Shown: positions 1 to 64,000 of the stretch, piece after piece
Layout of the letters: each line of letters starts with the position of its first letter
How positions within the stretch are numbered: position 1 is the stretch's first letter
From: a virus
Lineage: Duplodnaviria > Heunggongvirae > Uroviricota > Caudoviricetes
Strand: one strand, 5' to 3'
DNA length: 64,000 bases
IMG/VR virus record: IMGVR_UViG_3300033993_001993
Made by a program: the position numbers and the translations under genes
Notes under the pieces: model-generated
The model's database searches: none
Told to the model about the DNA's origin: nothing
Seen by the model: the letters and a program-made list of their open reading frames with translations, nothing else

Positions 1-368
1 GTTAATATACTTAAACATATTTTTTTAGTCGAGTCTATCGATTCGTATAATCTTTTGGTTTCATCAAAAAAGTTATCTACTAAAGAAATATCGTCAGGTA
101 AATAAATAAAATACTTTGAATTTACGTTTTTAACAAAACTAAAGGTTGCGTTGTATGTAACGTAATATTTCTTCTTACCCATATTTGGAAACATACCTAT
201 TTTAATAACATCTCTTCCTGACAAATCTATTTTTTCAGTCGACCCATCATCAAAGACCGCAACTAATATTTTATAATCTTTTTTATTACGATCAATATCG
301 TCCAATAACTTATAAAGCATCTCCGATCTATTGTAGGTTGTAATTAAAACACAAAAATCATATTCCAT
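1..368 (-). CDS. Glycosyltransferase family 2 (truncated at window edge; start codon at 366-368)
   Basis: Reverse translation gives MEYDFCVLITTYNRSEMLYKLL...KILVAVFDDGS...LPDD, i.e. the GT2 N-terminal fold motif plus a DxD-like motif. Not in the ORF track because it runs off the window. Confidence 0.5.
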   Translation of the reverse strand, partial: MEYDFCVLITTYNRSEMLYKLLDDIDRNKKDYKILVAVFDDGSTEKIDLSGRDVIKIGMFPNMGKKKYYVTYNATFSFVKNVNSKYFIYLPDDISLVDNFFDETKRLYESIDSTKKICLSIL

Positions 369-370
369 AA

Positions 371-991
371 TCATACCCCTAATATTGAATTACATTTATT
401 AATAAAGAATACATCTTTTTTACCGAACCTAGATTCAAATGCGTGGTACGTATTGTTACCATATGTTGTTCCATACCCAAAACTATGATTCTCATCAAGT
501 TTAACATTTGGTATTTCAGCGTGATTAGGAAATAATAAATTAATTGACATCTCATTTTCCGTCGCAATGTGAGAAAGTTCTCCAGCACAATCCGATCTGT
601 TAGTCGTATTGAAGGATGGTCTCCCTAACTCATTATATGTTCTTATACTAAAAACTAAGAATGATGGTGCCGCAAAAATAAATTTGTTATGTGGTGGTTT
701 TAATTTAGAAGCCACTTGAGCATTACCAAATAATCCAACGTTATTTTTAGCCCATTCAACTGCAAGTGGTATTATTTTTTTATTTAATGGTATTGCATCA
801 ATGTCAAATAAAACAATTATCTCTTCAGGGTCATATATGTCTTTCAAATAATTGTCAACCGCATCTCCGTGTGTTGTCCAATTCTCAACCATAATTTGGT
901 TAATTGTGAAACCATATTTATTAAAAACTTTTTGTTGTAAATCAACAACTAATGGTTTTATCTTTTTATCGTAAAATGTTATAATGTGCAT
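371..991 (-). CDS. Hypothetical protein inside the glycosyltransferase cluster, possible sugar-modifying enzyme
   Basis: 206-aa ORF with a 2-nt gap to its neighbours; contains FDIDAIP (DxD-like). No confident family match. Confidence 0.3.
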   Translation of the reverse strand: MHIITFYDKKIKPLVVDLQQKVFNKYGFTINQIMVENWTTHGDAVDNYLKDIYDPEEIIVLFDIDAIPLNKKIIPLAVEWAKNNVGLFGNAQVASKLKPPHNKFIFAAPSFLVFSIRTYNELGRPSFNTTNRSDCAGELSHIATENEMSINLLFPNHAEIPNVKLDENHSFGYGTTYGNNTYHAFESRFGKKDVFFINKCNSILGV

Positions 992-1737
992 TAACTTAAG
1001 TATTCATTAATATCTTTTATCCAACTTTCTTTTTGGGAGTATCTTGTATTTTTACCGGGGTTTTGATTTTTTATAAATGGAGTATCTTTCCAAAGTATTA
1101 AGAGATCTTTATTCATTGCACCAGCACAATGTGCTAATCCAGTATCGTTAGAAATAATCTTTTTAGCATCTCTCACTAATGATAATGATTTTCGGATATC
1201 ACCAATTTCAATTCTATCACATATCTTTTCCATCCAAGGATTTTGTTTCATATCTGATTCCGATCCCGTGAAATAAATTGGTAAGTTACTATTTTCTTTT
1301 ATTAGGTCGTATATCTCTTCAGGTACTTCCTTCTTTCCGTACCATTTTGGTTTCGGATCATTATCGTTAAGTGATAACCCACCCAAACCATTTAATAACA
1401 ATAAATAATCTCCGTTATTCTTTGGTATTTCAATTGCGGGATCAACATATGTGTGGTATTTGTCAGTCCATTTTTCACCAACCATTAATTCAAATGTGTA
1501 TTCGTAATCTGGAACATTTAGATTAATCATTTTTGAGGAGAACGTTGGTTCTCTTCGTAATTTACCTACGTGATTCATAAAATCACAATCAATAAAACAA
1601 TCTTTAACGTAAGGTATTGTGAAAAAAACATCTATTTTATGACCTACCTTTTCCGATAACCTTTTTATCCCTGGTGTTAACATTATAAAATTACCTAAAG
1701 CATAACCAGCGTTTTGTTCAATTAAAGGCATTCCCAT
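991..1737 (-). CDS. Glycosyltransferase family 9 (heptosyltransferase-like)
   Basis: C-terminal ISNDTGLAHCAGAMNKDLLILW resembles the GT9 nucleotide-sugar binding motif (NDSGPMHLAAA). Confidence 0.5.
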   Translation of the reverse strand: MGMPLIEQNAGYALGNFIMLTPGIKRLSEKVGHKIDVFFTIPYVKDCFIDCDFMNHVGKLRREPTFSSKMINLNVPDYEYTFELMVGEKWTDKYHTYVDPAIEIPKNNGDYLLLLNGLGGLSLNDNDPKPKWYGKKEVPEEIYDLIKENSNLPIYFTGSESDMKQNPWMEKICDRIEIGDIRKSLSLVRDAKKIISNDTGLAHCAGAMNKDLLILWKDTPFIKNQNPGKNTRYSQKESWIKDINEYLS

Positions 1738-1787
1738 ATCTTTTTTTATTATAACTATAGGAAAAAATTAATTTTAATAAATTGTTT

Positions 1788-2345
1788 TTAGTGTCTAATG
1801 TTATAATAGATCTCAGGTGCAATTATAAAATTGTTCGTGGTATTTTGTAATTTATCGACAAACTCAAAATCTTCACCATCGTCATTAGTGTCGAATAACA
1901 TATTAGGTATTGTAGTCTTAAACGATATTGATATACCAACTCGGTTTCTAATAAGATTGTTTCTTGAAAGTTCGGGAAATATCTTACCGTCGGTTGTTTT
2001 CATTCTCCAAACAACAAAATCATATTGTAAGTATTTTTCTACAAGTGTTTTAACATAATCTTCGTGTATTGTATCATCATCATCTAAGAATCCAATCCAT
2101 TCTGTTTCACACATTTTAATCCCTTCATTTCTAACTAACCCAGCATTTCCGTGTCTTTCCCCCTTTACTCCTAACTTTTCTATGTTGAATGTTCGTATTC
2201 TTGGGTCATTAAATTCTTTCCCGACAACTCCGTCGTAAAGAACAAAACAACTCCAATTTGGGTTAGTTTGATTAAGTAAGGATTGGATTGTATTGTCTAT
2301 TGTGGGTCTATTAATCGATGGTATTATAAATGTAATTAAATTCAT
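1788..2345 (-). CDS. Glycosyltransferase family 2
   Basis: N-terminal FIIPSINRP...LLNQT and a DxD motif GFLDDDD. Confidence 0.65.
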   Translation of the reverse strand: MNLITFIIPSINRPTIDNTIQSLLNQTNPNWSCFVLYDGVVGKEFNDPRIRTFNIEKLGVKGERHGNAGLVRNEGIKMCETEWIGFLDDDDTIHEDYVKTLVEKYLQYDFVVWRMKTTDGKIFPELSRNNLIRNRVGISISFKTTIPNMLFDTNDDGEDFEFVDKLQNTTNNFIIAPEIYYNIRH

Positions 2346-2352
2346 AAATGAC

Positions 2353-2655
2353 TTATTTTTTTCTCCCTTGACAATGAGCCTTCTGACTAAAACCTTTTGG
2401 GTTTTTACAATTTATTGATTTTTTATATTTTTCAGACCATTTTTCCTCAATAGGATCTTTAGATAATTTCTTCTTCCAAAACTTATAAAGATTTTCTTTG
2501 TCATATTTTTGTTCCTTCAGGTCCCAACCACAATCGTGGCAAAGGTATGGATGTCTATCACCCTCCTCTTTATTCCAAGAGTGTTCACATTTCTCACAAA
2601 CAATCTCGTCTTTGAATATTCTATCCGCCTGCTTTTCTGTTAGTATTATTTTCAT
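2353..2655 (-). CDS. Small zinc-ribbon protein, N-terminal MKIILTEKQ family
   Basis: CEKCEH...CHDCGW gives two CxxC pairs; likely start at the internal Met, which yields MKIILTEKQADRIF and removes the overlap with the upstream gene. Confidence 0.4.
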   Translation of the reverse strand: MKIILTEKQADRIFKDEIVCEKCEHSWNKEEGDRHPYLCHDCGWDLKEQKYDKENLYKFWKKKLSKDPIEEKWSEKYKKSINCKNPKGFSQKAHCQGRKK

Positions 2656-2656
2656 A

Positions 2657-2992
2657 TTAATCACAATTTCCATCTTCTTCCCATAAATTAACTAAATAAT
2701 TATAGTACTTATTATTTAGGTATGTTTCAACTTCTTCTCTAACCTCAATCATTTCATCAGAAGGTTCTCTGTAATCCTCATCATCTTCATCACAATAATT
2801 TTCATCACAATAATAAAAACTAATTCCTTGGTTTATACAAAAATCCGCATATTCTTCACCATCATCAAAATTACAAGGATCTTGTATTTCAGTTTGATAC
2901 TCAATTATATCACTTATTTTATCAAGTTCCACACCTCTTCGTCTGAACCTTAAACTCATCATTTGATTTTCACTTATTATTATTTTCATCAC
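2657..2992 (-). CDS. Hypothetical acidic protein, N-terminal MKIIISENQ family
   Basis: ORF with MMKIIISENQMMSLRF N-terminus and an acidic Cys-containing C-terminal half; ATGA overlap with the upstream gene. Confidence 0.4.
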   Translation of the reverse strand: MMKIIISENQMMSLRFRRRGVELDKISDIIEYQTEIQDPCNFDDGEEYADFCINQGISFYYCDENYCDEDDEDYREPSDEMIEVREEVETYLNNKYYNYLVNLWEEDGNCD

Positions 2993-3360
2993 CAGTTAAA
3001 GTCCTCTCTTGTATTTATTGAATTAAGTAGTTTTAACTTAAAGTTCCCTTTCCCTAAATATTCTCTCAAATGATATTCTAACTCATAGAGGAATCCACCA
3101 ACATCTAACGATTGAAAAATAGTTTCGTAATAAACAATAATCGATATTTCAATCATATTGTTTGTTTTATACACATTTACAACTTCAACTTTTGAAATTG
3201 ACTCTATTTGATCACAAACATCAAAACTAATAATCTCAGGGGCATCGGCGCCAAGTTCGTTCATCTTATTACATTTTTTTTTGATATCGTCAAATGACAT
3301 ATCAACCGTATTTTGAAATGTTATAGTTTTTAATTGTGATTCTGTAATTATTATTTTCAT
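2989..3360 (-). CDS. Hypothetical protein, N-terminal MKIIITESQ family
   Basis: The internal Met yields MKIIITESQLKTITFQN and an ATGA overlap (3357-3360) with the upstream stop; the longer ORF-track start at 3423 is less likely. Confidence 0.4.
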   Translation of the reverse strand: MKIIITESQLKTITFQNTVDMSFDDIKKKCNKMNELGADAPEIISFDVCDQIESISKVEVVNVYKTNNMIEISIIVYYETIFQSLDVGGFLYELEYHLREYLGKGNFKLKLLNSINTREDFNW

Positions 3361-3908
3361 ATCTCCACGTAATACACTAAAACCTTTATTCCCGTTCTCG
3401 GATATATTAATGAGTTTAAACAATCTTGTATAACTCCACTTACTTCACCCTGTATCTCAAATCCAACCTCATCATCATTCAAAGCATCTTCTAAAGATAA
3501 GTGTCTACCATCCATAGTGGTAACAGATCCCCCTTCTGATACTTGACACTCTATTTTATAAACATCATCTTTTACGTAAACATTAGTGATTCTCCAATCA
3601 AAGTCATACCCACCAACAAACATTTCAGGAAAATCTTTTGTTGAGAAGTTATTAATTGATAAGTTATCAATTATTTCCATAGTTTTTTCTTCTCCGCCAA
3701 TGTAATCATTGAAGAACTCACCATAGTCCCTAATATCCGTCCATCTATCTATACCGAAATAACCTAAGATATCTTCATCAAAAGTCGGGTAACCTTTCTC
3801 TTTAGTTTGTTTATCCCACATTTTTTTAAGAATTTCGGATTTACGAGTGGGTTTGTTTGAACTCTCAATCACCATTCTCATTTGAGATTCCGTGATAACT
3901 ATTTTCAT
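3357..3908 (-). CDS. Hypothetical protein, N-terminal MKIVITESQ family
   Basis: 183-aa ORF starting MKIVITESQMRMVIESS; ATGA overlap with the upstream gene. Confidence 0.4.
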   Translation of the reverse strand: MKIVITESQMRMVIESSNKPTRKSEILKKMWDKQTKEKGYPTFDEDILGYFGIDRWTDIRDYGEFFNDYIGGEEKTMEIIDNLSINNFSTKDFPEMFVGGYDFDWRITNVYVKDDVYKIECQVSEGGSVTTMDGRHLSLEDALNDDEVGFEIQGEVSGVIQDCLNSLIYPRTGIKVLVYYVEI

Positions 3909-4636
3909 TTTCTTAATGAATTGATTATCTCTTCTTGAAAGAAGTTGGTTATTTCAGGTTCGAGTCCATTTTCTTTTAAAATATCCTGTAATCTAACTTC
4001 TTCATCGAACACACTATAAAAGTCATAATCGGTTAGATAACCTCTTTTGTCTGTTGAGATAACCCCAAGGAATTCATCGCCCATATATTTTATCTCACCG
4101 AAGTAATTTATTTCCCCATCTGATTCATATTCTTCGGAAAACTCATAAGTTAAAGGAGTTCCGTGTCTTTCCCATCTAAATCTTTCACCCTCTCTTTCAT
4201 CTGGCATCATCTCTTGATCAAGATCGTAAACAAACTCTTCTGCGTTACCACCTTTATCAACAAAATTTTTAAACGACCTCATCATAGATTGTTCGGATGG
4301 TTTTAACTTTTCGCCTTCCTTAACTTTTTTGTATAAATCAAGAATCTGATCAAAGTTTTCATTTAGGGTTTCTTCAGAATTACCGTAATAATCTTTCAAC
4401 TGATCATTAAAAATATCTTCCATTGAATCCATTATACTACTATATATGTCCCAAAAATTATCTAACTCGTGGTCAGTATGTGACATATAGATATCTAAAG
4501 CCGAATCATATACTTCAGTAGCATAGTCTTTGAAGTCTTTATGATCCTCAACATTTATGAGAGATGTTGCCTCTTCAACATCACTTATAAGATCCTTATA
4601 TCTTCTTTTAACCCACATTTGCCCTGGTGTCATCAT
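3905..4636 (-). CDS. Hypothetical acidic protein
   Basis: 243-aa ORF, continuous with the operon, no family recognised. Confidence 0.35.
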   Translation of the reverse strand: MMTPGQMWVKRRYKDLISDVEEATSLINVEDHKDFKDYATEVYDSALDIYMSHTDHELDNFWDIYSSIMDSMEDIFNDQLKDYYGNSEETLNENFDQILDLYKKVKEGEKLKPSEQSMMRSFKNFVDKGGNAEEFVYDLDQEMMPDEREGERFRWERHGTPLTYEFSEEYESDGEINYFGEIKYMGDEFLGVISTDKRGYLTDYDFYSVFDEEVRLQDILKENGLEPEITNFFQEEIINSLRK

Positions 4637-5496
4637 ATCTGAATAGGTTTTTTAGTTTTATTATCGTAGATAGTAAAAGGATTTGCAATAATAACCCAAT
4701 CAACATAAGAGTAAGCATCTTTTCTATCCCAAGCTCTTTCTGAATTTTTAACCTGAATTGTTTTTGTTCCGTGAGTTGGGTGTGTCATTATTAGATCGGT
4801 ACCAAAAGTCATATCAATTAGATCACCATTACCTCCACTATATTCGGATTCAAACCCCATATCCTCTAAGGTTTCTTTAATTCTATTCTCAGCACTCTCA
4901 CCGATCGCACTTGCTCTTTGAATGTTTTTAGTATAATCCAATAGTACGTTAGGATCTTCAAAATACTTATCAACCAATCTTCCAATGTATGGTTTGATTT
5001 TTTTTAATCCTTCGGTTGGGTTATTAATGATAGATTGTATTGTGGGTTTAGCATTTTCACCACCTTTATAAATTAAATCCGTAATCAACTCAGAAAGATC
5101 CGAATAGTTGGTATTCAACTTATTAATTGGTTGCCATTCGCCATTTATGTAAACTAACTTACTTGAATTAACTTTGTTATTTATAAAGTATTCTTTTTGT
5201 TTCTCACTTATCTTACCTAATGATTGGAGTAGTTCCGCCCCCTTAATGAATTGTTGTTTCAAGGAATCAGGAACGTCTGTTTTAAGTTCTTCGGTTTTAT
5301 TGTTAATAATCCTTTTAAGTCCAAGTCCATCGTCTTTATGTAACCAGCTTTTTAATGATGCGATTTTTTTGCAAAGCAACATTTTTTGTTTGTTGTCCGA
5401 AAATCTCCCACACTCCATATACTCTGATTCGTTTAGAGTTTGGATCCTCATCACTTCTGAGATTCTTAATATCTCTTCTTTTATTAACTTTTCCAT
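4633..5496 (-). CDS. Hypothetical protein
   Basis: 287-aa ORF with 4-nt overlap to its neighbour. Confidence 0.35.
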   Translation of the reverse strand: MEKLIKEEILRISEVMRIQTLNESEYMECGRFSDNKQKMLLCKKIASLKSWLHKDDGLGLKRIINNKTEELKTDVPDSLKQQFIKGAELLQSLGKISEKQKEYFINNKVNSSKLVYINGEWQPINKLNTNYSDLSELITDLIYKGGENAKPTIQSIINNPTEGLKKIKPYIGRLVDKYFEDPNVLLDYTKNIQRASAIGESAENRIKETLEDMGFESEYSGGNGDLIDMTFGTDLIMTHPTHGTKTIQVKNSERAWDRKDAYSYVDWVIIANPFTIYDNKTKKPIQI

Positions 5497-5513
5497 TAAT
5501 GATAAATATTCAG

Positions 5514-6251
5514 TTAGAAGTTTAATGTAAAATTATGTTTTAGGACTTCCTCAACATAATTGTTATTGTGTGTAATTGTAATATCTTCATCATCTAAATT
5601 AATTAGTATCGACCCATTAGACCCTTCATTATTTTCCCAACCACCGTGAAACAAATCAATGACGTTGTAAGATATATCTTCCAATAGTGAATCCATTCTA
5701 ACTTCCCCTTTGTCAGTTTCCATAAAATCATTTATCCATCCTTCATCACCACTACCTTCATATGTTAACAAAATTTCATTACCATATTTAGTTTTTAATT
5801 CATTAATGAATTCCTTATCTAAAAACCTTTCACGTTTATTTGGGTTATTTTGACTATACCAAGGGTTAGGTATATTAGCTAAATCAACAAAAGTTTTGGT
5901 TACACTTGTTTCCTCAGAATTTAGTTCTGGATACTCATATGTCACAACAACTTGTCTATCTTGAGCATTAATCTCAAAATACAAAGTTCCAGTTTCGTTA
6001 TCATACATTTCATCATAAAAATTACTAGTGTCAAATCCTTCCACAATGTTGTCGAATAATTCTTCTATTGATTTAGGTATGAAACTTGGTTCATCAGTAT
6101 ACTTACCATTATAAAATGGTCCTCCTAAGTCATCCTCCCATTCACCGTCGTAATAATTTCTACTCCAACTTATCCCATCTTCTTCATTTAATGAGTTAAG
6201 TAATAATGAATATTTTTGTAGGTCTTTTTTTTGTATTTCAGTTAATTCCAT
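5514..6251 (-). CDS. Hypothetical acidic protein
   Basis: 245-aa ORF; TATTTATAA motif 13 nt upstream of its ATG. Confidence 0.35.
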   Translation of the reverse strand: MELTEIQKKDLQKYSLLLNSLNEEDGISWSRNYYDGEWEDDLGGPFYNGKYTDEPSFIPKSIEELFDNIVEGFDTSNFYDEMYDNETGTLYFEINAQDRQVVVTYEYPELNSEETSVTKTFVDLANIPNPWYSQNNPNKRERFLDKEFINELKTKYGNEILLTYEGSGDEGWINDFMETDKGEVRMDSLLEDISYNVIDLFHGGWENNEGSNGSILINLDDEDITITHNNNYVEEVLKHNFTLNF

Positions 6252-6275
6252 TCTGCTTATTTATTTATAAATACA

Positions 6276-6629
6276 TTAATCTTCAAACTCCAACTTTTTA
6301 GTTCTTGTTACCCAAGTAGGTCTCTCACCTGATATTAATATTTTCATCCACTCTGATGCCGAAGGAATGTGTCCGTCACAATCTTCTTTTACGTGTTGTT
6401 CCCCAACATATCTTGTGTAAACAATCTTCCCATCACTATTTATAAACTCAGACCCAAACTTTTGTTCCATTTCAAATATCCCCTCTGAATGGTGTCTGAA
6501 GGCTCTATGTAAGGAATGTCCGTACCAACCCTTACTCTCATCTAACCAATTGTGTAGATGTATATAATCTTCCCATTTTCCGCCAAACTTTTTGGCTGAA
6601 CTTTTTGAATGTAGGTTTGGATGTGCCAT
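6276..6629 (-). CDS. Hypothetical His-rich protein
   Basis: 117-aa ORF. Confidence 0.3.
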   Translation of the reverse strand: MAHPNLHSKSSAKKFGGKWEDYIHLHNWLDESKGWYGHSLHRAFRHHSEGIFEMEQKFGSEFINSDGKIVYTRYVGEQHVKEDCDGHIPSASEWMKILISGERPTWVTRTKKLEFED

Positions 6630-6910
6630 TATTTTCTTATTTTTGATGCACTTTCTAAAAAGTGTTTTATTGTTTTATTTGTTGATCCGATGTTATCGTC
6701 ATTAATTAATTCAGGGTTACTAAATTCCACCTCTTCAAGTAGTTTATGTTTAAGATATTTCTTATTACCTTCAATCTTAAACGTCCTACCATCCTCTATA
6801 AATAAACTTGGTAATTCAGAATTATAAATCCCATCAGGTGGGAACACTATACTATGGTGTCTCGCCAAATGATAAAACAAATCTTTATTTATTTGTGGAT
6901 TTTTTTCCAT
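6629..6910 (-). CDS. Hypothetical protein
   Basis: First in-frame ATG is at 6908-6910 (MEKNPQ...); the ORF-track start at 6925 is TTG. Confidence 0.3.
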   Translation of the reverse strand: MEKNPQINKDLFYHLARHHSIVFPPDGIYNSELPSLFIEDGRTFKIEGNKKYLKHKLLEEVEFSNPELINDDNIGSTNKTIKHFLESASKIRK

Positions 6911-6946
6911 ATTATAATTATACAATATTTATAACTAAAAGGGAAG

Positions 6947-7696
6947 ATGGCTTTAGATCAAAAAAAATACAAGATTTTTACAAAACAAATATACAATCAT
7001 ATAATTGACGATCAAGGTGAAAACTATCTTTTTAATCCTTCAAAAATTTACAAAGAAATCACTGATGATGAATTTCTACAGATTTTAACCCAAAGAGTTA
7101 CAAACACAGATAAAATTAGATTATCATTTATGGTTTATCTATATGATTTGGAGGGTGATGTTGATCAATCGGTTAACGATGTTTTAAATCAATTTACTAT
7201 TATTGAAAGTATGATCTTTAGTGAATTGGGTAGTGGATATTTTACGTGTCCCGAATGTCAGGGTAATGGAGCGTTTGATTGCAATGAATGTGACACTAAT
7301 GGTGAATCCACTTGTGATCTTTGTGATGGATCGGGTGAAGATGAAACTGGTGATCCTTGTTATGGATGTAATGGTGATGGGGGAGTTACTTGCGGTAATT
7401 GTTCTGGAAGTGGGTTAGAAAATTGTGATGAATGTGGAGGTTCAGGTGAGGTTGAGAGTGAAGATTTGTTTTGGGAAAAGAAACTTCTAATAACGTACAC
7501 TTTAAATGATGAATTAAGAAATTTAAAGTTAGGGACTTCATTAAGTAGTGAAGAAAGTGACGAAATAGAGAGTCCACCATCAATTAATCAAATTAAAATA
7601 TTAGATTCTTACGTTCCTTACAACGATCCTTTTCAAGAATATGATATAGATGAAAAAAACCCAGATTCTATCTGGGTTGTTATTTCAGTTCGTTAA
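6947..7696 (+). CDS. DnaJ-type zinc-finger (CxxCxGxG repeat) protein
   Basis: Six consecutive CxxCxGxG units (CPECQGNG, CNECDTNG, CDLCDGSG, CYGCNGDG, CGNCSGSG, CDECGGSG) as in the DnaJ cysteine-rich domain. No J-domain HPD motif seen. Confidence 0.5.
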   Translation: MALDQKKYKIFTKQIYNHIIDDQGENYLFNPSKIYKEITDDEFLQILTQRVTNTDKIRLSFMVYLYDLEGDVDQSVNDVLNQFTIIESMIFSELGSGYFTCPECQGNGAFDCNECDTNGESTCDLCDGSGEDETGDPCYGCNGDGGVTCGNCSGSGLENCDECGGSGEVESEDLFWEKKLLITYTLNDELRNLKLGTSLSSEESDEIESPPSINQIKILDSYVPYNDPFQEYDIDEKNPDSIWVVISVR

Positions 7697-8175
7697 GATA
7701 AAAACTTTAATTTATACATTGTTGAATAAATCAGTTCTTGTACCGTATCAATTTGATTTTGGATATAACTATCTTCAACGTCGTTTCTATTTTTATCAAT
7801 AACACTTAATAATTGTGTAAAGTAACTTAATACTTGTTTACCGCTTTTATAACCACTCATCTTATATGATTTATAGTTAGTCATCAAACCATACTTTCCT
7901 TGGTAAGATTCAACCAAACCGTCAGTTAATGCGTCAATACCTTCATAGTATTTTTGAAGTGCCTTGTGTTCAGAATATGATTTTGTTCCTAAATGAAAAA
8001 CGTGTACTTGAGTTTGTGATTGCAATAAATGACATATCATTTCACAAAAACCTTCATTAGTGTTAGATTCTTTTGAATCCTCTTCTTTGTCCTCTGTTTT
8101 ATCTTCTTCTTGTTCTAAAAGATTTCTTCTTAACAATTCAACCTTTAACTGCTCACTTAAATCAAATTCACTCAT
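7693..8175 (-). CDS. Hypothetical protein, possibly ferritin-like/Dps fold
   Basis: HVFHLGTKSYSEHKALQKYYEGIDALTDGLVE loosely resembles the Dps di-iron helix pattern (H..H.G..F...H....Y......D.L.E). Weak. Confidence 0.25.
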   Translation of the reverse strand: MSEFDLSEQLKVELLRRNLLEQEEDKTEDKEEDSKESNTNEGFCEMICHLLQSQTQVHVFHLGTKSYSEHKALQKYYEGIDALTDGLVESYQGKYGLMTNYKSYKMSGYKSGKQVLSYFTQLLSVIDKNRNDVEDSYIQNQIDTVQELIYSTMYKLKFLS

Positions 8176-8205
8176 AATATTTTTATTATAAATATCATCG
8201 ACTTT

Positions 8206-8703
8206 CTATTTGTTAATTAAATCTTTATCGGCAATCAAAACAAGGTCATCATTAAAGGATGGGTAAATTTCTTTTATTTTACCATATATCTCAGGATAGT
8301 CAGACCAAACTTTCACCCCCTCGTTCTCAGGACTATAATCATTATCAACTAAGTACTGAACAATAGTATTGTCTTCTATAGTGATAAATCCGTGGGCGAA
8401 GTATCTTGGTACATATATCTCATCACCTTCGTTCATCTCAAAGAAAAATACTTTATTATAATCTTCAGATACCCATCTAAGATCCACCACAAAGTCCAAT
8501 ATCTTACCACCAATGACTTTTATTAGTTTGGCTTGAGCGTACTCGTCCTTTTGAAAGTGCAACCCCCTTAACGTAAATTTCTGGGGGTTGACACTTACAT
8601 TACTTTGAACCCAATTCTTATCTAACTTAGTAAGATCTAACGGACTAAAGGTTCCTCTTTTATCCATAAAAATTCTATTCTCAACTAAATGTGCCTTTTC
8701 CAT
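8206..8703 (-). CDS. rmlC: dTDP-4-dehydrorhamnose 3,5-epimerase-like cupin (RmlC family)
   Basis: RGLHFQ...YAQAKLIKVIGGKILDFVVDLR and YFAHGF match the RmlC signature blocks. Confidence 0.7.
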   Translation of the reverse strand: MEKAHLVENRIFMDKRGTFSPLDLTKLDKNWVQSNVSVNPQKFTLRGLHFQKDEYAQAKLIKVIGGKILDFVVDLRWVSEDYNKVFFFEMNEGDEIYVPRYFAHGFITIEDNTIVQYLVDNDYSPENEGVKVWSDYPEIYGKIKEIYPSFNDDLVLIADKDLINK

Positions 8704-9395
8704 TATAAAAATTTAATTTCATTTGTTATTGGATTCCAATCAATATTCCACGGCAAGTGAGAATAAAGGTATCGTTCGTCCAACACAGACGCATTGAAGT
8801 AGTGTGTGTGTCCGTCGTAATAATGTCCGTGACCACTATGGATGTGACCACAGATGTGAATCTTCGGTTTGATTTGTTTGATTCGTTCTGCAAGTAATTC
8901 GCAACCTAAGTGTTGTCCTCGACGACCTTCAACGTCATCCAAGAATCCCCAAGCTGGTCCGTGAGTAATTAAGATGTCTATCCCTTCAGGAATCATATCC
9001 CAAACCGCTTTCAACTCTTCACCATTTTTAGGTAAGTTAAACGCCCAATTATAGAACTCAGGTTGCCAAGGAGATCCCCAAATTTTAACTTCAGGTCCAT
9101 CACCATCTTGTATTGTAATTAACTCGTCTTGTACGTAATCAATGTGTTTGTATTCAGTGAGAATACCTTTGATTTTCTCTACGTTGTTTTGGAAACCCCA
9201 ATCGTGGTTACCAGCAATGAATACTTTGTGTCCGTAGTCGTCAAGTTTATTATACCAAGACGCAAACTCACGGATCTCGTGTTCGTAACCCATAGAACTT
9301 AAATCACCAGCGTGTAACAACAAATCACCACCAGGTAAATCACCTGTAATGTGTTTGTGTTTTCCGTGAGTATCCGATATAATTGTTAATTTCAT
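8703..9395 (-). CDS. Calcineurin-like metallophosphoesterase
   Basis: ISDTHGKHK, HAGDL, IAGNHD and HICGHIH metal-binding motifs. Confidence 0.8.
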   Translation of the reverse strand: MKLTIISDTHGKHKHITGDLPGGDLLLHAGDLSSMGYEHEIREFASWYNKLDDYGHKVFIAGNHDWGFQNNVEKIKGILTEYKHIDYVQDELITIQDGDGPEVKIWGSPWQPEFYNWAFNLPKNGEELKAVWDMIPEGIDILITHGPAWGFLDDVEGRRGQHLGCELLAERIKQIKPKIHICGHIHSGHGHYYDGHTHYFNASVLDERYLYSHLPWNIDWNPITNEIKFL

Positions 9396-9763
9396 ATTTT
9401 AATCCATTTATTGTCGTGATTATACTTAAAAGATCCAATGTGTTCTTTATCCCAAAAATTTGGTTCTATCAAAGATAGGAAATTTTTTTGGTTGTTACCA
9501 ACATAAAGGTGGTAAATTTTCCCAATTACTGGTTCAAAAGTAAATTTTGATTGATAAACCAAATCATTCCATTGGTATTCATCAACAAGTTTCTGATACT
9601 CTTTTTTTAATTCCTCAAATCTATCAATAAATTGTTTATTAAGATCCATTATTCTGGGTTCTTTCCAACTTTGGATGTCGGTCAGTTTAATAGATGGCGC
9701 CCCAACATTACTACCATATGGTAATAGTCCAGGATTATCTGCTACGTTGTCGGGTTTTTCCAT
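9392..9763 (-). CDS. Hypothetical protein
   Basis: 123-aa ORF overlapping its neighbour by 4 nt. Confidence 0.3.
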   Translation of the reverse strand: MEKPDNVADNPGLLPYGSNVGAPSIKLTDIQSWKEPRIMDLNKQFIDRFEELKKEYQKLVDEYQWNDLVYQSKFTFEPVIGKIYHLYVGNNQKNFLSLIEPNFWDKEHIGSFKYNHDNKWIKI

Positions 9764-9811
9764 CTTCTATAGTTTGTTATTAATGATACCACATTAACAC
9801 CACCAAATCAA

Positions 9812-10264
9812 CTATGGTTTTGTATAAAATTGTATTTTGTTTTTGGCGTTTTCAATCAACCATTTATCAACGTAAGGTATTTTTTTTAAAAACTCCAATT
9901 CGTGTTGGTACGCAATGACTTCCTCCACATTTGGGTTCAAATTAAGGTTAGTTTTTAGGAGGTATAAATGTAATGATTCGTGAACGAGGATTGCCGAAAT
10001 GTTATAGATATTACCATTATTCATTTCTTTGGATGGTATTGTGATAACACTATCTGATTCTGTGGTTGAGAATCCCCCATTCCAAAAAGCAACTACCTTA
10101 CACGTTTCCATAATAAGGTAGTACTTTTCTTTATCGTATTTTTGTATTGTATCTAACGCTTGTTCGACTTTCCCTTTCCATCCATCACCAACATCCGTTA
10201 TTTTTATTTGCCCAAATATTGGTGTGAAAGTGAACATAACCAGTAAGAGTGTCCATATTCTCAC
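9812..10264 (-). CDS. Secreted protein with an HExxH motif (putative zinc metallopeptidase)
   Basis: N-terminal signal peptide MRIWTLLLVMFTFTPIFGQ; ILVHESLHLYL contains HExxH. Confidence 0.3.
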   Translation of the reverse strand: MRIWTLLLVMFTFTPIFGQIKITDVGDGWKGKVEQALDTIQKYDKEKYYLIMETCKVVAFWNGGFSTTESDSVITIPSKEMNNGNIYNISAILVHESLHLYLLKTNLNLNPNVEEVIAYQHELEFLKKIPYVDKWLIENAKNKIQFYTKP

Positions 10265-10716
10265 GGTAATTTAATTGCTGCGTCGTGTATTGCTTTCTTC
10301 AATGCTGAAGACAATGTCATCTTCTCAAAAGGTATCGATCCCTCTTGAACTTCAATAATAATTGCTCTAATCTCTGTGTCTGACTCACCCATCCCTTGGT
10401 AACAATTACCTTTATAATGAAGTTTAATTCCAACTTGAGTTATTGTATTTGTTTTTTCAACACCAACAACTCTTATGGTTGTCTTAGGTAAACCAAAATA
10501 GTAAATTTCAACATCTATTTTATCCCCTTGTTCTGATAAACAATATTTTTCAGATAACTCATCCTCAACAATTTGTTTAACCCCAAAACGAATATCTCTA
10601 TTACCAAGTTCTCTTAATTTCGCAGTCGAGTATACAGAATCAACAAATACACATTGTTGAGCTTTAGCGATGTTACCAAGTAGTAACATACCAAGTAGTA
10701 AGATTATATTTTTCAT
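10261..10716 (-). CDS. Secreted hypothetical protein
   Basis: Signal peptide MKNIILLLGMLLLGNIAKAQ. Confidence 0.35.
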   Translation of the reverse strand: MKNIILLLGMLLLGNIAKAQQCVFVDSVYSTAKLRELGNRDIRFGVKQIVEDELSEKYCLSEQGDKIDVEIYYFGLPKTTIRVVGVEKTNTITQVGIKLHYKGNCYQGMGESDTEIRAIIIEVQEGSIPFEKMTLSSALKKAIHDAAIKLP

Positions 10717-11306
10717 AATTTAATTTGGTATTTAGTAAAGTCGGTTGTTGATGGTTTCTCGTTTTTGAAATAGTATTTCTCGATTTTGTTTCCGTATTTA
10801 ATTGTCTTATAATATCCGTCAGGTACCGTAGCTCCTGTTGGTAACACAATTGATTTGGTTGAATAAACACAACGAATTTCAACGATCACACTTTTATTTG
10901 TCTTCGCCAATTCTCTTTCTCTAACCTCTAACAATCTCCAAGTAGTTCTATTTAAGTTCTCTTGTTGTAGTGAACAATTTAAGTATGTGAATGTTTTGAA
11001 TAGTAATTCTTTAGTACAATTGAAATCTGCCGCGGGCGCTAAGTGCCCTTTATCATATGGGTTGTTCGCATAATCCTTATCGTCAGATGTCAGTATCGAA
11101 TCACAAGTATAGAAATCCATACCTTTTCTTGGTGCGGATCCATTGGGACATTGTACCGTATAACGAATGAACTTTGGTTGTTGTAATTTTTCAGAATAAA
11201 CAATCTCAAACATATCTGTTTTAATGTAGACGGAATCTCTTAACGCTTTCTGACTGAAAACAAATAATGGTAATGTTAATAATAATGTTAGTAATAAATT
11301 TTTCAT
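10713..11306 (-). CDS. Secreted DNA/RNA non-specific endonuclease (Serratia NucA / EndoG His-Me finger family)
   Basis: Signal peptide MKNLLLTLLLTLPLFVFSQ; the DKGHLAPAADF active-site block (DRGH motif) and downstream QQENLNRTTWRLLE match the Endonuclease_NS family. Confidence 0.65.
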   Translation of the reverse strand: MKNLLLTLLLTLPLFVFSQKALRDSVYIKTDMFEIVYSEKLQQPKFIRYTVQCPNGSAPRKGMDFYTCDSILTSDDKDYANNPYDKGHLAPAADFNCTKELLFKTFTYLNCSLQQENLNRTTWRLLEVRERELAKTNKSVIVEIRCVYSTKSIVLPTGATVPDGYYKTIKYGNKIEKYYFKNEKPSTTDFTKYQIKL

Positions 11307-11307
11307 T

Positions 11308-12276
11308 TTAATATGATACGGTTGTTTTATACCCAGGAGCGATCAGATAATAGTTTTGTGATCCCCCACTTACAGGTGAGTTTATTGTTATTGATGACAC
11401 ACCAGGTATTGTTGATCTTAGATCTGATGTATTTGTCGTTAATGTTGTGTATTGTGCGGTTGTATATAATCTGGATGGACTCATATTAATCCAACCCCCT
11501 AATAAACCATATCGTCTAAGATTAATATAATTTTGATCGGCAACGTTTATTCTCCCATCATAGTTCACATCATATCTGTGGTAATGAATACTTTTAATTG
11601 GTGTAACACCTAATATTAATTTAGAAACTTCTACCATATCCGTAGTTTGTAGTGTAGTTACCGGTGTTGGAGCATCATATTGTATGTACCACTCAACCGC
11701 AGGACTTGTCGGTTGTGAAAAGTTATAGTACCCCGATGAGTTAGTGTAAACCGTTTGATGTAACACCCAAGGGGTAAAAGTCACAATATATTCAAACTCC
11801 AAAACATATGGTAATGATGTGTTAGGTAAATCATTCCATCTACCTCCTCCGACGAATTGAATGTAGTCCTCGTTACCGGCATTGTTTGGTTCTCCACTAT
11901 TCCAATACGACCAAGAATAAGGTTCACCCGTAACCCATCTCCACACACCTTCATTGACCTCATCGGTTAATCCGATCCACCCATTTGGCCAAAGGCTGAA
12001 TAGGAAATTGTTTTCGGCTAATGATGTTGAGGTAACTAAATGTCCCCCCATATTAATACAGGCTTGTCTTGCGTCCGTCCAAGTCATTGACCCTGTTGAT
12101 CTATAATATGAGTGCCCATTAAAGTTTTGTTGATTGGTAAATCCATTCATTACCGGTGTTGTTCTTTTATACAACTTAACAGGTACATTAACCGCGCCTG
12201 TTCCATCCGCATTATAAATGTATCCCGAATATGTAAAGGTTTGAGTAAACCCCATAAACGGAATCACAAATAACAT
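11308..12276 (-). CDS. Secreted C-type lectin domain protein (EPN/WND carbohydrate-binding motifs)
   Basis: WIGLTDEVNEGVWRWVTGEPYSWSYWNSGEPNNAGNEDYIQFVGGGRWNDLPN is a canonical CTLD long-loop signature. Start moved to the internal Met, which gives signal peptide MLFVIPFMGFTQ and removes the overlap with the next gene. Confidence 0.65.
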   Translation of the reverse strand: MLFVIPFMGFTQTFTYSGYIYNADGTGAVNVPVKLYKRTTPVMNGFTNQQNFNGHSYYRSTGSMTWTDARQACINMGGHLVTSTSLAENNFLFSLWPNGWIGLTDEVNEGVWRWVTGEPYSWSYWNSGEPNNAGNEDYIQFVGGGRWNDLPNTSLPYVLEFEYIVTFTPWVLHQTVYTNSSGYYNFSQPTSPAVEWYIQYDAPTPVTTLQTTDMVEVSKLILGVTPIKSIHYHRYDVNYDGRINVADQNYINLRRYGLLGGWINMSPSRLYTTAQYTTLTTNTSDLRSTIPGVSSITINSPVSGGSQNYYLIAPGYKTTVSY

Positions 12277-12284
12277 TATTGTTA

Positions 12285-13901
12285 TTATTGTCCTACTAAC
12301 ATTCTTGCTCCACACGTTACCGTATAATTTAAAGCACTTGTTTTTAAATCCCAAGCACCACCTGCGTTTATGTTGAATTTGAACTTCTTTGTAATTTTAA
12401 TATTTGTACCAATACTTGGTAACATCACATAAGGAGATTTCAATACAACATCATTATAGTAACTAACATACGGAGCGTAAACAAATAAATTCATTAATTT
12501 AACATCTATTCGTTTACCTATCCTCATATCGTAAGTCCCCCCAACAATTAATGCAGTCCCCAAAAATGATTCTCTATAAACATTTCCATAAGATACCGTC
12601 CCCATATAAAGAAGTTTAAGAGATTTAGGTTTCTTAAACGTAAACATTTGTCCTATTGCTACCGTACCGTATAATGACTTATTACCTTCAAACCCAATGG
12701 TTAGTGTTCCAGAACCAATCACAATTGATTTAGGTCTAATAAAAGCATAGAACGCAGTTATATTAGGACCTCTAAGGGCTGAAGTATAGTCACCTAAAAC
12801 CCCCGAACTTCTTTTACCATCCCATCTCATTGCAGTATACCCACCTGTTACTTTTAACCCTGTATTCACTTCAGAATCTCTAAAGTTAAACCCAACAAAG
12901 TCACCACTAGCGACTATTGTGGGTTTACCACCTTCTTTACTAGTTGGGGTTGCCTTTACCGTTGTGGTTGCACCACCTGTTATATTTGTTTGTCCACCTT
13001 CTTCTTTTCCTGTTTCAGGAGTTTTATTTTCCTCAGGTTTATTACTTCCCGAACCAGTCCCGTTATTCCCTGCCCCACCATTAGACCCATTCCCAGGCTC
13101 ACTACTACTATTTCCATTTCCACTTGTTGTTTGATTGTTTATTGGTGTTTCAGTTGTTTGACCACCACCATTTGGTTCTGTTGTTTGAGTTCCCCCATTT
13201 ATAGTCGGGTTAGTCGATTGATTTCCAGTTTCATTTGATCCACCTTGAGTTGTAGTTCCTCCTGCTTGTGTTGGATTTTGAGTTCCAACATTTTGACTAG
13301 TGGTTCCATTTCCTCCGTTTGTACCTCCTTCATTTGTTCCAGAAGTGGTTGTACCTCCTTGAGTAGAGTTACCTGTTCCATTCGTTTGATTTTGAGTATT
13401 ATTGGTTGTGGTATTATTATTTGTAGTATTATTTCCACTTCCATTTTGGGATTTATTCCCCTTCTTATCGTTACCCTTTGAATTTCCATTCCCTGTATTA
13501 TTAATAGTAGTTACAGACCCACCTATTAAATTTGTGGATCCCCCCGCTAAATCTGAGATTGTGGATAATGAATTAAGAATTCCGATTACGTTTAATGCTG
13601 TTCCTTGGGTTATGTTAATTGCCGTACCCAAACCTATTATTTCAGAGCAAGGACTATTTGTTCCATATTGTGAAAATATGTTATTAGTCCAAGATTCAAA
13701 TGTCCCGTTTGTAAAATCGTTTTGACTAAACGATCCCGTTTCACCGTAGTATGAAACTATTACGTTTCCATTTATCGGTATGACTATAGTTTTAAGATTT
13801 CCCGTACAGGGATCAGAGTAACTATAATTGTAAGATTGCGCATTCAGGTTAAAGAACCCAAACACGCAATAAAACAATAATATGAATACATTTAGTTTCA
13901 A
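12285..13901 (-). CDS. Secreted protein with a roughly 230-aa N/T/G/S-rich low-complexity region and a C-terminal beta-barrel-like domain
   Basis: Signal peptide; GNGNSKGNDKKGNKSQNGSGNNTTNNNTTTNNTQNQTNGTGNSTQGG... tract; the C-terminal 200 aa have alternating hydrophobic beta-strand-like character. Confidence 0.4.
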   Translation of the reverse strand: MKLNVFILLFYCVFGFFNLNAQSYNYSYSDPCTGNLKTIVIPINGNVIVSYYGETGSFSQNDFTNGTFESWTNNIFSQYGTNSPCSEIIGLGTAINITQGTALNVIGILNSLSTISDLAGGSTNLIGGSVTTINNTGNGNSKGNDKKGNKSQNGSGNNTTNNNTTTNNTQNQTNGTGNSTQGGTTTSGTNEGGTNGGNGTTSQNVGTQNPTQAGGTTTQGGSNETGNQSTNPTINGGTQTTEPNGGGQTTETPINNQTTSGNGNSSSEPGNGSNGGAGNNGTGSGSNKPEENKTPETGKEEGGQTNITGGATTTVKATPTSKEGGKPTIVASGDFVGFNFRDSEVNTGLKVTGGYTAMRWDGKRSSGVLGDYTSALRGPNITAFYAFIRPKSIVIGSGTLTIGFEGNKSLYGTVAIGQMFTFKKPKSLKLLYMGTVSYGNVYRESFLGTALIVGGTYDMRIGKRIDVKLMNLFVYAPYVSYYNDVVLKSPYVMLPSIGTNIKITKKFKFNINAGGAWDLKTSALNYTVTCGARMLVGQ

Positions 13902-14641
13902 TTTTTAAATACTCCTTTTGTGATAAGTCGACTCACCACTCTTGAAGATGCTGTCTCTAACGCCTTCTTTGTTGTTATACCAATAGTTGATTGGTTAAAT
14001 TTAACATCATCTGAGATGTCCCCCAATATTGTTGAGGTCTTTACCGTACTTGCCTCACCCAATCCTGATCCAACGATCACTTGACTTGTCTCAGCATCTA
14101 CGAATTTAATTTGTAATCCTAATCGTGTTGTTTGTGTTGTTGTCTGTTGTCCGTTAACTTTAACAACCTCATCCTCCGATACACTGAAGTCATATACCTC
14201 AATGTATACAAAGTATTTTGCTAAGATTACATTTCCTTTTACATCAATCTTATTAACTGAAATTCCTTTATCAGAAGCTTTGTCCTGAGCAATCATTCGT
14301 TGTTTGATGTCTTCTTTTTCTTCGGTAAAAACAAATCTACCCGTATACTCTAAATACTCAATCACAATGTTTGTTACACCTAAACCAACTCGTTTGTCTT
14401 TAAGTTCAGGATATAACTCATACAACTCCTCATTAATACCAATCTTTAATAATTGGATGGGAACTTGTATTGTATCAGTATAATCTGACACATCATTGAT
14501 AGATTGCTTCTTCTCAAATTCAGCTTGATATTGTTCAGTTTTCACAGAACCAATACCCCCACTGGTTTGTGGGGGCTGAGCTTGTGTTGTTTTACAACTG
14601 AATAAACTAAATATTGATAGTATGAATACTACTTTTTTCAT
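13898..14641 (-). CDS. Lipoprotein (signal peptide plus Cys lipobox)
   Basis: MKKVVFILSIFSLFSCKTT N-terminus. Confidence 0.4.
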   Translation of the reverse strand: MKKVVFILSIFSLFSCKTTQAQPPQTSGGIGSVKTEQYQAEFEKKQSINDVSDYTDTIQVPIQLLKIGINEELYELYPELKDKRVGLGVTNIVIEYLEYTGRFVFTEEKEDIKQRMIAQDKASDKGISVNKIDVKGNVILAKYFVYIEVYDFSVSEDEVVKVNGQQTTTQTTRLGLQIKFVDAETSQVIVGSGLGEASTVKTSTILGDISDDVKFNQSTIGITTKKALETASSRVVSRLITKGVFKN

Positions 14642-14925
14642 TATCCGATTTCTTCCTCTTCTTCTTTAGTTGCAGTTTTACCCGATAAGTACTTATCAAC
14701 AGATGCAATACCAAAAGAACCTAAAGTAATCCACAAAAATCCGTCATAGATGAATTGGTTAATTGGCATTTCTTGTCCGTGAAAACCAGTCCAAATATCC
14801 ACACCAAGACACACCACCATCATTAAAAATGATCCAAATCCTACTATTGATTTTTCGTTTATATCATTTTGATCCATAAACATTCTTACTAAGAATGATT
14901 TCTTTTTTGTTTTCTTTTCTGCCAT
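14641..14925 (-). CDS. Small two-TM membrane protein (holin-like candidate)
   Basis: 94 aa with two hydrophobic segments (IVGFGSFLMMVVCLGV, FLWITLGSFGIASV) and a charged C-terminus. Confidence 0.3.
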   Translation of the reverse strand: MAEKKTKKKSFLVRMFMDQNDINEKSIVGFGSFLMMVVCLGVDIWTGFHGQEMPINQFIYDGFLWITLGSFGIASVDKYLSGKTATKEEEEEIG

Positions 14926-14952
14926 TTTTGTTTTATTTATTTGTTTATTAAT

Positions 14953-15285
14953 TTACCAAGATTCTTCTTCAACCTTTTTTGGTTTTTCAGGTTGTGCTTG
15001 TGTTGTTGACGGTTTTTCAACTACTCGTTCAATTACGTGAGTTCCTCCACCATTTTCAACTTTTTGTTTATTCTCTTGATTTTGTTGAACGTTTACAATA
15101 ACAGGTTGACTTGCCGGTGCTACTTGTTCAGTTTTAGTTTCCTCAGCGGATTCATCTCCACCTCCGAATAATAATGTACTCACCCATACTCCACCACCAG
15201 CAATTACGGTAGTTAAAGTCCCGATGATTGTTTTTTTCAACCCTGACCAAGTTCCGTCATTGGTCTCTTGCGCTTCTTCTGACAT
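14953..15285 (-). CDS. Small single-TM membrane protein
   Basis: TM segment IIGTLTTVIAGGGVWVSTLLFGG followed by a charged tail. Confidence 0.3.
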   Translation of the reverse strand: MSEEAQETNDGTWSGLKKTIIGTLTTVIAGGGVWVSTLLFGGGDESAEETKTEQVAPASQPVIVNVQQNQENKQKVENGGGTHVIERVVEKPSTTQAQPEKPKKVEEESW

Positions 15286-15309
15286 TTTTGTTTTTATTTG
15301 TTTGTTTAT

Positions 15310-17220
15310 TTATTGTTTAATTATTCTTTCGAATGATGGAACTCCGTTCTCAACACTAAGTTTAACTATGTAAACCCCTGGTTCTAACTCACCTAAGTTT
15401 TTAGTGTAGTTATAAATCCCATCAGGTATTTGTGTGTCTAATATTGTAACTAACTTTCTACCAACTAAATCATATACCGATAGTGTTGCGTTTGTTGTCT
15501 CCTCAACTTTGAATGTGATTGTAACTTCGTCTTGATATGGATTAGGATATACTTCCATATTGTTATCGTTCAAGATGTTTCCACCTTCCATTTTTAATAC
15601 CTGAAGGATTCCGTTAGTTGGTGTTAAAGACAAATCACTTGAGTATGTAGTTCCAGCAAATTTTCTATTAGTGTACAAAGGACTTGCATCCCATAAGTTC
15701 TGTGGTTGTAACGCCAAGAATTGTATTATAACAACTTGATTACCATCTTTTAATGTGTTGTCATTATTTGTAGGATCAAACCCTCCCCATTCAATCTCGT
15801 TGTCGTTAGGGTTAACGTATGAAATCCATTTCATTGCCTCGGCTGATGATGTAATACCTTTAAATTGTAATAAGGTGTCATTGTATTTCAAACCAAATTG
15901 TAATGAACTTAATTCAATTCCATTTGTTATAACACTCACAGGAAGTTCAACTAAGTTACCAGCCTGAACTGAGATATTAGGAACATTTATTTCAATAGAT
16001 TGTGTTGGGAAATCGTATTCCACTTTAGTGTCAATAACATTGTATATTTGATTTTCTAAACCAGGTATTGGACCAACCACTACCTCAATAGGGGTTATAC
16101 GAGCCATATTATATCCTGTCCCATTTGCATCACCCGGTACCATCACATAATAAACAACTGAATCAGGTTGACCCGGTAGGATATCAAATGTAAAGTTAGT
16201 TACACCAGCAATTGATGAGGTGTAGTTAGTTGACGAACCATTAATTGTCGTATATTCCGTTGACGTAAAGAATTTAACATCTTTTGTATTGTTAGGCCAA
16301 GATGTAAATCTTCCTGAAACTCTACCAAACACACCCCAAACGTCTGAGATTGTTGTGTTGTTAGATCCGTTAACATCTGCAGTATAGTAATCAAACCCTG
16401 TCATTGTTCCGTTACCCAAAACCCATTGGTTTATTAATTGAGCATCTGTTGTTGATACAACATTACCAACACCCATAGTATCTCCTTTAACAGCTAAACG
16501 AACGTCCCAATATGTCGTATCCAATGGAACCGAAATATTAAAGTCTCCGTTATTATCCGTAACATAAACAGAATGTTGTGTCCAAGTTGATCCACCTGAT
16601 GGTTTTTTCTCTAACGCTAAAGTTAATGTTTTAGCTCCTGTACCAGTTACGTTTGTAAATGTTCCGTGGTAATCAAAGTTTACAGGTGTAAACACACCAC
16701 CATAGTTATGAACACTCAAAGTTGTATCCATACCATCTTGTTTTGCGGCGTATGGTGTAAACGTTTGAACTCCTGTCCAAGTTAAGTTACTTATTGTTGA
16801 TAAGTTATTAAATGTTGATGCTGGAGCGTGAGTAAATGTGATTAAGAATTTTTCACCGTTTGGTATAGTGTACGTAGAACTTGGACCAGTGTAACTTAAT
16901 GTCATTGTAATGTAACCATTCGCAGTGTTAGTCACATATTGAAGATCTAAGTTTGTTGTTGATCCTATCAAAGATACCGTTGCATTTGTAAATGCTACCT
17001 TATCATAAAATACTCTAAGCTGAACCCCAGCGAATTTTGTTAGGGTTGTATTTTGTAGTGTAATTTTGGCGGTTGTTGACCCTTGTGCTGAAGTCCCAAT
17101 CTGATATTGAGACGCAATGATACCCCACAAACCATTAGATGGTGCTGAAGGTACTTGTGATAACCCTATAAAAGGTAGTGATAATAACATTGTAAGGATT
17201 AACCCCTTAATTAATTTCAT
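15310..17220 (-). CDS. Large secreted/cell-surface protein with a T9SS C-terminal sorting domain
   Basis: N-terminal signal peptide; C-terminal about 80 aa (VYPNPYQDEVTITFKV...SVYDLVGRKLVTILD...GVYIVKLSVENG) match the Por secretion system CTD (TIGR04183-like). Confidence 0.6.
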   Translation of the reverse strand: MKLIKGLILTMLLSLPFIGLSQVPSAPSNGLWGIIASQYQIGTSAQGSTTAKITLQNTTLTKFAGVQLRVFYDKVAFTNATVSLIGSTTNLDLQYVTNTANGYITMTLSYTGPSSTYTIPNGEKFLITFTHAPASTFNNLSTISNLTWTGVQTFTPYAAKQDGMDTTLSVHNYGGVFTPVNFDYHGTFTNVTGTGAKTLTLALEKKPSGGSTWTQHSVYVTDNNGDFNISVPLDTTYWDVRLAVKGDTMGVGNVVSTTDAQLINQWVLGNGTMTGFDYYTADVNGSNNTTISDVWGVFGRVSGRFTSWPNNTKDVKFFTSTEYTTINGSSTNYTSSIAGVTNFTFDILPGQPDSVVYYVMVPGDANGTGYNMARITPIEVVVGPIPGLENQIYNVIDTKVEYDFPTQSIEINVPNISVQAGNLVELPVSVITNGIELSSLQFGLKYNDTLLQFKGITSSAEAMKWISYVNPNDNEIEWGGFDPTNNDNTLKDGNQVVIIQFLALQPQNLWDASPLYTNRKFAGTTYSSDLSLTPTNGILQVLKMEGGNILNDNNMEVYPNPYQDEVTITFKVEETTNATLSVYDLVGRKLVTILDTQIPDGIYNYTKNLGELEPGVYIVKLSVENGVPSFERIIKQ

Positions 17221-17376
17221 TTTCGTAGTTTTTTAGTTTTAGTGTTTAAAATTTTATCTATTTGTGTTAAGACCATTTTACTAATAAGTATCTCAATACC
17301 ATTAAACCGACAACTTTTTTACTATTAAATCTTTACTTTATAAATCGATTCACTATTTATAGAAAAATCAAATATT

Positions 17377-18204
17377 ATGATACTAAAAAATGGATCCAAA
17401 GGAGAGGATGTAAAAAAACTCCAAGTAAAATTAGGTGTGGAAGCGATAGGAACGTTCGGTCCTAAAACTGAAGCCGCGGTTAAAGCTTGGCAAACAGCTA
17501 ACGGATTAAAAGCTGACGGAATTGTTGGTGACGCTACTTGGTCTAAAATGTTTGGATCAAAACCTGAAGTAATTAAGGAAGATGTTGTTATCCCAAGTGG
17601 TGGCTCATTGAATCTTGAGAAATTGAAGGGTCATATTCCTGAGTCAGTTATTGCACAGATCCCTGACACTGCAAAGAAATTTAACATCACAAACAACTTA
17701 AGATTGGCTCACTTCTTGGCACAATGTGGTCACGAATCAGCTGGTTTCAAAGCGGTTAGTGAGAACTTGAATTACTCTGCGGATGGATTAAAAAAGATTT
17801 TTGGTAAGTACTTCCCTGGTAACTTAAACGAATCTTACGCTCGTCAACCTGAAAAGATTGCTGCTCGTGTTTACGCATCGAGAATGGGTAATGGTGATGA
17901 ATCAACTAAAGAAGGTTTTAAATTCAGAGGTCGTGGTTACATTCAATTAACAGGTAAATCAAACTACACAAACTTTACTAAGTTCATTGGTGAGGATTGT
18001 GTTGCAAATCCTGATTTAGTTGCAACAAAATACCCTTTAGCTTCAGCCGCTTTCTTCTTTGACTCAAATAAACTTTGGTCAATCTGTGATAAAGGTGCTG
18101 ATGATGCTACGGTAACGGCAGTAACTAAAAGAGTGAATGGTGGGACAATCGGATTACCTGATCGTATCAAACACTTTAAAGAATATTACAACTTACTTAA
18201 GTAA
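17377..18204 (+). CDS. Endolysin: peptidoglycan-binding domain + glycoside hydrolase family 19
   Basis: N-terminal PG_binding_1-like repeat (DVKKLQVKLG...GPKTEAAVKAWQ); GH19 catalytic blocks HFLAQCGHESAGF and FRGRGYIQLTGKSNYTNF. Confidence 0.85.
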   Translation: MILKNGSKGEDVKKLQVKLGVEAIGTFGPKTEAAVKAWQTANGLKADGIVGDATWSKMFGSKPEVIKEDVVIPSGGSLNLEKLKGHIPESVIAQIPDTAKKFNITNNLRLAHFLAQCGHESAGFKAVSENLNYSADGLKKIFGKYFPGNLNESYARQPEKIAARVYASRMGNGDESTKEGFKFRGRGYIQLTGKSNYTNFTKFIGEDCVANPDLVATKYPLASAAFFFDSNKLWSICDKGADDATVTAVTKRVNGGTIGLPDRIKHFKEYYNLLK

Positions 18205-18213
18205 AACACAAAA

Positions 18214-18238
18214 CCCCTCTTAACGGAGGGGTTTTTTT
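18214..18238. terminator. Bidirectional rho-independent terminator (CCCCTC-loop-GAGGGG + T7)
   Basis: Perfect 6-bp GC stem followed by TTTTTTT on + and a T-rich tract on -; lies between the convergent endolysin and the 18237 gene. Confidence 0.6.
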
Positions 18239-18491
18239 ATGATATAATTTTTATCTCACTTGTTGTTTCAATAACGACTCTCGCCCCACAACTCAATATT
18301 GGTTTGGTATCACAACCAGAACCTCCATATATGACCTTACTTGGTCCGAGTATTTCCACCTCATTACAATAGGTATTAGTTTTACCTTCTTTAATGGTTA
18401 TGACAGGTAGATCAGTTCCTTTAGTTTTGTTGGACCTGACGTGGTGCTGATTAACGTGTATTCGTATTACTTTTGGTCGTGCCATTCCCAA
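18237..18491 (-). CDS. Hypothetical protein
   Basis: 84-aa ORF. Confidence 0.3.
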   Translation of the reverse strand: MGMARPKVIRIHVNQHHVRSNKTKGTDLPVITIKEGKTNTYCNEVEILGPSKVIYGGSGCDTKPILSCGARVVIETTSEIKIIS

Positions 18492-18766
18492 CCTAACAAT
18501 AATTTAGAAAAAAATCTGTGAATAGGATTTGGTTTCTTTTCAAAGTATATTTGGAAAGATCTTCCGATCTTATACGATCCAACTTCTTTTCTTCTTTTAA
18601 ATGAGTTTGGTAAATGGATTTCACCAGATCTCATAACCATATCATCAACAACTGATCCTTCTGTATTTTTATTTTCAGTTTTTTTCTTCCTTGGTTTGTA
18701 AGTTCTTTTTTTTGTGGGTGACGGCTTTTCTTTACTCACGGTTTCTTTTAATATTTCTTTTTCCAT
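18467..18766 (-). CDS. Hypothetical basic (Lys/Arg-rich) protein
   Basis: KKRTYKPRKKKTENKN tract. Confidence 0.3.
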   Translation of the reverse strand: MEKEILKETVSKEKPSPTKKRTYKPRKKKTENKNTEGSVVDDMVMRSGEIHLPNSFKRRKEVGSYKIGRSFQIYFEKKPNPIHRFFSKLLLGWEWHDQK

Positions 18767-18803
18767 ATTATAAATTTAATTAAGAAGTAATGTGTGTAAA
18801 TAT

Positions 18804-19529
18804 TTACTTTACACCCATTACTTCTTTTTTATAGTATTCTTCAAACCCATCTAAGTAGTTCGTAATACTTTTGCTGTTATCTACACCAATAACCTCATCA
18901 ATTAACCCAAAAGATAAAGCCTCATCTGAAGTATACCATCTATCTCTTGATGAGAAATCTAAAACTTCTTGGAATGTTTTCCCACAATTCTCAGCTAATA
19001 TCTTAAATAAGATGTAGTTGTATTTCTCACCTTCCATTTGGTCAATACGAGTGTCTTGGATATTTCCTCGTGTTCCGTGACTAACTTGGTGGGTCATTAC
19101 TTTTGAGTGGATAAGTGACGATCTTTTACCTTTTGTCCCTGATGATAATAGAACAGATCCCATTGACGCACACATACCCAAGTTTGTTGTAACGATATCT
19201 GAACTAACGTAGTTCATTAAGTCCACAATACCAAGTCCACACATAACAGATCCACCAGGACTATTAATGTAAAGGGTGATGTCTTTCTTTTCAACCGAAT
19301 CTAAAAACAATAATTGTGCTTGGACGATGTCTGACATATGTTGGTCTACCGGACCTGACAACCAAAGTATTCTATCTCTCATTAATCTTGAGAAGATGTC
19401 CATTTGAGTTACTCTCATTTCTCTCTCTTCCAAAATATATGGTGTTAATCCATTCTCAAACTGATCCAACGCCAGTGAACTAATTCCTTCGCTCTTTGCG
19501 AAACTTCTAAACTCTTTTCCGTAATCCAT
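18804..19529 (-). CDS. clpP: ClpP-family serine protease (probable prohead/scaffold protease)
   Basis: LYINSPGGSVMCGLGIVDLMNYV, CASMGSVLL and MTHQ blocks align with the ClpP catalytic Ser/His region. Confidence 0.75.
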   Translation of the reverse strand: MDYGKEFRSFAKSEGISSLALDQFENGLTPYILEEREMRVTQMDIFSRLMRDRILWLSGPVDQHMSDIVQAQLLFLDSVEKKDITLYINSPGGSVMCGLGIVDLMNYVSSDIVTTNLGMCASMGSVLLSSGTKGKRSSLIHSKVMTHQVSHGTRGNIQDTRIDQMEGEKYNYILFKILAENCGKTFQEVLDFSSRDRWYTSDEALSFGLIDEVIGVDNSKSITNYLDGFEEYYKKEVMGVK

Positions 19530-19532
19530 TTA

Positions 19533-19778
19533 TTATTGATTGTTTTTTATATATTCTAATGTTTCTTCATTTACAAGTTGTTTGAACTTTCTTTGGTTCT
19601 CCCAATCAAACATTCTGTAAAATACCATCGCGTTGTCTTGGATATTATTTAACCCATTAACGTAGTTTAACTTCTCATCCACATACCCATACTCATTATC
19701 GTATGTTTCCCATACTTGAGTTGCAGCTTGTTTCATATCATTGAAAATCTCTATACTTGGTGTTTCCATTTTAATCAA
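19533..19778 (-). CDS. Hypothetical protein
   Basis: 81-aa ORF. Confidence 0.3.
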   Translation of the reverse strand: MIKMETPSIEIFNDMKQAATQVWETYDNEYGYVDEKLNYVNGLNNIQDNAMVFYRMFDWENQRKFKQLVNEETLEYIKNNQ

Positions 19779-20208
19779 TTACATCAGCCAAATACTGACC
19801 CTTTTCTAATTTAACTTTGTATAATGTTTGACCTTTTGGTGCTTCCATCTGATCCATCTCGTCCATCCAATTATCCCAATTTTTTTCCAATAAGTCAACA
19901 AACGCATCGTTATTTCCTCTGTCTTTATATCGTTGGATGTATTCATCTTTGATGTCTCTGTTTGGATAAACCAATACAAATGGGATTCCTTTCTTAAGAA
20001 GTGCGTCTCTCACATCTTTATGTGATGAAACTAAAATCTTATCCACCTTTGGATCCTGAATGTTTCTTTCAATGTGTTCAATATAGTTATCAGGAAAATG
20101 TTTCTTATCGAACTTTGAACTATCGCTGTCCAACACATTTCTATCTGTAGTGTTGAAGTAGGTCGTCTTCCCTACACCGGGGAATGCTGAATATACTTTT
20201 GTCTTCAT
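19771..20208 (-). CDS. P-loop kinase (dNMP-kinase-like)
   Basis: Walker A SAFPGVGKTT near the N-terminus; small size as in phage dNMP kinases. Confidence 0.45.
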   Translation of the reverse strand: MKTKVYSAFPGVGKTTYFNTTDRNVLDSDSSKFDKKHFPDNYIEHIERNIQDPKVDKILVSSHKDVRDALLKKGIPFVLVYPNRDIKDEYIQRYKDRGNNDAFVDLLEKNWDNWMDEMDQMEAPKGQTLYKVKLEKGQYLADVID

Positions 20209-20211
20209 ATT

Positions 20212-20493
20212 TTAATAAATTTTTATTGTTGGGTGTTCTATAATTTCAACGTGTTTCTTACATACTTGGTAATGTTTATCTAAAACTTCTTTGAGTAACT
20301 CTTCTTTTGTTTTACCATTATAATATGCGTAAAAACCACCATATCCCATATCAACCGAGTACCCAAGATACTTCCATCTGAACCATCCCTTTCTTTGGAT
20401 ATTATAAGATTCATCACTATTTTTTACAAATCTAATCTTAATTGTTTTCATATTTTTTAAAATTTTCTTTCCTTCATCATCCTTTTGAGACAT
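20212..20493 (-). CDS. Hypothetical protein
   Basis: 93-aa ORF. Confidence 0.3.
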   Translation of the reverse strand: MSQKDDEGKKILKNMKTIKIRFVKNSDESYNIQRKGWFRWKYLGYSVDMGYGGFYAYYNGKTKEELLKEVLDKHYQVCKKHVEIIEHPTIKIY

Positions 20494-21149
20494 TGTTTAA
20501 TTGTCTCACCTTTTTTAATGTTGTGTCCTGTACCATAAACGCCTCCTTTATATGAAGTAACACCTTTACCAATAGGTTTACTGAACTCAACATCAATACT
20601 TCGTTTTACTTTTCTAAAAAGTCGTGTCCACTTAAACATTAATGGTCTCCATTCTCTTTCCTCTAACTCACAAGTTGCTTCTGTCTCTTGGAACTCATCG
20701 TGAATGTAATAGTACTTATGGGTTTCTTTATGAATCTTTTCTTTCCATTCTTCACTATAAAAATCAATTTTGTTTTTTTTAGTGTGGTTGGCCCAAGTCC
20801 CATCTTTTAGGTATTTGGAGGTTCTTATCCAATCATATTGCCAAGGTAAATCAATACATTTTATTTTTTTAGTTCCCCTATAAATCCATAATGAATCAGG
20901 AAACCAACTACCTACCGAATAAAAATAAAAACCATATGTAGGTGTTTCATCCTTATATTTTGGCGGACGGTTTGTTTTAAATTTTAAATAAAACTGACCC
21001 CAAATAAAAGAAAAATCCAATTTCCAATCCAAACCATTACTTGGTAGGTATCTTACATTCCACTTACGGAACCCGGGATAAAACTCCATCCAATCATTTT
21101 TCCAACTAACATCTCTCGTGCCACCATCAACCTTTCTTAACCCTAACAT
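20457..21149 (-). CDS. Hypothetical Trp/Lys-rich protein
   Basis: 230-aa ORF. Confidence 0.3.
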   Translation of the reverse strand: MLGLRKVDGGTRDVSWKNDWMEFYPGFRKWNVRYLPSNGLDWKLDFSFIWGQFYLKFKTNRPPKYKDETPTYGFYFYSVGSWFPDSLWIYRGTKKIKCIDLPWQYDWIRTSKYLKDGTWANHTKKNKIDFYSEEWKEKIHKETHKYYYIHDEFQETEATCELEEREWRPLMFKWTRLFRKVKRSIDVEFSKPIGKGVTSYKGGVYGTGHNIKKGETIKQCLKRMMKERKF

Positions 21150-21281
21150 AACTTTTTATATTTTCTGATCCCATAACCAATGACTTCATTGTCCATTATT
21201 ATAGAACATATTTCTACTTTGAATATTTTTCTAAGTGTCGGATTAAACCATCGTTTAAACCAAACATTGTGATTTTCCATA

Positions 21282-22529
21282 TTAATTTGATAAGGGTGCT
21301 TTAATACTTGGGTGTGATTGGTAGTTTTCCACCATAAAATCTGTTGGATTTAGGTGGTGGAATAGTGAATGATCCTCACTTAAAGATTTGTAGAACTCAT
21401 ACGTTTTCATGTGTTTTAAAAAGGGTAGTGGATATGGTTCTCTTGTTCTATTTGGAATATTATATTTAATGTAATCCTCATCTGTAATAGCCCGTAATTT
21501 ACTCATCTGTTGAGTTACTAATTCATATCTTTCATCTTCAGTCAAATCTCTACCAATCTGTTCTTTTGCTTGTTCGATATGGTTTGAATACAAATGAACA
21601 TCACCTAAATTACCAACCAATTCATCAGGAACCATATTCACTTCTTTCGCAATTATTTCCAATAACAAACCATAAGATGCAATGTTGAATGGTAATCCTA
21701 AGAATGTATCTACTGAACGTTGATTCCACATTAGAGAGATTGTTCGTTTAGGAATATTTGAATCATTTAATACAGATTCATCCTCAACAATTAATCTTCC
21801 ATTCCTATCATAGAAATCTTTCTTATTATCACTTTTATTTACAAGAAGTTTTGTTCTTTCTTCCAAACTCAACTCTCTTGTATAAACTTGAAATCCATAA
21901 TGACAAGGTGGAAGAACCATTTGGTCTAATTCTCCAACATTCCAAGCATTGACCATCAATCGTCTTGAGTCTGGGTTTGTTTTAAGGTCGTTGATTAGGT
22001 TTTGGATTTGGTCATTAACTCTAACATCTTCGTATTTAATAGGTACAAATGTATCCTCATCAAACTCAACAGCCTTTGTCGAAGTCCAACCTCTCCACTG
22101 CTTACCATAAATTGGGCCTAACTCACCCCACTTCTTAGCAAACTCATCATCTGTTTTAATTTTGTTGATGAATTCTTCTTGTGTCAATAACTGACCATCT
22201 TCATTGATGTAATCTTTTGGTGGATTAGATTTTTTTATAGGAAAACTATTCTTAAAGAACTTATAAGCGTCACCATCCCAAATATGACAACCGTTATCAA
22301 CAAGATATTTGATATTTGTATCACCACGAAGGAACCATAATAACTCGGTCACCATAGTTTTCCAAGCCATTTTCTTGGTTGTAAGTAAAGGAAACCCCTC
22401 ACTCATTTTATGACGGATCTGTCTACCGAATACTGAAATGGTACCAGTACCAGTACGATCACTTTTAGTACTCCCATTGTCCAAAATGTCTTGAAGTAAC
22501 TCTTGGTATTTTATGTCTAAATTATTCAT
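21282..22529 (-). CDS. thyA: Thymidylate synthase family (ThyA homolog with three insertions; Asn retained, so dUMP-specific)
   Basis: DRTGTGT, ELLWFLRGDTN, GPIYGKQWRGW, RRLMVNAWN, LPPCHYGFQVY (Cys nucleophile), RSVDTFLGLPFNIASYGLL, GDVHLYSNHIEQ and HPSIKAPL blocks are present. Insertions of about 55, 45 and 30 aa bring it to 415 aa. Confidence 0.85.
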   Translation of the reverse strand: MNNLDIKYQELLQDILDNGSTKSDRTGTGTISVFGRQIRHKMSEGFPLLTTKKMAWKTMVTELLWFLRGDTNIKYLVDNGCHIWDGDAYKFFKNSFPIKKSNPPKDYINEDGQLLTQEEFINKIKTDDEFAKKWGELGPIYGKQWRGWTSTKAVEFDEDTFVPIKYEDVRVNDQIQNLINDLKTNPDSRRLMVNAWNVGELDQMVLPPCHYGFQVYTRELSLEERTKLLVNKSDNKKDFYDRNGRLIVEDESVLNDSNIPKRTISLMWNQRSVDTFLGLPFNIASYGLLLEIIAKEVNMVPDELVGNLGDVHLYSNHIEQAKEQIGRDLTEDERYELVTQQMSKLRAITDEDYIKYNIPNRTREPYPLPFLKHMKTYEFYKSLSEDHSLFHHLNPTDFMVENYQSHPSIKAPLSN

Positions 22530-22962
22530 CTATGTTCTGTGTTTTTAAGATTTTATTTATTTTATTGTTGTTTACCTTTGTAGGTAATTTACTCAAATAC
22601 TTAATGAATTGTTCTCGGTTCATTCTTGGGAATGTCGATTTTGGCCACTCTCCTGAAGTTGAGTCCCAGTTCTCGTTATCAATGTTTTCCCAAAATAAAC
22701 TTTGTAAAATATTATCCACAATACTATGTTCATCACTTTCACCCCAATAATCGGTGGTTCCATAATGAACTTCAGGCATATACACAGGATATCTGTATTT
22801 ACTGTGTTTTGATCTATACTTCTTTTTATTTGACCAATGATATTCAGCCCAATAAAAATCAGATACCTTAAAATCTGAAAGTAATCCTTTTCTATACAGA
22901 AGACGAACAATTCGCTTCTCCTGTTTAATCCATAATCTTTTTTGTTTTGGGTTTGTTGCCAT
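22522..22962 (-). CDS. Hypothetical protein
   Basis: 146-aa ORF. Confidence 0.3.
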   Translation of the reverse strand: MATNPKQKRLWIKQEKRIVRLLYRKGLLSDFKVSDFYWAEYHWSNKKKYRSKHSKYRYPVYMPEVHYGTTDYWGESDEHSIVDNILQSLFWENIDNENWDSTSGEWPKSTFPRMNREQFIKYLSKLPTKVNNNKINKILKTQNIDE

Positions 22963-22986
22963 AATTTATGTATTTCCCTAAATTGA

Positions 22987-23226
22987 TTATCGTTTTTTAA
23001 CCCTTAATTCTTTAAATCTTTCTTCGTCACCAGGTTTATCGTAACCTTGGGTTAGAACATACTCAAGTGTTATCAATTCTCGGTATTCTTCATTAGTTAA
23101 ATTACCTCTCAAATCCTCAACTATCTCATCATAAATCCCCTCAAATGTACTACTTTGTTGTTCCATCTTGTTTTTTAATTTTGAAATTAACCACGAACCA
23201 CAATGCCGCCATTGTTGGTATTCCAA
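22987..23226 (-). CDS. Hypothetical small protein
   Basis: 79-aa ORF. Confidence 0.25.
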   Translation of the reverse strand: MEYQQWRHCGSWLISKLKNKMEQQSSTFEGIYDEIVEDLRGNLTNEEYRELITLEYVLTQGYDKPGDEERFKELRVKKR

Positions 23227-23356
23227 CCCACCATATCCACTCTCTATTAGGGTTAACTATACCCATTAAACTTTGGATAAAGTATGTCATTGCGGGAATC
23301 ACGAATATTGACATTGTTTGTATGGGACTTGCCGATTTTCTTTTAATTATTTTCAT
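23150..23356 (-). CDS. Small membrane protein
   Basis: 68 aa with a hydrophobic core (IWWVGIPTMAALWFVVNF); start uncertain, overlaps its neighbour. Confidence 0.2.
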   Translation of the reverse strand: MKIIKRKSASPIQTMSIFVIPAMTYFIQSLMGIVNPNREWIWWVGIPTMAALWFVVNFKIKKQDGTTK

Positions 23357-23528
23357 TGTCTTCTATTTTATTTTTACTAATTCTTCTTTTCACAATCCCA
23401 ACAAGATCTTTTTCAATTTGATCTTCAACACTAATGTCTAAACTATCGTACCATTCTTGGAATCCCTCGTGTTCGTATAGTTTATCAATCATTTCAATCA
23501 CCATCTTATAATAGTCAAAATTTTTCAT
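23343..23528 (-). CDS. Hypothetical small protein
   Basis: 61-aa ORF. Confidence 0.25.
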   Translation of the reverse strand: MKNFDYYKMVIEMIDKLYEHEGFQEWYDSLDISVEDQIEKDLVGIVKRRISKNKIEDNENN

Positions 23529-23737
23529 TATATCAAATCTTTTGATTTATTTTTCCATTCCTTCCAAGTGTTAAAATCTTTAAGGGACTCCATCTGATCT
23601 TCCATCCATAACATACCATCAATTATTCCTTGGTAATAACCAACTCTTTTTAACCTACCTTCTTCCCACACATCATCACGATAAGCGTTTTCAGTTAATC
23701 TTTCAGCAACTTCTTTAATTGTTTCCTTATTTTCCAT
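23528..23737 (-). CDS. Hypothetical small protein
   Basis: 69-aa ORF. Confidence 0.25.
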   Translation of the reverse strand: MENKETIKEVAERLTENAYRDDVWEEGRLKRVGYYQGIIDGMLWMEDQMESLKDFNTWKEWKNKSKDLI

Positions 23738-24044
23738 CTTTAATAATCCCTAATTCTTTTCTAAATTTTTTAATCTTAATCCTTGTTGCTTGGAATTCAT
23801 CTCCATCGTTTGCGCTATGACCATTCATAACCGCTTCAGTTATTTTCAATTCGTTATCAAGTATGAATGTCATTTTTTCCTGATTTGTTAATTCATACGG
23901 AACCACTTCCATTCTAATAAACTCTCGGATCATCGATCTAATTTTATCAATCTGTTCGTCTGGGTTTTTTTTGGACCCGTGAGACATAACAGATGTTTGG
24001 TAGATCGTCCTACTCAATTCCAATATTTTCTTATCAAATCCCAT
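23727..24044 (-). CDS. Hypothetical protein
   Basis: 105-aa ORF. Confidence 0.3.
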   Translation of the reverse strand: MGFDKKILELSRTIYQTSVMSHGSKKNPDEQIDKIRSMIREFIRMEVVPYELTNQEKMTFILDNELKITEAVMNGHSANDGDEFQATRIKIKKFRKELGIIKDGK

Positions 24045-25227
24045 CTTTATCCGTATTTCTAATTATACCTTCAACTCTACCCATATGATGGTAATGATCT
24101 TCAATCACTTCCTTAACATAATCTGTATGTGGTTTTGTCCAATTTTCTTGTCTATGATAGTAATCACCATAACCTTTAAGTTCTCCGCTTTTATCAGGTA
24201 ACTCTTTTATTTCTTTAACCCCATCTTTTACGACTTCATCAACAATACGTTCGGTATTGACCCATTCCTCCATTGGTTTAGCTACTTTAACGCCATTTTC
24301 AATAATGTCATCAACTCCGAGCTTAGTTCGTCGTAATGTACTATAAATTTCCTTTACCCCATTTTGGGTAGTATCTTCAACCGTTTTAAAGTGGTCAAAT
24401 TCAACCACTTTGGTGTCTTTCACACCATTTTGAATGGTATTTTCAACCGACCAGTTTATTTCCCAATCTATCTGACGGGTGTCTTTAACACCATTTTTAA
24501 TTGCGTTATCAATATTTTCAGTATTGTCCCATTGTCGTGGACCTATGTGTTTCACCCCATTTTCAATGGTATCTTTAACATATTCCTTCGCATTACACAC
24601 TCGACCGCTGGTTTCTCTCACCCCATTTTGAATTGTGTCTTCAACAATCCTTTCTTGTTTGAACCAATTCAGTTTGGTTTCTTTAACTCCATTTTGTATG
24701 GTGTCCTCAACACTATCTGTTCTTCCTGATTCCAATATATCGGTGTGTCTCACCCCATTTTGAATGGTATCTTCAACGACACGTATCATATCTAAGTCGA
24801 ACGACTCGGTGTGTTTCACCCCATTTTGAATGGTATCTTCAACTAACCTGCCATAACTCCCAAATGCTTCAAAGGTGTCTTTCACCCCATTTTGAATGGT
24901 ATCTTCAACTCTTTTTGTTACTCGGTGTTTGTAAGGTGAGGTATGTCCAATAGTTGGTTTATTCAAAAATCTTAACTCAAACCATTTGGATATTGTTTTG
25001 GTTTCATCCGCACATTTTTTTCCAATTAATTCTAATTCTGATTGGAAAGAGTTATAATTAAACCATAAAGTCCCTGACTCCGTAAATTCGGTTATCCATT
25101 TTTTTTCTTCGGTGAATATCAACCAAGTTGACCCTTGTTTTGTTATATACTTGTCAGATCCTTCAACCATTTGGTCAAACAACCTAAACATAAGTTTCTC
25201 TAATTTATTTCCTGATGGGTTTTTCAT
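24034..25227 (-). CDS. Tandem-repeat protein A: about 95-aa N-terminal domain + about 11 copies of a 22-aa repeat (core VEDTIQNGVKxT)
   Basis: Repeats read directly from the translation; paralog of the next gene (conserved N-terminus MKNPSGNKLEK...WLIFTEEKKW...). Confidence 0.6.
   Translation of the reverse strand: MKNPSGNKLEKLMFRLFDQMVEGSDKYITKQGSTWLIFTEEKKWITEFTESGTLWFNYNSFQSELELIGKKCADETKTISKWFELRFLNKPTIGHTSPYKHRVTKRVEDTIQNGVKDTFEAFGSYGRLVEDTIQNGVKHTESFDLDMIRVVEDTIQNGVRHTDILESGRTDSVEDTIQNGVKETKLNWFKQERIVEDTIQNGVRETSGRVCNAKEYVKDTIENGVKHIGPRQWDNTENIDNAIKNGVKDTRQIDWEINWSVENTIQNGVKDTKVVEFDHFKTVEDTTQNGVKEIYSTLRRTKLGVDDIIENGVKVAKPMEEWVNTERIVDEVVKDGVKEIKELPDKSGELKGYGDYYHRQENWTKPHTDYVKEVIEDHYHHMGRVEGIIRNTDKDGI
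24370..24915 (-). repeat. In-frame tandem 66-bp coding repeat array (about 36-bp conserved core + about 30-bp variable spacer)
   Basis: Near-identical units such as ttcaccccattttgaatggtatcttcaac recur with a 66-bp period (e.g. at 24746, 24812, 24878). Confidence 0.7.
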
Positions 25228-25230
25228 CTT

Positions 25231-26493
25231 CTATATTTTTTCACCATTTTCAATAATATCCTCAACCGTAGTATCACCATAATAACCAAGATCAAAAGCA
25301 AAATCAACGTACTTCACCCCATTTTCAATAATATCCTCAACACTATTATCGCCACAATTATAAGCAAAACAGACGGACTTCACTCCATTTTGGATAATGT
25401 CGTTAATGCACTCAAGTTCTATCCCCAAAGGTCTATCTGAAGTTTTTTTCACCCCATTTTCAATGGTATCTTCAACTTCCTTACGACGATGGTATCTGTT
25501 GGTTGTGGTCTCCTTCACCCCATTTTGAATTACCCTTTTACTATTAACCTTAAATATTTCACTTACTAAACTAAGTTCACTTACTTCTTTCACTTCTTTA
25601 ACACCATTTTTAATGGCGTCTTCAACACGATACGATGGATCTAAACGCTTTAATGATGTGTGCTTTACCCCATTTTGAATGGTGTCTTCAACTTGTAATT
25701 TGTTTTCACCAAAAGCACGTTGGGTGTCTTTCACCCCATTTTTAATGGTGTCTTTAACCAGTCCGATATCACGGTTCCAATCAATTTCTTGCGTATGTAT
25801 AACTCCATTTTGAACCGCATCTTCAACGAATGCCGGATGTCGTAGAGTACCTTTAGTTTGTTTCACACCATTTTGAATGGTATCTTCAACCAACAAAAGG
25901 ACATCTTGATCGTGTTGTATGGTGTGTTTCACCCCATTTTGAATAGTGTCTTCAATTATTGTGTTGACCTTTTTGAAAGAAAAATGGGTGTGTTTCACCC
26001 CATTTTGAATGGTATCTTCAACTGTTCTCGTATAGTGATAATTTCTTCCGGTGTTCTTCACCCCATTTTTAATGGCGTCTTCAACACGATACGATGGGTC
26101 TAATAGGTTTAAAGAAAAATGGGTGTGTTTCACCCAATTTTGAATAGTGTCTTCAACACCTTCCCATTGACCACGATTTGGATAAAAGGTGTGTTTTACC
26201 CCATCCTGGATGGTTTTTTCAACCTTAGGTTTAAGGAATCTTGTTTCAAACCACTTTTGGATAAGGTCTTTGTTTGTAACACAATCTAAACCAACAAGTT
26301 CCATTTCATTCTTAAAGAATTGGTAGTTATACCACAGAGTTTGTGTGTCCGTGTATTCAACAACCCACTTCATATCATTGGTAAAGATTAACCATAAACT
26401 TTTGTTATGGTTATATATATCGGCGTTTTCGATAGATTTATCGAAGATCTCGAATAAAATTTTTTCTAATTTATTTCCTGTTGGGTTAATCAT
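25231..26493 (-). CDS. Tandem-repeat protein B: same N-terminal domain + about 15 copies of the 22-aa repeat
   Basis: MINPTGNKLEK...WLIFTNDMKW N-terminus followed by VEDTIQNGVKHT-type repeats. Separated from its paralog by 3 nt. Confidence 0.6.
   Translation of the reverse strand: MINPTGNKLEKILFEIFDKSIENADIYNHNKSLWLIFTNDMKWVVEYTDTQTLWYNYQFFKNEMELVGLDCVTNKDLIQKWFETRFLKPKVEKTIQDGVKHTFYPNRGQWEGVEDTIQNWVKHTHFSLNLLDPSYRVEDAIKNGVKNTGRNYHYTRTVEDTIQNGVKHTHFSFKKVNTIIEDTIQNGVKHTIQHDQDVLLLVEDTIQNGVKQTKGTLRHPAFVEDAVQNGVIHTQEIDWNRDIGLVKDTIKNGVKDTQRAFGENKLQVEDTIQNGVKHTSLKRLDPSYRVEDAIKNGVKEVKEVSELSLVSEIFKVNSKRVIQNGVKETTTNRYHRRKEVEDTIENGVKKTSDRPLGIELECINDIIQNGVKSVCFAYNCGDNSVEDIIENGVKYVDFAFDLGYYGDTTVEDIIENGEKI
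25240..26235 (-). repeat. Second in-frame tandem 66-bp coding repeat array (about 15 units)
   Basis: Same core DNA motif (caccccattttgaatggt...tcttcaac) recurring throughout the paralog. Confidence 0.7.
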
Positions 26494-26514
26494 TTTAATA
26501 TTCTTCTATAGGTT

Positions 26515-26946
26515 TCATAAACTTATTGGTAATAATTTTTCGGGTAGATATTTCTCAGGACATACAATAACGAATGAGGTAACTAAATACCACTCACTAC
26601 CAAGTAATTGGTTTGTACTACGATTATAATAATCTCGATAAGTTATATAAAGGTATGGTTTATTAATTGTGTTATCAATTTTAATTCTCGCATCTTTAAA
26701 ATCAAACTCAATAAGACGATAGAACCCATTCACTTTACCCATCAATTTAATTTTAGTGGTAACTTCCTCACTATAAGACGCCGATCCCATCACTAAAAAA
26801 TAACTAGCGGAACCCTCTTTCGTTACCTCATCCGTTTTAACTAATTGTCGTAAATAGATATTTTCCGTTCTACCTCTTTTTTTGACAGGCATATCACAAG
26901 AAAACAATCCAAATACCATTAAGGTAATAAATAATAAATTTTTCAT
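26515..26946 (-). CDS. Lipoprotein
   Basis: The internal Met gives MKNLLFITLMVFGLFSCD (signal peptide + lipobox) and removes the overlap with the upstream gene. Confidence 0.35.
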   Translation of the reverse strand: MKNLLFITLMVFGLFSCDMPVKKRGRTENIYLRQLVKTDEVTKEGSASYFLVMGSASYSEEVTTKIKLMGKVNGFYRLIEFDFKDARIKIDNTINKPYLYITYRDYYNRSTNQLLGSEWYLVTSFVIVCPEKYLPEKLLPISL

Positions 26947-26947
26947 A

Positions 26948-27235
26948 TTAATATTCTTCTTTTTCATTAACCTCAATTACCCTTTGTTTGTTTCGTTCCA
27001 AACAATATTTACAATTCCCTTTGTGTGTTAATGCCGGTTCACGATTATCCATTCCATTAACTAAAATGTATTCACACCCATCAATTTCTTGAATGTGGTA
27101 CACATCCATATCGGTATATTCAAACTCAAGACCACCAATATCTTCCACCTCAGTTGTTTTTTCGACGGTTACTTCAATTTCTCTTTCACAAGACACCAAT
27201 AGGAATAATCCCATTAAAAATACTAACTTTCTCAT
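26948..27235 (-). CDS. Lipoprotein
   Basis: The internal Met gives MRKLVFLMGLFLLVSCERE. Confidence 0.35.
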   Translation of the reverse strand: MRKLVFLMGLFLLVSCEREIEVTVEKTTEVEDIGGLEFEYTDMDVYHIQEIDGCEYILVNGMDNREPALTHKGNCKYCLERNKQRVIEVNEKEEY

Positions 27236-27236
27236 T

Positions 27237-27554
27237 TTAATAACCCTCTCCTGTTTCATTTATAAATTCAATACCATTTTCATTTGCAAACTCTGATACC
27301 AGTTGTTCAACAACATCTTTATCCATACGACCGTAGTCAACCGAATAACCGTAAACTCTAATACCAAGATCAGACCATCTAACTCTACCACCACCACGAA
27401 TTCTCCATTCCTTTAGTTCTGGATCAATTCCTCTGAATCTATTTGCAACATCTTCGTGGAACTCTCCTGGCCCTGAACGAAATACAAACTCACCGTCTTT
27501 TTCCAAGATTACGCATTTGCGAACCGCATCTTTTTCTATAATAACTTTTTCCAT
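27237..27554 (-). CDS. Hypothetical protein
   Basis: 105-aa ORF. Confidence 0.3.
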   Translation of the reverse strand: MEKVIIEKDAVRKCVILEKDGEFVFRSGPGEFHEDVANRFRGIDPELKEWRIRGGGRVRWSDLGIRVYGYSVDYGRMDKDVVEQLVSEFANENGIEFINETGEGY

Positions 27555-27601
27555 AATACAAATATATTAATAAATTTAAAATCAGACAACCGGTATTTAT
27601 T

Positions 27602-27967
27602 CTAATTCTTTCGTTCAAAGTAAAAAACCACAGGATTTTGTTTGACTTCAATAAGTCCGTAATCACGAGCTAATCTGAAATTAGGAGTATCTCTCTCCAT
27701 TCTATCGATAGAGTTTTCGACTATGGTTCTAAACATCTCTAAACTGAATGTTGATTTCCATTTATTACAACGAGAACAGGATGGATTTAAATTGTCCATC
27801 TCATCTGTTCCTCGTTCAACACCCCAAGCCTCAAGTGTCTCAACTTTATCATTACGATATAATGGTTTTATGTGATCCACTTGCATCTGTTTGAATGTTA
27901 TTTCAATTCCACAATAAGCGCAATGACCTGAACACTTATCATAAACTTCTTGTCTGTTGATTTTCAT
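27602..27967 (-). CDS. HNH homing endonuclease
   Basis: CSGHCAYCG...VDHIKP...NLNPSCSRCNKWK gives the HNH core with both Cys pairs. Confidence 0.8.
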   Translation of the reverse strand: MKINRQEVYDKCSGHCAYCGIEITFKQMQVDHIKPLYRNDKVETLEAWGVERGTDEMDNLNPSCSRCNKWKSTFSLEMFRTIVENSIDRMERDTPNFRLARDYGLIEVKQNPVVFYFERKN

Positions 27968-27974
27968 TATATTA

Positions 27975-28703
27975 TTAATTTAGATATTTCCAAATAAAAC
28001 CTCCAGATGTTTTTTGTCTATTTGATAGGCAATCTTTAATTCCTTTTATATTTGTTTTTCTCATTGCCTCGCTTATACTTGGAAAAATTTGGATAATCTC
28101 ATTAGTTAATTTGTCAATTTGTATAATTTCCTTTTTTGGTGTTCCAGCATTTGCGGGTCTATTTTTGTAAAAAAAACTTTTTTCACCAGAAATATCTGGA
28201 CGTTTTTTACCTTTTTTAGATTCAGAAATTTTAGGTTGTTTTTTTCCTGTTTTATTCTTTATTATTTTTTCCCTAACCCCCTCAATATTGTTTGGGTTGT
28301 TTGTTAACATTCTTTGTCTTAACTTTTCCTTGTACTCATCACTATGTATTTTTTTACCTAACATGGATGTTTTTATTTTATTTTTAGTTTCTTCAGATAA
28401 ATAACCACTTTTAGTGTCTGTTTTGGTTTTTATTAAATTCAACCCTTCCTCTAAAACGTTATAGTAATCTTGCCAATACCTCTCTCGATCATTCAAGTTT
28501 TCCAACAAACATTCTTCAATAATTTCAAATTTGTGACTATCAATACCATATTTTTTTAGTGAATTCAGTAATTTTGTTTGAGATGGGCAATTTAATTTAA
28601 TATATTTTTTAAACCTTTCTTCAATATTAACACTTTGTCCAATATAGACTTTATTTTTTGGGTTGGTAATTTTGTATATTCCTATCATACCCATAAATAT
28701 CAC
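27975..28703 (-). CDS. GIY-YIG homing endonuclease with a C-terminal NUMOD-like DNA-binding motif
   Basis: GIYKITNPKNKVYIGQSVNIEERFKKY (GIY...YIG...R...E...N); C-terminal SISEAMRKTNIKGIKDCLSNRQKTSGGFIWKY resembles Seg/I-TevI-type DNA-binding modules. Confidence 0.85.
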   Translation of the reverse strand: MIFMGMIGIYKITNPKNKVYIGQSVNIEERFKKYIKLNCPSQTKLLNSLKKYGIDSHKFEIIEECLLENLNDRERYWQDYYNVLEEGLNLIKTKTDTKSGYLSEETKNKIKTSMLGKKIHSDEYKEKLRQRMLTNNPNNIEGVREKIIKNKTGKKQPKISESKKGKKRPDISGEKSFFYKNRPANAGTPKKEIIQIDKLTNEIIQIFPSISEAMRKTNIKGIKDCLSNRQKTSGGFIWKYLN

Positions 28704-29308
28704 GAAAGAACGTTTGGTAAATAAAGTAGTGTCGGATTCTTTTTTTGAATACTAATTTCCGGATATTTTTCAGAAAAGGTTTTAACATCAAATCTAGCAG
28801 TTATTAAATGGTATCCATTTTTAGTTGGGATTACCATTTCAACCTTTGGACCTTCAGGTCTGAGGCTGGTTATAAATTGTGTCACTTCAGTAACAGCGTG
28901 ATAATCGGTCGTATCGATATCGACAATCCAGCGTTTCTCTTGTGTTTTAACTTGTCCCACAACAGAATCAAATAAACCTTGTTGTTTATGATTACCGTCT
29001 TGTATTCTTTTAGCAAGATCAACCATCATATTCAATGACACGTCCGTATGATTTTGTTTTTGGACGTGGATATAAGCACGAGCCTTAAACATCTCACAAA
29101 GTTGTTTAATCTCATCGTATCTACGATCCAAATGTTCAATGGACTCAATACAATATGATTTAATTGTTCTAACTGACTGGTGATTATCTCTTTCCCCCTC
29201 AGGTTGGTCCTTCTTACGTTTAAGAACGTAAAGCATATAAAAGTCACCCTTATTTTCGAAGTTGAGTAATTTTTTTATTTGTTCTATATTATCAATCTTG
29301 TTCGTCAT
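28700..29308 (-). CDS. Hypothetical protein
   Basis: 202-aa ORF. Confidence 0.3.
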   Translation of the reverse strand: MTNKIDNIEQIKKLLNFENKGDFYMLYVLKRKKDQPEGERDNHQSVRTIKSYCIESIEHLDRRYDEIKQLCEMFKARAYIHVQKQNHTDVSLNMMVDLAKRIQDGNHKQQGLFDSVVGQVKTQEKRWIVDIDTTDYHAVTEVTQFITSLRPEGPKVEMVIPTKNGYHLITARFDVKTFSEKYPEISIQKKNPTLLYLPNVLS

Positions 29309-29732
29309 CTTTGTGTTTATCTAAAAAGTATCTCTCAAAGGTTGTTATGTTAGGAAGTCCAACTTCCGATATTCTATCCAACACATCGTCAATACTTAAA
29401 TTTTCAACTAAATATTTATCTAACTTTTCAATCAGCGTAATAGGTAATAAATCAATATTTTCTAAAAGTAAGTGAGTTTCATCTTCCACCTCAAACGGAA
29501 CATTGTATTTAACTAATACCTCATCGATTTTATTTTTTAACTTATCATCAAGAAAAAAACAATCCCAAGAATCAGTGTCTGTTCCACCAGTGTCATTAAC
29601 ACCTTTCAAGGTTAACTGAATCGCCCATTTGGATTCTTGATCATTCATTTTATCCCATATCATTACTCCTAATTCATCTGAAGAAAAGGGGTATGCGTAT
29701 TTTATAATCTTGTATTTTGATAAATCAATCAT
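29292..29732 (-). CDS. Hypothetical acidic protein
   Basis: 146-aa ORF. Confidence 0.3.
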   Translation of the reverse strand: MIDLSKYKIIKYAYPFSSDELGVMIWDKMNDQESKWAIQLTLKGVNDTGGTDTDSWDCFFLDDKLKNKIDEVLVKYNVPFEVEDETHLLLENIDLLPITLIEKLDKYLVENLSIDDVLDRISEVGLPNITTFERYFLDKHKDDEQD

Positions 29733-29735
29733 TCT

Positions 29736-29987
29736 TTATATTGTTTCGTGATCAACGGAGGTGATTTTTGCCTGATAGTTTTTTAACAACATTTCTTTTG
29801 TTTCACAATACTCACCCTTAACTATTAAAGAAAAAACCACCTCAATGTCTTCTTTTATAAACTTTTGGGTCAATGGATTATTCGCCCACACTAAAGTTTG
29901 TGGGCACAATGGGTAAAGTACAATATGTCCGTCATTATCATACTTAACAAACCATTCACCAAGTGATTTTACTAGTTTACCATTCAT
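29736..29987 (-). CDS. Hypothetical small protein
   Basis: 83-aa ORF. Confidence 0.25.
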   Translation of the reverse strand: MNGKLVKSLGEWFVKYDNDGHIVLYPLCPQTLVWANNPLTQKFIKEDIEVVFSLIVKGEYCETKEMLLKNYQAKITSVDHETI

Positions 29988-30000
29988 TCCGCAAGTTTTA

Positions 30001-30225
30001 TCAATTTATCAATTTATCACGTTTAATAGTTAATGTAAGATCCAATGAAGATCTTATACCCCACATTAATCTAGTATCAACTTTGTTACGAGACATTTGT
30101 TTACCAAAATTAACTATTAACATTTTAGCTGCTAATGTTTGTTGATATGTCTCACAAGAATCAATTACCTTTTCAATCCATTTTACAACGTCTCCGTAAT
30201 GTCTACTTCTATTTTCCATAATCAA
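30001..30225 (-). CDS. Hypothetical small protein
   Basis: 74-aa ORF. Confidence 0.25.
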   Translation of the reverse strand: MIMENRSRHYGDVVKWIEKVIDSCETYQQTLAAKMLIVNFGKQMSRNKVDTRLMWGIRSSLDLTLTIKRDKLIN

Positions 30226-30776
30226 TCATTAAATAAGTTTTCTAAATAATTACACATTTCACCAAGGGGATGTGCTTGCCCTTCAACAAAACCTAAGCTA
30301 GTCAAGAAGTTATCACTTTCTTTCTTATACATCTCAAACATACGACTACCTGTCATCTTTGAGTATTGTACGTTCGCAATACGATCACACAACTTAACGA
30401 ACACCGCACCTGGCGTATTTCTAATACCTTCGTAGTATTTGTCGTTTGCTCGTTCTTTACGGTTCTTACCTTTCTCGTTGGTAACTGCGTAAATGATGTC
30501 GGCAGCATCTTGACCCAAATGATTCTTCACATCATTGTATGAAACACGAGTGTCCTCAATTAGGTCGTGACCCCAAGTTGCAATAAGTACTGATCCTCTA
30601 AATGAAGTTTCCCCATCATTTCTATCCGGCACAAAATTAATAAATTCCTGTGCAACATTTGAAACCATTCTCAAGTGAAATTCATACGGAAGATACGTAT
30701 CATATTGATGATTCGTACTTTTGTGTTGTTCTAAAATCCAATCTATCTTACTCATATCACAAATATAATAAAACAT
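30222..30776 (-). CDS. HD-domain phosphohydrolase (small alarmone hydrolase / YfbR-like)
   Basis: ATWGHDLIEDT...D block equals the HD motif as in (p)ppGpp hydrolase HD domains (HDVVEDT). Confidence 0.5.
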   Translation of the reverse strand: MFYYICDMSKIDWILEQHKSTNHQYDTYLPYEFHLRMVSNVAQEFINFVPDRNDGETSFRGSVLIATWGHDLIEDTRVSYNDVKNHLGQDAADIIYAVTNEKGKNRKERANDKYYEGIRNTPGAVFVKLCDRIANVQYSKMTGSRMFEMYKKESDNFLTSLGFVEGQAHPLGEMCNYLENLFND

Positions 30777-30783
30777 TTTTAAA

Positions 30784-30810
30784 TAAAAAACCCACCTTAT
30801 TGGGGTGGGT
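30784..30810 (-). terminator. Rho-independent terminator (ACCCACC-ttattgg-GGTGGGT + T-run on the minus strand)
   Basis: 7-bp stem followed by a T6 tract downstream of gene 30865..31200; same hairpin sequence as at 31262. Confidence 0.6.
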
Positions 30811-30864
30811 ATTAATATTATATAATATTGGTTAAATCAGATTCGGTTAGTTTGATAATTTTCA

Positions 30865-31200
30865 TTAGATCAATCCTTTTATTTCACTTTTTACTTTACC
30901 AAGTTCATTAAATTTAAATTCTTTACCAAATTTACTACCAACCTTTTTAACGGTTATTCCATCTTTTCGGAACATAACTTGTCCAACGTGTTTTCCATCA
31001 CAATGAATTTCAAAATCGTTACCAACTTGTTTTACTTTACAATCGTGTGATTTAATAAAGTTTTTAATTGTTTCTTGAAATCTATCGAGTTTAACGTCAA
31101 CATCCTTTTCCTTAACTCCTTTATCTGTTTTACCTTCTTGGATAACTCTTTGTACGATTCTAATTAAATCGGATTCTGTAAGTTTTACAATCTTTTTCAT
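30865..31200 (-). CDS. Hypothetical Lys-rich protein, N-terminal MKKIVKLTESDL family
   Basis: 111-aa ORF flanked by two copies of the same terminator hairpin. Confidence 0.35.
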   Translation of the reverse strand: MKKIVKLTESDLIRIVQRVIQEGKTDKGVKEKDVDVKLDRFQETIKNFIKSHDCKVKQVGNDFEIHCDGKHVGQVMFRKDGITVKKVGSKFGKEFKFNELGKVKSEIKGLI

Positions 31201-31255
31201 AATGATAAATATATGTTAACTACCATATATTCTCCATTATATGAGAATTAACATA

Positions 31256-31288
31256 TAAAAAAACCCCACCTTATTGGGGTGGGGTTGG
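31256..31288 (-). terminator. Rho-independent terminator, second copy of the CCCACCTTATTGGGGTGGG hairpin
   Basis: AACCCCACC-ttattg-GGTGGGGTT stem with a T6 run on the minus strand after gene 31294..31515. Confidence 0.6.
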
Positions 31289-31293
31289 TTTAA

Positions 31294-31515
31294 TTATTTA
31301 ACAATAATCATATTTGTATTTGAGATTGGTAATCTCATCACGGGGATTACACCTAAGGATTCTGTATCCATTTTCTGCATTACCTCGTAAAAACCTAACT
31401 CAGAACATTTAACGGTTGGGACATTATCAAAAGATTCCACAACATCTCCTGTGTGTCTATAATTACTTAGTACTTTAACCGTTTTTAAGGTTGTATTAAA
31501 AATTAATGTTTGCAT
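31294..31515 (-). CDS. Hypothetical small protein
   Basis: 73-aa ORF. Confidence 0.25.
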   Translation of the reverse strand: MQTLIFNTTLKTVKVLSNYRHTGDVVESFDNVPTVKCSELGFYEVMQKMDTESLGVIPVMRLPISNTNMIIVK

Positions 31516-31516
31516 A

Positions 31517-32470
31517 TTATTTTTTATTTAAGTTTAAAAACATTCCACTATTACCTGCCATTGTTGTTGGCAATTTCCCGTCCCAAGCTTGTGCTTTCAA
31601 ATACTCAATATACATTGGTGTAATTTGATTTTGTTTAATCTTAATTGCTTGTGCCGCGGCGTAAGCGTTAATGATTAATTCCGCAGAGTCAGCTCTAGCT
31701 ACAGCAACTTTACGTTTACCTTCAGCAATCGCAGTTAATGCTTGTTGTTCCGATGCTTCCGCTTGTTGGATCGCCTTTGTTTTAGCGATAATTGATTCTT
31801 GTAATGCTTCAGGTGGTGTGATGTTTGTACGTAATTGTGATACGTTGAACCATTTAGATAATCGAACGTTACATTCAGCGACGATAGATGCTTCAAATGC
31901 TTGTCTGTGTCCAAAGATACTATCAACCTCCCAAGTGTTTGCCACGTCATTCACCGCTCCGATAATTGCGTTTTTCAACCATCCTTGCTCTACTTGTTTC
32001 ACATCCAATCGTAAATTCACGAACATATCCCCAATATTTGCCTCTTTCAAAGAGTAGTTAAATGTTGGTTTAATGGTTGCAGGGAATCCACCTTTTGTGA
32101 TTACTTGTTGGTCATCATACTCAATGTGTTGTTGGAACGTTGGGAACTCTAACATCTGTTCTGTCCAAGTATTATAAACTACCCACCCTGTTTTGTATTG
32201 GTAATTTGTAACACCACGTTGAGATCCTACCAAACTAACTTTTAAACCTTTGTATCCACTATCTACTTTTTCAAGGGCAAATGGTTGAACCATCGATAAA
32301 ATTAAACCTAAAACGAAAACACCAATAGGCTTGATTAACCAACTCGCTTGAAATGTCTCTCTGGTATCATTCCATCGATCTGTTTCAACTTTAAACATAC
32401 TTCCTCGTGTTTTTAATGCGATGAGGATTGCCGCAATTAAACCTGTAATAAAAATTAATGTACTAATCAT
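31517..32470 (-). CDS. Membrane-anchored SPFH/band-7 (prohibitin-like) domain protein
   Basis: Two N-terminal TM segments, then a domain with Ala/Gln/Glu-rich helices (AIQQAEASEQQALTAIAEGKRKVAVARADSAE) typical of HflK/C and stomatin. Confidence 0.45.
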   Translation of the reverse strand: MISTLIFITGLIAAILIALKTRGSMFKVETDRWNDTRETFQASWLIKPIGVFVLGLILSMVQPFALEKVDSGYKGLKVSLVGSQRGVTNYQYKTGWVVYNTWTEQMLEFPTFQQHIEYDDQQVITKGGFPATIKPTFNYSLKEANIGDMFVNLRLDVKQVEQGWLKNAIIGAVNDVANTWEVDSIFGHRQAFEASIVAECNVRLSKWFNVSQLRTNITPPEALQESIIAKTKAIQQAEASEQQALTAIAEGKRKVAVARADSAELIINAYAAAQAIKIKQNQITPMYIEYLKAQAWDGKLPTTMAGNSGMFLNLNKK

Positions 32471-32681
32471 CTTTTTTTTCTTTTAAATTGTTATAAATAA
32501 ATTTGTAAATGAGTTTAAACATATAATATGTGCTAACCAAAACTCCTAATGTCGACACAATTTGTAATTCGATCGATACTTCCCTACTTAAGATAAACTC
32601 AGTGTATAAGTTTACAACGTAAAGATGTATTATAACTAGTATGGTGACTCCCCACCCTCCTAATTTAATTTTATTAAACAT
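32463..32681 (-). CDS. Small membrane protein
   Basis: 72 aa with two hydrophobic segments. Confidence 0.3.
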   Translation of the reverse strand: MFNKIKLGGWGVTILVIIHLYVVNLYTEFILSREVSIELQIVSTLGVLVSTYYMFKLIYKFIYNNLKEKKDD

Positions 32682-32771
32682 ACTACTTCATATTTTATTT
32701 ATTGGTTATTACTTGTGAGATACAAATTTAATCATTTTTTCAATTACTATCAAATGGAATTTGTTCTAATT

Positions 32772-33353
32772 TTAATCCCACCATTGAGCCAGCCTTTCCT
32801 CCAAAACTCGGAAAAGAAGTTTATTTGCTTTATTATGGTTATGGTAAGACACCAATAAACATAAACGTTTTTTATCAACTTGTTCTCCATTCTTTTTGAT
32901 AACATCACGAACTGAAGAAGGATACTTATTTAAGTATTCATCAAATCTTTCACCCGTTATTTCAATCTCAATAGATTTTAGATCTGGTTTATTTGGTACA
33001 TCTTCAAAACTAATATTAGTGTCCCAATAATCCATACATTCTAATTGATAATGTTCTTCCATAACTCTTTCAAGTAAGTTAAGAGCCAAAGTCATATAAC
33101 GATTATCTCTATCAATATCCATATGTCTATTGGCATTGACAAGTTCCTTTCTTTGGAACTCGATTTTCTTTTGTAATATTTTTAGGATAAAGTTACCGTC
33201 CCAATCTCTATCGTGGTAAATAGTTGGCATCCATTTAAAAATGTTTTTTACACCGGTAAGAAAGTATTTTATTCTCCAATGTAATCTACTAAATAAAGTA
33301 TTTCTACTCCAAGCAGAATCTTCAGGTATCGGTAATTGTTTATATGTTTTCAT
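32772..33353 (-). CDS. Hypothetical protein
   Basis: 193-aa ORF. Confidence 0.3.
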   Translation of the reverse strand: MKTYKQLPIPEDSAWSRNTLFSRLHWRIKYFLTGVKNIFKWMPTIYHDRDWDGNFILKILQKKIEFQRKELVNANRHMDIDRDNRYMTLALNLLERVMEEHYQLECMDYWDTNISFEDVPNKPDLKSIEIEITGERFDEYLNKYPSSVRDVIKKNGEQVDKKRLCLLVSYHNHNKANKLLFRVLEERLAQWWD

Positions 33354-33583
33354 TTATTTAATTTAAAAATTTTAAATGGAGGTTTAATTCTTACTTCACT
33401 CCCATCACTATTAAAATAATATGCAGTGTCCCCATCAAACGATATGGTATCGGTATACCAAATGGCATCGTGCATTGGGTTTATACCTGAGGTTGGGACA
33501 TAGACCTTTCCTCTGATTTCGTATTTGTATTTTTTACCAGCACAAGATACCAATAAAAGAGAAATAAAAAGTAATTTTTTCAT
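33350..33583 (-). CDS. Small lipoprotein
   Basis: MKKLLFISLLLVSCAGKK. Confidence 0.35.
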   Translation of the reverse strand: MKKLLFISLLLVSCAGKKYKYEIRGKVYVPTSGINPMHDAIWYTDTISFDGDTAYYFNSDGSEVRIKPPFKIFKLNK

Positions 33584-33597
33584 ATTATGTTTTTTTA

Positions 33598-35445
33598 TTA
33601 TGGTAATAGATCGTCACCGGCTAACCAATCATCGTATCTTACAGGTTCAATTTCATTATATTCCGGCAACGGATATTCAAAAAGGGGGTCATAATAGGGT
33701 GAAAATTCAGTAGTGGTAACGTCCCAACTTGGTGTCATTCTAATCAGTCTACCCCTTTCACCAACTAAATTGGCTTCATTAAACACCGCCTGTTGTTCAA
33801 TCTCTTTACCATTACGATATTTTTTAATCATTTTTGGTAATTTAAGAGTTCCCAATTTATACAATAAATTAATATTCACCAATTGGATTCTTGCGACGTG
33901 TGAGAATGTTAAAGAAGGTTCATTATTAAATCTTGCTCGTTCTTGGACGTTTATTAATTCATTATTTCTGTATTGATATTCCACCGTAATTCTATCATCA
34001 CCATCGACGGATCCCTTTCTTATTGAGAATATTAAACATTCAGGTCTTTCAGTGTAAGTTCTCACGCAGTTTCTTTGGTGTTGGGACTCTTTTTCGTAAT
34101 CATTTGTTTTACGGAGTAACACCGGATAATATGTTTCATTTTCATACTCAATTGGGGTTTCTAACGAATCAACATCACCATAGAATCTTTCAACCTCACC
34201 TTTTTTATATGAATCAATTAATCGACTGAATTCCTCGTGTTCCTCATTAAATTCCGCTTCAGAGTTAAATTTAAATCTTACTTTTTCACCCAATTTCTCA
34301 AGTTCACTCTTAAATGCTATGTGTTCATATAGGGTATCAAAATGTCTATCATCCCACAGAAAACCTATTTTAACAATTCTCTCTTTTTCTTTTTTTGTTA
34401 AAACATTTCCCAATACATTAATAAGATTTTTTTGTTGTTCCTTTGAGGTTGAGTACCAATATCTACCACATCTTTCTTCATCATAGTGAACAGAAACCGG
34501 CACCTCTTCATCGTAATTAGGAACCGGAATTAGATCTTCTATGTTTTGATTTGGGTATGATCTACCCACTCTATATCGTTCATCAAATAATTCATCCGGA
34601 AGTTGGTTAAAACTATCGATCCCTAACATAGTATACATCATAAACATTCTATCGAAAGCAACCCATTCAATCTCGTTGAGGATCTTTTTAACTTTGGATC
34701 CTTTGAGATTCATCTTACTCATCATCGCATCAACAAGATTCATATTGTGTTTACGCAATTCAACCCTTGAGAAAAATGTTCCTCCGAACTTCTTCCAATT
34801 ATTAGGTACTTTAACACCATTTACCAAATAGGTGGTTAGGGTATAGAAATTTCTAATATTATCAGTTTTAAAGTCTTGGGCATTAGTTATACCCAATCTA
34901 TCCCAAATTTTTTCAAAAAAACTAAAGAAGTAAAAGTCAGGTTTAATATCTTTATCAATACCTAAACTACTATACAATCCATAAATTGCCTCATTAGTAG
35001 GGTTTATTTTCATAGTTCTACTAATAATTTTTTTCTGTTTGGTAGAAAAGACCCCCGAATAAAATAATTTTGTTTTGAAGTTGAATGTGAGGTACCTTGT
35101 TGTTTTTCTTACCCTAAAGTATTTTTTCCCAACTCTTCTGTCTCTAGTTTGGTATTGATACTTAATAGAGATTTTATTTTCACACTCCTCAATAAAAACT
35201 CTTTGTCTTTCAAAATGAACCGCAGAAAGTACATTACCATAATGTTTAATAAAGTCCTCCTCAGTTAACAATAATGAGTCAGAATAAAACCTTTCTTTAT
35301 TATCAGATAAGGCGTAATCGTCAGTGTTATATGTTCTAACGCCCGATAAATTTTTATTAACAGGACAATAGTTGAGGAAAGTCTTTATTCTATACGACTT
35401 CTTCTCAACAAACTTACTGAATGTTTTACCTTCAACTACTAACAT
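33598..35445 (-). CDS. Large hypothetical protein (615 aa)
   Basis: Long uninterrupted ORF; no family recognised by eye. Confidence 0.4.
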   Translation of the reverse strand: MLVVEGKTFSKFVEKKSYRIKTFLNYCPVNKNLSGVRTYNTDDYALSDNKERFYSDSLLLTEEDFIKHYGNVLSAVHFERQRVFIEECENKISIKYQYQTRDRRVGKKYFRVRKTTRYLTFNFKTKLFYSGVFSTKQKKIISRTMKINPTNEAIYGLYSSLGIDKDIKPDFYFFSFFEKIWDRLGITNAQDFKTDNIRNFYTLTTYLVNGVKVPNNWKKFGGTFFSRVELRKHNMNLVDAMMSKMNLKGSKVKKILNEIEWVAFDRMFMMYTMLGIDSFNQLPDELFDERYRVGRSYPNQNIEDLIPVPNYDEEVPVSVHYDEERCGRYWYSTSKEQQKNLINVLGNVLTKKEKERIVKIGFLWDDRHFDTLYEHIAFKSELEKLGEKVRFKFNSEAEFNEEHEEFSRLIDSYKKGEVERFYGDVDSLETPIEYENETYYPVLLRKTNDYEKESQHQRNCVRTYTERPECLIFSIRKGSVDGDDRITVEYQYRNNELINVQERARFNNEPSLTFSHVARIQLVNINLLYKLGTLKLPKMIKKYRNGKEIEQQAVFNEANLVGERGRLIRMTPSWDVTTTEFSPYYDPLFEYPLPEYNEIEPVRYDDWLAGDDLLP

Positions 35446-35462
35446 ACCACAAAAATAAAAAA

Positions 35463-35489
35463 ATCCCCCAACTTAATCAAATCGGGGGA
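35463..35489 (-). terminator. Stem-loop (ATCCCCC...GGGGGAT) with a T-run on the minus strand
   Basis: 7-bp stem with a large loop; a T7 run follows on the minus strand. Confidence 0.35.
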
Positions 35490-35576
35490 TACATTTTTTC
35501 TAAAATCTTATTCATTTTGTTTTAATACTAAGACACCTTGTCTATGTAAGTGTCCTAGTATAATCCAATAAATTAT

Positions 35577-35870
35577 TTAAAGTGGTAAATCTTTGTCTTC
35601 CTTATTCTTATCTCTGAGATCTTGGATGTATTGGATCGTTATCCCATTTGCAATTAATTCTTGTCTGTTATTCCAAATCTTGAATAACGCAAACATCAAA
35701 GGACCATAAACCATAAACACAAATGAAATGTAATCTAACATTAATAAAATAACCTCAACAATAACAAACAAACTCATTATTAAGTTTAGATTTAGAAGGA
35801 CAATATTCTTTTCCAATATTTCAATAATCATTTGATTATATTCGTATTCGGTTATATTTTCATCATTCAT
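35577..35870 (-). CDS. Membrane protein
   Basis: Hydrophobic segments (IMSLFVIVEVILLMLDYISFVFMVYGPLMFALF); start placed at an internal Met to limit overlap. Confidence 0.3.
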   Translation of the reverse strand: MNDENITEYEYNQMIIEILEKNIVLLNLNLIMSLFVIVEVILLMLDYISFVFMVYGPLMFALFKIWNNRQELIANGITIQYIQDLRDKNKEDKDLPL

Positions 35871-36501
35871 TTTCTGTATCATAGAACATCCTATCGCTAT
35901 CCTCAGTATGCCACTTATCAAACCCCTCACAATTATAATAATCCTTGTTTACCAAATAGTCAGGTTTTTCGGGGAATGGTTTGGTTACAAAACTTGGTTC
36001 AGACCATTTTATTCTATTATTTGGTTGTAACGCAATTTGTCCGTTATCAAGTAAAATAATATGATGACTCTTATGTTCTAATGGATCTTCAGCCAATGAT
36101 AGGTCCGTATTCATATCGTTTGAACCCCAGTTGATTGTACCATAATAACTTCCTGAATAAAACTTCTTATCTTTCATAAAGACCTCAACTTTTGTATCGT
36201 ATAGGTACGATAAATGTAACAAGGTGAAGTTATATGAGAAACAATTCCAAATCTGTAAGTAGTGGAATGGTAAATCATCTTTAGGGATCTCAGGTTCGTG
36301 TAATAGAGCGTGACTTGGTAATTTATCCCTTAGTACCCCATTTTCTAACAACACTTGGAATAAAGCCGCTTGACCTGGCATACACCTAACAGATATAATA
36401 ACACCTGGTGTTAGATCACCCTGACCTTTCTTATGTTGATACATATATTCGTTTCGAACCCACACCTTAAGTGGGAAAAAATTGTGCTCTATATAAGCCA
36501 T
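35863..36501 (-). CDS. Hypothetical protein
   Basis: 212-aa ORF. Confidence 0.3.
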   Translation of the reverse strand: MAYIEHNFFPLKVWVRNEYMYQHKKGQGDLTPGVIISVRCMPGQAALFQVLLENGVLRDKLPSHALLHEPEIPKDDLPFHYLQIWNCFSYNFTLLHLSYLYDTKVEVFMKDKKFYSGSYYGTINWGSNDMNTDLSLAEDPLEHKSHHIILLDNGQIALQPNNRIKWSEPSFVTKPFPEKPDYLVNKDYYNCEGFDKWHTEDSDRMFYDTENE

Positions 36502-36806
36502 TATAAACTATATTTATAAACTCCATCTTCTAAAGTCACATCCATCAAACCTTCGTTTTCAAGAATTTTTTCAATTTGTTCTGAAGTAAATTTTATGTGT
36601 TCAGGTTCCATAAAGATCTTAAACGATTTTGTTGAAGATAATTTAGACTGCGTTAATAAATTTAAGACCGTCTCATTCTCGCATTCAACAATTGATGGGT
36701 ATTGCCCATTTACCGTAACAATTGCTTTATCCCCTATCTCAATATCATTTAATGATACGACATATGGTTTTTCTTCAATCATTATTAATTTAACTTTCTG
36801 TGTCAT
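36501..36806 (-). CDS. Hypothetical protein
   Basis: 101-aa ORF. Confidence 0.3.
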   Translation of the reverse strand: MTQKVKLIMIEEKPYVVSLNDIEIGDKAIVTVNGQYPSIVECENETVLNLLTQSKLSSTKSFKIFMEPEHIKFTSEQIEKILENEGLMDVTLEDGVYKYSL

Positions 36807-37110
36807 TTTCTTTTTTTATATAAGTATGATTATGATTCCAATTTCCGCACTGATCACAAGGTTCGTAGTCCCTTGAATTTTCAGTATCGTATTCGAACTC
36901 ATCCCCTTTATCGATAATTATGTTGGCAATATCAGTCCAATCATTCATACCTAGTTTATGTTTTAAGGATTTTAATTTATCCAATAATTTGTCTTGTAGG
37001 TCACTAATCATTTCAGGATTTCTATTGTCATATTCGTGGATGAATAAAGATTCATCATCCACATATACATCAACACCAAAACAATTTTCACTTAATGTTA
37101 TTTTTTTCAC
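36790..37110 (-). CDS. Hypothetical protein with a C-terminal CxxC
   Basis: 106-aa ORF; the MKKITLSEN N-terminus is weakly family-like. Confidence 0.3.
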   Translation of the reverse strand: MKKITLSENCFGVDVYVDDESLFIHEYDNRNPEMISDLQDKLLDKLKSLKHKLGMNDWTDIANIIIDKGDEFEYDTENSRDYEPCDQCGNWNHNHTYIKKENDTES

Positions 37111-37430
37111 AACCCAAATTTATACGTTACATTTATATCTTCGATATACCTCTTAAGGTTAACTATAGATTTCTCAAAATCAACTCTTGGTGTCTCACCA
37201 AATCTTACGGATTCTTCTTCATCTTTAATTAACTGACGACAACTAGAATATATTTCTTTTACAATATTATGTAAGATCTCTTCCTTATCGTATTGTTTAT
37301 TTATTTTAACATCCAAAACATCACCTTCCAATTCTCGACAATACTCTATTAACTCCATTACTTCTGGTTCGTCCATCAGATGTTTATTATTCTTGAATAT
37401 TTGATTTATGTTCTTCATAGTGTTTATCAC
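37107..37430 (-). CDS. Hypothetical protein
   Basis: 107-aa ORF. Confidence 0.3.
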   Translation of the reverse strand: MINTMKNINQIFKNNKHLMDEPEVMELIEYCRELEGDVLDVKINKQYDKEEILHNIVKEIYSSCRQLIKDEEESVRFGETPRVDFEKSIVNLKRYIEDINVTYKFGL

Positions 37431-37773
37431 ATAATGTTGTATGCCAACCTATATTTGTTCTTAATTCTCCCTTTTCTCCACAGGTCTCACAAGTTTCATA
37501 ACTTAGTTTCTCCGCAACCCATATTCTTTTATGAACATCATTTGATGCCGAATTAATATAAAATCTTAATCCACCAAACTTTTCCTTCACCTGACAAGTT
37601 TGTTTATCCCACCCTAATTCTATTAGATCGGTTATAAGGTCCTTAATTAAAGGATACCATCCATCACCAACACTAAAGAATCTGGAGTCCTTAATTGGTT
37701 CCCTATCAGTATAATATCCGTTTTCCAACCCCCCAATGGATTCCAAAAACTCATTCATTTCTTTATCTGTCAT
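37387..37773 (-). CDS. Hypothetical protein with a CxxC...C...H zinc-binding-like C-terminus
   Basis: CETCGEKGELRTNIGWHTTLCDKH. Confidence 0.3.
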   Translation of the reverse strand: MTDKEMNEFLESIGGLENGYYTDREPIKDSRFFSVGDGWYPLIKDLITDLIELGWDKQTCQVKEKFGGLRFYINSASNDVHKRIWVAEKLSYETCETCGEKGELRTNIGWHTTLCDKHYEEHKSNIQE

Positions 37774-37863
37774 ATAATTTTAATTTAAAGCTCCCAAATT
37801 GATTTTCGTTTCTTCTTTGGGAACTTAAGTGATAACCATAAAGTGACCTTTTGGATCATTCTT

Positions 37864-38451
37864 TTAATCCCCATTAGTTAAAAAATTAATAATCTTTTCT
37901 TTAACGCCACATTGTTTAATACCTTCACTTGATTTTGGGGTTAAAACGAAATTACTAATTGCCCAAGCATCTTTCCAAGGTTCACCATTCTTACCCATAT
38001 TAAGATCGTCAACTGAAACCCAGTGTGTAACCTTAGGATGATCGTGTAGGTATTGTTGAATCTCAACGGTTCGTGTTTGTTCTAACTCCCATTGTGGTGA
38101 CCATATAAATAAATCACTATGAACAGTACAATTCTGAATGTTTGGAGTTAATGCGATTGGTCGTTTGATGATACCTTGACTTTCGTAGTAGTCACCAAGT
38201 TCTTCAAGTGTTGCGTGTAGTTTCCAATCTGAACTTACAACAATTTCACATCCTGTTTCTTCGATAATCTCATTCAATAACTTAATTGCCTTCTTATCGA
38301 AATCATCAAAACGATACTCAACAGGAGCTTCCTTTAAATTTGGTGATGAATCAGGATTCGCTGAACGATATTTCGCCCATTTTTTCTTTCGTCCACCCCA
38401 ATTATTAGAGAGACAAATTACACCATCGTTATCTAAGAAGAGTACTTTCAT
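37864..38451 (-). CDS. HAD-superfamily phosphatase-like protein
   Basis: N-terminal FLDNDGVI (DxDG motif I of HAD hydrolases). Confidence 0.4.
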   Translation of the reverse strand: MKVLFLDNDGVICLSNNWGGRKKKWAKYRSANPDSSPNLKEAPVEYRFDDFDKKAIKLLNEIIEETGCEIVVSSDWKLHATLEELGDYYESQGIIKRPIALTPNIQNCTVHSDLFIWSPQWELEQTRTVEIQQYLHDHPKVTHWVSVDDLNMGKNGEPWKDAWAISNFVLTPKSSEGIKQCGVKEKIINFLTNGD

Positions 38452-38557
38452 TTTCTTATGTGTTTGCCGTGTTTTCCAATTAATCCTATTACCATTATAA
38501 GTAATATGAATCCTACAAAATTAATCATAATTTAAATGTATTCAAAATTTTATTAAT

Positions 38558-38637
38558 AAAAAAGGGGAAGTAGCGAATTTCCCCTTTAATTGTTGCCATA
38601 ACGACAACGGTCCTAAAAGCCCACCCTCAAGGAGTGG
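38558..38637 (-). terminator. Two tandem stem-loops downstream of the SprB-repeat gene (GGGGAA...TTCCCC with T7; CCCAC...GTGGG)
   Basis: Perfect 6-bp and 5-bp GC stems; the distal one is followed by TTTTTTT on the minus strand. Confidence 0.5.
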
Positions 38638-38644
38638 GGTATTT

Positions 38645-39640
38645 TTAGTTTCTTATAACTTTTTCAGTTGATCCGTCACTATATCGGATGATATGTAATT
38701 CACCTGATTCAGGTTTACATTCTCTACCTAACATATCTGTGATTTTAACGATTGTCTTCCCATATTGAGTTAACTCTTCAATTTCTGCAAATCCTATACT
38801 CTCAGTTTGATTGATAACAATAGTTTTATAATCCATTGATTTAGTATAACAATACACAACTAATTGGAAGTTATAACATCCTGTTGAGTCGATCATTGGG
38901 TAGTTCACCATATATGTTTGGTATGTACCTGTTGTATCAATAACATACCACACACATAAAATACTGTCTAAACCACTATTAATAAGACCATTTATTGTCA
39001 TATATGCTGTGTCGATTGTGTTAAAATTTATATTACAATCTTCTATGGTTGTGGTGAAATTACCAATTGGACTATTACAAGTACCTGTTGAATTTAACAC
39101 TAAAGTATCTCCGAAATTGGTTGATTGTGTTACGATTGAATCACATAATGTTGTATTACATCCGTTAGCATCCATTACATAACAACAATACCCCCCTACA
39201 GATAAATTATTGATCGTCTGAAGCATATTACCATTACTCCACTGATATGTGTATGGTGCCGTTCCGTTAATAACATTTGCTGTCATTGATCCATCATTAA
39301 TTGTAGAATCAATTGTTGTGATATATCCACCGAAGTTAAAACACGGATTGAATGTACCTGATGTTATGTTGAACGTAAGTGTTGTTGGGGTATTATTAAC
39401 AACGAATGAAACTGTGTAAGTTCCAGGACAAAGACTATCAACATAGTATCCTCCTGATTGGATCACCGCGCCAAATCCATTCCAATTAATCACCGATAAG
39501 TTAACACTCGTATCTAATACTGCAGTACCATCACAGATGTTAGGACCACTAGTAGGTGAGGTATAAACCATTGTTTGGGACATTACCCCAAAAGAAATAA
39601 CACTAATAAGTGTCAGTAATAATAATTTTAATTTTTTCAT
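38645..39640 (-). CDS. Secreted SprB-repeat protein with a T9SS-type C-terminal domain
   Basis: Signal peptide; INDGSMTANVINGTAPYTYQWSNGN matches the SprB repeat consensus (DGS...GG..PYTY.W); C-terminal KITDMLGRE...IIRYSDGSTEKV is CTD-like. Confidence 0.5.
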   Translation of the reverse strand: MKKLKLLLLTLISVISFGVMSQTMVYTSPTSGPNICDGTAVLDTSVNLSVINWNGFGAVIQSGGYYVDSLCPGTYTVSFVVNNTPTTLTFNITSGTFNPCFNFGGYITTIDSTINDGSMTANVINGTAPYTYQWSNGNMLQTINNLSVGGYCCYVMDANGCNTTLCDSIVTQSTNFGDTLVLNSTGTCNSPIGNFTTTIEDCNINFNTIDTAYMTINGLINSGLDSILCVWYVIDTTGTYQTYMVNYPMIDSTGCYNFQLVVYCYTKSMDYKTIVINQTESIGFAEIEELTQYGKTIVKITDMLGRECKPESGELHIIRYSDGSTEKVIRN

Positions 39641-39688
39641 AAATTTGTTTTTTAGTTAACTATAAACAAATATAAATAATATATCAAT

Positions 39689-39711
39689 AAAAAACCCTCC
39701 TTTTGGGAGGG
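39689..39711 (-). terminator. Rho-independent terminator (CCCTCC-tttt-GGAGGG + T6)
   Basis: Immediately downstream of the TonB-dependent receptor stop. Confidence 0.6.
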
Positions 39712-39718
39712 TAACTAA

Positions 39719-42280
39719 TTAAAACTTATATTTAACCGATAGTGAAACCGTTTGACCAAAAGTAATCTCTTGCCACCTATTATCTTCTGTGTCATATCTA
39801 TGATTACCATTTAGGTCTTGGAAATATATAAGTTTTTGTGCTAATATATCTTTTAAGTTTAATTTTAATTCAACCTTTTTAAATGTTTTTGACAATTGGA
39901 AATCGATCACATTTCTTCCGTTTTCCCAAACGCTAGGTTCCTGTTGATTACCAACAATATAGATTCTAGGTCCGATAACATTATAGGATAATGTAACATT
40001 AAAATCTTCTTTTTTGTTCGTGTAAAATAACCCTGAATTAATGATGTATGGTGATTGTCCTTGTAGTGGTCTGTTACCACCAGCACCTATAACCTCATCC
40101 ATATTTACCACTGACTTAATAATTGAAATATTACTATAGATTGTAAGTTGGTTCCATAATTTATGGTTTTCAACTTTAGATAAAAACCCTAATTTAAATC
40201 TGAATTCTAACTCACCACCAAAACTTTGTGATCTTTCAATGTTTGAGAAGTATAACTCAGGTGCTCCTGACGTTCCGGTCCTATTTATAGTTTCAATAGG
40301 GTTATTAAAGTTTTTGTAAAACCCTGACAAACTTATAATCTGACCACTACCAGGGTAAATCTCATATCTAATATCACAATTAGTTATCTTAGTTCTTTTT
40401 AAATATGGATTACCTGATGTGATATTATCCAATACGAAGTTATAGAAGTTAAATGGCGCTAATTCTCTAAACTCAGGTCTAGATACCGTTTGACTAATAC
40501 TTCCTCTTAACTTCATTTTTTTATTGAAGTTATAAATTACATTAACAGAAGGTAATAAATCAATTACCGTTGTGTCAATGTTTCTATTTAAGTTACTCCC
40601 AAACTCAATGTAGTTAAAGTTTTGATTGTAAGATTCTAATCTAACTCCACCCGCAAATCTCCACTTGTTCAATTTGTAATCAACCATAGTGTAGAAAGAA
40701 TTTAAGAATGAATTTGCATCATAACTATCATCAACTTTGGTTGCCTCATCTAATTTAAAACCACCCTGACCATTACTTAAAAGACCCATATTCTCAGTGG
40801 AGAATATTTGATCCATAGGTAATAAAAGTAAGTCACTATTAAAGGTACTACCGTTTGGTTTATATTGTGAAAACCCAAAATTTCTTGATTGAAAGTCTTT
40901 CATTCTAAATTGATTCCACCCACCGATCTTGACTGAATTAACATCTTTAAATGGAATTGTTAGATCATATCTTGCACTTATAATTTTTTCATCTGATTCA
41001 GACCAAAACATATTACCAGCAGCAGTTGGTATTGTACCGTTCTGTTGAATAACTGCAACATATTGTTCTGTTGGGTCATCCTCATTTAAAGAGTATTTTC
41101 TATACACTACTCTCCTTAGGTTCGGAATGTCTCTTTTAACATTACTATAACCAACACTCCAATTAAATTTATTTTCTTTTATCGTGTGAATCCCAAGTAA
41201 TTGATTAGTTAAAAAGTTATTTTGAGTATACCAAAAATTCGTAGATTTCTCCCATTGTCTTGGATCACTATCTAACTCTCTAACACCCTTTCTAACATTA
41301 ACCTTATCTTCAGAATTTACAGAATAAATATTCTTAAACTTGATGGTGTTGTTTTCATTAATCTTATAAACCAAATTTAACATACCACTATTTAAAACAC
41401 TCTGAGTAAATACAGAATCATTTAGTTCCATTTTCTTAACCACACCCGTTGCTTGTTCCTCAAACTCTCTTCTAACAATATTATTATAGTTGAAGTTGTT
41501 TTGGTAGTTATACGTTAAAATGAAACTTAACGTTTGTTTCTTTTTAAATTTAATGTTTCTACTTAAGGTATATTGAATAGATGGGTTAGGTAACGCGAGC
41601 CTATCTTTAGTTGACCAAGTAAAGTCCATTAGTTTTGCAACCTCAGACCTTTCTTGTTTTGATAAGTTTTGGAAATCAATAGTTCCATTAATATTTGGTA
41701 ACCCTCTAGATTCAACACTATATGTTTTAAAATCCCTAAATGTTGCAATTGTATTATGTGATCCACCAATCTGTATTGTATGAGTATTCTCATTTTTAGG
41801 TTCGGAAGTGTTAATATCAATTACGCCTCCAGCAAACTCACCAGGTAAATCAGGACTAGCAGTCTTCATCACCATTAGATTGTCAATCATATTTGATGGG
41901 AATATATCAAACGAAAAAGATCGCTTATCGGATTCCGAACTTGGTAAAGGTAGCCCGTTCAATAATGCGAAGTTGTATCTATCATTAAGACCCCTCACAA
42001 CCACGAACTTATTATCCACAACACTTATCCCACTAACACGTTTAAAAACATCAGAGACCTTAGAGTCTGGTGTTCTCTTAAAGGTCTCTGCGTTAATTCC
42101 GTCTACAGATGTAATACTATTTCTTTGTAGTTTTACAAGTTCTGTTGTTGATTCTTTATTAATTTTAAAGGTAACCGTAACCCCCTCAACATTTCTAATT
42201 GTATCTTTTTTAAATGTCTCAGATGGTTGAGCCAATAATTGTATTGGTAGTACCAATAATAACGTCAATAAAAATTTCAT
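39719..42280 (-). CDS. TonB-dependent outer-membrane receptor (plug + 22-strand barrel)
   Basis: Signal peptide; plug-domain blocks (VVVRGLNDRYNFALLNGLPLPSSE, EFAGGVIDINT); 853 aa; C-terminal ...LSVKYKF ending in an aromatic residue. Confidence 0.75.
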   Translation of the reverse strand: MKFLLTLLLVLPIQLLAQPSETFKKDTIRNVEGVTVTFKINKESTTELVKLQRNSITSVDGINAETFKRTPDSKVSDVFKRVSGISVVDNKFVVVRGLNDRYNFALLNGLPLPSSESDKRSFSFDIFPSNMIDNLMVMKTASPDLPGEFAGGVIDINTSEPKNENTHTIQIGGSHNTIATFRDFKTYSVESRGLPNINGTIDFQNLSKQERSEVAKLMDFTWSTKDRLALPNPSIQYTLSRNIKFKKKQTLSFILTYNYQNNFNYNNIVRREFEEQATGVVKKMELNDSVFTQSVLNSGMLNLVYKINENNTIKFKNIYSVNSEDKVNVRKGVRELDSDPRQWEKSTNFWYTQNNFLTNQLLGIHTIKENKFNWSVGYSNVKRDIPNLRRVVYRKYSLNEDDPTEQYVAVIQQNGTIPTAAGNMFWSESDEKIISARYDLTIPFKDVNSVKIGGWNQFRMKDFQSRNFGFSQYKPNGSTFNSDLLLLPMDQIFSTENMGLLSNGQGGFKLDEATKVDDSYDANSFLNSFYTMVDYKLNKWRFAGGVRLESYNQNFNYIEFGSNLNRNIDTTVIDLLPSVNVIYNFNKKMKLRGSISQTVSRPEFRELAPFNFYNFVLDNITSGNPYLKRTKITNCDIRYEIYPGSGQIISLSGFYKNFNNPIETINRTGTSGAPELYFSNIERSQSFGGELEFRFKLGFLSKVENHKLWNQLTIYSNISIIKSVVNMDEVIGAGGNRPLQGQSPYIINSGLFYTNKKEDFNVTLSYNVIGPRIYIVGNQQEPSVWENGRNVIDFQLSKTFKKVELKLNLKDILAQKLIYFQDLNGNHRYDTEDNRWQEITFGQTVSLSVKYKF

Positions 42281-42285
42281 TCCTA

Positions 42286-43848
42286 TTATTTTTTAACTAT
42301 AACTTTTTCTGTATGACCTTCAGCGTTGATAATATAAATACCATTTTCCAAATCTGATAAGTCCGTATTGTTTTGTTTTACAACTTTACCCAATGAATTG
42401 TAGATTACAAAATTTAAAGATTTTTTATCAGAATCAATACTGATTAAACCTTCTGTTGGGTTAGGAAATACTTTAAACGATGTTTTGATTGTTTCAGTAA
42501 TACTATTAGTTAAATCACCAAATTTAGAATTTGTAAAGTCAGCACCTGTTGCAACAACTGATGTGCTATCTAATCTACAATCAGGTACAACACCACTTGG
42601 TACAAATATGTTTACCCAATTGATTTGATTGATTGTTGTTAACGTATCGTTATTGTGACTCGAAAAGTATGTTGTTAAAATTCCTGGTGTTGTAACTAAA
42701 CAATTTGTTGGTATTTCACAAAGAACATTACTTTCGAAAGCCAATGTGTCCCCTAACAAATTATCCTCAACTGATGTACCTTCTAATGATAATCCCTTTT
42801 CCCATCCAACAACAAGAGTATTGAACACTGATGTTGCGGAGTTTCTTCTAATTCTAAAAGCTTTCTCAAACTTCTCACCTGTTGGTAGAGTAACCGTACC
42901 ATTACCTTTCGCACCTACAATAGTGAAATTAGAGAATATCGGAGCGGTTTGTGGTAAAGACGAACTACCTTGTGCGTCATTATCTGATTCGAAACAATTT
43001 GAGTCACCTGCGGCGTCTGATAAATTTTCATTTCTAATTGATAACCCAAACTGAACGTTACCTCTGTATCCAAAATCAGTGTCGAAATCATCGTCTGTTG
43101 TTGAATAAGCTATTAAATGTTTACAATTAACCGTTCCTCCAAACCATTCAAAAGCATCGTCACCTGAATAACTTACCTGAATAAAATCAACTTGAGTTCC
43201 CGAACCAACTGATCCAAAAGTAATACCATTTATTTCTTTATTTGGTGCTAATGGTATTCCCGCGAATTCAATTCTAATATATTTTAATATTCCTGAATTA
43301 TCATTATCGTTATTACCACCAAATTCGGTATCAGATGTTGGAGCAATACCCTCAATGTTTGCAACACCACCAGGTTGGTTATTAACACCGTTACCTAAAA
43401 GTACAACTCCACCCCAATCACCTTCAGATCTATTTCCAATAGAATTGTTTGATGTAAAAACAATTGGTAATTGTTGTGTTCCTTCAGCGATTAATTTAGA
43501 ACCTCTTGTTATAATCAAAGTCCCTTGTGTTGCATTATCACCTCTGATGATTGTTCCTGGTTGAATCGTTAGTGTTGATCCGTTTTTAACATAAATTTTG
43601 TTTTCTAACAAGATAACACCTGACCAAATTGTATTTGTTGTGATGTCCGAACTAACGGTTGTTTGTGTCGATGGGTAATTTGTATTTTCGGGATTAAAAT
43701 TAGACCACCCATAAGTCCAATCTGTTTGTGGTGTATTGTCCGTCACAGGAAAAGCTCCCTTATAATTGGTAACGGTCCAAAACTGACTTTGTGCGCTTGT
43801 TAAGAAAACAAACATTAACATTACGATACTTGCGTAAATCTTTTTCAT
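42286..43848 (-). CDS. Secreted protein with a T9SS C-terminal sorting domain
   Basis: Signal peptide MKKIYASIVMLMFVFLTSAQS; the C-terminus FKVFPNPTEGLISIDS...NGIYIINAEGHTEKVIVKK matches the T9SS CTD. Confidence 0.6.
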   Translation of the reverse strand: MKKIYASIVMLMFVFLTSAQSQFWTVTNYKGAFPVTDNTPQTDWTYGWSNFNPENTNYPSTQTTVSSDITTNTIWSGVILLENKIYVKNGSTLTIQPGTIIRGDNATQGTLIITRGSKLIAEGTQQLPIVFTSNNSIGNRSEGDWGGVVLLGNGVNNQPGGVANIEGIAPTSDTEFGGNNDNDNSGILKYIRIEFAGIPLAPNKEINGITFGSVGSGTQVDFIQVSYSGDDAFEWFGGTVNCKHLIAYSTTDDDFDTDFGYRGNVQFGLSIRNENLSDAAGDSNCFESDNDAQGSSSLPQTAPIFSNFTIVGAKGNGTVTLPTGEKFEKAFRIRRNSATSVFNTLVVGWEKGLSLEGTSVEDNLLGDTLAFESNVLCEIPTNCLVTTPGILTTYFSSHNNDTLTTINQINWVNIFVPSGVVPDCRLDSTSVVATGADFTNSKFGDLTNSITETIKTSFKVFPNPTEGLISIDSDKKSLNFVIYNSLGKVVKQNNTDLSDLENGIYIINAEGHTEKVIVKK

Positions 43849-43959
43849 ACTCTATTTTTATAATTTTATTACACCAATAGATAGTCCAACAAATAGGTTA
43901 AATCAACTTGGTCGCTATGATTTAGCGATAACCTAATACTCTTAACGTTTAGGTAGCAC

Positions 43960-43986
43960 AAAAAAACCCCCACATTTCTGTGAGGG
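43960..43986 (-). terminator. Strong rho-independent terminator (CCCUCACA-gaaa-UGUGGGGG + U7) about 180 nt downstream of gene 44172..44606
   Basis: 8-bp stem including one G-U pair, a GNRA-like tetraloop and a T7 run on the minus strand. Confidence 0.55.
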
Positions 43987-44171
43987 TTTCATATGATTTG
44001 TCTCAAAGAGTCAAAAATAGGTCAAAAAGAGAGTTTTAAGTTTTAATCAAATGACTTTTGAGTATTTGAAATTTCGTTTTAATGTCAGTTCGTTACCTTT
44101 ATCAATTATCTATCCAATCGGATCCATAATGTAGAACAACCATCACTTTTTAACCCTATCCACAAACCATA

Positions 44172-44606
44172 TTAAATTTCTGTGGTTGCGTTGAAGGTAT
44201 CCAACTTATCTTGAATTTCTTCAATTTTTGATTCCAACAATTTAATCTCTTGATTTCTATTTACCAAAGAGATTTCAGAAGTTAAAACCACTTCGTGTTC
44301 CATTCGGTAACGATCACGATTTGATTTCCCTTCAGTACAGTCCATTTTCTTTAGGGCTGCAATTGTTGATTTCATTTCTGACATCCAAAAAATGGATTGC
44401 ATCACCGGTGTGTTTGCGATGTGGATTTTCGCCTTTAAAGACGCCAACTCCTGTGTGTCTTTTTGGATTTCTTCATACAACATCTGTGTGCTGTATGGTC
44501 TTTGGTTTCCAACCTCAACCGAGTTGTGTTGTTGCATCAACTTCGTGTTCTCCGAAATGTTTTTAACCAACTTATTTTTTTGTTTAAGAGCTTGTTTAAT
44601 TGTCAT
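44172..44606 (-). CDS. Hypothetical protein
   Basis: 144-aa ORF. Confidence 0.3.
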   Translation of the reverse strand: MTIKQALKQKNKLVKNISENTKLMQQHNSVEVGNQRPYSTQMLYEEIQKDTQELASLKAKIHIANTPVMQSIFWMSEMKSTIAALKKMDCTEGKSNRDRYRMEHEVVLTSEISLVNRNQEIKLLESKIEEIQDKLDTFNATTEI

Positions 44607-44664
44607 AATAAATGTTTTGTGTATGAAAGTATAATTAATCTTTATTTATTTGTCAAGTTCGTTT

Positions 44665-44955
44665 TTACCATTTATCAACATCAGTAAGATCTATGGTGGT
44701 TTTAGTTAATTGACTATAAACCTCAACCATTTGACCTATACCTGAACTTGAAAATCTGTATTCGTATTGACCATAACTTCCATAAATAGCCTTTATGTGT
44801 TCTTGCCATTCCTCCAACTTCTTTACCTGATCTTCATCAAGCGTAAATGTTTTAGTTTTACCTTTTTTTGGTGGAGGAGGTGGTATTTCACGGTCAGTCA
44901 TCTCACCATTGATTCTCAAATACATTTTTTTAATAGGTTCTTGATACTCATCCAT
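44665..44955 (-). CDS. Hypothetical protein
   Basis: 96-aa ORF. Confidence 0.3.
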   Translation of the reverse strand: MDEYQEPIKKMYLRINGEMTDREIPPPPPKKGKTKTFTLDEDQVKKLEEWQEHIKAIYGSYGQYEYRFSSSGIGQMVEVYSQLTKTTIDLTDVDKW

Positions 44956-44962
44956 AATTCAT

Positions 44963-45115
44963 TATTTTAAAAATCTTAAGTAATAAACTTCTGAAAGTAA
45001 TAATAATGATGTTGCCCACCCTAAACCTCCAAGTGCATTACCAATGTAAAAACTTAATATAGTGTTAGATATCACTATTAAAAACAACGGTATATAATAT
45101 CTTCCTTTTTTCATA
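44963..45115 (-). CDS. Small membrane protein (50 aa, below the ORF-track cutoff)
   Basis: Manual translation gives MKKGRYYIPLFLIVISNTILSFYIGNALGGLGWATSLLLLSEVYYLRFLK; it fills the gap between annotated genes. Confidence 0.25.
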
Positions 45116-45117
45116 AT

Positions 45118-46089
45118 CTATCTTCCAAACCCTACGGTTCCTGACCCTTTTATATTCGGAGCTTTTTTCATTCCCTCCAAATTATCCATTGTTTCTTCAA
45201 ATGTTCTTCCCATAACTATAACGGAAATAACAACTTCTTTCAAGTGTGAAAGAGACATTCCTTTAGTTCTTTCGACCCACATATTAACATCAACACCTTT
45301 AAGATCCTCATCATTTAATTTGTGGTTAATATACGCCTCTCTAATTTCATCGTTAGGTAATTCAACTTTATATCGTCTATCAAAACGAGATGGTCTGTTG
45401 GTAATACGATCTTGTAACTTCTCAGGGTAGTTTGTTGTTGCAATATATACCACACCTTCAATTTGTTTTACACCGTCCAAAATATTCAACAACTTACTAG
45501 TTGAGTGATTATTCTCTCCCGCAATAGAATCAATATCTTCCAATAACACAATTAAAGGTCTGTTTGGTTCGATCTTTCTAAAAGTTGTGATGAAATCAAT
45601 GAAGTATTCAACATCTTCACCATCTTTAATATTTAAGATAATACCATCCTGTTCTATTAAGTCTTTCGCAATTAGTTGAATAATACCTGACTTACCACAT
45701 CCTGGTTCACCGTACATTAATATCCCTCGTTTATGGATAAAATTATACTCCTTATACTTTTCTTTACGATCCCAAAAGTTTTTAATGTCTCTTAGAATGT
45801 CCATTATCTCATATGATGGTAACTGGTACAATTCATCAGTTTTAAATGGTTGTTTTTTCAACGTATGTTTTTGAGCGTCTCTATTCCAAGTCATCTCATA
45901 AACCCCTGATGGTACCTTTTCAATTGATTGGAATGATGGTACAAACTCTTCATCAGGTAATGATCCCCAACAAGTTGGCGATGGTGATGTTTTATTTTCA
46001 ACATATTCATTTTTTAAAGTCGTCAAAGTTTCCATTGCTTCAATTTCTTTTAACTCTTCAATGTAATCATCTATTTGATATTCTCTCAT
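45118..46089 (-). CDS. AAA+ ATPase
   Basis: Walker A GEPGCGKSG and Walker B IVLLEDIDS. Confidence 0.8.
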   Translation of the reverse strand: MREYQIDDYIEELKEIEAMETLTTLKNEYVENKTSPSPTCWGSLPDEEFVPSFQSIEKVPSGVYEMTWNRDAQKHTLKKQPFKTDELYQLPSYEIMDILRDIKNFWDRKEKYKEYNFIHKRGILMYGEPGCGKSGIIQLIAKDLIEQDGIILNIKDGEDVEYFIDFITTFRKIEPNRPLIVLLEDIDSIAGENNHSTSKLLNILDGVKQIEGVVYIATTNYPEKLQDRITNRPSRFDRRYKVELPNDEIREAYINHKLNDEDLKGVDVNMWVERTKGMSLSHLKEVVISVIVMGRTFEETMDNLEGMKKAPNIKGSGTVGFGR

Positions 46090-46331
46090 CTTACTAATAT
46101 TGGGTGTATAATTATTAATATTTCTTCTGTTTTATCTTTTATTCTCACAACTCTATCTTTGTGAATTTTTAAAGTTTCTTTTGAGTTTTTTGTTTTCAAG
46201 TGTTCGAACTGAGTTTTCATTTCTGTTCTCGCATCTGATTCTTTTTTGAAGTATCCGAAGTAGTCATCACAACCACCAACTCCTCTTGTTCTATCGTAAA
46301 CCCCATATATCAGGTCGTTGTCTTTTGCCAT
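46086..46331 (-). CDS. Small conserved protein, paralog of 48845..49066
   Basis: Shares IYGV.D.T..CD.YFG.F....A..E......LK......I.KDR.V......I.IH....R with the second copy. Confidence 0.35.
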   Translation of the reverse strand: MAKDNDLIYGVYDRTRGVGGCDDYFGYFKKESDARTEMKTQFEHLKTKNSKETLKIHKDRVVRIKDKTEEILIIIHPILVR

Positions 46332-46597
46332 TATAATTTATTAGCAATTTGTTTAATAATCTCTTGATCTTCTATTGTTAATTGGTAATGACCGTTCCAA
46401 AGTTTTGTTAAGTCGTTTCTAAAGTCATATTCACCCAGTGATTCATCATCTCCTCTTACAAGTTTCCTAATTTCAGAATTTGGGTGTGATTGTAAAATAC
46501 CATCCTCGTATAACCATTCCGCTATAGTTCTTTTGTCCCCACGATCCATTTCATTATAGATATTATCTAAATCAACATCAATTCTAATCCAACTCAT
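46331..46597 (-). CDS. Hypothetical protein
   Basis: 88-aa ORF. Confidence 0.3.
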   Translation of the reverse strand: MSWIRIDVDLDNIYNEMDRGDKRTIAEWLYEDGILQSHPNSEIRKLVRGDDESLGEYDFRNDLTKLWNGHYQLTIEDQEIIKQIANKL

Positions 46598-46642
46598 TTG
46601 TTATTTTTTTTAATGTTAAGTAAAAAAAGTGACCCCATCAAG

Positions 46643-47764
46643 TTAATGGGAGTCACCTACGTTATTTTTTTCACCATAGATCAAATAATCCGGATTAATA
46701 ATCTTAGCAATTTTGTGTCTACTACCATCCAAAGATTTAACAACAACACCTTCGTGAGGAACTTTAGTTCCGTGAATGTTGTTATTGAACACGTATTTAT
46801 CTTGTTCTTCTTTTGACCAAAGTCCTGAATACAATGTTTCAACTTCTTCCAACCCCATACATTTGAAGTGAGTTGATTGATAAATGTTATCCTCATATAC
46901 ACCGTCAACCTCAACATCAAATCCGGCAAAACGAATATCAGTCAAACCATAGTCGTAATTCTTTTGTATTCCGTGTCCGTAGATCTCACCATAGATGATA
47001 AAACCAGACCCTATACCATCAGGTAAATATGTGTCTTTAACGTGATCCCAAAGTTTTTTACGAATATTGTATTTTTCCTCAATCGTTTTCCACACATCAC
47101 TATTGTAGAACCCTTGAGAGTCAGATCCTTTCTCTACGTTATGTGATCCGTACACATATTCATAACCAACCCATTGATTACCAAACCATCCACGGATTTT
47201 ATCCAAGAATGAAAGTTTTTTCTTTTTTACAATCCCGTAACGAGCATTTGTCCCGTGTAATTTACGAGTGATCACAACGTCATCGTCCTCGTTAAACATA
47301 TCAGGCACGTTCTTCATATTTGGGAATTTGTAGTAAACGTGGAAGTTAGGGTTTTGGTGGTACTTGAATTTTCTACCCCCAACACTCATCTCAACCATCT
47401 TAACTGGTGGTTCGTACTTAAAGATTTCCAACAACTCCATACAATCAGATCCTTCGTAACGCCATTTTTCAGGAATAAATGAAATTGGGATAATTAAACA
47501 TTCCGAATAAACACCTCTCAACTTAACAGTACGAACACGACCACCTTTACGCAAGTAATTGGTTACGTTCATTGCATCTGATAATTTAACAGGGATAACT
47601 GCATCCGTAGTTGCTACAACTACCGAATCACCCGTTTTATATTCGCCTTTTTTGATGATAGCATTCCATCCACCGATAACACCTAATTCTATGTTGTCTG
47701 CTCCTTCTATTGGTTTAACCTCTCCGATTACACCAACATAACATACGCTATTATTATTTTCCAT
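46643..47764 (-). CDS. ATP-dependent RNA ligase (Rnl2/Rnl5-type nucleotidyltransferase with an N-terminal extension)
   Basis: Motif I RKLHGTNARYG (KxHGxN); IYGEIYGHGIQKNYDY aligns with T4 Rnl2 VFGEFAGPGIQKNVDY; HEGVVVK and RHKIAKI match motifs IV/V. About 110-aa N-terminal OB-like extension. Confidence 0.8.
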   Translation of the reverse strand: MENNNSVCYVGVIGEVKPIEGADNIELGVIGGWNAIIKKGEYKTGDSVVVATTDAVIPVKLSDAMNVTNYLRKGGRVRTVKLRGVYSECLIIPISFIPEKWRYEGSDCMELLEIFKYEPPVKMVEMSVGGRKFKYHQNPNFHVYYKFPNMKNVPDMFNEDDDVVITRKLHGTNARYGIVKKKKLSFLDKIRGWFGNQWVGYEYVYGSHNVEKGSDSQGFYNSDVWKTIEEKYNIRKKLWDHVKDTYLPDGIGSGFIIYGEIYGHGIQKNYDYGLTDIRFAGFDVEVDGVYEDNIYQSTHFKCMGLEEVETLYSGLWSKEEQDKYVFNNNIHGTKVPHEGVVVKSLDGSRHKIAKIINPDYLIYGEKNNVGDSH

Positions 47765-47766
47765 TT

Positions 47767-48027
47767 TTATACGTTTTTAAATTCTTCTTTCACTAACTCT
47801 ATTTCTTCTTCCAACCTTCTGAGTTCTCTAGCAATCATTTCTTTAATAACCTCTTTGTTATAGAAACTCACCTCACTTGGTGTTCGAAAATGTCCTCCCG
47901 ATGTATAGTTAATTGTTACGTTCAAACCACAACTTTTAAGTGCGGTTTCTAGTTTGTATTTTTGTCTTTCCAACTTTTCAAGGTTTTCTTTAACTTTTTT
48001 TGCCTGTTCAAATTTTTCTAATTCCAT
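47767..48027 (-). CDS. Hypothetical coiled-coil protein
   Basis: 86 aa, Glu/Lys-rich heptads. Confidence 0.3.
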   Translation of the reverse strand: MELEKFEQAKKVKENLEKLERQKYKLETALKSCGLNVTINYTSGGHFRTPSEVSFYNKEVIKEMIARELRRLEEEIELVKEEFKNV

Positions 48028-48036
48028 ATCTTAATT

Positions 48037-48459
48037 TTATACGGTATGTTCAATTTGTACTCTTACACAATTTTGTGGCATTCTATTTAAGTGTCGATAA
48101 TTGTTGATGTATCCCATCATATTACCACTTCCAACAGCGTTTGCCGAATGAACCACAACCTCAACTACAGGTTTACCGTCTAGCCATTGATTAACCAACC
48201 ACTTTGTACAGTCCATACCAGTTTTTTCTGTAATATTATCATAATTGATTGTATAATTTTTCACAACACCATAGTGCCATTCTGCCATCGCACTATCACC
48301 TAAGTCGTGATCCAATGATATTAATTCAATGTTCTCCATTCCGATTGAGTTTACCTTTTGAACGAACTCATCATAAGAACGTACAACGATCCAACTTGGA
48401 TCTACCGGTGTACGAACATCATCTAGGTAAATGCGATAACCTTTTAAATTTTCTCCCAT
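48037..48459 (-). CDS. Hypothetical protein linked to the RNA ligase (possible receiver-like RNA-repair accessory domain)
   Basis: IYLDDVRTP...ISLDHDLG pattern; assignment tentative. Confidence 0.25.
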   Translation of the reverse strand: MGENLKGYRIYLDDVRTPVDPSWIVVRSYDEFVQKVNSIGMENIELISLDHDLGDSAMAEWHYGVVKNYTINYDNITEKTGMDCTKWLVNQWLDGKPVVEVVVHSANAVGSGNMMGYINNYRHLNRMPQNCVRVQIEHTV

Positions 48460-48485
48460 ATTAAATTTTTATAATTTTTTAATTG

Positions 48486-48848
48486 TTATTCAACATCATA
48501 TAAACCATCTTTTTGATCTTCCTCCATCATTTTCACCAAAAGAGCTTTCCTACTATACTTTCTTATTAATTTGAATGTCTCACCGATATCTGTGAAATTG
48601 GATGGTGGGGAATCGTTTCTCACAGGAAGAAATATTAATGTAAACCCGTGATTACCTGCCAACTTTTCTTTTACTCTGATACCACATATTTCATCGATAT
48701 AAACCCAAGGGTAATTCCCGACAAGTTTAACTTCAATTCCAATTTTTTTCAATCTTTCTACAAATACTTTGATCTTATCGCCAGTCAATTTTGTGGGATC
48801 ATTTTCTCTTTCCATATAGGTTCCAAATTTTGTTTCTATTTTTTTCAT
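48486..48848 (-). CDS. Hypothetical protein
   Basis: 120-aa ORF. Confidence 0.3.
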   Translation of the reverse strand: MKKIETKFGTYMERENDPTKLTGDKIKVFVERLKKIGIEVKLVGNYPWVYIDEICGIRVKEKLAGNHGFTLIFLPVRNDSPPSNFTDIGETFKLIRKYSRKALLVKMMEEDQKDGLYDVE

Positions 48849-49066
48849 CTTAATACGTATGAATGAATTACTATTACCAATTCACCATTAACTATTGACC
48901 TATCCTTTTGAATATCGATGTGAGTCATACCGAAATCCTCCTTTAATCGGTTTGATTGGATTTCAACCTCGTGTTCTGCATCTTCTATGTTTTCAAAAAA
49001 CCCAAAATAGGAGTCACAATCCCCTGTCTTATCACACACTCCGTAAATTATCTCTCTTTGACCCAT
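48845..49066 (-). CDS. Small conserved protein, paralog of 46086..46331
   Basis: MGQREIIYGVCDKTGDCDSYFGFF...KDRSIVNGELVIVIHSYVLR. Confidence 0.35.
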   Translation of the reverse strand: MGQREIIYGVCDKTGDCDSYFGFFENIEDAEHEVEIQSNRLKEDFGMTHIDIQKDRSIVNGELVIVIHSYVLR

Positions 49067-49223
49067 AACATTCTAATTTTTTATCTGTAACATTCCACAA
49101 ATCTTTTTTACCGTCAGTCATATGGCAATTGTGTTTCTTACCGGTTTTTTCAGCAAAATTAACAATCATATCGTTATGATGATTTTTAATAAAGTGTGGA
49201 CATTCTTTGCAAGGTTTTTTCAT
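49032..49223 (-). CDS. Small Cys/His-rich protein
   Basis: CKECPHF...CHM. Confidence 0.2.
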   Translation of the reverse strand: MKKPCKECPHFIKNHHNDMIVNFAEKTGKKHNCHMTDGKKDLWNVTDKKLECYGSKRDNLRSV

Positions 49224-49260
49224 AATACAAAGATATGAAAACTATTTTAATAAAACAAAA

Positions 49261-49626
49261 TTATTTTTTAATCGGAGAAGTTCCAACAATTTCAATGGAT
49301 ACCGGAGCAATCCCTCTTTTAATGAAGTCCAATTGTTTTGCGGTGCCGTAAGATAAATCGATTATGTGTTTGGATGACTTTGGTAATCTATCATTAATTT
49401 TAACAAACCTAACCGAATCATTGAGGAGATTGGTAACTTTCACTAAGGTTCCAAACTTAAGAGTTTTATGAGCCCCAAATAAACTATCCTTATGAAACTT
49501 TTCTCCCGACGCGGTTAACCTTCCTGTGTAGTTTTGACCGTAGTAAGAAGCGGTACCTTTGCGTACGTCATTAGGTGTTGTGAACGATAAAGTTATAAGT
49601 AATATGGGTATCAAAAATTTTCTCAT
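49261..49626 (-). CDS. Secreted RlpA-like double-psi beta-barrel protein
   Basis: Signal peptide; GTASYYGQNYTGRLTASGEKF...HKTLKFGTLVKVTNL...VRFVKINDRLP...IIDLSYGTAKQL matches RlpA/expansin-like DPBB blocks. Confidence 0.7.
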   Translation of the reverse strand: MRKFLIPILLITLSFTTPNDVRKGTASYYGQNYTGRLTASGEKFHKDSLFGAHKTLKFGTLVKVTNLLNDSVRFVKINDRLPKSSKHIIDLSYGTAKQLDFIKRGIAPVSIEIVGTSPIKK

Positions 49627-49670
49627 AGTGTAAAAGTATGAAAAAATTGTCGATAAATAAAGGTTTTAGG

Positions 49671-50909
49671 TTATCTCTTAAACTTAAACTCAGTTTCTAA
49701 TTTTGACTTACCGTGTTTTTTATCCATAAGTTTTTGATGTAATTCCCAATTAATTATAGATTCACTAACAGGTTGATCATCTTTAGCCATTGCATAAAGT
49801 TTACCTATTTTCTTCAACATTTTTGTTGCAATATAATTGAAGTTTTCAATTTCATCTTTGAAAAATTGTGTTGTATTACCTTTGTATTTTGAAATGTGGT
49901 TTGCAAACTTGTTTTTCAATTTGTCCATCTTTTTTTCTTCTTCATCGTCAACTAATGATGACCCCATTAAACCCCTAAATAACGATCTAAGTTCGTCTCT
50001 AGAATTACTAGTCATATCAATAAATGTTGACATTTTAGTATTAACTAAATTAATATACACTATTTCCAAAATTCTACGGATTTTTTGTTCCTCAGTAAGT
50101 TCAGACGGGTCCTCATCTATGTGAATAAGAACTTTATCCACCTTATCCATATCGTTACGTAAACCTTCAATAAGTTTCTCAAAAGTGAAATTCTTAATTT
50201 CAAGTAATTCTCTATACACCCTGTTATTACTTAGAAAGTCTTTAAACTGTGATTTTGTAATATTATCAGATTTAAGTTGTGATGCAACTTCAGTTGTTCT
50301 AACTAAATTTTCCGCAATAGTTGTATAATACAAATACCTCATAAAAGTACCGTCAATTATTGGAATACCAAAGCTACCGTAATTATGGGTTGCTCTGTAT
50401 TCAGCGTCTCTACCAATCAAATCAAGTTCTTTTGACTGTTTGTCATATTTGTGTTTTAATTCGTGAGCGATTGATCCCAAATGTTCTGATCTGTCCTCAA
50501 CATACACATCGTAAAGATCACTAGGTTCCCAATTTTCACCAACACCATATGTAATTTCAATTTCCGCGGTCTCTGATTTCTGAATTCTTTTCATCATTAC
50601 TTTTCTATCAAAATGAAAAGATTGACCCATACCCATAGATATAATAACAGGTTTACCTTTTATTTGTTTTGGGTATTCCTCAATATTAACAACAAGTTCA
50701 AAATCTTCGATATTTATTTTCTTTTTATCACCTAATTCAATATCAACCTCATTAGAAAATTCATATTTTTCGTCCTTAGTTGTGATACTTTTTAGATCTT
50801 GTCCGATTAAATCGTATATCTTTTCTGCAGCATCTAAAATAGAATCAGGAACCCCCAAGGCTTCCGTTATAAGTCGTAATTGATTTTCGGTAATGATAAT
50901 GTTTTTCAT
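49671..50909 (-). CDS. Hypothetical protein, N-terminal MKNIIITENQ family
   Basis: 412-aa ORF. Confidence 0.35.
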   Translation of the reverse strand: MKNIIITENQLRLITEALGVPDSILDAAEKIYDLIGQDLKSITTKDEKYEFSNEVDIELGDKKKINIEDFELVVNIEEYPKQIKGKPVIISMGMGQSFHFDRKVMMKRIQKSETAEIEITYGVGENWEPSDLYDVYVEDRSEHLGSIAHELKHKYDKQSKELDLIGRDAEYRATHNYGSFGIPIIDGTFMRYLYYTTIAENLVRTTEVASQLKSDNITKSQFKDFLSNNRVYRELLEIKNFTFEKLIEGLRNDMDKVDKVLIHIDEDPSELTEEQKIRRILEIVYINLVNTKMSTFIDMTSNSRDELRSLFRGLMGSSLVDDEEEKKMDKLKNKFANHISKYKGNTTQFFKDEIENFNYIATKMLKKIGKLYAMAKDDQPVSESIINWELHQKLMDKKHGKSKLETEFKFKR

Positions 50910-50935
50910 ACTAATAAATATATTGGAGTTGTAGT

Positions 50936-51592
50936 TTATCCTACAACCCCAATGATATCATCTAGGTGGTGATCATTCTCTATTTCAGACACTATAGTTC
51001 TTTTGTCCATCATATGAACAATCTCAGTAAGACTATATGGTTGGAGGTTATTTCCGTCCACCCCAACATCTAATCTTTTACCGTTACCCCATTTTCTACT
51101 TGCCGGTAAGTGTACGTGTCCGTGAAGGTGAATAACACCTTTATTTAAACCATTCCAACTCGCAAATGGATAGTGAGTCATCACAAAATTTGCACCATTT
51201 ATACTTACCTGAAGGTAGTCACTAACAGATAAGAACATATCTTTTATGTTCTCTCTGTTATTTCTAATGTGGTGATCGTGATTTCCCAATACTAAGTGGA
51301 TATTTTTACATATCAATCGGTCCAAGAATATTTTAATAAATTCAAACCCACCAAATGCAATATCACCTAACATTATTAATGTATCATCCTGACCTACATT
51401 GGAGTTAATGTTGTCAACTAACGTGTTGTTCATCTGATCCAGAGTGTTGAAGTCTCTCGTACTATCCACAGGAACTTTCCCGTCCGTCGTTCTCCATTCC
51501 GTCACACCTCTACAGATATTTTTATGGTTATAGTGGGGATCTGATGTAATCCATACTCTACCTGTTGTTAATATTTTATCAAATTTCATCAT
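50936..51592 (-). CDS. Calcineurin-type metallophosphoesterase (RNA end-healing phosphatase candidate)
   Basis: ITSDPHYNH, LGDIAFGG, VLGNHDHH and HLHGHVH motifs; ATGA overlap with the upstream kinase gene. Confidence 0.7.
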   Translation of the reverse strand: MMKFDKILTTGRVWITSDPHYNHKNICRGVTEWRTTDGKVPVDSTRDFNTLDQMNNTLVDNINSNVGQDDTLIMLGDIAFGGFEFIKIFLDRLICKNIHLVLGNHDHHIRNNRENIKDMFLSVSDYLQVSINGANFVMTHYPFASWNGLNKGVIHLHGHVHLPASRKWGNGKRLDVGVDGNNLQPYSLTEIVHMMDKRTIVSEIENDHHLDDIIGVVG

Positions 51593-52032
51593 ATCTTAAT
51601 TTCAAAACGATCTCTCATTTTAGTTAATACTTCTTCAGGAACATCGTGTTGATTAATTCCTCCGTGTCTGTTTTCAACGACTATTGAGAATACTTTATAC
51701 CCGTATGTCTTCGCTAATTCAAAATAAGGTTCCATCTCCCACTCTTGTGTAAATGTGTTAGAAACTACAACAGGAGAATGTTCCAATCTCATTAAGAAAT
51801 CCATTTCTTCTTGACACCATTGATGAGCATCCTTTATTTTTGATGGTTCAAAATTGTAATTACCATCACTATCAACAAAAAACATATCCGCCTCTTTATG
51901 ACAATAATCTTTCTTCACTAATGATTTTGCAAATGTTGATTTACCTGAACCAGGAATTCCACGAACGATGTATAATATTTTTTCCATAGGACAAAGATAA
52001 TAAAAAAAATTGCATAAAAAAAGGGAGATCAC
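51589..52032 (-). CDS. Polynucleotide 5'-kinase-like P-loop protein (T4 Pnk kinase-domain type)
   Basis: IVRGIPGSGKSTFAKSL Walker A; VVVSNTFTQEW...GYKVFSIVVEN parallels T4 Pnk VIISDTNLNPE...GWKVEHKVFDV. Confidence 0.7.
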   Translation of the reverse strand: MISLFLCNFFYYLCPMEKILYIVRGIPGSGKSTFAKSLVKKDYCHKEADMFFVDSDGNYNFEPSKIKDAHQWCQEEMDFLMRLEHSPVVVSNTFTQEWEMEPYFELAKTYGYKVFSIVVENRHGGINQHDVPEEVLTKMRDRFEIKI

Positions 52033-52038
52033 TCTCCC
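52016..52038 (-). terminator. Rho-independent terminator (GGGAGA-tcac-TCTCCC + T7)
   Basis: Downstream of the 52059..52277 stop on the minus strand. Confidence 0.55.
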
Positions 52039-52058
52039 TTTGTAAATTACTTTTAAAG

Positions 52059-52277
52059 TTATATTCTAAATGTTCTAATACCTAAGTGTTTTTCAATAGC
52101 ATTTTTAGTATTATTACCACATATACCATCTTCGGATAAACCAGCATTAAAACATTTATTTAATGATGCTTGAATAGCCCTAACCTCATCATTTGTTTGT
52201 TCCATAATAAGTGCTGATTCAACAAGATTTTGTCTTAATTTACTATATTGTTCTTTAGTTAATTTAATTTTGCTCAT
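52059..52277 (-). CDS. Small peptidoglycan-binding-domain-like protein
   Basis: IQASLNKCFNAGLSEDGICGNNTKNAIEKHLG resembles the PG_binding_1 repeat. Confidence 0.3.
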   Translation of the reverse strand: MSKIKLTKEQYSKLRQNLVESALIMEQTNDEVRAIQASLNKCFNAGLSEDGICGNNTKNAIEKHLGIRTFRI

Positions 52278-52301
52278 TTTATATTTTTTTTAAATGTTTT
52301 A

Positions 52302-53237
52302 TTAGTTAGCCCAATTTTTAATATTGTCTTGAGATATTTTTGTATCAACTTTTTGATCTTGAGTGGCTCTCCAATCATCCGCAAATTGTTCTTCATCTTG
52401 TGATCCACCACCACCAACAACTGAACAACCTTTAGATTTTAACGCTTTTAATGCCTCTTGGTAGTCAAATCCATATCTATCACCTCTTCCACCTCCTCCA
52501 CCAGGAATAACAGGTGGGTTTGTATTGTCAACAGGTGGTTTTGTACCATCAGATGTCTTTTTATTACATTTCCATCCGGATTTTTTCCATGCCTCAACAC
52601 TACTAAAACCACATTTTTTAGCTTTATCTAAGTAAAAATTTTTATTTGCCTTTTTAGTGTTACTTATAAGGGTAGTGATTGGTAACCAAACGTGACTTCT
52701 CCAATCGTCATCACCATCAATGTCACCGTCTAAAGCGTCATATAATGTTTCTCCACGTCTCCTATAATATAATGAAGCCATCTTACATAAATCAGGTATT
52801 GTCAATAATTTATTTAAATTTCTTTCTATCCCTTCAAGATTTGTATTTCCAAGTCCAGCAACCGCAGAATATATATTATCAGCAATGTCCGTTAATGCCC
52901 CGTCAGAATTTTTTGTTTTCCCCAAATTACCTTTTTGAGTTCTACATTTTTTTAGAACTCCAAGTACGTTATCCGCAGCACCTCCACCAGTTGTGAACCA
53001 ACCAGCAACACCACCAACAACGGTACCTACTACAGCACCAATAGCCGTTCCAACAACAGGAACAATACTACCTACCGCAGCACCTGTTGCGGCTCCAGCT
53101 CCCGCACCAGCAGCAACTCTACCAATATCTTGGCCGGTATCTTCACTTATATTTTCTCTTTCTTCTTGAATTTTTTTCTTATGTAGAGTAAGAATACGTT
53201 TAGATTCTTCCTCCGTTAATACAAATTTCTTCTCCAT
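52302..53237 (-). CDS. Gly/Ala-rich glycine-zipper membrane protein
   Basis: GAGAGAATGAAVGSIVPVVGTAIGAVVGTVVGGVAGW segment and polyglycine stretches. Confidence 0.3.
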   Translation of the reverse strand: MEKKFVLTEEESKRILTLHKKKIQEERENISEDTGQDIGRVAAGAGAGAATGAAVGSIVPVVGTAIGAVVGTVVGGVAGWFTTGGGAADNVLGVLKKCRTQKGNLGKTKNSDGALTDIADNIYSAVAGLGNTNLEGIERNLNKLLTIPDLCKMASLYYRRRGETLYDALDGDIDGDDDWRSHVWLPITTLISNTKKANKNFYLDKAKKCGFSSVEAWKKSGWKCNKKTSDGTKPPVDNTNPPVIPGGGGGRGDRYGFDYQEALKALKSKGCSVVGGGGSQDEEQFADDWRATQDQKVDTKISQDNIKNWAN

Positions 53238-53283
53238 AGTGTATTTTTTTTATTATATAAATATACGGCAAATAAAAAAAGGT

Positions 53284-53308
53284 GAGATTTCTCTCACCTT
53301 AATTTTGG
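53284..53308 (-). terminator. Rho-independent terminator (GGTGAGA-tttc-TCTCACC + T7)
   Basis: Downstream of the 53363..53800 stop. Confidence 0.55.
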
Positions 53309-53362
53309 GTCAACAAGGATTTGTTGACGACTCCACCACCTTATTTTTATAGTATAAGGAAA

Positions 53363-53800
53363 CTATTGTTTGTACATCCAAATTTTAATAACAGATTCAC
53401 TTGTAAAAATATCATTAAATTGTTTATTCAAAATATTACCACTTGTTAAGTTATACTCAACCAAATTACAACTTATATGTCCCCAAGGTGTGTTATTTAA
53501 ATTCAACTTATATCCTGTTGGTGTTGAATAAATCCCGTATGTTGACTGAACCCCGTTGAACGAGTACGTTGTGTTAGTAATAAACTTTAATGTATCAGAT
53601 CTCATTTCTTCACTAAGGTCTGTGTTTAACACTTTACCAATCACCCAAGTTGTATTCTTTATAGTTACCGTAGAATCGACCAAAGTTGGGTTCGTAATAA
53701 TTGGTTGTGGTGCAATTGGTTGTTGAGGTCTTATTTCTTGTTTGACACAAGAACTCATCACCAACATAATACCGATAAAATAAATCAAACTCTTCATCAT
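53363..53800 (-). CDS. Lipoprotein
   Basis: MMKSLIYFIGIMLVMSSCVKQ. Confidence 0.35.
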   Translation of the reverse strand: MMKSLIYFIGIMLVMSSCVKQEIRPQQPIAPQPIITNPTLVDSTVTIKNTTWVIGKVLNTDLSEEMRSDTLKFITNTTYSFNGVQSTYGIYSTPTGYKLNLNNTPWGHISCNLVEYNLTSGNILNKQFNDIFTSESVIKIWMYKQ

Positions 53801-54072
53801 ACTAAACTTTCAATTTTGTTTCTAACTTGCTCACTCAAACTTATTTCAGACACATTTGTGATTACCACAGAATCTTTTAAAATCTTATGTGGTATGTGAA
53901 CCAAAAATGTGTTACCATCAAAGTAAGATAAATCTTCTTTTAAGTTCAACGCCCCATCCACCATCTTTAAGAAGATCTTAAACTGAATTGGGTCAACAAA
54001 AGATTCAGAAAGTAATGTTCCGAATTTTTCGTTCATAATTCTAATGTTGTGATTGAATGTTAATTTTACCAT
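53797..54072 (-). CDS. Hypothetical protein
   Basis: 91-aa ORF. Confidence 0.3.
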   Translation of the reverse strand: MVKLTFNHNIRIMNEKFGTLLSESFVDPIQFKIFLKMVDGALNLKEDLSYFDGNTFLVHIPHKILKDSVVITNVSEISLSEQVRNKIESLV

Positions 54073-54497
54073 CTGTGATTTATTTCTACAAATATAGTGA
54101 ATCTTTTCTAATGAAAAAAATATTTAGAACTTTTTTTATGATATTTATCAATATGAAAGTTAAAATAAATGATAATCTTTTTAATGTTAAAACCGTAATA
54201 ACGTCAAAGGACACTCAGAATGGTATGATGAATCGTAAATTTAATGATTCCTATGATGGTATGTTATTCTTTATGGAAAACGGACCACACTCTTTCTGGA
54301 TGAAAAATTGTGTGGTTCATTTAGATATCATTTTTATTAACGATGATGTTATCACAAAAATACATCACAACTGCAAACCTTGCCTATCTGACGATTGTAA
54401 CCACTACGAAGGTAATGGTGAAATGGTTTTAGAGTTACAAGGAGGTGATTGTAAAAAATATGGTATTAAAGAAGGTGATACAATATCGTTACTTTAA
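54057..54497 (+). CDS. DUF192 (COG1430) family protein; true start probably 54111 or 54153
   Basis: DGMLFFMENGPHSFWMKNCVVHLDIIFIND...VLELQGGDCKKYGIKEGDTI matches the DUF192 core. Confidence 0.5.
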   Translation: MLILPSVIYFYKYSESFLMKKIFRTFFMIFINMKVKINDNLFNVKTVITSKDTQNGMMNRKFNDSYDGMLFFMENGPHSFWMKNCVVHLDIIFINDDVITKIHHNCKPCLSDDCNHYEGNGEMVLELQGGDCKKYGIKEGDTISLL

Positions 54498-54692
54498 CGA
54501 ATCAAAGAATTGTTGTACCGGATCACCACCAGATAATTCATCATCTTCCGAATCCATTTCTACTTCTTTACCACCTAACAAATTACCAAAAATGCTTGAC
54601 GAATCTTTAGTTGGTTTTTTAGTGTCTTCGCCATCCTCAACCTGTTCTACAATCTTTTTAAATTGTTTTTCTGTTATTAAATAATTTTTCAT
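54489..54692 (-). CDS. Small acidic protein, N-terminal MKNYLITEKQ family
   Basis: 67-aa ORF. Confidence 0.3.
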   Translation of the reverse strand: MKNYLITEKQFKKIVEQVEDGEDTKKPTKDSSSIFGNLLGGKEVEMDSEDDELSGGDPVQQFFDSLK

Positions 54693-54704
54693 CTACTATA
54701 AATA

Positions 54705-55556
54705 TCACTCACTTTCGATTTTAACTTTTGTTTTTTCATCAACAAAAACCTGAACCCTTCCTCGAGCAACTTCGGCATAGTTTGGACTTAACTCTATACC
54801 CAACCATCTACGATCTAAAATTTCAGCCGCCACCAAACTTGTACCTGACCCAGCAAATGGATCCAAAACTACATCGTTCTTGTATGATAATATCTTGATC
54901 GCTTTTGTTGGGATGTCCATTGAGAAGGTTGCCTTGGTGAGTGACTTTGTATCTGCAAAGTAATTCCACTGGCCAAAAACAAGCTCCATAAACTCTTTCT
55001 TATCAGTTTCTTCATAGACCTTTTTATTCCTTTTTGTTCCATCTTCATTTTCAATTTCAGTTAATTCACCCATCCATTGTGGTTGACCTTTAATCTTTTT
55101 AATGTGTTGTTTCTTATATGCCAATATCACACACTCCTTAGGGTTATAAATATACGGACTTGATGGACTCATCCAAGATCCCCAAGCTGTTGTCTTGCTT
55201 CTATGTGGAGATTGTTCCTCAAGGTCAACGATCCCAAAGAACCCATAACCAATCTCTTTCATAATTTGCCACATTTCAGAAACAAAGAAAATTCTTCCAC
55301 CCTTTTTCTGTCTATTAATCTCGTAAGGGATGTTCAACGCAATACGACCATCATCTTTTAACAATCTATACGCTTCACTTAACCAATTTTTGGCAAACTT
55401 TACATACTCTTCAAACTCAACATCATCTTCGTGTACGTCGTAAGCAATCCCCACACCATAAGGTGGTGATGTTACGATTAGATCCACAGATCCTTCCGGT
55501 AATGTTTTCATTACTTCGGTACAATCTCCATTTATTATTTTTCCTGTTTCTATCAT
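54705..55556 (-). CDS. DNA methyltransferase (beta-class N6A/N4C; motif order IV then I)
   Basis: DLIVTSPPYGV (motif IV DPPY type) precedes VLDPFAGSGTSLVAA (motif I). Confidence 0.8.
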   Translation of the reverse strand: MIETGKIINGDCTEVMKTLPEGSVDLIVTSPPYGVGIAYDVHEDDVEFEEYVKFAKNWLSEAYRLLKDDGRIALNIPYEINRQKKGGRIFFVSEMWQIMKEIGYGFFGIVDLEEQSPHRSKTTAWGSWMSPSSPYIYNPKECVILAYKKQHIKKIKGQPQWMGELTEIENEDGTKRNKKVYEETDKKEFMELVFGQWNYFADTKSLTKATFSMDIPTKAIKILSYKNDVVLDPFAGSGTSLVAAEILDRRWLGIELSPNYAEVARGRVQVFVDEKTKVKIESE

Positions 55557-55567
55557 TCCCTAATTAA

Positions 55568-55774
55568 TTACGCTATTGTTTCTAAATAATCCCACACTTC
55601 ATTTGAGAACTCCTCAAAAAGGTCTCCATCCTCATCATTTGATAAATCAACAATGAATTCATCGACACAAAAGTCTACAATTATTTCGTGAACTTCTCCT
55701 AATGTTTGTTCGTCATTTTTTAATCCCTCATATTGATTAAGGATCTGATTTTTTTGTTCTTCCGTTAATTTCAT
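55568..55774 (-). CDS. Hypothetical small acidic protein
   Basis: 68-aa ORF. Confidence 0.25.
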   Translation of the reverse strand: MKLTEEQKNQILNQYEGLKNDEQTLGEVHEIIVDFCVDEFIVDLSNDEDGDLFEEFSNEVWDYLETIA

Positions 55775-55779
55775 TTTAC

Positions 55780-56001
55780 TTAAATTATTGATGTTATTGC
55801 TTGAGCTAATTTATAACCTGTGAATGCACCTATTGCTGCCGATCCCGGTAAAACAATAAACTTACCCAACATAGTTTCATATTTCTTCCTATTAACAATA
55901 TAAGAAATTAATATGTAATAGACAATGTAGTTAATTAAAACCAAAAAGTCCAGTTCTTTCGCCACAAACACAACGATTGAGTTTCCAAGGAATCCCCACA
56001 T
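55780..56001 (-). CDS. Small membrane protein
   Basis: Internal start MWGFLGNSIVVFV chosen to avoid the 100-nt overlap with the DUF3310 gene. Confidence 0.25.
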   Translation of the reverse strand: MWGFLGNSIVVFVAKELDFLVLINYIVYYILISYIVNRKKYETMLGKFIVLPGSAAIGAFTGYKLAQAITSII

Positions 56002-56071
56002 AAAATTAATGAGAGTTTCACGGATTAACTCACCCGGAGTTGTGATGGCGTCTAATATACTAATCTCTCTA

Positions 56072-56305
56072 TCAAGACCTGTCTTTTTCGAGTGTCTCGA
56101 TGTGGTGTTGAAGGTACCATTGGGCTTTCCTGAGGTCCTCGAGTTCTTTATCTTTTCCTTTTTTTCCTGCACGTGATATATATTTTACCGTATTTCCTAA
56201 TGAGAATCCTAATTCCCAAGCATCAATAACTTTGATTGACTCATAAGGGTTATTTTCACCACCATAATGATTTGGGTGATTTACTTGTTCGTTATTATTT
56301 TCCAT
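56072..56305 (-). CDS. DUF3310 family phage protein
   Basis: NHPNHYGG...ESIKVIDAW...FSLGNTVKYISRAG.K.......EDLRKAQWYL is the DUF3310 signature. Confidence 0.6.
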   Translation of the reverse strand: MENNNEQVNHPNHYGGENNPYESIKVIDAWELGFSLGNTVKYISRAGKKGKDKELEDLRKAQWYLQHHIETLEKDRS

Positions 56306-56310
56306 TTTAA

Positions 56311-57456
56311 TTAATTATTTTTTTCAGTTGTAAGTTCGTGATCGTCATCATTTTGATATTCACTTAATAATTCGTCATTAGACATAGTTCCATATTTCTC
56401 ACTAAGACCATTCATATCAACATTATTGTTCATTATAGATTTCATCTCGTAAATTTGTTCCGCTAAACTAAGTGATGTAACGATCTCTTGGATGATTTTA
56501 TATGGGTCGGCGTTTGATCCTGGTCTACGATCTTCAACATATCCCCTCCATTCCTTTGCGGTATCTTGGGGAACTCTAATTGACGCTCCACGATCAGATA
56601 CCCCCCAACTGAATTTGTCAATTGACTGAGTTTCAAAATTACCCGTTAAACGTAACTCATTATCAGACCCATACGCCTTGATGTGATCATTATGTCTTGT
56701 TTCAAAAGCCCCAAATAATGACATAAAATATTTTTCATTACTTTCGTTTCTCATCATATCAGTTGAGAAATTTGTATGTAATCCAGATCCATTCCATTCA
56801 CCAGATCTTAATGGTTTTGGGTGTATGGTAATCTCATACCCGTATTTTTCCGAAATCTTTTCCAAAAAATATCTACTCATCCATAGATCATCCCCACCTT
56901 TTAACTTACCTTTTGATAGGACCTGATATTCCCATTGACCTAACGCCACTTCAGCATTTGTGCCAGTAATGTCGATACCATATTCTAAACACATATTGGT
57001 ATGTTCTTCAACAAAGTCACGACCAACTACGTTTGATCCAACACCACAATAGTATTTACCTTGTCCTTCTAGGGATCTTCTGTCGTGACCCAAAATTGGC
57101 CCATTAGGTTCTTTCATAATGAAGTATTCTTGTTCAAAACCAAACCATAAATCAGAAAATTGATTTCCAATTTTTGATCTCTCATTTGTTTTATGTGGTG
57201 TACCATCAGGATTTAAAACCTCACATAGAACATATATGGTGGAAATTTCTTCCGGTACATACCATCTAACTGGTTTTAATAGACAATCTGAATTATCAGT
57301 TTCTGCCTGATTTGTTGACGATCCATCGAAGTTCCACATTGGGAGGTTTTCTATTGATCCTGTTATAGTATCCTCATCAACAATCTTAACCTTACTTCTA
57401 AGGTTTGGTTCTGGGTTATATCCATCAACCCATACATATTCTAACTTAATTTTCAT
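56311..57456 (-). CDS. glnII: Glutamine synthetase type II (eukaryote-like)
   Basis: YVWVDG, NLPMWNFDGSSTNQAE, WFGFEQEYF, YYCGVG, GTNAEVALGQWEYQV, HPKPLRSGEWNGSGLHTNFST, RLTG.FETQSIDKFSWGVSDRGASIRVP and YVEDRRPGSNADPY match GSII blocks along the full length. Confidence 0.85.
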   Translation of the reverse strand: MKIKLEYVWVDGYNPEPNLRSKVKIVDEDTITGSIENLPMWNFDGSSTNQAETDNSDCLLKPVRWYVPEEISTIYVLCEVLNPDGTPHKTNERSKIGNQFSDLWFGFEQEYFIMKEPNGPILGHDRRSLEGQGKYYCGVGSNVVGRDFVEEHTNMCLEYGIDITGTNAEVALGQWEYQVLSKGKLKGGDDLWMSRYFLEKISEKYGYEITIHPKPLRSGEWNGSGLHTNFSTDMMRNESNEKYFMSLFGAFETRHNDHIKAYGSDNELRLTGNFETQSIDKFSWGVSDRGASIRVPQDTAKEWRGYVEDRRPGSNADPYKIIQEIVTSLSLAEQIYEMKSIMNNNVDMNGLSEKYGTMSNDELLSEYQNDDDHELTTEKNN

Positions 57457-57635
57457 TTATTTTCGTTTATGTAATTTATTATTTCTTCTTTTGTTTTTCC
57501 TTCATTATATAGATCACAAACTTCGCGTGAAAAATTGTCGGTGCAGAATACCGCATCGACATTTAAGTAAGTCATTATATCATTAATGTGAATTAAAATA
57601 TTTTCTTTCTTTAATACTCTCTTATTAAAACCCAT
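57453..57635 (-). CDS. Hypothetical small protein
   Basis: 60-aa ORF with a 4-nt overlap. Confidence 0.25.
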   Translation of the reverse strand: MGFNKRVLKKENILIHINDIMTYLNVDAVFCTDNFSREVCDLYNEGKTKEEIINYINENK

Positions 57636-58404
57636 CTTGTTCCGTTTCTTGATTTCTTTGAATCACTTTTGTTTGAGAGATCAGTCCAGCGATTCTTCGT
57701 TTAAACAACGGAAGTAAGGTTTCATTTACAGGAAATATACCACTTGACATCATATGGAACACCGGACTCATTCTTTTATCTTTTGATTCGAATGAAGAAA
57801 AAGTAGTGATAATTTTTGGGATCGTCAATTCGCCCATCTCATCAAAATAGATTAAATTGATGTTTGTCATACTCTGTGGGTTATTTTTTGTTTCTTTTTT
57901 GATTGTATATTCCCAAACGTATGTCTTTTTGGATTCATTTTCAGTATAAAAGAAGTACCCCTTTGGGTGTAGTATATTCTTTTTATTTCTTTTGATTTTC
58001 ATATCTAACGAATCAAACACGATAGACCACACCGATTTTGCAATACTAAAGTATTCCATTATTCGTGGTGCCGAAAATGTAAGGATATCTCTAAACTCAA
58101 TCATCTCGTCTTGCGAAAGTTCAGGTAGAGCTCTTACTTTTAGATCTTTAACTAAGATCTCGTCATCAATATTATTTAATTTTTTGTCCGTATAAACGAT
58201 TTTCTTATCTTTAATAAGTGCTTGGACATTCATTAGATGTAACGACAATTCAATAAACCCAGGATATAGTTCCAATCTATCTAATTTTTCGCCCATTTTT
58301 TGAAAATACGAAAGGAGTTTGTATTCCTTATATTCTCTATCTATTGGTTTTTCGAACATCCAATCGGTGTTCATTAAAAACTCTATTTTCTTTTTCTTTG
58401 CCAT
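57625..58404 (-). CDS. Hypothetical protein
   Basis: 259-aa ORF. Confidence 0.3.
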   Translation of the reverse strand: MAKKKKIEFLMNTDWMFEKPIDREYKEYKLLSYFQKMGEKLDRLELYPGFIELSLHLMNVQALIKDKKIVYTDKKLNNIDDEILVKDLKVRALPELSQDEMIEFRDILTFSAPRIMEYFSIAKSVWSIVFDSLDMKIKRNKKNILHPKGYFFYTENESKKTYVWEYTIKKETKNNPQSMTNINLIYFDEMGELTIPKIITTFSSFESKDKRMSPVFHMMSSGIFPVNETLLPLFKRRIAGLISQTKVIQRNQETEQDGF

Positions 58405-58447
58405 CCTATAATAAAAAAATAACGCAAAGATATAAACAAATAAATAC

Positions 58448-59662
58448 CTAATCTGTTGGTATCACATAATACCAAGTACCATTTATTCTGTCTTCATAAA
58501 TATCACTTCCATTATTTGATAGTATTCCATAACCATCGGAACTAACTATTGTGTTAGTAAGTTCACTAATGTCAATAAAATCCATAATAAATTTTTTATC
58601 AAACCCATAATCATCAATAAATGATTTAATATCGTCCGCATAATCATCAACCCTACTATTAATCTCCTGAACTATCTGATCTTCATCGTAGTCACCTTCA
58701 GGGTCTTCCATAATATTGTTAATTGTGTTCTGAAGTCCTTCAATCTTTTTTTGAATTGTTTTATTTTCTTCGTCGGTTAAACCCCCACTAATAAATTTAT
58801 TATTTAATTTCTTAATGGTATTTTCCAACGTACTTACCTGAGATTTTTGATAATCCGATAAAGCTAAACCTATATCGTAAGTTCCACCCGGGCTAGATCT
58901 TATATCGTCCTCATAGAATTCATATAACCATCTACGCCAATGTTGGACATCAATTGCGTCATTCCATACCCATTCTCTAAAAGCATCATATCCAACGTCA
59001 TCAACCAAATTTTCAATATATGCTTCTGCAGCCTTATCCATTTCATCCTGAGTATAAACGTCGTATGTGTTTGGAACTAGCGCCGATCCTCCTACCCATT
59101 CATATTTTTTTCCGTAACCATAACTACCCACCCCATCAGGGTAAATAAAGTATTTGTCTTCAGTAACTTCATTTCCTTCTTCATCTTCAACTTCCTCAGG
59201 AATTCCCTCTTCAATTAAAAAGTTGTATAACGCCTCCGTTCTTTCCGCATCATCATCACCACCAGTTGCAATATTCCATTCGTTGTCAGATCTTAACTCT
59301 TCTAACTCATCAAGTTTTTTTGCCAATTCTTGTTGTTTTATTATACTCCACATTGTGGATCCATAATTGTTAACATAACCATCAACCTCAATTCCGTTAA
59401 TATTTGGGACGTTTGAATCACTTATGTCCAATCTACCCATTACTCTAACAATACCTGTTAATTGTCCGATTTTTTTATTATTACTAACATCTAAAGGTCC
59501 AGTAATAACAATCCCTTTACCTCTATACGGTTTTAGTTTTGCAACTCTATCGGCAACACCACCAACATCCTCTAACACTTCTTTATATTGTTCGGGGGTG
59601 AGTTGAATAAGATTTTCATCTTGTTCTATAATAAAGTTCTTTATGAATTTTTTAATTGACAT
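58448..59662 (-). CDS. Hypothetical acidic protein
   Basis: 404-aa ORF. Confidence 0.35.
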   Translation of the reverse strand: MSIKKFIKNFIIEQDENLIQLTPEQYKEVLEDVGGVADRVAKLKPYRGKGIVITGPLDVSNNKKIGQLTGIVRVMGRLDISDSNVPNINGIEVDGYVNNYGSTMWSIIKQQELAKKLDELEELRSDNEWNIATGGDDDAERTEALYNFLIEEGIPEEVEDEEGNEVTEDKYFIYPDGVGSYGYGKKYEWVGGSALVPNTYDVYTQDEMDKAAEAYIENLVDDVGYDAFREWVWNDAIDVQHWRRWLYEFYEDDIRSSPGGTYDIGLALSDYQKSQVSTLENTIKKLNNKFISGGLTDEENKTIQKKIEGLQNTINNIMEDPEGDYDEDQIVQEINSRVDDYADDIKSFIDDYGFDKKFIMDFIDISELTNTIVSSDGYGILSNNGSDIYEDRINGTWYYVIPTD

Positions 59663-59749
59663 ATATTATAAATATCAAATAATTTTAATTTATTACATCA
59701 CATCCATTACGATTCGCATGACTTGTAATATTTATAGAATATAGTTATT

Positions 59750-60337
59750 ATGACTTCAGGAATATATAAAATTACAAATTTAAACGATAATAAGGTATAT
59801 ATAGGTAGCTCTATAAATGTCACTAAAAGGCAATATAAACATTTTTGGATGTTACGGAACAACAAACACGACAATCTCCATCTACAAAATTCATTTAATA
59901 AATTTGGCGAAAGTTCTTTTTTATTTGAGGTCATTCAATTTTGTGGTGTTAATAATTTAGTTTCATTAGAAAATAATTATATTATAGAATATAAGTCGAA
60001 CGATTCTAATTATGGATATAATTTGGCGAAAGTTAATGAATTTAGAAGAAATACCTATAACGACGAAGTTAAACTAAAGTTGTCGTTATATAATAAAAAC
60101 AAAAACGGTAATATAAATAAGTTCACTTTAACTGAAATTAATGGTTGTGTTTCGAATACTTTTGATAATTTATTCGAAGCGGCAAGATATTTAATAAATG
60201 GAGGATTCACAACAGGTTCTGAAAGAAATGTTAGACAAAAACTTTCAAACGCGTTAAGAGGAAAAATAATAAAAAATGATTATAATGGTACGATAAGAAA
60301 AACCATTTATAAACATAAATTTGAAACAATAAACTAA
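59750..60337 (+). CDS. GIY-YIG homing endonuclease (free-standing, opposite strand to its neighbours)
   Basis: GIYKITNLNDNKVYIGSSINVTKRQYKH...LQNSFNKFGESSF.FEVI...E..YI...NYGYN. Confidence 0.85.
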   Translation: MTSGIYKITNLNDNKVYIGSSINVTKRQYKHFWMLRNNKHDNLHLQNSFNKFGESSFLFEVIQFCGVNNLVSLENNYIIEYKSNDSNYGYNLAKVNEFRRNTYNDEVKLKLSLYNKNKNGNINKFTLTEINGCVSNTFDNLFEAARYLINGGFTTGSERNVRQKLSNALRGKIIKNDYNGTIRKTIYKHKFETIN

Positions 60338-60351
60338 TAAAACTATTAATT

Positions 60352-60498
60352 ATGTCATGCGGGTGTAAAAACAAACAACAAGCACAACAACCTCAAACAC
60401 AAACTCAAACACAACAAGGGGGGAGTAATACCGCCCAAAATAATACTAATGTTCAAGAGTCTGTCAAGAAAGTTATACAAAAATATTACAGAAGATAA
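60352..60498 (+). CDS. Possible small Gln/Thr-rich peptide (48 aa)
   Basis: Manual translation gives MSCGCKNKQQAQQPQTQTQTQQGGSN...; it sits between the endonuclease stop and a terminator. Speculative. Confidence 0.15.
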   Translation: MSCGCKNKQQAQQPQTQTQTQQGGSNTAQNNTNVQESVKKVIQKYYRR

Positions 60499-60521
60499 TA
60501 TTCGCGTATCATCTATGTAAA

Positions 60522-60548
60522 GGTGTTCCATTATGGAACACCTTTTTT
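60522..60548 (+). terminator. Rho-independent terminator (GGTGTTCCA-tta-TGGAACACC + T6)
   Basis: Perfect 9-bp stem followed by TTTTTT. Confidence 0.65.
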
Positions 60549-60570
60549 ATTAACCTAATATTTATAACAT

Positions 60571-61686
60571 ATGAGTTTAGAAAGAGCAAGAAATTTAGTT
60601 CAGTTATTTAATGATGGTGACTACGACGAGGATATTGAACCGTACTTCAATACCCTAATTAACTTCTTTAAGTTTTTAAAAAAATACGAAGTACTTGACG
60701 AAATCAATATAAATGATATACCTTCATCTGAATTAGATAAAGATGTTTTTGATTTTTTAATGGAAAATAATTTAATAACATCTTCAGATTATGATAATTT
60801 ACCTAACGAGTTTAAAAATTATTATCTATCATACGGGTTAGAACACGATTACGAATCGACTGTTATTTATATTACCTCAAATTTATTAACTGATGTCGAA
60901 ATAAGACCTGATGGTTTTTATCTACATTTAAGAGATCGTGAAGAACTTGCGGATTTTTTCTGTTCTAGTTCACGAAATACTAGTGCTTCAGATATCGCTA
61001 AAATTATTTTTGGTGAGGATTCCCACGAATGGTATTATGATGGCTACACAAAACCAAGTGAGGTAATTGGTGTTTTAGATGATTCAAACATCACTAGACT
61101 TAAAGATGTTATTTATAAACAGATTGGTTATAAGGAACTATCGTTGGAGGATTTAAATTCGGACTTTTTTGAGTTCTTATCTGAAGACCAGGGTACCGAA
61201 GGTTACTTCAGAATTAGACCTGAAGACCTTAATGGGTTACTTAACGATAGTGATTCAATGAACCAATTATTTAACGATGAATTATCCGATTTAGGTAGTG
61301 AGTTATCAAGTCTTTATAATATGTCAGAAAATACGTCTTACGAGGATGAGATTTCTTCATTAGTGTATGATGGTTTAAGTGAGTATTTCGATGGTAACGT
61401 CACTGAAACACCAAGAGAAGTTACTTTAAGAGATGGTACTAAAAAAACAAGATATCGAGTTAGATACATTAAAATTAGAGATTTTGTTGGTGATGTTAAA
61501 ACGTTTTTAAGTGATACCGCCGGTTCAGGTTATAACGATTCCATTCTAGAGTACCATGGTAGTTACACTAGCCTAATAAAAGATAACGATAGTTTGTTTG
61601 AATGTATTGATTTTAGAATCCCTGATTACCCTGACTATACACAAATCACTAAAAATGTTAACGAATATTTCACAGATTACATATAA
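60571..61686 (+). CDS. Hypothetical acidic protein
   Basis: 371-aa ORF preceded by the ATATTTATAA motif. Confidence 0.35.
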   Translation: MSLERARNLVQLFNDGDYDEDIEPYFNTLINFFKFLKKYEVLDEININDIPSSELDKDVFDFLMENNLITSSDYDNLPNEFKNYYLSYGLEHDYESTVIYITSNLLTDVEIRPDGFYLHLRDREELADFFCSSSRNTSASDIAKIIFGEDSHEWYYDGYTKPSEVIGVLDDSNITRLKDVIYKQIGYKELSLEDLNSDFFEFLSEDQGTEGYFRIRPEDLNGLLNDSDSMNQLFNDELSDLGSELSSLYNMSENTSYEDEISSLVYDGLSEYFDGNVTETPREVTLRDGTKKTRYRVRYIKIRDFVGDVKTFLSDTAGSGYNDSILEYHGSYTSLIKDNDSLFECIDFRIPDYPDYTQITKNVNEYFTDYI

Positions 61687-61734
61687 CTATTTATAGTTTC
61701 ATTTAATTCTCATATTAATTGTAAAAAACAAAAT

Positions 61735-62430
61735 ATGAGAAAATTAGAAAAGAACACAAGACGTTATTTTGTAAATCTATTTAGCGACTATATCCTTTCA
61801 AAGTTTGAGAAACAAGAGAACACAATCATTCAGGTAACCGATTGTGAAACATTTGTCGTTGTTAATGGTGTGACAACAAGTAGTAAAGAAATTAACTTTA
61901 ACGAACTTAAATACGAATTTATTGAATCATTTAAAGATCTATTTGAATCTCTTGAAATTAAAGACATTAATGTTATCGATATCATCAAATACGAACAAAA
62001 ACTCGAAGAATTTAAAAAGGGATGGATTTCAGTTAATAAATCACTTTATGTATCAGAGGAAGATCCTATTTCCGATATCAGTGTTAGTTCCGAATTCCCA
62101 TATGGACATAGTTTAGGTTGTGGTAGAGGAATGTATTACTACTCACACTATATCTTTAACCATATGTATTATTTGTTGGGGGTAAATGACCTATACTTCT
62201 TTTATACAACGGAGATGAATGATGATGAGGACTATAAAATTAAAATCACTTCGGACTCAAAATTACAAAAGAAAACAATTAGAGATTTAGTTTTAGATGT
62301 GTTTGATATGGATCTCACTGAGTTCAACCAAAGATTACAATCTTATGAATTTATGAATGACATATTGAACCCTGATTCACCAAAACCATATTTGGTTCAA
62401 GATAGGTTAGAAGACATAATGTTACTATAA
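61735..62430 (+). CDS. Hypothetical protein
   Basis: 231-aa ORF; CTATTTATAG lies about 38 nt upstream. Confidence 0.35.
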   Translation: MRKLEKNTRRYFVNLFSDYILSKFEKQENTIIQVTDCETFVVVNGVTTSSKEINFNELKYEFIESFKDLFESLEIKDINVIDIIKYEQKLEEFKKGWISVNKSLYVSEEDPISDISVSSEFPYGHSLGCGRGMYYYSHYIFNHMYYLLGVNDLYFFYTTEMNDDEDYKIKITSDSKLQKKTIRDLVLDVFDMDLTEFNQRLQSYEFMNDILNPDSPKPYLVQDRLEDIMLL

Positions 62431-62437
62431 AACAAAA

Positions 62438-62463
62438 CCCCATCCTTAGGATGGGGTTTTTTT
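62438..62463. terminator. Bidirectional rho-independent terminator (CCCCATCC-tta-GGATGGGG + T7)
   Basis: 8-bp stem with T-runs on both strands, between convergent genes. Confidence 0.65.
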
Positions 62464-62464
62464 A

Positions 62465-62752
62465 TTATCTTTCAAAAAATTCTTTAATTATTTCTAATCC
62501 TTTATCCACGTCTTCAAAATCTCTATCAGGAGCGTAAAGACCTGTATTTGGGGATTCACTTTCCGGATTCTCAATTAACATAAATGCCGGTACAAAATCA
62601 TTCCCCGTTGCTTCAACAAACAGATCGTATTCTTCTTCGTGATCGTCTATGTCTCTATCAATGAAATCGATTCCCTCCTCAGTCAACATTCTTTTAAAAT
62701 CGTGACAATGGGGACAACTTTTCATTGTGAAGATCACCGCTATCTTATCCAT
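62465..62752 (-). CDS. Glutaredoxin/NrdH-like redoxin
   Basis: VIFTMKSCPHCHDFKRML, i.e. a CxxC active site in a thioredoxin-fold context. Confidence 0.6.
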   Translation of the reverse strand: MDKIAVIFTMKSCPHCHDFKRMLTEEGIDFIDRDIDDHEEEYDLFVEATGNDFVPAFMLIENPESESPNTGLYAPDRDFEDVDKGLEIIKEFFER

Positions 62753-63059
62753 TGATTAGTTCAGTTACCATATCATTTATTTGACTTTCATTCATCACAC
62801 CAACTTGTGTGTGAATTACTTCACCTGTGTTAAACACTTTTACCGTAGGGATACTTCTAATTCCAAGGCTTGCCGCCGATTCTCTATTCATATCCACATT
62901 CATTGTATACATTTGAACGTCGCTTTGATTTGAATTCGCAACTCTTTCAAAAATAGGTTTCATCATTTTACACGGTCCACACCATTCAGCCCAAAACTCA
63001 ACAATTACTTTTTCACCGTTATTGATTTTTTGTTGTAAATCTACACTACTAATTTCCAT
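62745..63059 (-). CDS. trxA: Thioredoxin
   Basis: VEFWAEWCGPCKMMKPIFE, the canonical WCGPC motif. Confidence 0.85.
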   Translation of the reverse strand: MEISSVDLQQKINNGEKVIVEFWAEWCGPCKMMKPIFERVANSNQSDVQMYTMNVDMNRESAASLGIRSIPTVKVFNTGEVIHTQVGVMNESQINDMVTELING

Positions 63060-63393
63060 TTTTTTTTAATTTTTTTAAGTTTAATATAAAGAACTCAACG
63101 TCTTTTTTCTTTCTAATAGGATAGTAAATCTTACAAGAAAACGAAGAGATCGTTGCATCACTTTTAGATAAATATATGTAAATGTCTTCGTCAAACACAA
63201 AAATTGAATCTAAATAAACCACCCCATTAGAATATTCAATACCGTCCAACAAGTACTCATTAAATTTTGGTCTACCAAACAATTCGTAGGGTGATAATCC
63301 GTGTCCCTCTGATAATTCATTTATTGAGAACAACTCACCGGTCTTTTCTGTTAAGTTCCCTAAAAATCTTTCTTCGTGTTTAAAATTTTTCAT
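63049..63393 (-). CDS. Hypothetical protein
   Basis: 114-aa ORF. Confidence 0.3.
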   Translation of the reverse strand: MKNFKHEERFLGNLTEKTGELFSINELSEGHGLSPYELFGRPKFNEYLLDGIEYSNGVVYLDSIFVFDEDIYIYLSKSDATISSFSCKIYYPIRKKKDVEFFILNLKKLKKNGN

Positions 63394-63427
63394 AATTTAA
63401 GAAGGGGACTTTCGTCCCCGTGTTTCT

Positions 63428-64000
63428 TTATACTAATAATAACTCCGCCGCTTCCCAAAGTTTAGTGTTTAATCGATTTGATGCTTGAATACTTTGGATT
63501 CCTCTCAACTTTGTTGTTCTTCCTCGTTGTGACTTGTATGAGAATCCACCTCTCATCATCTTCTCTTGGATTACGTTGAAGGTCGTCCACAAGTCGTTTC
63601 CTTCATCTTCAGGTCTGAAAGGTGTTAGGATGTCACTCATATCTAATGATACGGGAGCACTTCCCACTGCCCATCTGATCTTAACCGCATCACTCACCAA
63701 ACGAAGTTTTTCTTTTTCTGTTAATTCACGTTCCATCATTCGGTTAACAGATGCTTCAATTTTTGGTAGTTTCTTTGAGAATGAGTCGGCCAATTCCTTC
63801 ACATCATCATAAGAGAAGTGGTTGTGTCTGATTGTGAATCTCTCGGCAACTGATGTCGGAACCGTAAGCCCGTTAGAACATACCAATCGGAATAAACCTG
63901 CTCCCATTGAGAACGCTGCTGTCCCGTCGTGAGAGTTACGGATTACCGCTTCAACTACGGTATCTCCAACTTTCGGTAATTGTCCGTTACGATATTTCAA
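63428..64000 (-). CDS. DUF932-like (phage/plasmid-related) protein, N-terminus beyond the window
   Basis: RNSHDGTAAFSMGAGLFRLVCSNGL resembles the DUF932/TIGR03299 conserved block; the ORF runs to the window edge and shows no in-window ATG. Confidence 0.35.
   Translation of the reverse strand: MKYRNGQLPKVGDTVVEAVIRNSHDGTAAFSMGAGLFRLVCSNGLTVPTSVAERFTIRHNHFSYDDVKELADSFSKKLPKIEASVNRMMERELTEKEKLRLVSDAVKIRWAVGSAPVSLDMSDILTPFRPEDEGNDLWTTFNVIQEKMMRGGFSYKSQRGRTTKLRGIQSIQASNRLNTKLWEAAELLLV

Follow-up and report, generated by a model that had tools for sequence, protein, structure and literature searches.

Background

Phage proteins carried in the head act first in infection, for example in anti-restriction, host takeover and passage through the cell wall, and are usually found through virion proteomics of cultured phages. 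The internal proteins (IPs) of phage T4 carry a capsid-targeting sequence (CTS), MKTYQEFIAE; it undergoes a single cleavage and suffices for the packaging of foreign proteins (PMC8442874, PMC5694885, PMC3012670). Other substrates of the T4 protease gp21 begin in a style similar to that of the tag described here (Alt, MELITE; gp67, MEGLIEA; gp22, MLKEQLIAEA; gp24, MAKINELLRES). In the giant phages phiKZ, 201phi2-1 and SPN3US, dozens of head-internal proteins are processed at x-x-Glu (PMC5694885); the propeptides of this type are mostly >100 residues long and share no N-terminal consensus between families, and the gp21-like protease cuts after S/A/G-x-E. Gene shuffling mediated by PeSL elements has been documented in T4-type phages (PMC2839356).

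Here we compare with these systems a set of genes from a large uncultured freshwater phage of distant-T4 type, whose host is probably a member of the Bacteroidota.

An N-terminal tag on otherwise unrelated genes

At least 10 otherwise unrelated genes, of the ~105 in the window (the whole stretch of 64,000 nucleotides that was analysed, with a G+C content of ~32%), begin with an N-terminal tag of ~16 residues, consensus MKIIITESQ-YK-L-E (Table 1). A 17-position HMM built on 106 tagged proteins, all from other contigs and none from the window, recognized nine sites in the window at 10-21 bits, all on the minus strand and each coinciding exactly with the start Met of a real gene, while the top score in a reversed six-frame control was 4.2 bits. 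Weaker variants of the tag are also present beyond these nine clear members. The seven ORFs named in the original prediction all exist on the minus strand with the N-termini given for them, and the profile scan of N-termini, which had been proposed as a check, bears out that a motif is common to otherwise unrelated ORFs. The motif is real, and the unit of nine residues with seven members that had been described grows to ~16 residues and at least 10 members. Genes H, K and J and a 15-codon remnant are additions to the earlier list.

Table 1 Tagged genes and associated features of the window. HMM scores refer to the tag profile unless otherwise stated; a slash stands at the junction of tag and cargo
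Feature	Position	Strand	Length	N-terminus	HMM score (bits)	Remarks
Gene A	2353..2655	minus	100 aa	MKIILTEKQ, MKIILTEKQADRIF	20.8	last of four adjacent tagged genes; start is the internal Met of ORF 2353-2673
Gene B	2657..2989	minus	110 aa	MKIIISENQ, MKIIISENQMMSL	11.5	acidic cargo
Gene C	2989..3360	minus	123 aa	MKIIITESQ, MKIIITESQLKTI	20.8	start is the internal Met of ORF 2989-3423; JGI gene call also 123 aa
Gene D	3357..3908	minus	183 aa	MKIVITESQ, MKIVITESQMRMVIE/SSN	17.7	second site V-I-E at residues 13-15
Gene I	4633..5496	minus	287 aa	MEKLIKEEILRISE		weak resemblance to the tag
ATATTTAT element	5502-5509					heads the unit from I to A
ClpP gene	18804..19529	minus				NCBIfam ClpP models, 182-222 bits
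Remnant of a tagged gene	30818..30865	minus	15 codons	MKIIKLTESDLTNII, then stop		directly after E
Gene E	30865..31200	minus	111 aa	MKKIVKLTESDL, MKKIVKLTESDLIRIVQRVIQE/GK	10.1	one extra residue
Gene F	49671..50909	minus	412 aa	MKNIIITENQ, MKNIIITENQLRLITE/ALGVP	14.9
Gene J	52059..52277	minus	72 aa	MSKIKLTKEQY, MSKIKLTKEQYSKLRQNLVE/S	3.6	weak variant; directly after H; orthologues begin MKKIQITEDQYRKIK
Gene H	52302..53237	minus	311 aa	MEKKFVLTEEES, MEKKFVLTEEESKRIL	14.2
Gene G	54489..54692	minus	67 aa	MKNYLITEKQ, MKNYLITEKQFKKIVE/QVED	18.7
Gene K	55568..55774	minus	68 aa	MKLTEEQKNQIL	13.9	shortened variant

The C-terminal parts of the window members belong to different BLAST clusters, and searches of these members against Pfam and PHROGs gave no family match except for a glycine-zipper membrane segment in H, of a kind known from tape-measure proteins and tail lysins. 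The cargo of A has zinc-finger-like CxxC...CxxC motifs, and homologues of this cargo occur in other contigs. The cargo of F is modelled by AlphaFold (pLDDT 70.8) as a strand-plus-helix fold; residues 1-18 of the model have a pLDDT <50, a confident fold is reached at about residue 21, and comparison of the model with the PDB gave no match at E <= 0.001.

Genes A to D belong to a unit with the order I (first gene), a 243-aa gene, D, C, B and A. Between positions 2000 and 6000, neither a sigma-70-like site above chance nor a terminator or terminator-like stem-loop was found. The remnant that follows E has a counterpart in the relative P0126, where an intact second tagged reading frame lies at the matching position.

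Architecture of the tag and its junction with the cargo

Conservation of the tag covers residues 1-16, and all profile matches begin at the initiator Met. The tag consists of a short strand and a capped amphipathic helix, with a T-x-x-Q/E capping box and hydrophobic residues at positions 10, 13 and 14; L or I is retained at position 13 in 88% of tagged proteins, even in those lacking Glu15. A first potential site, I-T-E, lies at residues 5-7, where I/L-T/S-E is near-universal (partly because it was built into the search pattern), and a second hydrophobic-x-Glu follows at residues 13-16 in about half of the tags. This second [LIVMF]-x-E, with Glu15 or Glu16, was found in 52% of tagged proteins against a per-position background of 2.5%, an enrichment of about 15 to 20-fold, and Glu15/16 is in most cases followed by S, A, N, D or G.

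The tag had been proposed to be a 7-residue propeptide ending at Glu7. This is probably not the whole unit, as conservation extends to residues 15-16 and the second site is enriched; were Glu7 the only cut, conservation of residues 8-14 would be unnecessary.

Two cargo families illustrate the junction. In the DHH family, tags of differing length lead to a fixed junction (MKIIITESQYKMLIKE/SGIR, MKKKLITE/SGIR, MKKGILVE/SGIR and MKSLIKKVLQEEVKGILTE/SGIR), and in the F family the junctions read ..LITE/ALGVP, ..KKVLRE/AVGIP and ..NVLSE/AMGVP. The length of the tag thus varies in both, and the succession of hydrophobic-x-Glu and then Ser or Ala is constant. In a test at the sequence level only, candidate cut sites of the gp21 type are present in the tag.

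Distribution of the tag and diversity of its cargoes

In public viral contigs the tag was found on 283 distinct proteins, which fall into 108 unrelated families (clusters). It is modular, one N-terminus heading more than 100 unrelated cargo families, and cargo homologues exist without the tag or with other tags. The tag is restricted to viral contigs and nearly lacking in cellular genomes: its DNA pattern occurs at no fewer than 119 loci in IMG/VR, whereas a collection of cellular genomes of 596 Gb contains 4. Of 58 loci with a whole-length orthologue of F, about 57 retain the tag; one distant orthologue is without the MKIIITE.Q part.

Cultured relatives were not found by megablast of 10 kb of the window against 50,697 phage records, nor by tblastn of F, of the 21-aa consensus tag and of p474, a protein encoded by a head-module neighbour described below, against the same records, in which tblastn matched only two huge uncultured phages, with p474 as the query. 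Among cultured phages, the nearest capsid proteins are those of Microcystis phage Mel-JY01, Flavobacterium phage immuto and Rhodothermus phage RM378, with 37-43% identity over 40% of the protein. A search of 1.84 billion proteins with a 30-residue N-terminal profile was underpowered and returned 21 matches, several of them unrelated L-T-E-x-Q helix-cap repeats, and a full-text search for ITESQ gave only noise.

Head genes and proteases

Related contigs that carry the tag encode a T4-type portal protein (Portal_T4, 259 bits), a Gp23 capsid protein (243 bits) and a protease of the gp21 family (Peptidase_S77, 80 bits), which aligns with T4 gp21 at the conserved motifs HP and SSRG.GS. An orthologue of F and the S77 protease occur together on the 257-kb contig IMGVR_UViG_3300042455_001086. 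In relatives, a tagged gene (p284) lies inside the head module, directly upstream of the gene for the large terminase subunit (TerL), two tagged paralogues are situated between the portal and protease genes, and the head-module neighbours p474 (MKRKNIISEVTKRVLSE) and p274 (MRIKKKYVLLES) have tag-like starts. Head genes were found neither in the window nor in its 10-kb flanks, so that the link to S77 comes from relatives, whose F is only 42% identical to that of the window.

The ClpP-like protease of the window had been put forward as the head protease. This was not borne out: models of cellular ClpP fit it best, and against the model of ClpP-related head maturation proteases (NF045542) it scored 63.6 bits, with a cut-off of 120. 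Its neighbours are an endolysin, small ORFs, Acb3 and ThyA, and no structural genes adjoin. We therefore reject this ClpP, which is of the cellular, ATP-dependent type, scores below the head-maturation cut-off and has no portal or capsid neighbours, as the enzyme that processes the tag; as far as can be seen, it lies outside the tag system.

Possible functions of the tag

We consider it moderately probable that the tag marks proteins for loading into the head and for trimming by a T4-type head protease. The first ~16 residues would fold as a strand (K-I-I-I) followed by an N-capped amphipathic helix (T-E-S-Q-Y/L-K-x-L/I-x-E), and this unit would dock the protein on the scaffolding core during prohead assembly. 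A prohead protease of the gp21 family (S77) would then cut after hydrophobic-x-Glu, mainly at the end of the tag (Glu15/16, before Ser, Ala, Asn, Asp or Gly), with an additional cut possible at Ile-Thr-Glu7. The cargo would stay in the head and enter the host cell with the DNA. We infer all of these events, docking and cleavage as well as packaging and injection. Several cargoes would fit ejected proteins, namely phage lysozyme, a cell-wall hydrolase, YkuD and peptidoglycan-binding domains, glycine-zipper membrane proteins and a sigma factor. Counting against head targeting are the pterin dehydratase and DHH phosphoesterase cargoes, which have no obvious role in a virion, the acidic nature of most cargoes (median pI 5.2), the occurrence of the second site in only about half of the tags, and the high load of tagged genes in the window. 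The analogy with the T4 CTS drawn in the original prediction is partly upheld, by circumstantial evidence, namely the S77, Gp23 and portal genes of relatives, the tagged genes in the head module and the fixed junctions, and does not extend to homology with the CTS.

A docking role unrelated to the capsid appears unlikely. The tag could be a general docking or oligomerisation handle for a common phage or host partner, such as an assembly chaperone, a membrane complex or a replication compartment, and it would then not be removed. An amphipathic helix with a capping box and hydrophobic positions 10, 13 and 14 would suit such a handle, as would the retention of L/I13 without Glu15, the highly diverse and mostly acidic cargoes, and the DnaJ, ClpP and AAA ATPase encoded by the contig. 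A handle of this kind leaves unexplained, however, that tags of variable length all end in hydrophobic-x-Glu right before the cargo and that tagged genes lie between the portal and prohead protease genes, and no candidate for the partner came to light.

It is quite improbable that the tag is conserved through expression or gene shuffling and not through protein function, be it as a start region tuned for translating mRNAs whose leader is very short or absent, or as a promoter-plus-start cassette that serves as a recombination linker like the PeSL of T4-type phages. Tagged genes do occur in tandem arrays with remnants left behind, and the promoter-like ATATTTAT stands 4-5 nt upstream of the ATG start codons of genes E, F, G and I and precedes 34% of tagged genes compared to 16% of other genes. 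This element adds little, because it also stands before those other genes and is only twofold enriched at tagged ones. (We likewise discarded ATATTTAT as a late promoter shared with head genes: it precedes protease, terminase and portal genes, but also the same 16% of others.) The codons of the window tags vary synonymously (ACA/ACG/ACC, ATA/ATT/ATC, TCA/TCT/TCC) with the amino acids kept, which indicates selection on the protein and not on the DNA and speaks against a mere translational-initiation context, the outcome that had been named as refuting the original prediction. Identical DNA runs between window tags are only ~10-14 nt long, the operon-internal members without a promoter of their own (A-D and J) keep the tag, and a relative of different composition, rich in Ala and Arg, still keeps MKITESQLRRIV. 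The region from 2000 to 6000, free of stem-loops and terminators flanking the genes, likewise argues against a shuffling cassette.

We regard it as very improbable that the tag is a signal for degradation or unfolding, recognized at the N-terminus by ClpX or ClpA with the phage ClpP, or by DnaK/DnaJ, which would time the removal of a set of phage proteins. The cellular-type ClpP of the window and the DnaJ of the contig are compatible with such a signal, and a start consisting of Met-Lys and then three hydrophobic residues bears a loose resemblance to the N-terminal ClpX signals of the Met-basic-hydrophobic class, which Flynn et al. reportedly described in 2003. The spacing of the ClpX motif does not fit, though, and to our knowledge the most conserved part of the tag, T-E-x-Q with the helix, belongs to no degron. 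The presence of the tag on genes inside the head module also counts against a degradation signal, which would leave the fixed hydrophobic-x-Glu junction unexplained.

The possibility that AT-rich codon usage made the starts alike by chance, in a window of such low G+C content and given that MK.. starts rich in Ile and Lys are common in such genomes, is practically negligible and is refuted by the scores of the independent profile against its control, by the retention of the tag in the orthologues of F, and by a DNA pattern >30 times commoner in viral contigs than in a much larger cellular collection.

Head targeting by the tag, if confirmed, would allow dozens of head-borne proteins per genome to be named from metagenomes in a widespread uncultured group, would reveal a T4-type packaging system far larger than that of T4 itself, and would supply a second short signal through which foreign proteins could be packaged into capsids. 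A broader proposal, to which we give slightly less than an even chance, is that the tag may be the address label for the whole set of packaged and injected proteins of abundant uncultured freshwater T4-related jumbo phages. More than 100 cargo families would then be loaded via one signal of ~16 residues and delivered into Bacteroidota cells, including peptidoglycan hydrolases, membrane-active glycine-zipper proteins, a sigma factor, phosphoesterases and many ORFans, and sequence alone would suffice to catalogue the proteins that an uncultured phage injects. Even under another mechanism, one tag on >100 unrelated families offers a strong experimental handle.

Comparison with known systems

The ClpP-related head maturation proteases resemble the present case in that a ClpP-fold protease is encoded in the window; unlike them, this ClpP fits cellular models best, stays below the cut-off and is not encoded beside portal or capsid genes. 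PeSL elements share with the tag the position of a repeated element at the 5' end of ORFan genes, in variable regions and with a promoter-like sequence (PMC2839356). They are non-coding and form a stem-loop conserved at the DNA level, whereas the tag is conserved at the protein level with varying codons, and no stem-loops were found between positions 2000 and 6000.

With the phiKZ-type phages, which are likewise jumbo phages, the likeness lies in the large number of head-internal proteins processed after Glu and in paralogues with identical N-termini whose remaining parts have diverged (PMC5694885). In contrast to their long propeptides, the tag is short and uniform and has a hydrophobic residue at P3.

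The closest parallel is T4. Like the CTS of IPI-III and the propeptides of Alt, gp24, gp67 and gp22, the tag is an N-terminal segment of 10-20 residues, placed on unrelated, fast-evolving proteins and ending in hydrophobic-x-Glu (PMC8442874, PMC3012670, PMC5694885). The tag lineage, as represented by relatives and not by the window, encodes a gp21-family protease together with a portal and a capsid protein of T4 type, and tagged genes, like those with a CTS, are clustered and turn over rapidly. Since its consensus shares with the CTS only MK and the terminal hydrophobic-x-Glu, the tag would be an analogue of the CTS and not a homologue. It often has two candidate sites, its cargoes are mostly acidic, unlike the basic internal proteins of T4, and packaging and cleavage are, unlike in T4, predicted from sequence. 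Compared with about five tagged proteins in T4, there are at least 10 tagged genes here in 64 kb, and 108 cargo families overall.

Shared N-terminal tag and its carriers

Ten genes of the window (A-H, J and K) clearly begin with a common segment of about 16 residues, the tag, including the seven that the original prediction had named, all of which begin as it described, so that the motif observation is both confirmed and extended. A scan of the window with a 17-position N-terminal profile, built from 106 proteins of other contigs only, gave nine sites at 10-21 bits, each of them minus-strand and coinciding with the start Met of a real gene, whereas a reversed six-frame control reached at most 4.2 bits; chance as the origin of the shared tag is excluded. 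The cargoes, i.e. the remainder of the tagged proteins, fall in the window into different BLAST clusters and show no family match except for a glycine-zipper segment in H. Directly after E lies the remnant of another tagged gene, while in a relative (P0126) the tagged reading frame at the corresponding position is intact, which indicates that tagged genes are gained and lost rapidly.

Outside the window, at least 119 IMG/VR loci match a degenerate DNA pattern that encodes MKIIITE(S/T)Q; among the matches listed, many belong to contigs 140-320 kb long. In 596 Gb of bacterial and archaeal genomes the same pattern was found at only four loci, of which three are on MAG contigs of just 3-4 kb. The fetched loci encode 283 distinct tagged proteins which, without their first 20 residues, form 108 clusters of undetectable mutual similarity. 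In a Pfam census with one representative per cluster most had no match, the single matches being a sigma-70 factor, phage lysozyme, cell-wall hydrolase, YkuD, a peptidoglycan-binding domain, pterin dehydratase, DHH phosphoesterase and a few DUFs. The family of F has 1,169 members in a large protein collection, all unnamed and none with a Pfam domain. Of two further proteins (P0133 and P0139), one carries two tandem tags at its N-terminus, and the other, rich in Ala and Arg and so of a different lineage, begins MKITESQLRRIVRR, so the tag is not limited to AT-rich genomes.

Anatomy of the tag and the fixed junction

With the invariant Glu as anchor, the consensus reads M-K-I-I-I-T-E-S-Q-[Y/L/F]-[K/R/N]-x-[L/I]-x-E. 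Beyond the searched pattern, position 10 is aromatic or Leu in 68%, position 13 Leu or Ile in 88% and position 15 Glu in 38%. The tag can be read as a short strand leading into an N-capped amphipathic helix; in the AlphaFold model of F, residues 1-7 are coil and 8-18 helix, all at pLDDT <50, and a confident fold starts at about residue 21. A helix of this kind might alternatively serve docking independently of the capsid, an explanation that we regard as rather unlikely. A second [LIVMF]-x-Glu site, ending 8 or 9 residues past Glu7, is present in 52% of the proteins, against a background of 2.5% per position elsewhere in them, and is mostly followed by Ser, Ala, Asn, Asp or Gly.

When F orthologues are collected by whole-length homology, roughly 57 of the 58 loci retain the tag; the most divergent orthologue, at 34% identity, begins MREIIKNVLSE, then AMGVP, without the MKIIITE.Q part. 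In this family the cargo starts A-[L/V/M]-G-[V/I]-P after ..LITE, ..KKVLRE or ..NVLSE. In the DHH family it always starts SGIR, preceded by MKIIITESQYKMLIKE, MKKKLITE, MKKGILVE or MKSLIKKVLQEEVKGILTE, the last in a member encoded to the left of the window on the same contig. Leader length and type thus vary around a constant junction, hydrophobic-x-Glu and then a small residue. This is what would be predicted of a cleavable leader, and it is the strongest internal, though inferential, evidence for one. A second leader type, MKxLI(K/R)xILxEEV.., also ending in hydrophobic-x-Glu, is found on other proteins and substitutes for the main tag in some DHH and F family members.

T4-type head module in relatives

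A search of the fetched loci with T4 gp19-gp24 picked out two that bear the tag, L136 and L165, as carrying T4-like portal and gp21-like protease genes. The relatives' head genes match Portal_T4 (259 bits), Gp23 (243 bits) and Peptidase_S77 (80 bits, cut-off 27) in Pfam, and their proteases align with T4 gp21 via conserved NRN.R.YP, HP and SSRG.GS motifs. Compared across 160 loci, the module has the order p474, (p340, p284), TerL, portal, (p259), p145, S77 protease, scaffold, capsid protein, p274. Immediately upstream of TerL, p284 begins with MKIIITESQYKKLLSE or MKIKLTESQY.., and similar sites occur in p474 (MKRKNIISEVTKRVLSEKVRIKRISEA), p274 (MRIKKKYVLLES) and the scaffold (MAEKKKSIIEEALLEAKSLED). 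L165 has two tagged paralogues in the interval from portal to protease, which in T4 is occupied by prohead core genes 67 and 68. A 257-kb contig (IMGVR_UViG_3300042455_001086) carries an F orthologue (L045) together with the protease (L275), and a 414-aa protein encoded just beyond the right end of the window shares 33% identity with p474.

The relatives have strongly extended portal and large terminase genes (902, 1340 and 1001 aa); the insert in the portal of L165, judged by eye, is intein-like with an HNH-type endonuclease, and GIY-YIG endonuclease genes lie within the head module.

Among cultured phages, the nearest capsid proteins are found in Microcystis phage Mel-JY01, Flavobacterium phage immuto and Rhodothermus phage RM378; this and the type IX secretion domains of the window point to a Bacteroidota host.

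Gene content of the window

The window has a G+C content of about 32%, with tightly packed genes nearly all on the minus strand, and its sequence is contained in a 91.5-kb JGI metagenome contig and several ENA contigs; no close cultured relative was found. With Pfam, PHROGs and NCBIfam no virion genes were identified, the gene set being of auxiliary/early type: glycosyltransferases, dTDP-sugar epimerase, non-specific endonuclease, GH19 endolysin, ClpP, an Acb3-like CBASS inhibitor (Pfam 106 bits), thymidylate synthase, HNH and GIY-YIG endonucleases, a Band-7 protein, a TonB-dependent receptor, two proteins with type IX secretion C-terminal sorting domains, an SprB-repeat protein, an RNA-repair set, DNA methylase, glutamine synthetase, thioredoxin and glutaredoxin. 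The RNA-repair set comprises a HAD domain (Swiss-army-knife RNA repair type), RNA ligase, cyclic-phosphate receiver domain, metallophosphatase and an AAA_33 kinase-like protein. Host-like envelope proteins (the receptor, sorting-domain and SprB-repeat proteins and a C-type lectin) likewise point to a Bacteroidota host, and it is possible that they remodel the host surface. The thymidylate synthase (415 aa) matches 246 profile positions over residues 7-351, which implies an insertion of about 100 residues. Two adjacent paralogues (397 and 420 aa) have the common start M-x-N-P-[S/T]-G-N-K-L-E-K and no family match above curated cut-off.

Coordinates of tagged genes, promoter-like sites and other features
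Feature	Location	Strand	Remark
Tagged gene A	2353-2655
Tagged gene B	2657-2989
Tagged gene C	2989-3360
Tagged gene D	3357-3908
Tagged gene E	30865-31200
Tagged gene F	49671-50909
Tagged gene G	54489-54692
Tagged gene H	52302-53237
Tagged gene J	52059-52277
Tagged gene K	55568-55774
Tagged-gene remnant	30818-30865	minus	15 codons, MKIIKLTESDLTNII then stop
ATATTTAT upstream of start codons	5502-5509, 8188-8195, 28693-28700, 31205-31212, 50914-50921, 53257-53264, 54698-54705, 59668-59675	minus
ClpP	18804-19529	minus
Acb3-like protein	20457-21149	minus
Thymidylate synthase	21282-22529	minus
Adjacent paralogues	24034-25227, 25231-26493	minus
RNA-repair genes	37864-38451, 46643-47764, 48037-48459, 50936-51592, 51589-51987	minus
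Glutamine synthetase	56311-57456	minus
Envelope proteins	15310-17220, 42286-43848, 39719-42280, 38645-39640, 11308-12276	minus
DnaJ	L261 1459-2385		just right of window
Second leader type	L259 17718-18359, 15843-17384		left flank of window's contig; also L067, L133, L129
Lengthened portal/large terminase genes	L165 22-2730; L275 15-3017, 4085-8104

Promoter-like element

There are 12 copies of the element ATATTTAT on the window's coding strand, eight of which lie 4-19 nt before a start codon, among them those before E, F, G, H and I. Gene I, with a weak resemblance to the tag, heads a unit of I, a 243-aa gene, D, C, B and A, in which neither an interrupting terminator nor a sigma-70-like site above chance was found. 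Preferred spacings, also in L179, L190 and L275, are 4-5 nt and 14-15 nt, the shorter suggesting mRNAs with little or no leader. In head modules the element precedes the protease in 80%, p259 and p274 in 100% and terminase, portal and scaffold in about 50%. It is a putative promoter class common in these phages. It is present before 34% of tagged genes, against 16% of other long ORFs (odds ratio 2.7), and supports co-expression of tagged genes with head genes only weakly. The conserved tag residues are encoded by varying synonymous codons, which places the conservation in the protein, contrary to the shared translational-initiation context that had been considered as an alternative; we find it improbable that the tag is an expression or recombination cassette.

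ClpP

The ClpP, originally proposed as the tag protease, matches cellular ClpP models along the entire length of the models (182 bits in Pfam, 182-222 bits in NCBIfam), scores 63.6 bits with a ClpP-related head-maturation model (cut-off 120) and has non-structural neighbours. It was rejected as the tag-processing enzyme and is best read, from these scores and its neighbourhood, as an auxiliary ClpP. With this gene and a full-length DnaJ, the phage carries its own protein quality-control genes; that the tag is a degradation or chaperone signal is very unlikely.

Comparison with T4

T4 internal proteins have in common only a capsid targeting sequence of about 10 residues (MKTYQEFIAE), next to which the prohead protease makes a single cut, and this sequence is able to bring foreign proteins into the T4 head (PMC8442874, PMC3012670, PMC5694885). 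In the T4 record Alt starts MELITE, gp67 MEGLIEA, gp22 MLKEQLIAEA and gp24 MAKINELLRES. We consider it most likely, with moderate confidence, that the tag is a head-targeting propeptide in the style of T4, about 16 residues long and processed by an S77 protease. T4-style targeting, as originally predicted, has circumstantial support from the S77 protease of relatives and the fixed junctions; the proposed 7-residue unit is probably too short, since conservation runs to residue 15-16. From these sequence facts, the tag would mediate docking of the cargo and be cleaved, and the cargo would be packaged and injected. The principle is known from T4; for the consensus, scale and lineage we found no earlier description in searchable literature and databases. 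Unlike in T4, the consensus differs, there are often two candidate sites and many more carriers, and the cargoes are mostly acidic (median pI 5.2). Position, length class and ending of the tag are as in T4, and the protease family of the lineage is also the same.

Follow-up and report, generated by a model that had tools for sequence, protein, structure and literature searches.

A conserved module of exported proteins surrounds a C-type lectin in a large Flavobacterium virus

The closest described counterpart of the locus analysed here belongs to Flavobacterium phage vB_FspM_immuto (Immutovirus; NC_055915), a cultured lytic myovirus whose host is Flavobacterium sp. LMO8. Its genes gp012-gp019 encode, as our locus does, a nuclease, a lectin, a cohesin protein, a transmembrane (TM) protein, a CsgG-fold protein, a barrel protein and a short paralog. 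Annotation of this module stays at the domain level ('nuclease', 'lectin C-type domain-containing', 'cohesin domain-containing', all else hypothetical), and we found no functional study of it in the literature. Phage-encoded T9SS cargo is also known from 'Cryophage', a Bacteroidota phage that encodes type A T9SS-domain proteins presumed to use the host secretion system; that cargo consists of variable enzymes (endoglucanase, GH39 and a PA14 protein) in flexible islands (Bellas et al. 2020, PMC7468147). Signal-peptide-bearing nucleases of the Endonuclease_NS family occur in Campylobacter CJIE elements (nucA/dns) and in Klebsiella jumbo phages ('periplasmic DNA/RNA non-specific endonuclease').

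We analysed a 64,000-nucleotide stretch, hereafter the window, of the Caudoviricetes record IMGVR_UViG_3300033993_001993. Its phage context comprises ThyA, RNA ligase, ClpP, Acb3 and an endolysin, and the genomes of its relatives reach 292 kb. A sequence-only reading had described five minus-strand ORFs (9812-10264, 10261-10716, 10713-11306, 11308-12354 and 12285-13901) as independent secreted effectors. Neighbouring ORFs overlap by 1-4 nt at their starts and stops or are separated by gaps of 1-5 nt, and the five genes are probably translationally coupled because these starts and stops overlap or nearly abut. Comparison with 64 viral loci that carry the lectin showed that the five genes make up the downstream half of a larger conserved module of tightly packed genes in common orientation. 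Its members are the T9SS/cohesin cargo, a type II membrane protein, a CsgG-fold lipoprotein, the barrel protein, the lectin, a short CsgG-like paralog and an HExxH zincin, each with a Bacteroidota-type signal peptide or membrane anchor (Table 1). The first four form a kernel whose order is identical in 41 loci and most of which falls outside positions 9812-13901, so the notion of five independent effectors did not hold. Within the 64 loci, the short paralog is present in 59, the type II membrane protein in 47, the zincin in 39 and the nuclease in 20. Two pairs of module proteins are paralogous: the T9SS protein with the lectin protein, and the CsgG-fold lipoprotein with the short paralog.

Table 1. 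Features of the module and its surroundings in the window, and the basis of each call.
Feature	Coordinates	Strand	Basis
Small zincin-like metallopeptidase, exported, 150 aa, HExxH with downstream EE	9812..10264	-	invariant residues
Short CsgG-like paralog, exported, 151 aa, no lipobox	10261..10716	-	hhalign
Serratia/EndoG-type non-specific nuclease, exported, 197 aa	10713..11306	-	PF01223
Lectin protein	11308..12315	-	PF00059
Outer-membrane barrel protein, 538 aa	12285..13901	-	kernel gene 4
CsgG-fold outer-membrane lipoprotein, 247 aa, lipobox LFSC, Cys16	13898..14641	-	kernel gene 3
Small 2-TM protein, 94 aa, highly charged C-terminus, holin-like	14641..14925	-	sequence
Type II membrane protein, 110 aa	14953..15285	-	sequence; kernel gene 2
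T9SS cargo/scaffold-like protein, 636 aa	15310..17220	-	kernel gene 1 in 41 loci
Endolysin (PG_binding_1 + GH19), context, outside module	17377..18204	+ (divergent)	phrog_181 E=1.1e-65; PF01471, PF00182

The proposal that all five proteins carry signal peptides was confirmed. Each begins with a hydrophobic signal stretch, after which a small residue precedes Gln (FG↓Q, KA↓Q, FS↓Q, FT↓Q and NA↓Q), the pattern that signal peptidase I substrates of Bacteroidetes follow under the Q-rule (PMC5837995); Q-rule proteins have precedent in Bacteroidota phages (PMC10367356). Among relatives from the 64 viral contigs, the feature is kept in 35 of 38 HExxH proteins, all 58 homologs of the second protein, 19 of 20 nucleases, 55 of 57 lectins and 40 of 50 barrel proteins, and no member of the adjacent control families of cytoplasmic proteins (phosphoesterase and endolysin) has it. 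The run of signal peptides extends beyond the five genes to the CsgG-fold lipoprotein and the T9SS protein. With about 15 exported proteins among about 95 window genes, a rough estimate puts the chance of at least six consecutive exported proteins at about 1e-3. Q-rule signal peptides and the T9SS domain point to Bacteroidota as the host phylum, and the cultured relative grows on a Flavobacterium. When the host is diderm, Sec export by a signal peptide alone takes a protein to the periplasm. Profile searches found no T9SS domain or other outer-membrane export signal in the five proteins, and a T9SS C-terminal sorting domain is present only in the 636-aa protein. Because passage across the outer membrane can be demonstrated for that protein alone, the other module proteins are taken to be periplasmic by default, and the extracellular location suggested earlier was not supported.

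The T9SS protein opens with a Q-rule signal peptide and an N-terminal domain, followed by a beta-sandwich with a degenerate dockerin-like loop, a cohesin domain (PF00963, E=6.3e-7, 30.1 bits against a cut-off of 24.1) and a type A sorting domain (Por_Secre_tail PF18962, E=9.4e-11, 42.3 bits against a cut-off of 27; TIGR04183, E=1.7e-13). Its residues 213-363 have a paralogous counterpart in residues 171-316 of the lectin. In the immuto clade this scaffold gene is divided into one gene for a signal peptide and the N-half, and a separate gene for a signal peptide, the cohesin and the C-terminal sorting domain. The N-half thus has its own signal peptide and lacks a sorting domain, a fission that fits non-covalent docking on the cohesin.

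The CsgG-fold lipoprotein is the most conserved gene product of the block, and its identical sequence recurs in 68 blocks of the assembly collection. Its model is of moderate confidence (pLDDT 62), with a folded part of 230 aa; the window protein has no Pfam CsgG match, and the lipid-anchor Cys is missing in 16 of 47 homologs, about a third. Judged from the hhalign comparison of the two families (probability 96.4%, E=1.3e-9), the second of the five genes, which had been left uncharacterised, is its short paralog. Although the fold is that of curli CsgG and of the lipoproteins of LptDE and PelBC, the window has no curli (CsgA/B/E/F), Lpt or Pel partners. It further differs from these systems in that the barrel has only 12 strands, lipidation is not conserved, Pfam membership is lacking and the element is viral.

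The barrel protein, as its alignment shows, comprises a signal peptide, a conserved N-domain in which a conserved pair of Cys stands 53 residues apart, a disordered linker of variable length and the C-terminal barrel. AlphaFold (AF2) models the C-terminus as a 12-strand beta-barrel (pLDDT 80-93), and many homologs terminate in ...GGKLxF, which resembles the OMP beta-signal. The protein has no Pfam, PHROG or NCBIfam match, and none of its 251 metagenomic homologs is annotated. The low-complexity tract and beta-barrel-like C-terminus seen in the sequence-only reading are both there, but the tract is about 205 aa long (residues 121-325: G47, T46, N39, S18, Q13) rather than 230. The general O-glycosylation sequon of Bacteroidota, D-[ST]-[AILVMT], does not occur in residues 121-325, and the O-glycosylation suggested for this tract finds no support in that motif.

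The lectin protein carries a signal peptide, a CarboxypepD_reg/SdrD-B-like beta-sandwich with an inserted canonical C-type lectin domain (CTLD), a dockerin-like Ca2+ loop and a C-terminal region. Its start is most likely GTG 12315 (ATG in relative L001) or ATG 12276, rather than TTG 12354. PF00059 matches the window protein with E=2.6e-14 and all 21 non-redundant homologs (best 1e-17), and EPN (129-131) and WND (147-149) are invariant among these, so the identification of a C-type lectin with both motifs stands. The supposed rarity of such lectins in viruses of prokaryotes was also supported, as a search of 50,697 phage records returned only the four Flavobacterium phage immuto records. The protein matches the CTLDs of DC-SIGN and the mannose receptor with E 1e-18 to 1e-21, its PDB matches are DC-SIGN and MRC2, and it shares with these animal proteins a full CTLD with WIGL, EPN and WND. 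In contrast to them, it has a single CTLD inside a beta-sandwich, and it has lost three of the four canonical Cys, which leaves one Cys and none of the canonical disulfides. Its nearest non-phage relatives are giant multi-CTLD proteins of archaeal and bacterial MAGs (40-48% identity). With neither a template repeat nor a reverse transcriptase in the window, the lectin is not of the DGR-diversified CLec/FGS type known from phages. Loop residues D236, N238, D240 and D247 are likewise invariant in the 21 homologs, and only one of the two dockerin Ca loops survives. Weak matches among these homologs are to Dockerin_1 (10 of 21, best 0.0014, below cut-off), CarboxypepD_reg (7 of 21) and SdrD_B (6 of 21). 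The sole above-threshold sign of a docking pair in the module is the cohesin, the dockerin match being below the Pfam threshold. Because the binding face is almost invariant, the ligand is probably a conserved rather than a variable glycan; it could be the host envelope core, peptidoglycan or the protein O-glycan.

The lectin and the CsgG-fold protein of immuto are 55-66% identical to those of the window, and its nuclease is 58% identical. The immuto genome is smaller (160 kb, compared with up to 292 kb), its lectin and nuclease genes lie ahead of the kernel, its scaffold gene is in two parts, and its module is beside replication genes with the endolysin 8 kb away. No HExxH gene was detected in the 18.7-kb neighbourhood of the immuto module, and the module itself contains no holin-like gene. 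The window's cargo also differs from that of Cryophage, being conserved, non-enzymatic and cohesin-bearing, and standing in fixed order with the CsgG-fold protein and an outer-membrane barrel.

Our preferred reading, held tentatively and at somewhat less than an even chance, is that the module installs a phage-made envelope or surface complex that displays a Ca-dependent lectin in the infected cell. Host Sec and signal peptidases would carry out all module proteins, and BAM would insert the barrel. Lipoproteins of the CsgG/LptE/PelC fold pair with outer-membrane partners, as in LptE-LptD and PelC-PelB. On the strength of these known pairs, we infer an outer-membrane complex of CsgG-fold lipoprotein, short paralog and barrel, which the type II membrane protein may anchor to the inner membrane. 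The cohesin protein would be exported through the host T9SS, and the lectin would dock on it through the dockerin-like loop, as would the free N-half in clades with a split scaffold. The infected cell, or material freed from it, would then bear a Ca2+-dependent glycan binder of mannose/GlcNAc type. The zincin and, where present, the nuclease would be accessory enzymes, either periplasmic or released. Against this reading, the lectin may act in the periplasm.

An unlikely alternative, though the most probable of the rivals, is that the module carries out the outer-membrane step of lysis, in the functional role of spanins or disruptins. The type II protein and the outer-membrane lipoprotein and barrel would join the membranes, the zincin would cut envelope tethers, and the lectin would bind peptidoglycan glycan strands. 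Peptidoglycan is a ligand of RegIII-group C-type lectins, which are of the EPN type. The earlier calls of two small membrane proteins and a divergent endolysin were correct. The type II protein has a single TM helix between an acidic N-terminus in the cytoplasm and a periplasmic tail rich in P, Q, E and K, and gave no above-noise match to Pfam, PHROG or NCBIfam profiles. Its gene directly precedes the CsgG-fold gene wherever present (47 of 64 loci), and i-spanin and o-spanin genes come in this order too, with an inner-membrane type II protein first and an outer-membrane lipoprotein second. The 2-TM protein has no Pfam or PHROG match, and a holin role may be proposed from its sequence features; its gene is within the module or adjacent to it, interrupts the kernel in the window's clade only, and a homolog adjoins the endolysin in several other clades. 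In 21 of 41 loci no more than 2.5 kb separates the endolysin from the module, so the suspected link with lysis genes is supported, and this position in about half of the loci is compatible with a lysis aid as the module's purpose. However, the lipoprotein has a folded 230-aa CsgG fold, unlike a short proline-rich o-spanin, and often lacks its anchor Cys. The endolysin is absent from the neighbourhood in 16 of 41 loci (immuto and 15 others), the immuto module adjoins DnaB and RNR genes, and the T9SS-exported cohesin protein has no obvious lysis role.

Ranked after the lysis reading, and improbable in our view, is the original proposal that nuclease, lectin and protease are independent secreted effectors that bind extracellular glycans, degrade eDNA, biofilm or competitor nucleic acid, and aid egress. 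The nuclease is indeed of the Serratia type: PF01223 matches with E=3.1e-21 (76.5 bits, cut-off 23), phrog_14168 is a nuclease family, the protein aligns to EndoG and NucA, and catalytic H88, N110 and E127 do not vary among 16 homologs. Its motif, DKGHLAPAADF at residues 85-95, has DKGH as a variant of DRGH. Compared with the CJIE and Klebsiella enzymes, which are examples of exported non-specific nucleases from other phages and prophages, it is short, has DKGH instead of DRGH and shares 28-35% identity over 50-68% of the length. The zincin keeps H95, E96, H99, E114 and E115 without exception among 22 homologs, and its family matches are below Pfam cut-offs (SprT-like in 6 of 22, best 4.5e-5; Tox-MPTase2; DA1-like). 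In favour of this reading, the nuclease and lectin are intact and exported; other findings speak against it. The nuclease is an accessory member of varying position, missing from 44 of 64 loci in which the remaining module stays, and the surrounding module is mostly membrane-embedded parts; the zincin gene itself is sometimes upstream of the kernel on the opposite strand. None of the five has an outer-membrane export signal.

Less probable still is an outer-membrane export route of the phage's own, in which a CsgG-like channel and/or the 12-strand barrel would pass unfolded lectin, zincin and nuclease, which would then fold outside with Ca2+. The top structural matches of the models are peptide-secretion channels (CsgG, FapF, NalP and Hbp), and the best Foldseek matches of the barrel, all 12-stranded, are NalP, FapF, Hbp, NanC, EstA and EspP. 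The order of signal peptide, N-terminal domain, long linker and C-terminal 12-strand barrel is that of type Va autotransporters and FapF. The single-Cys lectin would suit unfolded transport, the lectin and dockerin-like loop are Ca-dependent folds, and the barrel gene immediately precedes the lectin gene in the window and most loci. Yet the barrel matches the small porins NanC and KdgM equally well (TM 0.62-0.66, target-normalised), and its model has no predicted plug or pore-spanning helix ahead of the barrel. The linker is very long and of low complexity, the Cys pair of the N-domain would be unfavourable for autotransport, and there is no autotransporter Pfam match. Curli and Fap partner genes are absent, and the CsgG fold also serves the non-channel proteins LptE, PelC and FlgT. 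Finally, phage virions are commonly decorated with lectin-like and Ig-like domains (PMC7824862), but lectin-bearing decoration or fibre proteins are a very improbable explanation here, since assembly of virions in the cytoplasm cannot be reconciled with conserved cleavable signal peptides, a lipobox, a T9SS domain and an outer-membrane barrel, and no PHROG structural match was found.

The virus is a large Flavobacterium virus in the lineage of large lytic Immutovirus-like phages that are common in lakes. The preferred reading, a lectin-displaying envelope complex, suggests that it re-equips the surface of the infected cell with exported proteins. The purpose would most likely be to occupy or mask host envelope glycans, excluding other phages or shielding progeny, or to mediate adhesion.

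The block at 9812-13901 comprises five co-oriented minus-strand ORFs whose stops and starts overlap or nearly touch. The same close packing extends upstream across the genes for a CsgG-fold lipoprotein, a protein with two transmembrane (TM) helices, a type II membrane protein and a T9SS/cohesin protein, and downstream into three cytoplasmic genes (DUF2452, metallophosphoesterase and an RmlC-like epimerase). The five genes are half of a larger conserved module, in which closely spaced genes for exported and membrane proteins are shared within a single lineage of Flavobacterium phages. Past the cytoplasmic genes lies a hairpin that is likely a bidirectional terminator closing the minus-strand unit that contains the block. 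Matches in a sigma-70 promoter scan were at chance level. The Bacteroidota promoter-like motif TTTG-N17-21-TAnnTTTG occurs 12 times in the window against 3.9 expected, a count reached by none of 100 shuffles, and no copy lies directly upstream of position 17220, that is, of the module. The A-rich 29-nt leaders at 14925-14953 and 15286-15314 are nearly identical (86%), and each stands before the start codon of one of the small membrane-protein genes. We found no significant repeats within 9000-18500.

Features of the module and of other regions of the window
Feature	Coordinates	Strand	Remarks
GT2 glycosyltransferase; weak GT9-like match	991-2345		PF00535, E=9e-15 (GT2)
Bidirectional hairpin	7658-7678		Perfect 9-bp stem, T-runs on both strands
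dTDP-4-dehydrorhamnose 3,5-epimerase-like cupin	8206-8703		E=6.7e-35
Metallophosphoesterase	8703-9395
HExxH protein	9812-10264	-
Short paralog of CsgG-fold lipoprotein	10261-10716	-
Nuclease	10713-11306	-
Lectin	11308-12315 (or 12276)	-
Barrel protein	12285-13901	-
CsgG-fold lipoprotein	13898-14641
Two-TM protein	14641-14925
Type II membrane protein	14953-15285
T9SS/cohesin protein	15310-17220
Endolysin	17377-18204	+	GH19
ClpP protease	18804-19529		E=1.7e-53
CBASS inhibitor Acb3 homolog	20457-21149		PF25187, E=1.6e-30
Thymidylate synthase	21282-22529		415 aa
Tandem paralogs	24034-25227, 25231-26493		397 and 420 aa
GIY-YIG homing endonuclease-like	27975-28703		Pfam match E=6e-7
SprB-repeat protein	38645-39640	-
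TonB-dependent receptor	39719-42280	-	Full, Plug and barrel
Protein with T9SS sorting domain	42286-43848	-
GIY-YIG homing endonuclease-like	59750-60337		N-terminal similarity only

We scanned all ORFs of the window with a simple hydrophobicity measure and detected N-terminal signal sequences in the five genes, in the adjoining lipoprotein gene and in the T9SS/cohesin gene; most remaining window genes lack one. At every predicted cleavage site Gln comes directly after a small residue, in line with the "Q-rule" of Bacteroidetes signal peptidase I substrates (PMC5837995), which was previously noted for Porphyromonas phage proteins (PMC10367356). Across related loci, signal peptides are kept within each module family and are missing from the flanking cytoplasmic families. 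The scan and this family-wise conservation bear out the sequence-only reading of five consecutive genes with signal peptides. A second exported cluster, all of whose members have Q-rule signal peptides, lies at 38645-43848 on the minus strand and includes a TonB-dependent receptor, which is unusual for a phage.

The phage DNA has a GC content of about 33% and encodes thymidylate synthase, RNA ligase, ClpP, an Acb3 homolog and a GH19 endolysin. With the lectin protein as query, 64 IMG/VR loci were recovered; identities ranged from 48 to 87%, and the contigs reached 292 kb. Among deposited phages, the lectin or the adjacent lipoprotein was found only in Flavobacterium phage vB_FspM_immuto (four records), a lytic Baltic myovirus of 160 kb that infects Flavobacterium sp. 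LMO8; the suggestion that such lectins are rare in prokaryotic viruses is thus upheld. The immuto module genes are annotated "nuclease", "lectin C-type domain-containing protein", "cohesin domain-containing protein" or hypothetical, and our literature search returned no functional studies of immuto, of phage C-type lectins or cohesins, or of phage CsgG. At the nucleotide level the region matched the phage collection just once, at 8885-9214 within the metallophosphoesterase gene, where the 635-kb uncultured "megaphage" record LR745206.1 has a stretch of 74% identity.

Gene presence was scored by tblastn of all neighbouring proteins against the 64 loci, and gene order was analysed in the 41 loci with at least five core genes. 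All 41 share one kernel in identical order: T9SS/cohesin protein, type II membrane protein, CsgG-fold protein and barrel protein. The lectin and the 151-aa short paralog of the lipoprotein are always near this kernel, at shifting positions. The HExxH gene is present in 39 of the 64 loci, at times on the other strand, and the nuclease gene in only 20, at varying sites. The suggestion that the block could be part of a lysis region has positional backing in part of the lineage: in 21 of 41 loci the endolysin is no more than 2.5 kb away, and in 16 it is missing from the neighbourhood. The small two-TM protein, which has a charged tail, adjoins the endolysin in other clades and is therefore probably a holin.

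The CsgG-fold lipoprotein is encoded by the most conserved gene of the block. Its fold is that of CsgG, although the window protein had no match to the CsgG family PF03783 and only 4 of 26 relatives matched weakly (best E 8.5e-5). More than 4,800 relatives were found, many carrying the JGI label "CsgG". PDB sequence searches with profiles of the lipoprotein and of its short paralog, which is related to it with an hhalign probability of 96%, returned nothing meaningful, and none of the neighbouring genes matched the curli partner families csgE, csgF, csgA or csgB. The window protein has the lipobox LFSC (Cys16); the lipobox Cys is present in only 31 of 47 homologs, and the rest have an SPI/Q site. 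A scan of GTDB species genomes, with patterns that reach close relatives only, returned five loci, all on MAG contigs and none from an isolate, and within that reach identified no cellular source system. The identical lipoprotein sequence occurs in 68 blocks of the assembly collection, and three such contigs, from JGI and ENA metagenome samples, have the same gene order.

The barrel protein has a conserved N-domain (YxYSYxDPCT...SPC, with two conserved Cys), a linker rich in G/T/N/S/Q that differs in length and composition among relatives, and a conserved C-terminus of about 215 residues, the last of which is hydrophobic or aromatic in many relatives and resembles an OMP beta-signal. AlphaFold (AF2) models the C-terminus as 12 antiparallel strands (pLDDT 80-93) and the linker (residues 116-323) as disordered, with no helix beside strand 1. 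The predicted barrel agrees with the sequence-only reading of a low-complexity tract ahead of a beta-barrel-like C-terminus; the possible O-glycosylation of that tract found no support, as the linker lacks a D-[ST]-[AILVMT] sequon. The best Foldseek matches were the 12-strand barrels NalP, FapF, Hbp, NanC, EstA and EspP. With NalP, Hbp, EspP and EstA among them, the C-terminal barrel resembles that of type Va autotransporters, but the protein lacks both a match to the beta-domain profile and the pore-spanning alpha-helix before the barrel. It matched no sequence family, with no Pfam match at E<0.1, and all of the 251 relatives in the databases are metagenome proteins that carry no annotation.

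The T9SS/cohesin protein carries a type A sorting domain (TIGR04183, 50.3 bits against a cut-off of 23; PF18962, 42.3 against 27). Within the module it alone combines such a domain with a Sec signal peptide, a pairing found in none of the five block genes. A cohesin domain (PF00963) scored 30.1 bits against a cut-off of 24.1, and the immuto protein gp015 is annotated as a cohesin. We also considered a second cohesin in the N-terminal 155 residues, which neither BLASTP nor hhalign (probability 0.3%) supported. Phages of the immuto clade have two ORFs in place of this gene (6856-8680 of NC_055915), each with a Q-rule signal peptide; the N-half ORF lacks the sorting domain, and cohesin and sorting domain are confined to the second ORF. 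We found one report of phage-encoded T9SS cargo, where it is termed unique (PMC7468147).

The lectin protein matched PF00059 at 54.3 bits (cut-off 22.6, E=2.6e-14), all 21 homologs matched the family too, and solved animal C-type lectin domains (CTLDs) in the PDB matched it at E 1e-18 to 2.7e-21. The motifs E129-P130-N131, W147-N148-D149 and WIGL are invariant in 21 non-redundant homologs. The C-type lectin recognized from its EPN and WND motifs is thus borne out by its family profile, and Ca-dependent sugar binding is predicted. The whole protein has a single Cys (C73/74), so the two canonical CTLD disulfides (four Cys) are missing; in alignments to MRC2, the remaining Cys are replaced by Y, P/N and L. 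The domain surface is near-invariant among relatives that are only about 55% identical overall, which speaks for a conserved ligand and against a variable receptor glycan. Discussion of jumbo-phage lectins covers discoidin and concanavalin-like domains and the DGR-type FGS/CLec fold, the last of which was not found in these phages, and does not mention canonical CTLDs (PMC7824862). A DGR-diversified CLec/FGS variable protein was rejected here, as the window contains neither a second copy of the lectin gene nor an RT-like ORF. Outside phages, the closest CTLDs belong to giant prokaryotic multi-CTLD proteins from MAGs, and the domain was therefore probably acquired from a pool of environmental prokaryotes.

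The CTLD sits as an insertion within a CarboxypepD_reg/SdrD-B-like sandwich, and residues 171-316 of the lectin and 213-363 of the T9SS protein are paralogs. This common region holds a putative Ca-binding loop, D236-x-N-x-D-...-D247, whose ligand positions D236, N238, D240 and D247 do not vary within the lectin family; the first loop has degenerated save for D213. We defined a dockerin by two duplicated Ca-binding loop-helix segments and a profile match above threshold. The lectin scored 18.4 bits against Dockerin_1 (PF00404), below the cut-off of 22.9, with weak matches in 10 of 21 homologs, and EF-hand matches were also sub-threshold.

The nuclease matched PF01223 (76.5 bits, cut-off 23, E=3.1e-21) and the nuclease family phrog_14168 (E=8e-17), and it aligns through the active site with EndoG and NucA. 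The catalytic His of the DRGH motif (H88), the Mg-binding Asn (N110) and a downstream Glu (E127) align with EndoG and are invariant in 16 homologs. The DRGH Arg is replaced by Lys (DKGH), a variant found throughout the lineage, and some relatives have a second nuclease type that retains DRGH. With these residues intact, the Serratia-type active site seen earlier is confirmed and cleavage of DNA or RNA is predicted. Exported phage nucleases are already known. In the HExxH protein, H95, E96, H99, E114 and E115 are invariant in 22 of 22 homologs; its profile matches were all sub-threshold (SprT-like in 6 of 22, best 4.5e-5; Tox-MPTase2; DA1-like). The T9SS domain was the only NCBIfam match, PHROGs were informative only for the nuclease and the endolysin, and PADLOC defence models did not match any of nine proteins.

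Lipoproteins of the CsgG fold work with barrels or as barrels, as in LptE/LptD, PelC/PelB and CsgG. We therefore propose that the CsgG-fold lipoprotein, its paralog and the barrel protein would form an outer-membrane complex, which the type II membrane protein may tether. Host Sec, signal peptidases, BAM and T9SS would install the module proteins, with T9SS, a carrier of folded cargo, exporting the cohesin protein. The lectin may dock on the cohesin protein through its dockerin-like loop, and the free N-half in the split clades may do likewise. Lectin, zincin and nuclease have no outer-membrane export signal of their own and may act either in the periplasm or at the cell surface.

An alternative is that the block encodes independent secreted effectors, for instance for degrading eDNA. 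Nuclease and lectin are indeed intact and exported; but the nuclease is dispensable across the lineage, none of the five proteins has a T9SS domain and the kernel is membrane-embedded, so this model is weakened. Also weakened is a spanin-like lysis role. A type II inner-membrane protein next to an outer-membrane lipoprotein is the gene order of a two-component spanin, but this lipoprotein is a 230-aa globular CsgG-fold protein that is not lipidated in about one-third of homologs, and some loci have no endolysin nearby. We think it improbable that the virus encodes, in this module, a self-contained machinery for secretion and display at the outer membrane. In that reading the phage's lectin and enzymes would leave through a CsgG-like channel and a FapF/autotransporter-like barrel, and a cohesin/dockerin-like contact would build a cellulosome-style multivalent lectin complex on, or released from, infected Flavobacterium cells; if so, the sticking of infected cells to glycans, other cells or other phages would be altered. 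The export signals exclude, for practical purposes, that these proteins are virion components.

For the host-installed outer-membrane complex that we favour, the preferred purpose would be to occupy or mask host envelope glycans, for superinfection exclusion or progeny protection, by analogy with T5 Llp and Cor. Glycan-mediated adhesion or aggregation is our second preference, and aid to the outer-membrane step of lysis the third. Glycan-modifying genes, a glycosyltransferase and an epimerase-like cupin, lie near the block and are compatible with a surface-glycan theme.

Elsewhere in the window, the Acb3 homolog and ClpP lie just upstream of the lysis/envelope region. PHROG profile positions 29-307 of thymidylate synthase are spread over residues 1-414, which suggests an insertion of about 130 aa. 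The tandem paralogs have similar N-termini (M-x-NP-x-GNKLEK...) and no PHROGs match, and the first has no Pfam match either. Several proteins encoded at 2657-3908 and 49671-50909 share the N-terminal motif MK(I/V)IITE(S/N)Q and form a small paralogous family.

Domain-level GenBank annotation for immuto is already known; new here are the definition of the module, its CsgG fold and 12-strand barrel, the paralogies within it and the evidence from the split scaffold gene. Phage genes that alter the host surface come mostly from temperate phages of Proteobacteria and encode O-antigen modification, exclusion lipoproteins of the Llp/Cor/TraT type, or Lom/Bor. Unlike these, the present lineage of lytic Flavobacterium phages, abundant in fresh and brackish water, keeps an exported module of seven to nine genes, with a canonical C-type lectin alongside a CsgG-fold protein, a 12-strand outer-membrane barrel and a cohesin-bearing T9SS cargo. 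Lake Flavobacteria process algal polysaccharide, and the 68 blocks with an identical CsgG-fold protein suggest that it is ecologically relevant in lakes. Because immuto and Flavobacterium sp. LMO8 are in culture, they offer a tractable system for asking what the C-type lectin of a prokaryotic virus binds. If the module works as proposed, phages of Bacteroidota would co-opt Sec, BAM and T9SS together and rebuild the envelope of the infected cell.

Follow-up and report, generated by a model that had tools for sequence, protein, structure and literature searches.

Paralogous genes of an uncultured large phage from fresh water belong to a large, undescribed family of proteins with a 22-residue repeat and exchangeable variable segments

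A stretch of 64,000 nt from a Caudoviricetes genome (IMG/VR record IMGVR_UViG_3300033993_001993; hereafter the window) carries two intact paralogous genes on its minus strand, separated by a gap of 3 nt. Both encode an N-terminal domain followed by an array of 22-residue repeats. An earlier note, made from the sequence alone, had described such a tandem pair, and its open reading frames (ORFs) proved exact in position. The genes, their parts and the two neighbours discussed below are as follows.

23727..24044, minus strand: conserved, helical-looking 105-aa ORF, whose first 11 nt are shared with the 3' end of gene A
24034..25227, minus strand: gene A, 397 aa, with N-terminal domain, 11 repeat units and a conserved C-terminal tail ('A-type')
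24034..24207, minus strand: C-terminal tail of A, sequence KELPDKSGELKGYGDYYHRQENWTKPHTDYVKEVIEDHYHHMGRVEGIIRNTDKDGI, kept among A-type proteins
24208..24909, minus strand: repeat array of A, aa 107-340, 11 units
24943..25227, minus strand: N-terminal domain of A, aa 1-95, predicted alpha1-beta4-alpha2-alpha3
25231..26493, minus strand: gene B, 420 aa, with N-terminal domain and 15 repeat units, without the C-terminal tail ('B-type')
25234..26223, minus strand: repeat array of B, aa 91-420, 15 units
26224..26493, minus strand: N-terminal domain of B, aa 1-90, which aligns with that of A
27237..27554, minus strand: Janus/Ocnus homologue (PHPT1 phosphohistidine-phosphatase family), 105 aa, PF05005

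The N-terminal domains of A and B are approximately 50% identical over their alignment, and in A the residues Y27, S33, W35, I37, F38, T39, W44, E47, L54, W55, F61, W82 and E84 are invariant. Signal peptides are absent and the repeat region is hydrophilic and acidic (pI 4.7); the best explanation is that A and B are paralogous, non-secreted proteins. Gene B ends within a core motif (...VEDIIENGEKI*). The tail of A ends in 12 residues that form a degenerate core, with DNA at 24044-24078 that resembles the repeat core (repeat family D6); clusters of A-type tails are present in 61 and 33 of 122 proteins, and the tail is modelled at low pLDDT. B-type architecture is also seen in the related loci L004 and L016-L024, and the combination of a B-type and an A-type gene was found again in many related phages, in agreement with the earlier suggestion that the pair reflects diversification.

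Each unit consists of a 12-residue core, V-E-D-T-I-Q-N-G-V-K-x-T, and 10 further residues at near-maximal entropy. Parsing gives 11 units in A and 15 in B (14 by regular expression and one degenerate, 'RVIQNGVKET'), as had been estimated, with a period of 22 aa (range 21-25) and length changes that are always whole codons. On the DNA level, the plus-strand 27-mer CACCCCATTTTGAATGGTATCTTCAAC occurs 14 times at up to 3 mismatches, every time within the two genes, with 0 occurrences expected from 100 shuffles. A 35-nt core is present in 23 copies, spaced mostly by 66 nt, and Tandem Repeats Finder (TRF) reports only 2.6 copies because the 30-nt spacers are unrelated. In 708 distinct units taken from 266 family members, entropy is 0.02-1.75 bits at core positions 1-10 and 12, 3.0 bits at position 11 (E/H/D) and 3.9-4.17 bits at positions 13-22, against a maximum of 4.32, which bears out the reported division into an invariant core and a hypervariable block. 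In the core, G8 is invariant, N7 is conserved at 83%, N-G is flanked by beta-branched residues (V/T/I/V/T), and there is no conserved aromatic residue. The variable positions have no hydrophobic periodicity, a composition near that of random codons and a weak codon-position bias.

The repeat geometry resembles that of a CRISPR array, with a 66-nt period made of an approximately 36-nt repeat and an approximately 30-nt unique spacer, all-or-none relatedness of spacers, and subsets of spacers that occur in a common order in related, overlapping arrays. A non-coding array, or an assembly artefact open by chance, could in principle look like this. However, both ORFs stay open through 26 units, length changes are all multiples of 3, core differences fall mostly at synonymous sites (GAT/GAC, GGG/GGT/GGA/GGC, GTG/GTT/GTA, AAA/AAG), the N-terminal domain and C-terminal tail are conserved, and the same sequence was assembled independently from many samples. 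The synonymous variation, the whole-codon length changes and more than 2,000 metagenomic homologues show that A and B are real genes. Moreover, an Rfam search of the region at E <= 1 returned one chance sRNA match and no CRISPR-DR, and no Cas domains were found among the 52 window ORFs scanned with Pfam, a set with every ORF of at least 180 aa that is complete within the window; some 15 shorter ones (120-165 aa) and the truncated ORF at 63428-64000 lay outside it. The repeats are thus translated, imperfect, frame-preserving and under protein-level selection, without recognised cas genes or leader polarity, and we reject a CRISPR array.

Tandem dodecin-like flavin-binding modules were another identity considered, one that some automatic annotations give: Pfam Dodecin (PF07311) scores B at 24.5 bits (cut-off 22.5), and some homologues are labelled 'dodecin' by JGI. 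The core does resemble the dodecin helix motif (xEDAIxNAVxxA), but the match is confined to positions 16-37 of the 64-position profile, about a third of it, and accumulates over the repeats: no single stretch passes, the complete beta-alpha-beta-beta domain is absent, and NCBIfam NF043052 gives 20.7 bits against a cut-off of 75. On sequence grounds, the dodecin label is an annotation artefact. Both the CRISPR-like and the dodecin readings are effectively refuted.

A search of metagenomic proteins returned more than 2,034 homologues of gene A (best E 1e-126), the N-terminal domain forms 371 clusters at 50% identity, and family members carry 4 to 21 repeat units per protein. The N-terminal domain of B has 22 IMG/VR loci at 59-75% identity, and the protein of gene A recurs unchanged in 59 indexed collection blocks; in the 24 blocks examined it lies on at least 15 contigs. 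Pfam, PHROG, NCBIfam and PDB sequences offer no explanation of the family, with matches that are negative or spurious; tblastn against 50,697 GenBank phage records gave a single spurious tape-measure match, and full-text literature searches on the motif and on similar repeat proteins returned nothing specific. The claim that the repeat belongs to no described family hence stands, and a large, undescribed family is the best explanation. Automatic pipelines mislabel members as dodecin, peroxiredoxin or transcriptional regulator. Neither the window nor the related loci hold further paralogues of the N-terminal domain outside the repeat genes.

Cellular genomes are practically devoid of the family: among 185,579 species genomes it occurs on just one 3.4-kb contig of a metagenome-assembled genome. 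No cultured phage relative was found, and family-bearing contigs reach approximately 311 kb; the family is restricted to uncultured large phages, whose hosts are probably Bacteroidota. Aquatic jumbo phages of 200-307 kb with predicted Bacteroidota hosts that encode glutamine synthetase, named moraphages, have been described without mention of the repeat family (PMC12619734), and they may be the same lineage as the phages studied here or a related one.

Comparison between phages indicates how the variable segments change. Four related loci (L020, L021, L023 and L024) have near-identical N-terminal domains and differ by whole-unit insertions and deletions, replacement and one tandem duplication, while the units they have in common keep their order. 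Spacer pairs are bimodal, with either 0-4 or 7-10 of 10 residues identical, and for 678 of the 1,035 spacers another protein holds an exact copy. Loop identity in collinear pairs is 97.6%, against 91.7% for the N-terminal domains, a comparison biased by the choice of homologous cassettes, and single cassettes are kept nearly unchanged across phages whose N-terminal domains have diverged. The term 'hypervariable' used earlier is therefore apt for the near-maximal entropy, and for the spacers within the window, which differ in nearly all units; it does not hold across phages, where cassettes are discrete, individually conserved and in many cases identical word for word. Judged from these alignments, the diversity is one of exchange of discrete, individually conserved cassettes, not of free mutation in each unit, and we infer that recombination takes place at the cores. 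In this mechanism the near-identical 36-nt cores would serve as recombination sites, and whole units would be gained, lost, duplicated or replaced, so that a pool of loop cassettes is reshuffled between paralogues and between phages.

The same pattern could arise in a structural spacer or scaffold whose loops have no specific function, as a by-product of unequal recombination at the cores. Near-maximal loop entropy, near-random composition, weak codon-position bias and a copy number free to vary would all be expected of such a protein. We nonetheless consider it unlikely, given the cassettes preserved across diverged phages, a pN/pS of about 0.21 in homologous cassettes (below 1, although the estimate is biased by how the cassettes were chosen) and the few intermediates between identical and unrelated cassettes, which count against neutral drift because drift should fill that gap.

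Other origins of the variable segments were considered as well. A variable protein of a diversity-generating retroelement was rejected, as no reverse transcriptase domain was found in the scanned window ORFs, the spacers are unrelated or identical rather than point-mutated, and the identical array was recovered from many samples. In a protospacer-style test, two 24-nt spacer cores had no exact match in IMG/VR, and all spacers of the window, compared by blastp-short with 2,269 ORFs of the window and related loci outside the family, gave nothing significant.

AlphaFold, run on 82 sequences, models the whole protein at pLDDT 59 and pTM 0.51, which leaves the overall packing uncertain. The N-terminal domain is predicted confidently and has no convincing known fold, whereas the array, at pLDDT 70-80, is predicted as beta-hairpins; in A, N-G separates one predicted strand from the next in 7 of 11 units. 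In four central units the predicted strands pass through N-G, so the hairpin register is uncertain, and since the Pfam dodecin model aligns the repeat core to a helix, a short capped helix is a possible alternative. Mutual information between positions of the unit, used in an attempt to extract hairpin contacts, mainly reflected how the cassettes are related. The model moderately supports a beta-hairpin for the invariant half-unit, its tight turn made by N-G. A Foldseek search of the whole-protein model against PDB gave no significant match (E >= 0.08, TM about 0.2), and of the solenoid suggested earlier the model shows no more than a beta-hairpin meander of moderate confidence.

The proposed analogies to TALE, PPR and pentapeptide proteins find no backing in the sequence. 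Those repeats have signatures of 34 aa, 35 aa and 5 aa (A(D/N)LXX), respectively; here the period is 22 aa, no Pfam signature appears at E <= 1, and no significant PDB match was obtained. Nucleic-acid recognition, also raised before, is unlikely because the repeat region is acidic, which counts against a TALE-like DNA-binding code; a DNA mimic was set aside as well, with acidity that is just moderate and hypervariable loops that are a poor fit. The general design of an invariant scaffold with variable recognition positions is known from hypervariable repeat binders (PMC10392669), and LRR-based variable lymphocyte receptors (VLRs) and TALE proteins also reassort their modules. In those, few positions per unit vary, whereas in the repeat family 10 contiguous residues do (45% of the unit), and the LRR and TALE consensus is missing. 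In the shape predicted here at moderate confidence, choline-binding and clostridial toxin CROP repeats (CW_binding_1) and single-layer beta-sheets such as OspA are similar, with hairpin-and-loop units of approximately 20-22 aa in an elongated array, and a composition rich in K, E, T and V is common to the repeat family and the group of beta-hairpin tandem repeats and OspA. However, the family lacks the aromatic/Gly signature of CROP-type repeats, which belong to secreted proteins that bind cell walls or carbohydrates through conserved residues and contain no 10-residue block of maximal entropy, and CW_binding_1 gave no Pfam match at E <= 1.

The genes around A and B are of early or accessory type. 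Thymidylate synthase, RNA-repair genes and homing endonucleases lie in the neighbourhood, an Acb3 anti-CBASS homologue is 3 kb from the repeat genes, and in every relative examined the repeat genes sit among thymidylate synthase, homing endonucleases and other early-type genes. A link to anti-defence drawn from this setting is an argument from proximity, in an accessory region densely packed with genes. Only two neighbours of the pair are conserved, both encoding 105-aa proteins. The ORF at 23727..24044 holds the same position in L002 (75% identical), comes after the final repeat gene in most related loci long enough to show it (L001-L003, L009, L014-L017, L020-L024) and has 350 homologues at 73-97% identity on contigs of up to 311 kb, with no match in Pfam, PHROG or NCBIfam; it is a probable operon partner. 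The Janus/Ocnus homologue (PF05005, E 2.3e-6, 28.1 bits, cut-off 23) lies directly upstream of the B-type gene in L016 and L018-L024 and is missing in L001-L003; in the window, two small lipoprotein-like ORFs (26515..27259) are inserted between it and B. Its association with the repeat genes is purely one of gene context.

This setting bears on whether the proteins are virion components. In a fibre, whisker or decoration protein, the N-terminal domain would be the anchor, the hairpins a shaft (possibly trimeric and beta-spiral-like) and the loops would bind glycans or proteins of the host surface. A unit made of strand, tight Gly turn, strand and variable loop follows a repeat logic similar to that of the triple beta-spirals of adenovirus and reovirus, the copy number of 4 to 21 is like that of fibre shafts, the best Foldseek matches are phage tailspikes, and the window also holds other surface-type genes (C-type lectin, cohesin/T9SS-tail, SprB). 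Cassette exchange would then alter the range of hosts, in the manner of the hypervariable segments in gp38 adhesins of T-even phages. As described for gp38, conserved motifs are also points of recombination for mosaic exchange of hypervariable segments (PMC3157838), which fits the swapping seen here. Short conserved scaffold motifs with exchangeable hypervariable segments are indeed common to both; however, gp38 adhesins (T2/T6-type) carry a few units of glycine-rich motif and hypervariable segment (GRM/HVS) at the fibre tip and belong to a tail-fibre module, while the repeat family, which is not known to be associated with virions, has 4-21 regular 22-aa units, a distinct N-terminal domain and a non-structural region around it, and no PHROG or Pfam match to gp38. 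The tailspike matches are themselves insignificant, no PHROG tail or fibre family was matched, of the window ORFs that were scanned none was recognised as a virion gene, and the early-type surroundings recur in all relatives examined. The neighbours are non-structural as far as annotated, but many ORFs are unannotated, and because many neighbour PHROG and Pfam searches were blank, unrecognised structural genes could be nearby. We regard a virion role as doubtful.

A leader-like domain followed by conserved flanks around near-random segments is also the layout of a multi-core precursor, as in cyanobactin PatE-type RiPPs, in which cassettes are likewise shared and reshuffled between strains. The N-terminal domain would then act as leader or recognition element, and a protease would free the 10-mers as a peptide cocktail. 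The variable blocks are essentially without positional constraint and behave as independent and exchangeable units, and the core contains E, D, T and K, residues whose side chains are used in the ester and amide cross-links of graspetides. At some distance from the repeat genes lie a glutamine-synthetase-like gene and, syntenic and a few kb off, the gene of a ClpP-family protease, but ClpP-like proteases of large phages are usually head-maturation enzymes. The 52 Pfam-scanned window ORFs and the gene tables of L001-L003 revealed no RiPP tailoring enzyme or subtilisin/PatA/PatG-type protease, and no proteases, cyclases, ATP-grasp, YcaO or radical SAM proteins as co-located maturation enzymes beside the pair. 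Furthermore, the proteins are much larger than RiPP precursors, with a folded 90-aa N-terminal domain and an array predicted to be folded as well, and the 12 conserved residues are longer and more beta-structured than known recognition sequences. Together with a conserved neighbourhood of just the two 105-aa proteins, this makes a peptide precursor improbable.

The reading that we prefer, at a probability of roughly one in three, is that A and B are cytoplasmic hairpin-repeat scaffolds whose swappable loops bind variable host factors. Each protein combines a compact N-terminal alpha/beta domain with 4-21 copies of the 22-residue unit. The core half of the unit most likely folds as a beta-hairpin with N-G in the tight turn, consecutive hairpins probably align as an elongated sheet, and the 10 unconstrained residues would form loops on one edge of it. 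The protein would be a multivalent binder, produced within the infected cell and working with the presumably co-transcribed 105-aa protein, with a loop repertoire matched to variable host factors, for example defence or surface-biogenesis proteins. Intracellular binding and a role in host conflict are what the absent signal peptides, the setting and the cassette exchange together suggest.

A broader proposal, which we put forward quite tentatively, is that these proteins form a new 'cassette-array' class in phages, with a beta-hairpin scaffold whose 36-nt core repeats are kept partly as recombination handles, and that a combinatorial loop repertoire acts against host defence or surface factors. 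The phage community would then hold a pool of hundreds of discrete 10-residue recognition loops, mixed between paralogues and between co-infecting jumbo phages. Such a repertoire would be heritable, act at the protein level and be both encoded and used by the virus, with dynamics like those of CRISPR arrays or VLR assembly.

The family is large, confined to abundant uncultured large phages and unannotated, and its repeat design is an unusually clean natural case of a scaffold with exchangeable peptide loops. If the loops are binding determinants, they would open a new way to study how jumbo phages keep up with variable hosts or defences, and the proteins could be a starting scaffold from which to engineer multivalent binders; if the proteins are instead fibres or peptide precursors, they would still represent a new structural or biosynthetic family. 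In either case, the cassette inventory could mark phage population structure and recombination in lakes at fine scale.

The two tandem paralogues that an earlier note described at 24034-26493, built from a 22-residue repeat, are both present there as intact open reading frames (ORFs), with an intergenic gap of 3 nt:

24034..25227, minus strand: gene A, intact ORF of 397 aa, 11 units, array beginning at residue 107
25231..26493, minus strand: gene B, intact ORF of 420 aa, 15 units, array beginning at residue 91

In the parsed translations of A and B the unit period is 22 residues (range 21-25), each unit consisting of a core with the consensus V-E-D-T-I-Q-N-G-V-K-x-T and a spacer of approximately 10 residues that differs between units. 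The N-terminal ~90 residues (N-domain) are ~50% identical between the two proteins, and the entire proteins 37%. The plus-strand repeat core quoted in the same note was recovered, its 27-mer occurring in 14 copies (<=3 mismatches), all within genes A and B, against an expectation of 0. As for tandem repetition in the DNA, a 35-nt core is found in 23 copies, most at 66-nt spacing; the count given by Tandem Repeats Finder is only 2.6, owing to the lack of any relationship among the 30-nt spacers. Two stretches of gene B (25598..25656 and 26057..26115) share 88% DNA identity and correspond to a spacer end plus core common to two units (…LDPSYR-VEDAIKNGVK), illustrating how units can be duplicated within a single array.

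The 36 + 30-nt geometry resembles that of a CRISPR array. Nevertheless, both frames are open across 26 units and unit length varies by whole codons in every case. Core codon differences lie mainly at synonymous third positions (GAT/GAC, GGG/GGT/GGA/GGC, GTG/GTT/GTA, AAA/AAG, ACC/ACT/ACA), with the amino acid kept. An Rfam search of the array returned nothing beyond one chance sRNA match, and Pfam found no cas or reverse-transcriptase domains in 52 window ORFs, a set that includes every ORF of >=180 aa wholly inside the window and leaves aside some 15 of 120-165 aa and the truncated ORF 63428-64000. A non-coding CRISPR-like array was ruled out on these grounds, and the evidence favours a protein over an array acting as DNA or RNA. 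The 397-aa sequence of protein A recurs unchanged, with index entries in 59 assembly-collection blocks and 15 contigs carrying it in the 24 blocks examined; hence, it is no product of faulty assembly, and in its lineage it is stable. The Pfam Dodecin profile scores 24.5 bits on protein B against a whole-protein cut-off of 22.5; no individual stretch passes, the best covers profile positions 16-37 of 64, and the NCBIfam dodecin equivalog scores 20.7 against a cut-off of 75. The JGI labels of homologues are mutually inconsistent (‘dodecin’, ‘predicted peroxiredoxin’, ‘predicted transcriptional regulator’). Given the partial profile coverage and an NCBIfam score far under its cut-off, we rejected the dodecin identity as an artefact, and we give non-coding or dodecin readings of the repeats almost no credence.

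Entropy by unit position, computed over 708 distinct 22-residue units
Positions 1-10 and 12: 0.02-1.75 bits; G8 invariant, N7 83%, I5 89%, V9 92%, K10 89%, T12 85%
Position 11: 3.0 bits; E/H/D
Positions 13-22: 3.9-4.17 bits of a maximum 4.32; no hydrophobic periodicity

Compared with the proteome of the window, R, H and S are over-represented in the variable blocks, which show little bias by codon position. With a pI of 4.7-5.7 the repeat regions are acidic, and they are also hydrophilic; neither protein has a signal peptide. AlphaFold, run with 82 family members as alignment (overall pLDDT 59, array pLDDT 70-80), models the core as strand-NG-strand in 7 of 11 units, which amounts to a hairpin whose tight turn is N-G; strands extend across N-G in four central units, which leaves the register uncertain. 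The invariant Gly, the preceding Asn and the flanking beta-branched residues fit a type I' hairpin turn, and a short Gly-capped helix, as in the dodecin alignment, may be an alternative for the core. For the repeat solenoid raised in the earlier note, the model offers hairpins at an overall pTM of 0.51, and Foldseek gave no significant match in the PDB. Overall, a beta-hairpin for the invariant part and an exposed loop for the variable part are moderately supported.

The main new result is the organisation of spacer diversity in cassettes. The 1,337 units from 122 proteins cluster into 280 spacer types (145 singletons), and most spacers of genes A and B are unique within this 122-protein set. 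Widely shared are the C-terminal units and several longer inserts, for example HVEDGDWLDQDER and EVKEISNISLMSEIFKVN (78/122 proteins). Among related loci from uncultured phages (L001-L024), L020, L021, L023 and L024 have near-identical N-domains and arrays that differ by whole-unit insertion, deletion, replacement and one tandem duplication, with the sequence and order of common units kept. Pairwise identity among 1,035 canonical spacers is bimodal: pairs agree at 0-4 or at 7-10 of their 10 residues, and the distribution dips at 5-6. Of these spacers, 678 recur exactly in another protein and 195 show background similarity only. Loop identity in collinear protein pairs is 97.6% versus 91.7% for the N-domains, and homologous cassettes have a pS of 0.116 versus a pN of 0.024; both tests are biased by the choice of pairs, yet both argue against free drift. 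A spacer protein with functionally neutral loops is improbable, given that the cassettes are conserved. The simplest mechanism would be recombination, unequal or between genomes, at the near-identical 36-nt cores.

A search with protein A, limited to 8,000 candidates, gave more than 2,034 proteins at E <= 1e-3 (best 1e-126), typically 40-50% identical over their full length; all matches listed are metagenomic and without a meaningful name. The N-domain profile alone matched 371 representatives of 50%-identity clusters, 268 of them at E <= 1e-10, always at the N-terminus and followed by repeats in most full-length proteins among the 150 matches listed. The earlier suggestion that the repeat lies outside described families stands: Pfam, PHROGs and NCBIfam hold no true match, a PDB sequence search gave weak designed-armadillo noise only, and the motif is absent from the full-text literature searched. 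No relative was found, as DNA or protein, in 50,697 GenBank phage records, and the sole family match in 185,579 species genomes is one 3.4-kb MAG contig. Homologues sit in syntenic phage contigs of 90-165 kb, and the downstream 105-aa partner gene occurs on contigs of up to 311 kb. We conclude that this is a large, phage-restricted, new protein family.

Other features of the window are as follows:

991..2345 and 8206..8703, minus strand: glycosyltransferase genes (families 2 and 9-like) and dTDP-4-dehydrorhamnose 3,5-epimerase
39719..42280, 42286..43848, 15310..17220, 11308..12354 and 38645..39640, minus strand: host-surface-type genes
20457..21149, minus strand: Acb3 homologue (PF25187 ‘CBASS inhibitor Acb3’), 230 aa; E 1.6e-30, 107 bits against a cut-off of 27
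21282..22529, minus strand: thymidylate synthase, 415 aa; 266-position Pfam profile over residues 7-351
23727..24044, minus strand: 105-aa partner ORF
26515..26976 and 26948..27259, minus strand: two small ORFs with lipoprotein-like N-termini (…LFSCD, …LVSCE)
27237..27554, minus strand: Janus/Ocnus (PF05005, PHPT1 phosphohistidine phosphatase) homologue, 105 aa, above gathering score
27602..27967 and 27975..28703, minus strand: HNH gene (by Pfam) and 242-aa ORF with an N-terminus resembling GIY-YIG (IYKITN…YIGQS)
46643..47764 and 37864..38451, minus strand: RNA ligase (PHA02142 OB-fold + RNA_ligase) and HAD domain of ‘Swiss Army Knife’ RNA-repair proteins
59750..60337, plus strand: GIY-YIG ORF, Pfam match

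The host-surface-type set consists of a full TonB-dependent receptor (Plug + barrel), two proteins with T9SS C-terminal sorting domains, one of them with a cohesin domain, a C-type lectin with a dockerin-like segment and an SprB-repeat protein. The receptor, the T9SS domains and the SprB repeat are Bacteroidota-type, and Prevotella Lak, Cellulophaga and Tenacibaculum phages carry relatives of one neighbouring protein; taken as a whole, this makes a Bacteroidota host probable. Aquatic ‘moraphages’ have a similar size, a predicted Bacteroidota host and glutamine-synthetase genes (PMC12619734). The window also carries a glutamine-synthetase-like gene and a DnaJ-type Cys-rich-domain protein (56311..57456, minus strand; 6947..7696, plus strand), features reported for moraphage jumbo phages too (PMC12619734), and a possible link to that lineage is a lead. 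The glycosyltransferases and epimerase suggest phage-encoded sugar modification.

A gene without a C-terminal tail (B-type, ending ...NGEKI) followed by one with a tail (A-type, ...TKPHTEYVKEVIEDSYNHxGRVEGVIRNTDKDGI) recurs as a pair in L004 and L016-L024, and other phages have a single copy; units per protein range from 4 to 21. The 43-kb IMGVR_UViG_3300042467_001553 (L011 and L018) has three family genes, with a 4-unit copy ~11 kb from a B-type + A-type pair; hence, the family can be dispersed as well as tandem. The 105-aa partner ORF overlaps the end of the last repeat gene, has 350 homologues at 73-97% identity and keeps its position in most loci that reach beyond the repeat genes (L001-L003, L009, L014-L017, L020-L024). 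The Janus/Ocnus homologue, to our knowledge an unusual gene in phage, is the immediate upstream neighbour of the repeat genes in L016 and L018-L024, and L001-L003 lack it; in the window phage the two lipoprotein-like ORFs separate it from gene B, an insertion that relatives lack. Any link between this homologue and repeat position 11 (mostly E/H/D) would be pure speculation.

In its annotated genes the wider neighbourhood is non-structural, with thymidylate synthase, HNH and GIY-YIG endonucleases, ClpP, the Acb3 homologue and RNA-repair genes. The Acb3 anti-CBASS homologue is 3 kb downstream of the repeat genes and adjoins the thymidylate synthase, in which the spread of the profile indicates a large insertion; L001 has two thymidylate synthase genes. 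The RNA ligase and HAD domain suggest RNA-repair capability, and the homing-endonuclease-type genes beside the locus are possible drivers of local mosaicism. This genomic context speaks against a virion fibre or adhesin, a role that the repeat logic and a mosaicism like that of gp38 favour and that we consider unlikely. A multi-core peptide precursor would match the architecture but not the predicted fold, and no maturation enzymes were found by Pfam in the 52 window ORFs or in the gene tables of L001-L003, making this very unlikely.

The combination of a scaffold with hypervariable segments is conceptually like gp38 GRM/HVS, LRR/VLR and hairpin repeats such as CROPs, and none of the defining features of the known families tested was established. 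That the family represents a distinct system of recombination-driven loop repertoires is conceivable, if doubtful. The proteins combine a defined N-domain with 22-residue repeats, each made of 12 invariant residues and a block of 10 that evolves by cassette exchange. This striking anatomy has good support, and the family is a large one that plainly lacks annotation. On the side of function we infer, with a probability of roughly 35%, that these proteins would serve as multivalent binders within infected cells, working with the 105-aa partner in the conflict between host and phage.
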